Counted from the stretch's first letter, positions 1 through 20,811 are shown. The stretch is DNA of 20,811 bases from Candidatus Jordarchaeia archaeon (GCA_029856435.1 JAHQXB010000020.1:1-20811), one strand, 5' to 3'. Numbers and translations are program-made. The notes: generated from the sequence alone by a model not told the origin.

Positions 1-7
1 CTGTTGA

Positions 8-22
8 GAATAAAGTTTAAAG
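8..22 (+). promoter_or_regulatory. Putative BRE/TATA box for the FAD oxidoreductase gene
   Basis: Purine-rich GAATAAAG is followed by TTTAAA (16-21), about 55 nt upstream of ATG 78. This fits the archaeal promoter consensus; the position is inferred. Confidence 0.35.
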
Positions 23-77
23 GGTGGCAAATGGAGTTAAAACACAATTTTTGAATATGTTTTAGGAATTGATTTTC

Positions 78-1466
78 ATGATGGATTATGATTTTGACGC
101 GGTAATTGTAGGTGCCGGTATAGCTGGCTTGGGATGTGGCTCACTTCTGGCTTCAAATGGTTTTAGAGTGGCTGTTTATGACGAGCTTAACTACATTGGG
201 GGCCGAGCCACCACTACGAATTTTAGAGGCTATACCATTGATACTGGTCTCCACGCCCTTTCAAGAGGGGATGTTAGCTCTGTGGCGGATTTGTTGGCAA
301 GAATCAATAGAAAGATTGAACTGGCGGGTTGGTCTGAGGGTGTGAGCGTCTGGGAGAATGACAGGTGGCAGGACATTTCGGAGCTCAGACAAGTTAGCCC
401 TGCCTATAATGAAAACTTCAAGAAAGTGATTAAAGCTGTCATCGAGATCAGCTACCAAGACATAGATAGGTTAGATGATGTTTCACTTAAAGAATGGGTG
501 GAAGGAATAACCGAGGACCAAGATGTCCACGACTTCTTCAATTATCTGGGAATGATGATTACTACTCTAACAGACTGGAAGGAAATGGCGGCAAGCGAAG
601 TAATATACGAAATGAAAAAGAATCTGGAAAAGAAAGGACAGCTTCTCACAGCAGGATTTCCAAAGGGAGGAACCATAAACCTAGTAAAACCTATGGTTGA
701 AACAATTAGGGATAGAGGCGGCATAATCCTGACCGGCACTGGAGTAGACGAAGTGATAATCGAGGATGGAAAGGTTATAGGAGTTACCGTAGAAAATGTT
801 ACCGGAGATGCACCGAAAAACTTTGAGGACTGGTTGATTTACGACACCGAATTTTTGAGAACCAACACTGTGATCTGTGCAGTCCCCATATGGAACCTGG
901 AAGCAATCCTTACATCTGAAGATTTTCCTTCATGGTTCATAAGCAAAATAAACAGCCTAGCCAGAGAAACCTCCTCAGCCATTGGCTACATCCTTGGATT
1001 AGATGAACCCCTCTGGAACGATAATAAATTCCGAGTATCACTAAGCCTACCTCAAACCAATTTACCGCTCCAATGCTACTCCCCCTCAAATATTGACCCA
1101 GACTCTGCCCCAGAAGGAAAATTTCTTTTATCCATGGGCTGCCCCTGCGAAACTGAAAACGCCCTTGACAAATGGTGGGTAAGAGAAGGATTAGAAATCC
1201 TATGGGACGACCTAAACTACATATTTCCAGGTTTGGATGAACATGTGGAATGGACACTTCCTGCAAGATACGTAGGAATAGATGGTTTAGCCAAAAAACC
1301 CGGAATGGTGGGAAAATACAAACCAGACATCAAAGCACCAGGAGTAGATGGACTATACTTCGCAGGAGACACCTATCGGGGAAGAGGAGTGGGAATGAAC
1401 TCCGCAGCAGAATCAGCCATGAAATGCGTAGAGAAAATACTTAAAGACAGAACATCAAAAAAGTAG
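78..1466 (+). CDS. Phytoene desaturase-like (COG1233-type) FAD-dependent oxidoreductase
   Basis: N-terminal Rossmann motif DAVIVGAGIAGLGCG..L...G..V.VYD....IGGR, then IDTGLH, and C-terminal VDGLYFAGD...G.G...AAESA. The ORF track starts at TTG 69; ATG 78 or 81 is more likely. Substrate unknown. Confidence 0.8.
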   Translation: MMDYDFDAVIVGAGIAGLGCGSLLASNGFRVAVYDELNYIGGRATTTNFRGYTIDTGLHALSRGDVSSVADLLARINRKIELAGWSEGVSVWENDRWQDISELRQVSPAYNENFKKVIKAVIEISYQDIDRLDDVSLKEWVEGITEDQDVHDFFNYLGMMITTLTDWKEMAASEVIYEMKKNLEKKGQLLTAGFPKGGTINLVKPMVETIRDRGGIILTGTGVDEVIIEDGKVIGVTVENVTGDAPKNFEDWLIYDTEFLRTNTVICAVPIWNLEAILTSEDFPSWFISKINSLARETSSAIGYILGLDEPLWNDNKFRVSLSLPQTNLPLQCYSPSNIDPDSAPEGKFLLSMGCPCETENALDKWWVREGLEILWDDLNYIFPGLDEHVEWTLPARYVGIDGLAKKPGMVGKYKPDIKAPGVDGLYFAGDTYRGRGVGMNSAAESAMKCVEKILKDRTSKK

Positions 1467-1509
1467 CACCCACCAAGAAAGGATAAAAATAATCCCCCCA
1501 CGCAGCCAG

Positions 1510-1550
1510 TTTATTTTTTTAAATTTTTGTGCATTTTTTTGAATTTTTTG
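1510..1550 (+). terminator. Oligo-T terminator tract
   Basis: Several T5-T8 runs lie 45-85 nt downstream of the stop at 1466, in a convergent intergenic region. Confidence 0.4.
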
Positions 1551-1696
1551 CAATTTTACAATGTATATTTGAAAAATTTTCAGAACTCCAGACAAAAATT
1601 TTGAGTAAAGAAAGATTATGCGGCAAAGGAAAACAATTTTTTGAAGGTGGGGGCGCTACCCGCACCCTCTATTGCCACCTTTCGGGGTTTCTTAGG

Positions 1697-2662
1697 TTAG
1701 TACATTTCTGCTAGTTTTATGATTCTCTTTACGGGATTTGGGTGTGTGGAGAAGAGTTCTGCAAACGCTGAGAATTTTCTCATTTTTGCTTGGTTTGCAA
1801 ATTGTTTCACTTCGTAGGCATCTAGTTTCCCGTCCCTGTTCAGGTCTGCTTCAATAAGCATTCTGATTTCTCCTGTAGCCTTGGTGGGGTCTGTTGCAAA
1901 AAAGGCTTTTACTCCCTCGACTTCTTGGAGAGCCTTTTCATCTAGGTCTTTGCTTGCTAGCACCAGTTTGTAGAGTCCTGAAGCTAGGTTGTATGGTTGA
2001 TTGGTCATTTCTGCGCTGCCTGCATCCGCATAGTATTCTCTTGCCCTGCTTATCCAGAGGACCAGTAGATTAGTTACAAAGTACATGACGAAGGCTACTA
2101 GTCCAATCAGTACAGCGTATCCGGCATTTCTATCTCTTCCCGCTCCCATTCCGCCCCATACAAAGCTTAGGAAGATATAGTAGCATATCAAAGGTATAAC
2201 GCTGATAGCTGTTAGTACGATCATGTCCCGGTGAATTACATGAGATAATTCGTGCCCTATTACGGCTTCTAGTTCACCGTCATCAAGTATTTCTAGTAGT
2301 GGCTTAGTCACTACTACTCGAGCGTCGCTTTTCCATCTTCCAAAGGCGAAGGCGTTGGGAACCCTAACATAGGATACCCCTATTTTGGGCTTCTGTATTC
2401 CCCGCTTCCAAATTAAGCCATCCACTATGCGGTGCAGTCGGGGCTCCTCCTGGGGAGTCACATACTTTACCTTCATAGTCCAACCCACAATGTAGGGACC
2501 GGTAAAGTACTGTATGCCCATGATGACTAAGGCTACGATGACAAACATCCAGGGCTGGAAGTAGCCGAGCAGGTAGGAGATGCCAGCAAGCAATGCAAAG
2601 AGGATTGAGAACAATAGGGCTATTACTAGAAACATTCTCAACTTTAAGCCAAGGGTTCGCAT
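1697..2662 (-). CDS. htpX: HtpX-family M48 membrane zinc metalloprotease with a C-terminal EF-hand-like loop
   Basis: Two N-terminal TM segments, PNAFAFG, GHELSH (HExxH), SRAREYYAD (third Zn ligand Glu) and FSTHP...RI. A GGGTGA ribosome-binding site precedes the ATG. Confidence 0.92.
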   Translation of the reverse strand: MRTLGLKLRMFLVIALLFSILFALLAGISYLLGYFQPWMFVIVALVIMGIQYFTGPYIVGWTMKVKYVTPQEEPRLHRIVDGLIWKRGIQKPKIGVSYVRVPNAFAFGRWKSDARVVVTKPLLEILDDGELEAVIGHELSHVIHRDMIVLTAISVIPLICYYIFLSFVWGGMGAGRDRNAGYAVLIGLVAFVMYFVTNLLVLWISRAREYYADAGSAEMTNQPYNLASGLYKLVLASKDLDEKALQEVEGVKAFFATDPTKATGEIRMLIEADLNRDGKLDAYEVKQFANQAKMRKFSAFAELFSTHPNPVKRIIKLAEMY

Positions 2663-2910
2663 CTATCACCCAACCTCTCACAATTTTTTATTTATTTTCC
2701 TTTATAGGAACGTAAATAGTTTCTGTTTATTAATTTTTCTATGTGGCGCTAAAATGAATTCTGGATTGTTTAACAGTATAGAAATAATCATAAATATAAC
2801 ATTTTAAATTTTAAAATAAAAAATAAATTCTATTAAAAAGCCACTAACAAAACATAAAAAATTCAACTAATACGAGTAACACCTAACCAAAAAACAATAT
2901 ATTCCAGTTG

Positions 2911-3037
2911 AAAGAAAAACGCGGTGTAGATTCATTCGATTTCGCCTCCGAAGGAAGCTTTCGTAGGGCTTCTTTTCTGATTTAGAGCCTCGAAATGAGG
3001 TGTGGAATCGGACTAATCTACATCACCAAAGAAAAAC
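2911..3037. repeat. Exact 10-bp direct repeat AAAGAAAAAC (2911-2920 and 3028-3037) flanking a 107-bp element
   Basis: Both copies are read directly from the sequence and abut the ends of the self-complementary element. An outer inverted repeat TTCCAGT (2902-2908) / ACTGGAA (3039-3045) surrounds them. Confidence 0.75.
2921..3027 (+). ncRNA. Candidate structured small RNA or MITE
   Basis: Hand-folded stems: 2923-2932/3015-3024, 2935-2945/3002-3012, hairpin 2954-2972 and hairpin 2988-3000. Six G-U pairs work only on the + strand. The element is about 47% GC in very AT-rich flanks. I recognise no known RNA family. Confidence 0.45.
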
Positions 3038-3197
3038 CACTGGAAAAATAAATTAACCTCATAATTCACTGTCGATATCTAGAAAACTTTGGTAAATATA
3101 TTAAAGATAGAATATTAGTATGTTTATAGTCACCATTTCATATTTCCAAGAATAACTAAAGTACTTGAAATCATTGAGTTGATTTAAACTTGTAAGA

Positions 3198-4454
3198 TCA
3201 GAACTGTGGACTTTTTGAAACTAGTTGTATACTGCTGGGGAATATTCCTGCTCTGGGAGATGTGCCATATGTTTTTTCGAGTTCTTCAAGCATTTTGTGG
3301 AAATTCTTGTGGAAAATTGTTCTTTTCGGGTAGTAGTGGAGAACATCGGCTCTACTGAGGTTCGGGGAGAAGATTCCGAATGGGTTGTTTGACAGGGCTT
3401 GGAACAATGGGTGTTCGCCCCAATTTTGGTAAAGTCGGCCCCCTGTTTCTCCAATTAAGGAGTGGTATCCACGTCCTTCTGTAGATGCAGTCATAAAAAT
3501 GATGGCTGCCTCACGCTTGAATAGTTCATAGGCGCTGAAAAATATTGGGAACCCCTTTACTGTTTGCGATAGCTCAGTATCCTCGGGGTAGAGGTTGAAA
3601 AATCCAATGTCTAGCCGTTCCTCAGGAGACAATTTCGGTACCTCCGTGTAATAGACTTTATTTGCTAGCTCAACAGCTTTCCTGTGTGCTTCAATGTAGT
3701 GACCTGCAAAAATCCCAGCGATTCCCCGCTTCATGGTAGAAACTAGATTTATACTGAAATCGAGTCCCACCCTGCTGCAAACATCTTCAATGTCTTTCCT
3801 CAGCTCCGTGATAAATCCCAAGCCCACACCAATTCCTTTCAATGCAGCTTGATGATTTGCCTCAAGTGTCTCAATGCCGCAAATTCCAGGCAGTATTATT
3901 TTTGCTCCGCCACCAAAACCCGCTAGCGCATGGGGAATAACCGTCCCCACCGCAATCTTCACGTCTGCCTCATAATAGGTTTTATTTATGTAAATGGGTG
4001 TTCCCCTGTTCGAATATCCCAGAAAGACTAAGTTCTCGTATGGATGATGGTTTTCAACGTTAACGCTTTCCACCACCTTTTCACCCACCTTTTTTATGAA
4101 ATCCTGCCGGGTCATAGGCCTATGTGCCCCAAGAGCTGCTATTAATGTGATATTTTCATTAGACACCCCTGCCTCATTTAACTCCTTTAAAACAATTTCG
4201 CAAACTGGTCCCGCCCTTGTGGGTCGGGAGATGTCCTCCACAACTATCACAGCACTTTTCTTCCCTCGTGCAATCTCTTGAATAGAGGGTGTACCAATCG
4301 GATTTTTTATCGCATTTTCCAATTCTTCCAGACTAGTAATATCCTCCGCGTCGCGCATACAAAATAATTGAATACTCCAAGTGTCAGGAAATTTAAGAAC
4401 ATACTCCTCTTTCCCATACCATGCACTCCAAGGAATTATGACGGACTGCACCAA
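3198..4454 (-). CDS. larA: LarA-family nickel-pincer-nucleotide-dependent alpha-hydroxyacid racemase/epimerase
   Basis: Motifs VEDISRPT (Asp/Arg), ALGAHRP (His), IPHALAGFGGGAK (His, cofactor-binding Lys) and EANH (Ni-ligand His) match the LarA catalytic set. The substrate may not be lactate. TTG/GTG start. Confidence 0.85.
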   Translation of the reverse strand: MVQSVIIPWSAWYGKEEYVLKFPDTWSIQLFCMRDAEDITSLEELENAIKNPIGTPSIQEIARGKKSAVIVVEDISRPTRAGPVCEIVLKELNEAGVSNENITLIAALGAHRPMTRQDFIKKVGEKVVESVNVENHHPYENLVFLGYSNRGTPIYINKTYYEADVKIAVGTVIPHALAGFGGGAKIILPGICGIETLEANHQAALKGIGVGLGFITELRKDIEDVCSRVGLDFSINLVSTMKRGIAGIFAGHYIEAHRKAVELANKVYYTEVPKLSPEERLDIGFFNLYPEDTELSQTVKGFPIFFSAYELFKREAAIIFMTASTEGRGYHSLIGETGGRLYQNWGEHPLFQALSNNPFGIFSPNLSRADVLHYYPKRTIFHKNFHKMLEELEKTYGTSPRAGIFPSSIQLVSKSPQF

Positions 4455-4683
4455 CTCTTCTCACACCCCTTACCACAATTAACAAAATTTTCTCACAGAT
4501 TTTTAACTATAACCCTTTTAAATCATTGATGGTTTAAGCACCAGCACAGTTAACTGGGTGTCACCTTTTCTGTGTAAATTTGGGTTGCATCCTGTCCCGG
4601 GGACCGAAGACCATTCTGAGTTATTCTGCAGGGCAAAAAAGCCGAAAAACAAACAACATGCAGCAGGCGACACCAAATCAATT

Positions 4684-4822
4684 GTGACTAAGCACCAATC
4701 AAATTCGAAACAGTGCTTAAGCCACGAGAACTCTAAAAGGCGTTCTGCGTAGTGCTACCAGCTATCTCACTGGAATTTTGGAAAACAATGTTCTCCACAC
4801 TACGTGACTTGTTTCCAGTGAG
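4684..4822 (-). other. Cluster of stem-loops (possible structured RNA) in a long non-coding region
   Basis: Stem 4684-4695/4713-4725 (12 bp, one bulge) and a perfect 10-bp inverted repeat CTCACTGGAA (4766-4775)/TTCCAGTGAG (4813-4822) enclosing an 8-bp hairpin. A-C mismatches on + become G-U pairs on -. Confidence 0.35.
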
Positions 4823-4907
4823 TATAAGTAACTGAAAATTTTTAGCCTAAATAAAGATCCATGTTTCTAAAATAAAAAGGAGAGGATTAGAGCGTTTGAC
4901 ACCCCCT

Positions 4908-5168
4908 TTAGAAGTTCACTCCTAACAGATTCCACCGTACTTTTAACGAGACCCTTTTTTCTCCAGTCGTTTTAAAACGTAGTAGATTGAGGAGGCTTTG
5001 GGACAAAATTGGTTTTGGCTTTTTCTTCTCAGCTTTTTTGTCATTAGGGGGTGTTATAAGCGGCGAAAAACAATACTCTTTCACTTCGTCAGTGGGATTA
5101 CGCGTCGGAAACACAAACTTTGCCCCAAAGCCGATTGAAGAAAAGCCTATTTCTGTGCAGATGCGCAT
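4908..5168 (-). CDS. Small hypothetical protein (86 aa) or gene remnant
   Basis: ATG preceded by purine-rich GAGGGGAGGGAA, with a Lys-rich central segment. No recognisable domain; may be spurious. Confidence 0.25.
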   Translation of the reverse strand: MRICTEIGFSSIGFGAKFVFPTRNPTDEVKEYCFSPLITPPNDKKAEKKKPKPILSQSLLNLLRFKTTGEKRVSLKVRWNLLGVNF

Positions 5169-5311
5169 TTCCCTCCCCTCAACTATTTTTTCAATCTCCT
5201 AGCCATAAAAACTACTTGCAATAGTAGACTCGAGGATCACAGCCTTTATACCCAATATTAAGTTTTCCGAATTCAATATACGCATGGTTCCATTTTGATC
5301 CCAAGAAAATG

Positions 5312-5335
5312 CGAAATTCAGAAAACAGAATTTCG
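5312..5335. repeat. 8-bp perfect inverted repeat CGAAATTC-N8-GAATTTCG
   Basis: Read directly. It lies about 150 nt downstream of uspA; could be a terminator hairpin or a protein-binding site. Confidence 0.4.
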
Positions 5336-5481
5336 AAAAATAAGATTGATGCACCCGCCGAATCAACTAGGACTTCCATATTTCATAAACAGAAATGCTC
5401 CCAAAATAGTGAATAGATTGAATTTATAGTAAAAAATATTTTTTGCAAAAAGAAATTTTTGGGAGCGATGAAAAAGGTGTT

Positions 5482-5913
5482 TCAGCGTACCACGAGAACA
5501 GGTACACTTGACCATCTTACAATTTTTTCCGCATGGCTTCCCAACACTACTCTCTTAACACCGAGAAGCCCTCTGGTCCCTATCACGATTAGGTCCACAG
5601 CTTCCCTTTTCGCCAGCTCCACTACAACCTCTGCAGGGTCTCCTACCTGTATTATCCTCTTAACTAACACATTTTCCTTATTCGCCTTTTTTTCAACACC
5701 ATTAAGAATATCGTTAGCCCTCTTTTCGAGCGCGTCTTGAACTTTGCAGTAAACATCCCTGTCATTTTCCTCCACACATGATAAGGCGTCCATGTTAACC
5801 ACGGTGACCGCCAAGAGTTCCGCCCCGGTACTCTTACAAAGTTCAATTGCATGATCCACAGCCTTCGCAGAATGTTCAGATCCATCCGTAGCCACCATTA
5901 TTTTACGATACAT
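5482..5913 (-). CDS. uspA: Universal stress protein (UspA family, ATP-binding type)
   Basis: YRKIMVATDGSEHS, GDPAE and DLIVIGTRG..G.....LGS.A..IVR....PVLVVR, including the G-x2-G-x9-GS ATP-binding motif. GGGTGA RBS. Confidence 0.93.
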   Translation of the reverse strand: MYRKIMVATDGSEHSAKAVDHAIELCKSTGAELLAVTVVNMDALSCVEENDRDVYCKVQDALEKRANDILNGVEKKANKENVLVKRIIQVGDPAEVVVELAKREAVDLIVIGTRGLLGVKRVVLGSHAEKIVRWSSVPVLVVR

Positions 5914-6092
5914 ATCATCACCCTACTTTTTAATAAGCAGCGGAGGAACGTTCTACGAACCCCCTATTAAATTTTAGCATAAAAACAATCATAAAAACAT
6001 AACCAAGAATGCGGAAAAACTTTTCAAAAAATGGTTTCGCAAGAAAAAACGTTCAACAGTCTATGAGAAGATTATTTTCTTTGGCGTAGAGG

Positions 6093-6429
6093 TTATTTTG
6101 TGGTGAATAGCTTTGGTGCGAAAAGCTTTCTGATTTCTTCTACTACCAAAACGCTACTGCTGACCAGAAACACTAGGATCCAGTCATTGAGGGGTAAGGG
6201 CATAATTTGGAATAACTCTTGGAAAAACGGAACGCCCGCAATAGAGATGTTCAAGACAATTGAAATAATGAATCTTGCAACAAGGTACTTGTTTGAGAAA
6301 AATCCAATTTTAAAAAAGGGAATATTCTTGAGATCTCATGTTTAAAGCATTGTAGAGCTGGAAGAAAACCAGAGTATAGAAGACCATGGTTCGGGGCTCC
6401 TTATAACCATAGATAAAAAAATCAAGCAT
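6093..6429 (-). pseudogene. 3' remnant of a cation-transporting P-type ATPase (Cation_ATPase_C region), frameshifted
   Basis: Manual translation gives MLDFFIYGYKEPRTMVFYTLVFFQLYNALNMRSQEYSLF* (6429-6310). After a +1 shift in a T6 run it continues KIGFFSNKYLVARFIISIVLNISIAGVPFFQELFQIMPLPLNDWILVFLVSSSVLVVEEIRKLFAPKLFTTK* (6311-6093). This matches the family pattern RTM.F..LVF.QL.N.LN.RS...S.F..G.FSN..L...VP..Q..F...PL....W......EIRK. Confidence 0.8.
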
Positions 6430-6639
6430 TCCCCTCTGTGAAGACCGGCTAAAATTTCTTTTAGGAGCCCGAATTTTTTAATCAAACTTACAAAGATACC
6501 TTTTCCACAACTACGATTTACCGAAGAGGAGCTCCCCCTTACAATTATAGCTGGAGAGAATTCAGAAACTCCAGAGAACGCTGGGGGGAAGGCATAATTT
6601 TTTAATTTTTTTTACTATTTATCTTGATAGGTGTTTGTT

Positions 6640-8142
6640 ATGAGGACTACACCCATTGGTATTGTGATGTTTAACGATGAGAGAGAACATGTGTACACTA
6701 AAAATAATAGGGAATGCATGGAAGTCGTGCAAAAGTGGGCGGAAATCATTCGAAAGGGCATAAAAAATTTGGATGGCACAGCACCCGAAGTAGTTACTGG
6801 TTCAGAAATAATTACCTCGGTTAGAGTGGCTCAAGAAGTCGGTGAGGAGCTTTCCCGAGCCAATTGTAAACAGTTAATACTGTGTTTCTATGTTTGGAAC
6901 TTTCCCTTCTTTGTGTGGCCCTTCATAAACAGTGTGGGCCGGGAAAAACCCATTCTCTGCCTCTCAAATAACAGCGGCAAATTTCCGGGAAACGTGGGAC
7001 TGCTCGCTACCGATGGAGCTCTGCGCCAGGCGGGCATAAGAACTCATCGCATTGTGGGCGACATGGACGATCCAGAAGTGAGAGCCAAGGTGTTTGATTG
7101 GATTCGGGCAGCCCAAGCATGTACTGTTATCCAAAATGAGGTTTATGGGATGTATGGTGGCCACAGTATGGGAATGGAGACCGGTTACCACCACCTTGTT
7201 CCCATCCTGAAGACCTTTGGTACTACCGTCCGCCAGATTGACCAGTTGTGGCTTGTAGAAAAGATGAAGGAAATAGACGAAGGAGAAGTGGAAAAGGGAT
7301 TAAAATGGTTCGAAGAGCTCATGGGTGAAAGAATAAAGTATGATGGGAAAATGTTGACCCGTGAATCACTAAAAAAGCAGATCCGCCTCTACCTTGCCAT
7401 GAAGAAGGTGAACGAAGAAAAAGGTTTCGATTTCTGTGGATTGAAGGGACAACGTGAATTAACCGAGTATGTTTGCCTAGGCGACGTAGCAGAAATGCTT
7501 ATGAATGACCCCTACGATTGGAATGGGCCAAAAGAAACCACGGTGTGCGCCACCGAAGCAGACTCCTTGGCAGCAATGACCATGCAGCTTCTGAAATACA
7601 TTAGTGGCGGACTTCCAGTGCTATTTATGGATGTGAGACTTTATCACCCTGATAGAGACCTGTGGGACTTTTGCAATTCTGGTAACCACGCCAGCTGGTA
7701 CGCTTCAAGAAGCATGGATCCCAAAGAGAACTTCAAGAAGGTGACCTTCCACCCCGCCCTAGAGTTCTATTTCAAGGCTGGGGGAGCCTCAGTAGAGTTT
7801 GACGCTGCTCCGGGTGAAATAACATTCGCCCGCCTAGGCCTATGGGACGACAGGCTCTACATGGTCATCGTGCCTGGCGAAGCAGTGGAACTCCCCCCAG
7901 AGGAGAGAAAGGCGCTAAACGCCCAAACCGACCCCACCTGGCCACATGTCCATGCCAAACTGCACTGCAGTTTCGATGAGTTCCTAAGTGTTTTTCCAAG
8001 CAACCACATATTAGGCGTCGCTGGGAACCACGTTCGACCACTAATTTATCTCTGCGAAATGGTGGGAATAGAACCAATAGTTCTAGGATCCCAAGCGCAA
8101 AAAGTGATTACACCCATCTGGGAGCGTGTCCCAAAAACCTGA
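6640..8142 (+). CDS. fucI: L-fucose (D-arabinose) isomerase family protein
   Basis: GLKGQRELTE..CLGDVAEMLMNDPYDWNG, CATEAD (catalytic Glu), FMDVR (catalytic Asp) and SNH (metal His) parallel E. coli FucI (GFQGQRHWTD, FDWNG, ATEND, FADVR, ANH). The ORF track start is GTG 6631; ATG 6640 follows an AGGTG RBS. Confidence 0.82.
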   Translation: MRTTPIGIVMFNDEREHVYTKNNRECMEVVQKWAEIIRKGIKNLDGTAPEVVTGSEIITSVRVAQEVGEELSRANCKQLILCFYVWNFPFFVWPFINSVGREKPILCLSNNSGKFPGNVGLLATDGALRQAGIRTHRIVGDMDDPEVRAKVFDWIRAAQACTVIQNEVYGMYGGHSMGMETGYHHLVPILKTFGTTVRQIDQLWLVEKMKEIDEGEVEKGLKWFEELMGERIKYDGKMLTRESLKKQIRLYLAMKKVNEEKGFDFCGLKGQRELTEYVCLGDVAEMLMNDPYDWNGPKETTVCATEADSLAAMTMQLLKYISGGLPVLFMDVRLYHPDRDLWDFCNSGNHASWYASRSMDPKENFKKVTFHPALEFYFKAGGASVEFDAAPGEITFARLGLWDDRLYMVIVPGEAVELPPEERKALNAQTDPTWPHVHAKLHCSFDEFLSVFPSNHILGVAGNHVRPLIYLCEMVGIEPIVLGSQAQKVITPIWERVPKT

Positions 8143-8181
8143 AAATCCAAAGAAGGCCAAACACTAACTGAATGTACCGTT

Positions 8182-9552
8182 TTATGAGACCTTATTGGGT
8201 TTCGGCGAAATCTTAAAAGCGTAAGCGGGAGATTCTGTAAGATCCCTTGGTAGGGTAATCCTCAAATGGTTACCCTCCTGCTTCCAGTCTAGGAACTCAT
8301 TATATCCTAGTAATTGCACAGTAGAACCACCTACTGCCTGGAGCGAGTTTATGGTTATCCAGTCTTGCTTTGGACGTCCCAGAAGTATGGCGTACAATTC
8401 TTTTTCTTTCTGTGTGAATCTTACTGAGACACCTTCTTTAGTAGTTCCCTCGGCTGTGTGCCAGGGTCGCGTTTTGAATATGGCTTCACCGTTGGTTTGT
8501 AGCCACTGCCCCAACTCCAGTAAGCGTTTCCGCTGCAGGTTGGGGATGATCCCCTCCGCTGTGGGTCCAACGCCCAAAAGCAGGTTTCCATTCTTGCTGA
8601 CAATGTCCACCAGTGAGTGGACTAGTTCCCTGAGGGGAATTATGTGCTCTGATCCCTCGTTGCGGTTGTAGCCGAATGAGTACCCCAGTCCTCGTGTGCA
8701 CTCCCATTTCTGGGACCAAATTTGGTTGAAGAAGGCGTATTCTGGGGTTCTAAAGTCAAAGTGTACAGTGTCTGGGGGACTGAGAAGTGCAAAGCGGTCG
8801 TTTACAACGCCGTCTGGAATTTTGTTGTAGTAGTAGGCGAATATTTCGTTGGGATTGGCTGCGGCTGGGTACCCTATGTCGTTCCAGAGTATTGAGGGCT
8901 GGTAGCGGTCTATTAGTTCCTGCCAGTGTTTGTTGGCGTATGCAGCGTATTCTGGACTCTGGGGTACAGCAGCTAAAAGGTCGTTGAAGTTTCTTATTAC
9001 TGTGTCGTTGAATGTGAAGTCTAGTCCTCCTGAATAGTATAGTCCCATTCTCATTCCCCTTGAGAGTACGGATTTGGTTAATTCTCCTACTATGTCTCTT
9101 TGGCTGAAATAGTTTTGTTTTTTGGGATTAGGTGTTTCACTGGGCCAAAGTAGGAAGCCGTCGTGGTGTTTGGTTGTGAGAACCACGTAGCGTGCCCCAA
9201 TTTTTTTGAATAAGTTAGCCCATTCGTTGGGATTCCAGTTTTGGATGGCTTCGTTAAACATGGGAATAAAATTGTCGTAGGAGAAGTCTTCTCCATAGGT
9301 TTTTATGTGGTAGTGGTAGGATGGGCTGCCCTTTATTCTGACGGAGTTTACATACCACTCCGCATAGGGGTTTTTGGAAAACCAGCCTTCCCATCCCTCC
9401 TTGGCAACCACCTCATGAAATTTGCCTGTGGTGGGTGCCCATCCCGGCACCGAGTACAGGCCCCAGTGGATAAATATCCCCAGCTTAGCGTCATGAAACC
9501 AGTCGGGAACAGTGTGTTTCTTTAGAGATTGGGAACTAGGCTCATACACCAT
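8182..9552 (-). CDS. Alpha-L-fucosidase, glycoside hydrolase family 29 (no signal peptide)
   Basis: PDWFHDAKLGIFIHWGLYSVPG, LTTKHHDGFLLW, LWNDIG (nucleophile Asp), WECTRGLGYSFGYN and IVSKNGNLLLGVGP. ATG 9552 follows GGGTGA; the ORF track starts at 9594. Confidence 0.93.
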   Translation of the reverse strand: MVYEPSSQSLKKHTVPDWFHDAKLGIFIHWGLYSVPGWAPTTGKFHEVVAKEGWEGWFSKNPYAEWYVNSVRIKGSPSYHYHIKTYGEDFSYDNFIPMFNEAIQNWNPNEWANLFKKIGARYVVLTTKHHDGFLLWPSETPNPKKQNYFSQRDIVGELTKSVLSRGMRMGLYYSGGLDFTFNDTVIRNFNDLLAAVPQSPEYAAYANKHWQELIDRYQPSILWNDIGYPAAANPNEIFAYYYNKIPDGVVNDRFALLSPPDTVHFDFRTPEYAFFNQIWSQKWECTRGLGYSFGYNRNEGSEHIIPLRELVHSLVDIVSKNGNLLLGVGPTAEGIIPNLQRKRLLELGQWLQTNGEAIFKTRPWHTAEGTTKEGVSVRFTQKEKELYAILLGRPKQDWITINSLQAVGGSTVQLLGYNEFLDWKQEGNHLRITLPRDLTESPAYAFKISPKPNKVS

Positions 9553-9712
9553 AACTTCTTCACCCTTTGAGATACAATTTTTATGGTGGTTCACACTAAT
9601 AATTTTTTTTAAGCTAAACCATTTTGTTCTTGTTGTTGTACGGAAAATTTAACTATGTGTTGATTTGTCGTTAGTGGAGAAAATTTTGTAATGTGATTGG
9701 AGGTTGGTTGAA

Positions 9713-10828
9713 ATGTTGAAATTTGGAACTGTTGGGCCTACTTTTCCTCCCATAGAGCGTATTCCGGAGCAGGCTAAGAGGTTGGAAGAGAGAGGATATG
9801 ACTCCATATGGTTTCCGGATCATCTTATGGGGTGGTATCCTCAGAGTATTTGGACTTCAGATATAGTTGGTGCCTTTGCACAGTTCAGCCCTCACGTGTT
9901 TTTTGAGACCACTCTTTCAATTGCGCTGGCCGCTTCTACTACAACAAGGCTCCTGATAGGTTCAAGTGTAACTGAACCTATAAGGCACCATCCGGTAATG
10001 CTTGCTCAGAGCTACGCAACCCTAGAACACATTACCAGAGGTAGAGTTATTCTGGGAATCGGGGCGGGAGAAAAAGAAAATTGTGAGCCCTACGGCCTGA
10101 AGTATGAAAACATAGTTAGTAGGCTTGAGGAAGCCCTGCAAATTATTCGCCTCTGCTGGAATGCGAAAAGAGATGAGCTTCTAAACTTTGAGGGAAAATT
10201 CTGGACCTTAAAGGATGCTGTGTTTGAACTGCCTCCGCTGAAGGGTAGACCGCCCATATGGATTGGTGGTGCGGGTCCTAGGATGGCTAAGCTTGTTGGA
10301 ACATACGCCGACGGTTGGCTTCCCTTCACACTTGACGTTGAAACTTACAAAAACCGCCTACAAATCATAAAAGAAGCCGCCCGGAAAGCCAGAAGAAACT
10401 ATGGCGCGATTGCGAAGGCTCTTTACACCAGTTTAATTATCGATGAGAGTCACGATGAGTGCATACGCATAATGCAGTCACCCATACTAAAAGCCCATGC
10501 TCTAGCTACTCCTTCAGAAATATTCGAAAAACATGGCTACGAACACCCCCTGGGCAAAAAGTTCTACGGATTAACAGATTTTGTCCCCTCAAGACTATCA
10601 AAAGAGCAGGCTATGAAGGCAATTGAAAAAGTTCCCCTAGAAGTTGTACAGGACAGCTACCTTTGGGGTACCCCCGAAGAAATCATAGAAAAAATAGACA
10701 AGTTCGTCAAAGTGGGAATGGAACACTTCATAGTGTGGAATGAAACCTATTTTGGAGACCCCACCAAGGTAAGCAGCTCCTACCGCTGCATAGCAGAAGT
10801 AATGAAATATTTCAAAGAATCCAAATGA
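9713..10828 (+). CDS. LLM-family (luciferase-like) oxidoreductase, probably F420-dependent, Rv2951c/phthiodiolone ketoreductase-like
   Basis: DSIWFPDHL, GRVILGIGAGEKENCEPYG, SRLEEAL and IWIGGAGPRM...ADGW resemble the mycobacterial Rv2951c subfamily as I recall it. GGAGGT RBS 8 nt before ATG 9713. Confidence 0.85.
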   Translation: MLKFGTVGPTFPPIERIPEQAKRLEERGYDSIWFPDHLMGWYPQSIWTSDIVGAFAQFSPHVFFETTLSIALAASTTTRLLIGSSVTEPIRHHPVMLAQSYATLEHITRGRVILGIGAGEKENCEPYGLKYENIVSRLEEALQIIRLCWNAKRDELLNFEGKFWTLKDAVFELPPLKGRPPIWIGGAGPRMAKLVGTYADGWLPFTLDVETYKNRLQIIKEAARKARRNYGAIAKALYTSLIIDESHDECIRIMQSPILKAHALATPSEIFEKHGYEHPLGKKFYGLTDFVPSRLSKEQAMKAIEKVPLEVVQDSYLWGTPEEIIEKIDKFVKVGMEHFIVWNETYFGDPTKVSSSYRCIAEVMKYFKESK

Positions 10829-10836
10829 ACCACCAA

Positions 10837-10910
10837 TTTTTTCCTTTTTAAAAAGCTTAATCCACTCGTCCATTCCAAATAAAGGGAGAGGGAGATTAAA
10901 AAATAAGAAA
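10837..10910. terminator. Bidirectional oligo-T terminator region between convergent genes
   Basis: A T-rich run on + (10837-10849) follows the LLM stop. An A-rich run (10898-10910), which is T-rich on -, follows the aminotransferase stop. Confidence 0.45.
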
Positions 10911-10931
10911 TAATGGTTGGTTTCTCAAACA

Positions 10932-12317
10932 TTACTGGAATAGTTGGGGTGAAATTTCTTTTATTACTGGTTTTAAAGTTTCTATGCTCTGCTGTGCGGC
11001 TTCTAGGGCTTTTTTCACGTCGTCTCTGGTGGTGACAGCTGACACGTTGGGGTGGTCTCGATAGTATATTCCTCGGTTAAGTGAGTCCAAGTCGAAGTAG
11101 TTTTGGCATCGGGTGTCAGCAGTTTTTAGTGTTCGATAGTCCACCACCTTCTCTTTTGTCCAGAAAATGTGGAAGAATGAGCCTACGCCACCCACCTGGG
11201 CATTAATGTTTTGGTCGCTCAGGATTTCAGCCAAGCCTTCCCTCATTTCTTCTCCAAGCTTGTTCATTTTCTCATAAACATCCTTTGTTAAGACATCCAG
11301 TGTAGCGGCTCCCGCAACCATTGCCAAGGGAAAAGCGTTAAAGGTTCCAGAGAAGAACAACTGCGGTCCCTCGGGCAACTCGAATGAAAATTGTTTCATA
11401 ATTTCATGGCTGGAAACATAGGCTCCCACCGGAAAACCGCCACCAATAAGTTTACCCAGAGTGGTGATATCTGGCGTTACCCCATAGAGTTCCTGGGCCC
11501 CTCCCCTGCTTACCCGGTAGCACACAACTTCATCGAATATGAGGAGGATTCCATACATCTCGGTTAGTTCTCGCACCCTCTCAAGGTACCCCTCCTTGGG
11601 TTCGTAGCCTCTCTGTATGGGCTCTAAGATAACTGCGGCCAACTCGTCCTTGTGCTTTTTGATGGTTTTTTCCATAATCTCAATATTGTTGAAGGGCACA
11701 ACCAGTGTGTTTTCAATTACTCCTCGGGGAATTCCTTTGCTGAAGGGGACCCTATTGGGGTTAAGCGGTGGGCCTTGCTCTTCGGGGGTGGGAAAGACGC
11801 TAATGTCTACTGCGTCCCAGGTTCCATGATAGGCCCCCTCACACTTTACTATTTTTTCCTTCTTGGTGTAGCATCTAGCCAGTCTTATTGCTTGGTGTAC
11901 AGCTTCGGTGCCCGAGGGAGTAAACCTCACCTGTTCTGCGCTGGGAATTCTTTCAACCAGCCTCTTTGCCAGTTCAACCTCATGTTCCGTGGGGCCACCA
12001 AAGGAGGTGCCACACTCTATCTGTTGATTAATAGCCTCCATAACCTTAGGGTGTTTATGGCCCAGAACCAGACAAGTCATATTAAAGTTGAAGTCTATAT
12101 ACTCGTTGTCATCTATATCCCAGAGACGTGCACCCTCACCTTTCCGTATATAGGCAGGGTAGGGCATCATAAAAACTGCAATCCGGGTGTTCGCACCGGG
12201 CATCACCTTCAAAGCCTCGTCAAACCTTTGCTTGGAACGCTTTGTCCTATTCATATATTCCTGAACTATGGAGCTAACAATTTTTGCTTCCGCACTCATC
12301 CAAACATCTCCATTCAA
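10932..12317 (-). CDS. Class III PLP aminotransferase, glutamate-1-semialdehyde aminomutase-like / beta-amino acid transaminase-like
   Basis: MPGANTR, FTPSGTEA, LIFDEV, DITTLGKLIGGGFPVGA (PLP Lys) and SGTFNA. It lacks the canonical HemL YVxSWGPxILGH and QAGTLSGNP. Start is 12317 or 12299. Confidence 0.85.
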   Translation of the reverse strand: MNGDVWMSAEAKIVSSIVQEYMNRTKRSKQRFDEALKVMPGANTRIAVFMMPYPAYIRKGEGARLWDIDDNEYIDFNFNMTCLVLGHKHPKVMEAINQQIECGTSFGGPTEHEVELAKRLVERIPSAEQVRFTPSGTEAVHQAIRLARCYTKKEKIVKCEGAYHGTWDAVDISVFPTPEEQGPPLNPNRVPFSKGIPRGVIENTLVVPFNNIEIMEKTIKKHKDELAAVILEPIQRGYEPKEGYLERVRELTEMYGILLIFDEVVCYRVSRGGAQELYGVTPDITTLGKLIGGGFPVGAYVSSHEIMKQFSFELPEGPQLFFSGTFNAFPLAMVAGAATLDVLTKDVYEKMNKLGEEMREGLAEILSDQNINAQVGGVGSFFHIFWTKEKVVDYRTLKTADTRCQNYFDLDSLNRGIYYRDHPNVSAVTTRDDVKKALEAAQQSIETLKPVIKEISPQLFQ

Positions 12318-12339
12318 AATGTTTCTTACAAAGACTCAA

Positions 12340-12395
12340 TACGCATAAATAAAAAGTTTATCCCCAAGCTTAGGCAAAAGCATAATTTAAAATAG
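12340..12395. promoter_or_regulatory. Back-to-back TATA elements for the divergent aminotransferase and hydrolase genes
   Basis: TTTTTATTTATG on - (about 12345-12356) and AAAAG...TTTAAAAT on + (about 12376-12393), within an intergenic gap of about 120 nt. Confidence 0.4.
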
Positions 12396-12440
12396 GCCCC
12401 TTCACAGAATAATAAAAAACAATTGGGAGGCGCGAATGGT

Positions 12441-13238
12441 TTGCCCAAAATAAAAGTTCGTGACATAAACATTTACTACGAAATCCATGGAGAAGGACAT
12501 CCTCTAGTGATGATAATGGGACTAAGCGCAAACAAGGACTGGTGGCATCCATATCTCATTGAGCAATTTTCCAAAAGTTTCAAAACCGTAATATTTGACA
12601 ACAGGGGGGCCGGAAGAACAGACAAGCCGAAAATAGAGTATTCCATTAAAATGTTTGCGGACGACACTGTAGGGCTAATGGATGCCCTAGGCATAAAAAA
12701 GGCCCACATACTGGGCGTATCCATGGGTGGAATGATTGGCCAAGAGATAGCCTTAAGCTACCCGGATAGGGTCAACAAGCTGGTTCTCGTCTCTACAACG
12801 TGTGGTGGACCAAAATCTGTGCCAGTTCCTCCAGAAACTCTCAAGATGATGCTGAACAGGGGAGAAATGACTGAGGAGGAGCGCATGAGGATAACTGTGG
12901 AGCTACTCTACCCTGAGGAGTATAGAAAAAATAATCCAGGAATAATTGAGGAAACCTTCCAGCGTCTAATGATAGCCCCCATACCCATAGACGCCTACAT
13001 GAGACAATTGACGGCCGCCTCAAAGTTTGATTCTTATGAAAGTCTCCCCAAAATTAAAGCGCCTACAATAGTTCTTACGGGAAAAAAGGATGTTCTTCTA
13101 CCCTGGGAGAACTCAAAAATACTGGCGGAAAGAATTCCAGGCGCAAAACTGGTAACCTTCGAGGAATCAGGACATGGCATGGTTTCCCAGAACGCTAAGG
13201 AATTCGCCCAAGCGGTAATAGAATTTTTAAAGGACTAA
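12441..13238 (+). CDS. Alpha/beta-fold hydrolase (3-oxoadipate enol-lactonase/MhpC-like), paralog A
   Basis: FDNRGAGRT, GVSMGG (nucleophile elbow), GKKD (acid) and SGHG (His). TTG 12441 follows GGAGG and aligns with the start of paralog B. Confidence 0.9.
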   Translation: MPKIKVRDINIYYEIHGEGHPLVMIMGLSANKDWWHPYLIEQFSKSFKTVIFDNRGAGRTDKPKIEYSIKMFADDTVGLMDALGIKKAHILGVSMGGMIGQEIALSYPDRVNKLVLVSTTCGGPKSVPVPPETLKMMLNRGEMTEEERMRITVELLYPEEYRKNNPGIIEETFQRLMIAPIPIDAYMRQLTAASKFDSYESLPKIKAPTIVLTGKKDVLLPWENSKILAERIPGAKLVTFEESGHGMVSQNAKEFAQAVIEFLKD

Positions 13239-13295
13239 AAGTACCAGCATCGTCTTTCTCCTTTAATGAATCAGAGCTTGGATTGGAAGGTGGAT

Positions 13296-13326
13296 TGGAG
13301 CTTATTGCTCCACCATTTTTATTTTT
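13296..13326 (+). terminator. Hairpin TGGAGC-TTATT-GCTCCA followed by T tracts
   Basis: 6-bp stem at 13296-13312, then TTTTTATTTTT, about 60 nt after the stop of hydrolase A. Confidence 0.35.
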
Positions 13327-13520
13327 AATGAGTTAAACTAGTCGAATTGAAACGAGAAACTGGAAAAACTGAGGTAGTTTTATCCCCCAAAATTTCGCTG
13401 CAAGAAATAACTTAGCATAAATACGCGGAGTAACTGGGGCTAGGCAAAATTGGAAAGATGATGGTTTGGGTAGAAGAAAATCGTTATAAGAATAAAATAG
13501 GAGATAATAGGTAATAGGAA

Positions 13521-13547
13521 GACAATTACAAATAATTTTAAATTGTC
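13521..13547. promoter_or_regulatory. Inverted repeat GACAATT-N13-AATTGTC bracketing a TATA-like box; candidate operator
   Basis: Perfect 7-bp arms; the spacer contains AATAATTTTA; about 45 nt upstream of hydrolase B. Confidence 0.35.
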
Positions 13548-13590
13548 ACCAAAGGGATATTAATGATTAGAGCTGAGGAGGTGTTCCCAG

Positions 13591-14388
13591 TTGCCAAGGA
13601 TTAGAATAGGCGACATAAAGATGTATTATGAGATCCACGGCAAAGGATTCCCTCTAGTGATGATAATGGGTTTGTCAGCCAATAAGGATTGGTGGCCTGA
13701 CTACTTTATTCAGCAGTTCTCCAAGCGTTTCAAATTGCTCATATTTGACAATAGGGGCGCTGGAAGAACAGACGCACCAAAAATAGATTATACTATAAGA
13801 ATGTTTGCAGATGACACCATAGGCCTCATGGACGCCCTCGAAATAGAGGAGGCGCACATGATTGGCGTGTCTATGGGCGGAATGATTGCCCAAGAGCTGG
13901 TCATAAATTATCCAGATAGAGTGAAGAAACTGGTGCTCTGCTCCACAACCCCGGGTGGACCAAACTCTATACCCACACCGCCAGAAACTGTTCAAAAAAT
14001 AATGCAGAGTGAAGGACTAACAGATGAGCAGATAGCCAGAAGAACCATACCACTACTTTTCACCGAAGAATTCATCAAAAACAATCCAGATGTAGTTGAG
14101 AGGACAGTAAACCGCATACTCATAGCGCCCATATCCAGAGACGCCTTCATGAGGCAGATAAAAGCAATAATGCAGTTTGACGCCTACGACAGGCTGCCAA
14201 AAATCAATAAACCCACCCTAGTAATGGCGGGCAAAGAGGACGTGCTTATACCCTACCGGAACTCAGAAATACTAGCCCAACGCATCCCCAGAGCAAAAAT
14301 AGTCCTCTACGACAAAGTGGGACACGGAATGATCACCCAAGTAGCAGAAGACTGCGCCAAGAAAATATTAGAGTTTCTCGAAAAGTAA
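13591..14388 (+). CDS. Alpha/beta-fold hydrolase, paralog B (tandem duplicate)
   Basis: GVSMGG, GKED and VGHG. Colinear with paralog A at about 60% identity by hand count (159/265). GAGGAGGTG RBS before TTG. Confidence 0.9.
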   Translation: MPRIRIGDIKMYYEIHGKGFPLVMIMGLSANKDWWPDYFIQQFSKRFKLLIFDNRGAGRTDAPKIDYTIRMFADDTIGLMDALEIEEAHMIGVSMGGMIAQELVINYPDRVKKLVLCSTTPGGPNSIPTPPETVQKIMQSEGLTDEQIARRTIPLLFTEEFIKNNPDVVERTVNRILIAPISRDAFMRQIKAIMQFDAYDRLPKINKPTLVMAGKEDVLIPYRNSEILAQRIPRAKIVLYDKVGHGMITQVAEDCAKKILEFLEK

Positions 14389-14470
14389 GCCGACCAAAAA
14401 AGAAGGAGGCTGAAAAAGCACAATTTGAATGCAAAACGGCTTTTTGGAGAATTATGAGTGGTGATTTCTT

Positions 14471-14953
14471 ATGGAGGTTCTATTGGCATACTATTCTAAA
14501 ACGGGCAACACAGAGAAAATAGCCAAGAAAATACAAAAAGTCCTAGAACCAATAGGAAAAGTGGAACTGTTCAAAATTGAGATGGCAAATGAGTACAGCA
14601 GCAGGCTTTTGCACCTTAATCCCCGAATCACCTTCGACTGCCTTTTTAGGAGAAAACCAGAAATTAAAGCCACCAAAAATTTGGAAAAGTACGACGCACT
14701 AATTATTGGCTCCCCAATCTGGTACTTCACAATCGCACCCCCAGTAAATACCTTTATTGATAAACTAGAGAAAGCTAAGGGTAAAAAAGCTGTAATCTTT
14801 GTCTCTTCAGGTATGGGTAGAGAGAAATTCACCAAGAGTCTACAAGAGAAACTGCTGAGTAAAGGTGCGAAAATTGTGAAATCCATTAGCATCAAGCTGG
14901 ACCGAATTGACCAAGGAACACTTCAGGAAATATGCGATGCGCTAAAGTCCTAA
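14471..14953 (+). CDS. Flavodoxin-family protein
   Basis: FMN phosphate loop YYSKTGNTEKIA, IIGSPIWY and FVSSG. GGTGA RBS. Confidence 0.85.
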   Translation: MEVLLAYYSKTGNTEKIAKKIQKVLEPIGKVELFKIEMANEYSSRLLHLNPRITFDCLFRRKPEIKATKNLEKYDALIIGSPIWYFTIAPPVNTFIDKLEKAKGKKAVIFVSSGMGREKFTKSLQEKLLSKGAKIVKSISIKLDRIDQGTLQEICDALKS

Positions 14954-15155
14954 ACCATATTCTTTTTAAATGGGATTATTTTTCAAAAGAAGATTTTTTA
15001 GAAATTTTTAAACAGTTATAAACCATAAAAACTCCTCTTTACGCATTTTAAAGTTTAATATAATCTCTTTTCACACCAGAATAAACTGTTCACTAAAAAT
15101 TTTTAATAACACCCACCAAAACAAGGTTTACCCAAAAAAAACGGGTGAAGGAAGA

Positions 15156-16301
15156 ATGAAAAGGAAGATAATAGTGGCAGCAGCCATAACAACACTTGCA
15201 CTATTTGTCCTAGCCATGTCTCTACCCGCACTCACAACACCAGCCACAGCAGCAGCAAGCCTTCCAACAGCGGAATATAACACACAAGAAAAATCGGTAG
15301 AATCACTCGACTGGGGGAATTCCTGGTTTGACAACAACACCAAAGCCTTCTTCACAAACATGTTTATGTTCAACTTATCTCAAAATTTCGTTTCTGGTAA
15401 TTTCACCCACAGAGCCCTAGCAAACAGTAGATTCGGCTTAAACTTTGCAAAACTAGTAGAATTCAACGACACCAACAATAACCAACGCTACGACAATGGA
15501 ACAGACAACATTCTAAAAGAATACAGCTTGGTCACCGATGTTAGTTGGAATAAATTAACAATAGAGACGGGTCCGCTGATACAGCAAATACCTCCACTTT
15601 TTGAATACATCAAAGTTTCCATAGAGGGAACAGAAAAGACAGGAGCCTTTAACATTGCTTTTGGAATTCTATTGTACTTTGAATCACAAAACGTTTCTTT
15701 TGGCAACTCCAGTGTCACAGTTCCAAAGCTTTCATCCCTAAAATTCGAATTAAACATCACAAACTATAATTGGCAAGTAGAAAACCCGGAGAATCCTTAC
15801 AACTTTAGATTTCTAGCCTTGGTGATAACCCTGCACTCCTGTCTAGGTGACTCTCTTCAGTACCGTTACCGGTGGGCTGAGGGAGCAGTTGTAGCAAATG
15901 GTGAAAGCGGACTTGTACCCACACTGAAAAACGACGAAGGTGTCTCCGAAGTTGAATTCATAGACTCTTGGGGAATTCCAGTTGCTGAGTTCAACTGGTT
16001 CAACGGTGCCTATAACAGCACCCAAAACCCACGCCCGGCCTGTTCAACATTCTGCCTAAATAATGAAACACTAACCATCAATATTGCCTTCTCCCACGAA
16101 GACTTTAGCGACGGTAATATATACATTGATCCCTACTTCGCTCTACTTGAGCCAAACTATTTACCCCTAATACTCACATTTGCTGCCATATACCTAGCCT
16201 TCGCGAATCAAGCATTTTCAACACTAATTATTTACAGTGGAGCAGCTGTCGCGACACTAGTACTGTTAGGCGTCGCAGTGGTTTTAGCTAGGAGAAGGTA
16301 A
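15156..16301 (+). CDS. Secreted, C-terminally membrane-anchored hypothetical (glyco)protein
   Basis: Basic-plus-hydrophobic signal peptide, beta-rich body, 10 N-x-S/T sequons, Ca-binding-like DTNNNQRYD, a long hydrophobic C-terminus (about aa 336-378) and an RRR tail. Confidence 0.8.
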   Translation: MKRKIIVAAAITTLALFVLAMSLPALTTPATAAASLPTAEYNTQEKSVESLDWGNSWFDNNTKAFFTNMFMFNLSQNFVSGNFTHRALANSRFGLNFAKLVEFNDTNNNQRYDNGTDNILKEYSLVTDVSWNKLTIETGPLIQQIPPLFEYIKVSIEGTEKTGAFNIAFGILLYFESQNVSFGNSSVTVPKLSSLKFELNITNYNWQVENPENPYNFRFLALVITLHSCLGDSLQYRYRWAEGAVVANGESGLVPTLKNDEGVSEVEFIDSWGIPVAEFNWFNGAYNSTQNPRPACSTFCLNNETLTINIAFSHEDFSDGNIYIDPYFALLEPNYLPLILTFAAIYLAFANQAFSTLIIYSGAAVATLVLLGVAVVLARRR

Positions 16302-16336
16302 CAGCCAAACTTAAAGAGCAAAAATCTCTAACCCCC

Positions 16337-16362
16337 TTTTTCTTTTTTGTTTTATTTCTTTT
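16337..16362 (+). terminator. Oligo-T terminator
   Basis: TTTTTCTTTTTTGTTTATTTCTTTTT starting 36 nt after the stop at 16301. Confidence 0.5.
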
Positions 16363-16428
16363 TCTAGGTTTGGGGGTGGAATTTATTAAAGGGAGTTTCT
16401 TCAATTTTTATGTTAGGGTGGTGTTTTA

Positions 16429-17895
16429 TTGGAGAATTTTGTTGCGGTTGATATGGGTGCTAGTTCTGGGAGGCTGGTTTTGGGCAAGTTAGATTGGTCG
16501 GATAATCGGCTGGATTTGGAGGAGGTTTACAGGTTTAAAACGGAGGGAAACTGTTTGCTTGGAGGTCTTTATTGGGATGTTTTAAGGTTCTACGATGAGG
16601 TTAGGGAAGGTTTATGCCGCTGTGCTCAACGTTGTGGGGGAGAAACAGTTAGTGTGGGTGTTGACAGCTGGGGTGTTGACTATGCTCCCCTAGATGCGAG
16701 GGGTGAACTTGTGAGTAACCCGAGACACTATAGGGACCCCAGAACAGAGGGAATTATGGATGAAGTTTTCAAGTTGGTTTCAAGAGAGGAGATTTTCTCT
16801 TATACGGGGACTCAGTTTATGCGTATAAACACTATTTTCCAACTCTACGCAATGAGTAAAACTCCTATGGCATACATCACTGATAAAATTCTCATGATGG
16901 CAGACTTCTTCAACTACCTACTTTCCGGAAGGGCGGTTTCAGAGATGACTTTGGCGAGCACCACTCAGATTTACGATGTTTTTAAACACGATTGGTGTTG
17001 GCCCCTTATAGAGAAACTGGGATTCAACCCGCGCTGGTTCCAAAAGATAGTTCCACCAGGAACGATTCTCGGGGAATTAGATGACCGGCTGAAAAGTGAG
17101 TTAGGACTGAGGGAAACACTTGTTACTGCGCCTCCTTGCCATGACACAGCCGCTGCTGTGGCAGCCGCACCCGCAGGGGATAAAAAGTTTCTCTTCATAA
17201 GTTCGGGCACTTGGTGCCTTATGGGAACTGAGCTGCCTAGGCCCCTTGTTAACGAGAATGTTTTAAGGGTAGGATTTGCCAACGAGGTGGGTGTGGAAAA
17301 AACTATTAGGTTTTTGAAAAACATTACCGGATTCTGGCTTCTTCAAGAATGTGTAAGACAATGGAAACTGGGGGGAATTGAATTACAATATGGAGAGCTG
17401 ATTCGGGAGTCGCAGGATTGCCCAGAATTTAGATATTTTGTTAATCCTGATGATCCCATTTTCCTTAATCCTCAGAATATGCCTGAAGCCATACAAAACT
17501 TTTGTAGGCGAACGGGGCAGGAGCCTCCTAGGAAACGTGGGGAAGTGGTGCGTTGCATTCTTGAAAGCTTAGCTTTGAGGCACAGAGAGGTCTATGAGGC
17601 ACTAAAAAGTCTTCTGGGGCATTCCTTAGAGGAAGTTTATATTGTTGGAGGCGGCTCTCAGAACGAGTTGTTCTGCCAATTTATTGCTGATGCCTTGAAT
17701 CTCCCAGTTTACGCTGGTCCAACTGAAGCCACGGCGATTGGAAACATTCTAACCCAAGCCTGCGCTTTGCACGGTAGGATTTCCCTATCTGCTATTAGAA
17801 AAATTGTGCGAAACTCGTTTAAACCAAGATTGTATAGGCCTGAGGATGTGTCACAATGGGACGAAGCCTTCAAGAGGTACAGGGAAGTAATTTAA
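16429..17895 (+). CDS. rhaB: Rhamnulokinase / L-fuculokinase (FGGY family)
   Basis: AVDMGASSGR, SVGVDSWGVDY, YRDPRT, HDTAAAV, ISSGTWCLMG, FANEVG, FLKNITGFWLLQE and VGGGSQN, which is the RhaB signature set. Confidence 0.88.
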   Translation: MENFVAVDMGASSGRLVLGKLDWSDNRLDLEEVYRFKTEGNCLLGGLYWDVLRFYDEVREGLCRCAQRCGGETVSVGVDSWGVDYAPLDARGELVSNPRHYRDPRTEGIMDEVFKLVSREEIFSYTGTQFMRINTIFQLYAMSKTPMAYITDKILMMADFFNYLLSGRAVSEMTLASTTQIYDVFKHDWCWPLIEKLGFNPRWFQKIVPPGTILGELDDRLKSELGLRETLVTAPPCHDTAAAVAAAPAGDKKFLFISSGTWCLMGTELPRPLVNENVLRVGFANEVGVEKTIRFLKNITGFWLLQECVRQWKLGGIELQYGELIRESQDCPEFRYFVNPDDPIFLNPQNMPEAIQNFCRRTGQEPPRKRGEVVRCILESLALRHREVYEALKSLLGHSLEEVYIVGGGSQNELFCQFIADALNLPVYAGPTEATAIGNILTQACALHGRISLSAIRKIVRNSFKPRLYRPEDVSQWDEAFKRYREVI

Positions 17896-17928
17896 ATCTT
17901 TAAATACCCTTTTTTACGTTTTTAAATA

Positions 17929-17942
17929 GTAATACGTATTAC
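17929..17942. promoter_or_regulatory. Perfect 14-bp palindrome GTAATACGTATTAC directly downstream of a TATA-like box; candidate operator
   Basis: Self-complementary over all 14 nt. TTTTAAAT lies immediately upstream (about 17920-17927) and the isomerase start is about 50 nt downstream. Confidence 0.5.
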
Positions 17943-17990
17943 CCAGCTATGCGAATTAACAATAAAAATTTAGTTTTGGATGGTGGTTTC

Positions 17991-18956
17991 GTGAAAAAGT
18001 TTTCGCTTGGTGTCTGGGCCTTTAGCCCATGTGGAGACCGGTTTCTCATAGAAGGTTACAGGCCCAGTATGCCCCTTGAGGAAATAATTAGAAAAGTTGC
18101 CACAATAAAGGACCTGAGCGGAGTTGAGTTAGGGTATCCGGGCAACGTGAATGAAAAAAATCTCGAAGAGTTAAAGTCGATACTCAAAGAGACTGGTCTA
18201 AAGGTGTCAATGGTGGGCGTTGACCTAACCGGGGATAGGAAGTGGCAGAAAGGCAGCCTCTCCTCCACCAATCCAGAAATCCGCAGAGAAGCAATACAAC
18301 TATGCAAAAGTGGAATCGCCCTCGCAAAAAAATTGGGGTGCAACTCCTTCAATATCTGGCTGGGACAGGACGGCTACGATTACCCCTTCCAGTCCAATTA
18401 TCCAAAGGCCTGGGACCTGCTGGTTGACTCCATCACAGAAATTGCAAAGACAGGGGTTAAGGTATGCTTGGAGTATAAGCCAAAGGAGCCCCGAACACAC
18501 TCCTACATAGCAACAGTTGACAAAGCCCTGCTCATCGCACATGAAACGGGAATGAAGAATGTGGGCGTCACCATAGATGTGGGACATGCACTCGCAGCCT
18601 ATGAAAGTATGGCTGAATCCGCGGTTCTCTGCATGAAGGCCGGAAGACTATTCCACCTCCACTTAAACGATAACTACCGACTTTGGGACGACGATATGAT
18701 TGTGGGCTCGGTGCACACAATAGAATACCTGGAACTAATTTATTGGCTGGATAAGATGGGCTATGACGACTGGTACTCACTCGACATCTACCCCTACAGG
18801 GAAGACCCGCTGGAAGCCTCAAGGGAGAGTATAGAAATGCTTAAAGCCCTATCCAACCTTCTGAACAAAATTGGCAGAGAAGAGTTGGAAAAAGCCATAG
18901 AGGAAGGAGACCCCGTAAAAACACAGAAACTAATCCGAGAAAAAATATTCAAGTAG
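17991..18956 (+). CDS. Xylose-isomerase-like TIM-barrel sugar isomerase (candidate L-rhamnose isomerase)
   Basis: KFSLGVWAF, W.GQDG, EYKPKEPR, DVGH and HLNDN...DDD metal ligands, intermediate between class I XylA and RhaI-type isomerases. GTG 17991 follows GGTGG; the ORF track starts at 17949. Confidence 0.8.
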   Translation: MKKFSLGVWAFSPCGDRFLIEGYRPSMPLEEIIRKVATIKDLSGVELGYPGNVNEKNLEELKSILKETGLKVSMVGVDLTGDRKWQKGSLSSTNPEIRREAIQLCKSGIALAKKLGCNSFNIWLGQDGYDYPFQSNYPKAWDLLVDSITEIAKTGVKVCLEYKPKEPRTHSYIATVDKALLIAHETGMKNVGVTIDVGHALAAYESMAESAVLCMKAGRLFHLHLNDNYRLWDDDMIVGSVHTIEYLELIYWLDKMGYDDWYSLDIYPYREDPLEASRESIEMLKALSNLLNKIGREELEKAIEEGDPVKTQKLIREKIFK

Positions 18957-19006
18957 CTGGAAAAATCCCAAACCAAAAGGCAAAATAAGATAAAGCGATG
19001 AGGGAT

Positions 19007-20809
19007 TTAGAGTTTCAAGTGGTACTTGAGAAACAGGTATGAGCAGAGGGCGTTGACTCTTCCGTAGCCGTATTGGGCATCCCATCCTGGAGAGCCCAAA
19101 TCATACTGTTGCGCTCCTTCAATGAGAGCCCAGCGAATAATAGCGGATCTGAGGACTGGTGGAAGCTCTTCTTCGTTGTACTGTTGGGCGAGGAGCAGTG
19201 TGACTCCTGCAACCACTGAGGTGGCTGTGCTTGTTACTTCGTATCCCGCAGTTATTTCGGGTTTTGGAAGATACCTGTGGGGTGAGGGACCCAAGGGGCT
19301 TATGGGTGACCAGCAGTCTCCAGTGTATCCATTGAGTGCTGCCACAGTTATGGCCCAGTCGGCTATGCCGGGAGTCATAAGCCCTCCTATTATTTTACCC
19401 TTTGTCATGTCTATTGCGCCTCCACCAGTTACTACGACTATGCCGTTTAGGAAGGCCCAGTCTACTGCTTCTGTTAGTGTCCCATAGATTTGGTCTCTGC
19501 AGCCTATGGCGAGGACAATTACTGAGATGTTGAATCGGTCCTTGTTTCTTATGCACCACTTTACTGCTTCTGCAGCATAGGTATAGGTCATGTAGTATAA
19601 TTCTCCGTTGTCATTTTTGACTTTAAGGTCTATTATGTTTGCTTCGGGTGCTATGCCTTTTGTTCCTGCGACCATATTTGCAGTGTAGGTTCCATGCATT
19701 ATGAAGTAGTCAGGGGTTATGTCTCCAACTATTTGGGGGTCTCCCTCCTGACCCGTGAGGAAGTTGACTTGGTATACTATTCTGCCTTGTTTCTTGCCAA
19801 CTATTTCTATGTTGTTGTCGTTTATTCCTGAGTCAATCACTGCCACTGTTGTTCCCCGCCCTGTTATGTTCCAGTTCCGGAGCACATCCGAACCTACATA
19901 GTAATAGTCCCTGTAATGTTTATCGATGTCCGGAAGATTTGAAGGATCACCATCATCATATACTATGGCGCTTAAGGGAAAGTCTTTAGCCAAATTTTTC
20001 AGTGTCTGCACAAAGTCTATACCTGTAGTGTTTATAATTCCGTAGATGGCAAAATAGGACATCCACCCCTCCCCATAGATGCGAGTGGCGGTGAAGAAGT
20101 CATAGTTGCTGAGGGCGGTCTTGTTCTCCTCCGATATCGAGTTATCAAATCTCATTATGACTGAAACATTTTCAGGCACGGGATTGAGACTCAATAGTCT
20201 TGGGTCAATTTTGTCATCAGGACTCAACCCCTTCTTACTAAAGTGGGGAGTCGCAGCAACAAATCCATTCATAAATATTAAAGAAACTAAAAAGGAACAT
20301 AAAACAATAATTAGTAGAGTGGTCTTCACCAAGATTTTGAACTTTTTGCGTATGTAGTTGAGGATGTCCCACTGGGAAACTACAGGTCTCACCGTTACTG
20401 CTAGAACAACAATCAGTCCAGCGTAAATTTGGAAGGGTATTGTTGGAGTAAATGCTGGAATGTTGAGGTTTTCAAAAAGCGTGAATCTTAAACTGGGGTA
20501 TAAGTATAGGTATGCTAAGAATCCGATTATGGCTACTGTTTTTATTTTTGAAACTCGGATGAAGATTAGTATACTCACCATGAAAACTATGAGTGAAACA
20601 TAAGTGAATAGGTTAAAGTTCAGGGAAAAAATTCCATGAATCCTTCTCAAATCTAGGGGGGCTAGAATTGGCGAATAGAATATGTACCGGTCTATCCAAA
20701 TCTGAACAGGGATGAAAGTTAATGGAGCAGCCATCACCACAAGAATAGAGCCCACTATGATTTGTCCTTTGCCGATTTGTGGAGGATTCTTCTTAAAGGC
20801 GATGATTAC
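19007..20809 (-). CDS. Membrane-anchored subtilase (S8)-like protein with a degenerate active site; 5'-partial
   Basis: VAVIDSG (Asp), HGTYTANMVAG (His), TSTATSVVAG (Ser), KPEITA and DLGSPGWDAQYGYG. Several N-terminal TM segments. The frame stays open from 20755 to the window edge (VIIAFKKNPPQIGKGQIIV), so the true start lies outside the window. Confidence 0.8.
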   Translation of the reverse strand, partial: VIIAFKKNPPQIGKGQIIVGSILVVMAAPLTFIPVQIWIDRYIFYSPILAPLDLRRIHGIFSLNFNLFTYVSLIVFMVSILIFIRVSKIKTVAIIGFLAYLYLYPSLRFTLFENLNIPAFTPTIPFQIYAGLIVVLAVTVRPVVSQWDILNYIRKKFKILVKTTLLIIVLCSFLVSLIFMNGFVAATPHFSKKGLSPDDKIDPRLLSLNPVPENVSVIMRFDNSISEENKTALSNYDFFTATRIYGEGWMSYFAIYGIINTTGIDFVQTLKNLAKDFPLSAIVYDDGDPSNLPDIDKHYRDYYYVGSDVLRNWNITGRGTTVAVIDSGINDNNIEIVGKKQGRIVYQVNFLTGQEGDPQIVGDITPDYFIMHGTYTANMVAGTKGIAPEANIIDLKVKNDNGELYYMTYTYAAEAVKWCIRNKDRFNISVIVLAIGCRDQIYGTLTEAVDWAFLNGIVVVTGGGAIDMTKGKIIGGLMTPGIADWAITVAALNGYTGDCWSPISPLGPSPHRYLPKPEITAGYEVTSTATSVVAGVTLLLAQQYNEEELPPVLRSAIIRWALIEGAQQYDLGSPGWDAQYGYGRVNALCSYLFLKYHLKL

Positions 20810-20811
20810 AC

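Follow-up and report, generated by a model that had tools for sequence, protein, structure and literature searches.

The window, by which we mean the whole 20,811-nucleotide stretch analysed (JAHQXB010000020.1:1-20811, Candidatus Jordarchaeia archaeon), carries two pairs of sugar-catabolism genes, here called modules A and B, separated by about 7 kb of backbone that holds unrelated genes (Table 1). All four reading frames are intact. In module A, the genes of a FucI-like isomerase and a GH29 fucosidase are convergent and separated by a 39-bp gap; in module B, a kinase gene is followed on the same strand, after 53 bp, by the gene of a TIM-barrel isomerase. The FucI-like frame has an alternative ATG start at 6640, which is the start given in an earlier annotation made from the DNA alone (the sequence-only reading), and the true start of the fucosidase is probably an ATG 14 codons in, at about 9552. 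As that reading had pointed out, an aldolase, a mutarotase, a transporter and a regulator are missing from the window.

Table 1. Sugar-catabolism genes of the window
Feature	Coordinates	Strand	Domains and module
Short-form FucI-family aldose-ketose isomerase, 503 aa	6631..8142	+	Pfam N1/N2/C domains; module A
GH29 alpha-L-fucosidase, predicted cytoplasmic	8182..9594	-	Alpha_L_fucos + Fucosidase_C; module A
RhaB-type FGGY ketose 1-kinase (rhamnulokinase/fuculokinase type)	16429..17895	+	FGGY N and C domains; module B
Two-metal TIM-barrel aldose-ketose isomerase, 335 aa, 3ktc-like (TIM335)	17949..18956	+	AP_endonuc_2 fold; module B

The contig is a genuine Asgard (Jordarchaeia/Freyarchaeia) chromosomal segment with a conserved backbone, and the archaeal host proposed from the sequence is confirmed. 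Its nearest relatives are Jordarchaeia/Freyarchaeota MAGs, one Jordarchaeia MAG holding copies that are 97% and 90% identical at unchanged spacing. Over positions 69-16164 the window follows the gene order of the closed Freyarchaeia chromosome CP147778.1 (G038), from the same genus, eight collinear backbone genes showing 65-77% amino-acid identity; there, different genes occupy the FucI/GH29 slot, and the kinase and isomerase are missing. The host genome is a MAG (97.8% complete) with 5.7% contamination, and its FucI-like gene shares 86% identity with copies from Bathyarchaeia, which might point to a mis-binned bacterial or Bathyarchaeial fragment. We regard this as hardly credible given the collinear backbone, the recurrence of the same arrangement in three further, independently assembled MAGs of the genus, and the genus-specific dispersed repeats that lie in the intergenic regions.

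Among the six genomes of the genus, the FucI-like gene and GH29 are both confined to the same three (G000, G064 and G082), while the kinase and isomerase occur together in these three and in G047, which has neither gene of module A. Modules A and B are thus two independently inherited accessory pairs, separately acquired, and the sequence-only view of a single pathway split across two loci does not hold. The FucI-like protein is 97% identical in two MAGs of the genus and 80-86% identical in Bathyarchaeia, inside whose clade its gene nests in the tree; acquisition from Bathyarchaeia is the best explanation, which we hold with middling confidence.

The fucosidase matches the Alpha_L_fucos domain at 303 bits and, at its C-terminus, Fucosidase_C at 47 bits, and is the sole GH29 of the genome. 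An N-terminal hydrophobic segment or signal peptide was looked for in the protein and not found, from which we predict a cytoplasmic enzyme, as first proposed. Its neighbour exceeds the cut-offs of the Pfam families Fucose_iso_N1, N2 and C (135, 56 and 106 bits), and its residues E309, D334 and H459 align with the catalytic/Mn residues E337, D361 and H528 of E. coli FucI and are kept in 13 of 13 members examined of its 500-aa clade. The intact catalytic residues previously claimed for it are therefore present, but the name FucI needs qualifying. The protein is shorter than expected of a FucI equivalog (503 against ~590 aa) and falls below both equivalog cut-offs (TIGR01089 and NF008220: 125 and 109 bits against 775 and 850). 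Since it shares only 28% identity with E. coli FucI and scores so far below the TIGR01089 cut-off, we assign it on sequence to a distinct, uncharacterised short-form clade rather than to the FucI equivalogs. In four lineages (Jordarchaeia, a Bathyarchaeon and two bacteria) the FucI-like gene adjoins GH29 genes that are mutually unrelated, being only 26-30% identical to each other, and at one locus (L064) it is followed by a FucK gene scoring above cut-off. These GH29 neighbours and the FucK of L064 suggest that the enzyme converts L-fucose to L-fuculose.

The kinase of module B matches E. coli RhaB (2cgj) at 306 bits and S. pneumoniae FucK (4c23) at 287 bits, and stays below the rhamnulokinase equivalog cut-offs (TIGR02627, 450.6 bits against 527.95; in a second comparison, 398 against 639). 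It falls inside a RhaB-type clade together with E. coli RhaB (99% SH-aLRT) and apart from E. coli FucK, so that of the RhaB/FucK-type label initially given to it the RhaB half stands, short of equivalog status. Within this clade it groups with other Asgard kinases (98% SH-aLRT), which are partnered by class II aldolases, the partner aldolase being 34% identical to the aldolase found on contig C180 of the present genome. The RhaB-type clade also holds kinases of fuculokinase context and of AraD context, as well as kinases encoded directly upstream of canonical FucI in Bacilli. Since RhaB-type kinases act beside canonical FucI in Bacilli and in S. pneumoniae, the suggestion that one kinase could serve two isomerases is a reasonable one.

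The closest structure to the TIM-barrel isomerase is the uncharacterised 3ktc (220 bits). The XylA/RhaI-like assignment initially made keeps its two-metal TIM barrel and loses its family names: the protein scores far below the cut-offs of RhaI (TIGR02635, 73 against 531), L-RhI (TIGR02629, 50 against 647) and XylA (94 against 447), and gives no PF06134 hit, which places it by these profiles in an uncharacterised family that is neither RhaA nor RhaI. The putative ligands E175, K177, D210, H213, H238 (alternatively H236), D247, D249 and D279 show practically no variation across 55 relatives, one of which has Glu in place of D210. This set fits the RhaA pattern better than that of XylA, with Asp for XylA Glu216 and His for XylA Asp244. 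Its motifs align, at low hhalign probability, to E226, D259, H262, H286, D294, D296 and D326 of RhaA, which we take, from a constant offset of +8, to be the metal ligands of that enzyme. Relatives of this isomerase are found in operons with a RhaB-like kinase and RhaM (L099, in the order ABC transporter-isomerase-kinase-RhaM) or with such a kinase and a class II aldolase (L157, in the order MFS-isomerase-kinase-aldolase), and the best match of the L157 aldolase in the set is the C180 aldolase.

For the later steps we searched the rest of the genome. The question of a suitable class II aldolase, raised by the sequence-only reading, leads to one candidate in the genome, its only PF00596 protein: the FucA-like aldolase on C180, which is 31% identical to FucA and keeps its residues E73, H92, H94 and H155 (Zn ligands and Glu73). 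It is encoded in its own operon with an LsrK/XylB-like FGGY kinase and a 2-hydroxyacid dehydrogenase. This aldolase is a core gene; since G038 and G028 carry it without either module and no copy turned up in G064 despite both modules, we conclude that its main task lies elsewhere. Searches of the genome returned no RhaD, RhaEW, RhaA (PF06134), mutarotase of the RhaM or FucU type (PF05336, PF05025), GH78 rhamnosidase, or E1 or E2 gene, absences that are provisional because the genome is a MAG with the completeness and contamination given above; no transporter was identified either. Candidates for the lactaldehyde step are an Fe-ADH (302 bits to lactaldehyde reductase, cut-off 523) and the single aldehyde dehydrogenase (Aldedh; 275 bits to the archaeal lactaldehyde dehydrogenase, cut-off 650). 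The LarA-like gene, which had been proposed to handle a lactate product, is below every cut-off (LarA, NF033504, 198 against 460), its best match being the malate racemase LarAH6 (247 against 500). G028 has it without either module, and in G038 different genes stand in its place, a distribution that does not follow the modules and leaves that proposal unsupported.

Taken together, the two accessory modules and the C180 aldolase are best explained, about as confidently as not, as a bacterial-style phosphorylating route for fucose and rhamnose-type sugars, and such a route built from non-canonical enzyme variants is plausible. In module A, GH29 would most likely free L-fucose from imported fucosides for isomerisation to L-fuculose by the FucI-like enzyme. 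In module B, the isomerase would most likely turn an L-rhamnose-type 6-deoxy-aldose into its ketose, which the kinase would phosphorylate at C1; L-fuculose is probably a further substrate of this kinase, as it is for the RhaB-type kinases of Firmicutes fucose operons. From the ketose-1-phosphates, the sole FucA-like aldolase, recruited from its own operon, would next release DHAP and L-lactaldehyde, and lactaldehyde may pass to the generic Fe-ADH or the aldehyde dehydrogenase. What the analysis establishes is that the genes are there and intact, with their catalytic and metal residues, in an archaeal setting, that each pair is accessory and inherited together, and that there are precedents in gene neighbourhoods; all substrates, the shared use of the kinase, the recruitment and stereospecificity of the aldolase, uptake and what becomes of lactaldehyde are inferred. 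FucA-type aldolases normally do not cleave L-rhamnulose-1-phosphate. Also counting against the route, none of the enzymes reaches an equivalog cut-off, and the isomerase-kinase pair of most bacterial relatives goes with other partners than an aldolase. Of the phosphorylative fucose/rhamnose catabolism put forward before, the bacterial-type enzymes, four genes, archaeal host and a candidate aldolase are thus retained, and the lack of RhaD, RhaEW, RhaA, RhaM, FucU and GH78 and the core-gene status of the aldolase weigh against it.

A minority reading to which we give some weight is that the modules are functionally unrelated, the kinase serving only its neighbouring isomerase (for a rhamnose-type or other aldose) and fuculose being taken by another FGGY kinase, such as the LsrK/XylB-like one on C180, or not catabolised further. 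The separation of the modules by backbone genes, the occurrence of module B alone in G047, two more FGGY kinases in the genome, one of them sharing an operon with the sole aldolase, and the co-occurrence of the FucI-like clade with E. coli-type FucK and no RhaB-type kinase in L064 and the Bathyarchaeon G304 are in its favour; yet the three genomes of the genus with module A, close kin, all have the RhaB-type kinase, such kinases adjoin canonical FucI in Bacilli, and the C180 kinase reaches only 132 bits with the FucK model. It is unlikely that the 503-aa protein is a conserved isomerase for another aldose and its GH29 adjacency incidental, in view of the intact FucI-like catalytic triad, the independent association with four unrelated GH29 genes and a FucK equivalog, and the perfect co-occurrence with GH29 within the genus. 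That reading could draw on the distance from FucI, on 70-86% identity across phyla with a neighbourhood of Hyp/Moa/ParA-type housekeeping genes (HypA/HypE, MoaD/MoaE, ParA-like) in most Bathyarchaeia, which also tells against the proposed route, and on its position in Bacillota near an operon of AraD, RhaB-like kinase and LarA-like genes, which suggests pentulose chemistry.

The kinase-isomerase pair could also be the front end of an undescribed bacterial route in which a RuBisCO-like protein (RLP), and not an aldolase, acts on the ketose-1-phosphate, since the pair in bacterial relatives is most often joined to RLP and E1/E2 with no aldolase; of 70 loci of the isomerase family, 24 have an RLP, ~16 E1/E2 and 11 a RhaB-like kinase at a distance of up to 4 kb. 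An orphan RLP is encoded on C67 of this genome, next to an XylB-like kinase, a kinase type also seen in RLP clusters. This RLP is only ~37% identical to the isomerase-linked ones, against 47-98% among the latter, and occurs in every genome of the genus, with or without the module; with E1 and E2 not found and the sister Asgard kinases pairing with aldolases, we judge the RLP route improbable. Still less probable is a non-phosphorylating, oxidative breakdown of deoxyhexoses of the kind found in Saccharolobus or Haloferax, with some other role for the window genes: the two generic sugar-acid dehydratase-like genes of the enolase superfamily that could be invoked (C145 and C172) reach 120-195 bits where the cut-offs are 311-750, are both distant from L-rhamnonate dehydratase (133 bits, cut-off 393) and have no apparent pathway context, and the isomerase-kinase pair would be left unexplained.

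The proposed phosphorylating route shares with the E. coli fuc regulon (FucI, FucK, FucA, FucO, FucU, FucP) the logic of isomerase, ketose 1-kinase and class II aldolase, the FucI catalytic residues and a FucA-like aldolase with an intact Zn/Glu73 site. It differs in its Asgard host, in an isomerase of the 503-aa clade without an equivalog score, in a kinase of RhaB rather than FucK type, in an aldolase unlinked in another operon, and in having no FucU, FucP or FucO equivalogs, operon or regulator. Firmicutes fucose operons (S. pneumoniae FcsK, PDB 4c23; Neobacillus/Halalkalibacter loci L085/L086) likewise combine a RhaB-type kinase, a FucI-family isomerase and a small class II aldolase, and the window kinase shares 37-40% identity with those of the Bacilli; unlike the archaeon, they have a canonical 596-aa FucI and all genes contiguous. 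Bacterial L-rhamnose pathways use RhaA or RhaI, RhaB, RhaD or RhaEW, and RhaM (Rodionova et al. 2013, PMC3870299). As in these variants, the kinase is of RhaB type, its neighbour is a TIM-barrel isomerase other than RhaA whose metal site is of RhaA type, and operons of relatives include RhaM or a class II aldolase, but the archaeal isomerase is neither RhaA nor RhaI and the genome is without RhaD, RhaEW and RhaM. The undescribed bacterial operon of TIM isomerase, RLP, acetoin-dehydrogenase-type E1/E2 and RhaB-like kinase has the same isomerase family (40-49% identity) and kinase type, and has only these first two steps in common with the archaeon, in which orthologous RLP and E1/E2 are missing. 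The characterised archaeal routes for L-fucose in S. solfataricus and L-rhamnose in H. volcanii proceed by oxidation, without phosphorylation (dehydrogenase, lactonase, dehydratase); for the same substrates and also in an archaeal host, the gene set described here consists instead of isomerase and kinase.

It is plausible that a genuine Asgard archaeon degrades fucose and a rhamnose-type sugar in the bacterial manner, by isomerase, kinase and aldolase, with all substrates inferred. The route would consist of two independent accessory modules and a recruited core aldolase, and would be built with uncharacterised enzyme clades. Among the 15 sizeable ORFs of the window, the four genes named by the sequence-only reading are all present as intact ORFs, namely a FucI-like isomerase and a GH29 fucosidase (Module A) and a RhaB-type kinase and a TIM-barrel isomerase (Module B). 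None of the four proteins reached an NCBIfam equivalog cut-off: the FucI-like protein scored 125 bits against the FucI model (cut-off 775), the kinase 451 bits against the rhamnulokinase model (cut-off 528), and the TIM-barrel isomerase 94 bits against XylA (cut-off 447) and 73 bits against RhaI (cut-off 531).

Coordinates of the features discussed, in the window or, where indicated, on contigs C67 and C180 of the source genome
Feature	Coordinates	Strand	Remarks
Segment collinear with closed genome G038	69-16164		416.8-432.7 kb of G038
Short intergenic repeats	~1510-1585, ~2921-3033, ~4544-4686, ~4993-5136, ~6093-6419
LarA-like gene	3198-4454	-
FucI-family isomerase	6631-8142	+	503 aa, short-form; all three FucI Pfam domains
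GH29 alpha-L-fucosidase	8182-9594	-	convergent with the FucI-like gene, 39 bp gap
Backbone between the modules	9704-14953
Surface-protein ORF	15156-16301	+	381 aa
FGGY kinase, RhaB-type	16429-17895	+
TIM-barrel protein, xylose-isomerase fold	17949-18956	+	335 aa; 53 bp 3' of the kinase
Core operon with aldolase	C180:9440-12672 (L088:7441-10673)
Class II aldolase	C180:12007-12672
RuBisCO-like protein and XylB-like kinase	C67:37192-41584 (L170:7193-11585)

The window is one complete contig (C11) of the source MAG. This MAG (3.54 Mb, 97.8% complete, 5.7% contamination) has no assembled 16S rRNA, and the contig was placed taxonomically from its relatives and from synteny. The copies nearest to the FucI-like gene (97%) and to the kinase (90%) share one scaffold of a Candidatus Jordarchaeia MAG, where they are spaced exactly as in the window, and copies of both genes also occur in a Freyarchaeota MAG. 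The window is collinear over much of its length with the closed, single-contig genome of Ca. Freyarchaeota SRVP19 from the same genus (G038, CP147778.1), with eight backbone proteins sharing 65-77% identity (amine oxidase, M48 peptidase, Usp, F420-LLM oxidoreductase, two alpha/beta hydrolases, flavodoxin and a surface protein). In G038 the LarA, FucI/GH29 and aminotransferase slots are filled by other genes, and the kinase and TIM-barrel isomerase of Module B are missing. Since the backbone is collinear and the sugar genes are absent from G038, we consider the latter to be accessory insertions in a Jordarchaeial backbone. The possibility of a mis-binned contig was rejected on the basis of this backbone and of the identically spaced copies in the Jordarchaeia MAG; the nearest relatives and the collinearity bear out an archaeal, not a bacterial, origin of the contig.

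Between the two modules, the window encodes an F420-dependent LLM oxidoreductase, a HemL-like class III aminotransferase that occupies a variable slot, two paralogous alpha/beta hydrolases and a flavodoxin, a backbone kept across the genus without evident tie to sugar catabolism. Across the genus the 381-aa ORF keeps its place 5' of the kinase, and part of it is present in G038; it has no match in Pfam, NCBIfam or PDB. Its features are a signal peptide or TM segment, numerous N-x-S/T sequons and, at the C-terminus, a TM helix that ends in RRR. It was rejected as a pathway member given these surface-protein features, belongs to the backbone, and is probably an archaeal surface glycoprotein. The short intergenic stretches at the borders of the variable slots (LarA and FucI/GH29) have dozens of copies, 65-91% identical, on contigs of three other genomes of the genus (G047, G064 and G028), and look like MITE-like dispersed repeats.

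In Module A, residues E309, D334 and H459 of the FucI-like protein align with the catalytic/Mn residues E337, D361 and H528 of E. coli FucI, which confirms that the catalytic residues are intact, and these positions are kept throughout a 500-aa FucI-like clade with 28% identity to E. coli FucI. Members of this clade are found in many Bathyarchaeia (80-86% identity) and in Anaerolineae, Latescibacterota, Armatimonadota, Bacillota and others (70-79%). In a FastTree phylogeny, the Jordarchaeial copies branch from within those of Bathyarchaeia (local supports of 0.99 and 0.92), and among 301 sampled Asgard genomes high-identity copies were found only in this genus; together, the nesting and the restriction to one genus point to acquisition of the FucI-like gene from Bathyarchaeia. 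In most Bathyarchaeia the neighbours of the gene are housekeeping genes (HypA/HypE, MoaD/MoaE, ParA-like). The window GH29, which has no signal peptide and is the sole GH29 of the genome, has counterparts adjoining the FucI-like gene in other Jordarchaeia, in a Bathyarchaeon (L005), in Desantisbacterium (L064) and in another bacterium (L076), but those of the last three loci are only 26-30% identical to it, and the association therefore arose more than once. At the Desantisbacterium locus an E. coli-type FucK (508 bits, above the cut-off of 471) lies between the two genes. These GH29 and FucK neighbours lend good, though indirect, support to the prediction that the FucI-like protein isomerises L-fucose.

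E. coli RhaB and S. pneumoniae L-fuculokinase match the Module B kinase almost equally well (306 and 287 bits, respectively). A quick ML tree, the backbone of which is poorly supported, places this kinase in a RhaB-type group (99%) apart from E. coli FucK. Other kinases of this group are encoded directly 5' of a canonical FucI of 596 aa (Neobacillus and Halalkalibacter), are AraD-linked (Bacillota) or are linked to a RuBisCO-like protein (RLP; Chloroflexota and Omnitrophota). With rhamnose, fucose, AraD and RLP settings mixed in one group, family membership leaves the substrate unfixed, and kinase phylogeny was rejected as a guide to it. Kinases of other Asgard families group with the Jordarchaeial ones (98% SH-aLRT); such kinases were found in 25 of the 301 Asgard genomes sampled, and in one family in 18 of 68. 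In the other families, the RhaB-type kinase is divergent from an adjacent class II aldolase, with a Zn-ADH nearby. At two such loci in another Asgard family (L204, G146:C8; L206, G040:C36) the aldolase has 224 aa, a HepT/MNT toxin-antitoxin pair lies in between, and a Zn-dependent polyol-type dehydrogenase and an NAD-epimerase are found in the surroundings; as no isomerase was seen at these loci, the ketose there may arise by polyol oxidation.

The best match of the TIM-barrel isomerase is an uncharacterised structural-genomics entry (3ktc, 220 bits), far above any XylA or L-rhamnose isomerase. Residue-level alignments delineate a two-metal site (E175, K177, D210, H213, H238, D247, D249 and D279) that is essentially invariant in 55 relatives, the sole variation being a Glu at D210 in one of them. 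Compared with XylA, Asp replaces Glu216 and His replaces Asp244. The series E-x-K, D-x-G-H, H, W-D-x-D and L-D is common to this protein and E. coli RhaA, the presumed ligands of which fit the right residue types in the RefSeq sequence at a constant +8 offset. Because of the low hhalign probability between the two (7%), we take this correspondence as no more than suggestive of a RhaA-type metal site.

We compared 70 neighbourhoods of this isomerase family. An Anaerolineaceae operon (L099) comprises an ABC sugar transporter, the isomerase, a RhaB-like kinase and the L-rhamnose mutarotase RhaM (100 bits), and a Dehalococcoidales operon (L157) an MFS transporter, the isomerase, a RhaB-like kinase and a class II aldolase. 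The commonest neighbour is an RLP, found within 4 kb in 24 of the 70 loci and adjacent on the same strand in 17; the RLP loci also hold acetoin/pyruvate-dehydrogenase-type E1alpha/E1beta/E2 genes (~16), a GntR or RpiR regulator and a RhaB-like kinase (11). The full arrangement, [GntR or RpiR]-isomerase-RLP-E1alpha-E1beta-E2-RhaB-like kinase (L092-L164, e.g. L097, L111, L115, L146, L152 and L163), is found in Chloroflexota, Omnitrophota, Armatimonadota and others, and in some cases includes an ABC sugar transporter and a URO-D/MtaA-like gene. The operon may encode a deoxy-sugar route that needs no aldolase; literature searches for this operon, or for an RLP with rhamnulokinase, returned no relevant paper.

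The distribution of the modules was assessed in six genomes of the genus. The FucI-like gene and GH29 are co-present in three (the source MAG G000, G064 and G082) and the kinase and TIM-barrel isomerase in four (the same three and G047), while G028 and G038 have neither pair. Both gene sets are where the sequence-only reading located them, but the one pathway in two loci that it described gives way to two independently inherited pairs, G047 having Module B alone.

The search for an aldolase yielded exactly one class II aldolase in the source genome, FucA-like, and neither RhaD nor a RhaEW fusion. It retains the FucA residues E73, H92, H94 and H155, E73 being the aldolase-type Glu that is Asp in AraD epimerase, and shares 31% identity with E. 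coli FucA, RhaD being barely alignable, and 31-34% with the aldolases of Bacilli fucose operons, of the Asgard kinase loci and of the Dehalococcoidales operon. Its occurrence in G038 and G028, neither of which carries a module, marks it as a core gene, though it was not found in G064, which carries both. A 2-hydroxyacid dehydrogenase and a 514-aa LsrK/XylB-like FGGY kinase precede it in a core operon of the genus, on a contig where a stand-alone GMP synthase subunit and archaeal CDC48 are also encoded; a scan for relatives of this kinase returned same-genus copies only. The isomerases, the RhaB-type kinase and this aldolase make a phosphorylative route plausible; of its complete bacterial form, RhaA, GH78 and the mutarotases RhaM and FucU/RbsD were, like RhaD, not found in the 97.8%-complete MAG. 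For lactaldehyde there are generic candidates, an Fe-ADH as reductase (302 bits, cut-off 523) and an aldehyde dehydrogenase as the oxidising enzyme (275 bits, cut-off 650 for the archaeal lactaldehyde dehydrogenase model). The enolase-superfamily genes (MenC, enolase, a cycloisomerase-like gene and two generic sugar-acid dehydratase-like genes) were rejected as an oxidative route: all score far below the equivalog cut-offs, so that this alternative is without positive support. The proposed handling of lactate by LarA found no support either, the gene scoring best as a malate-racemase-type LarAH6 (247 bits, below every cut-off) and its distribution not tracking the modules. In three related Bacillota MAGs (L057, L060 and L062), an operon with a homologue of the LarA-like gene, a small ORF, AraD and a RhaB-like kinase lies close to the FucI-like gene, so that this LarA branch may perhaps act as an epimerase of sugars or sugar acids.

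The source genome encodes one type III-like RuBisCO and one RLP, and the latter might process the 6-deoxy-ketose-1-phosphate made by the kinase, instead of or alongside the FucA-like aldolase. If true, this would be an archaeal counterpart of the bacterial RLP route, and an orphan RLP would gain a function, but we regard it as very improbable. We rejected this RLP as a partner of Module B: it is ~37% identical to the isomerase-linked RLPs, which share 47-98% among themselves, it is not their orthologue, it is found in all genomes of the genus with or without Module B, and the E1 and E2 genes are absent from the source genome. What the archaeon has in common with the bacterial operon is thus limited to the isomerase and kinase at its front end, and an aldolase-type back end, as in the Dehalococcoidales operon and the sister Asgard genomes, appears more likely. 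The RLP gene itself (MtnW-like, 367 bits, cut-off 409) sits at the end of its contig and converges with a XylB-like FGGY kinase, with 2-hydroxyacyl-CoA dehydratase-like genes upstream; its G038 match is split over two frames (residues 26-373 and 376-484), reflecting a frameshift or an assembly error.

Five Bathyarchaeia genomes bearing the FucI-like gene each encode 1-2 FucA-like aldolases closest to that of the source genome and 2-8 FGGY kinases; one of these kinases is an E. coli-type FucK (53% identity to that of Desantisbacterium). This Asgard lineage is therefore not alone among uncultured archaea in having the gene set for phosphorylative fucose catabolism. In the searchable literature we found no paper that describes, for Asgard archaea or Bathyarchaeia, the breakdown of deoxyhexoses by isomerase, kinase and aldolase, searches for an Asgard or Bathyarchaeota fucose isomerase gave nothing relevant, and the Jordarchaeia and Freyarchaeia genome papers mention neither fucose nor rhamnose. 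If our assignments hold, hot-spring Jordarchaeia could use fucosylated and rhamnosylated glycans through bacterial-style chemistry; the short FucI and the TIM-barrel isomerase with a RhaA-like site would represent non-canonical clades, common in uncultured anaerobes and with no characterised member; and Asgard catabolism would have been assembled piecemeal, with one module from Bathyarchaeia, one from an Asgard-wide kinase lineage and a shared core aldolase. The proposed deoxyhexose route is ordinary biochemistry predicted from a genome, and the more unusual lead is the tie of the isomerase family to the RLP/E1-E2 operon. The characterised archaeal routes for fucose and rhamnose are oxidative.
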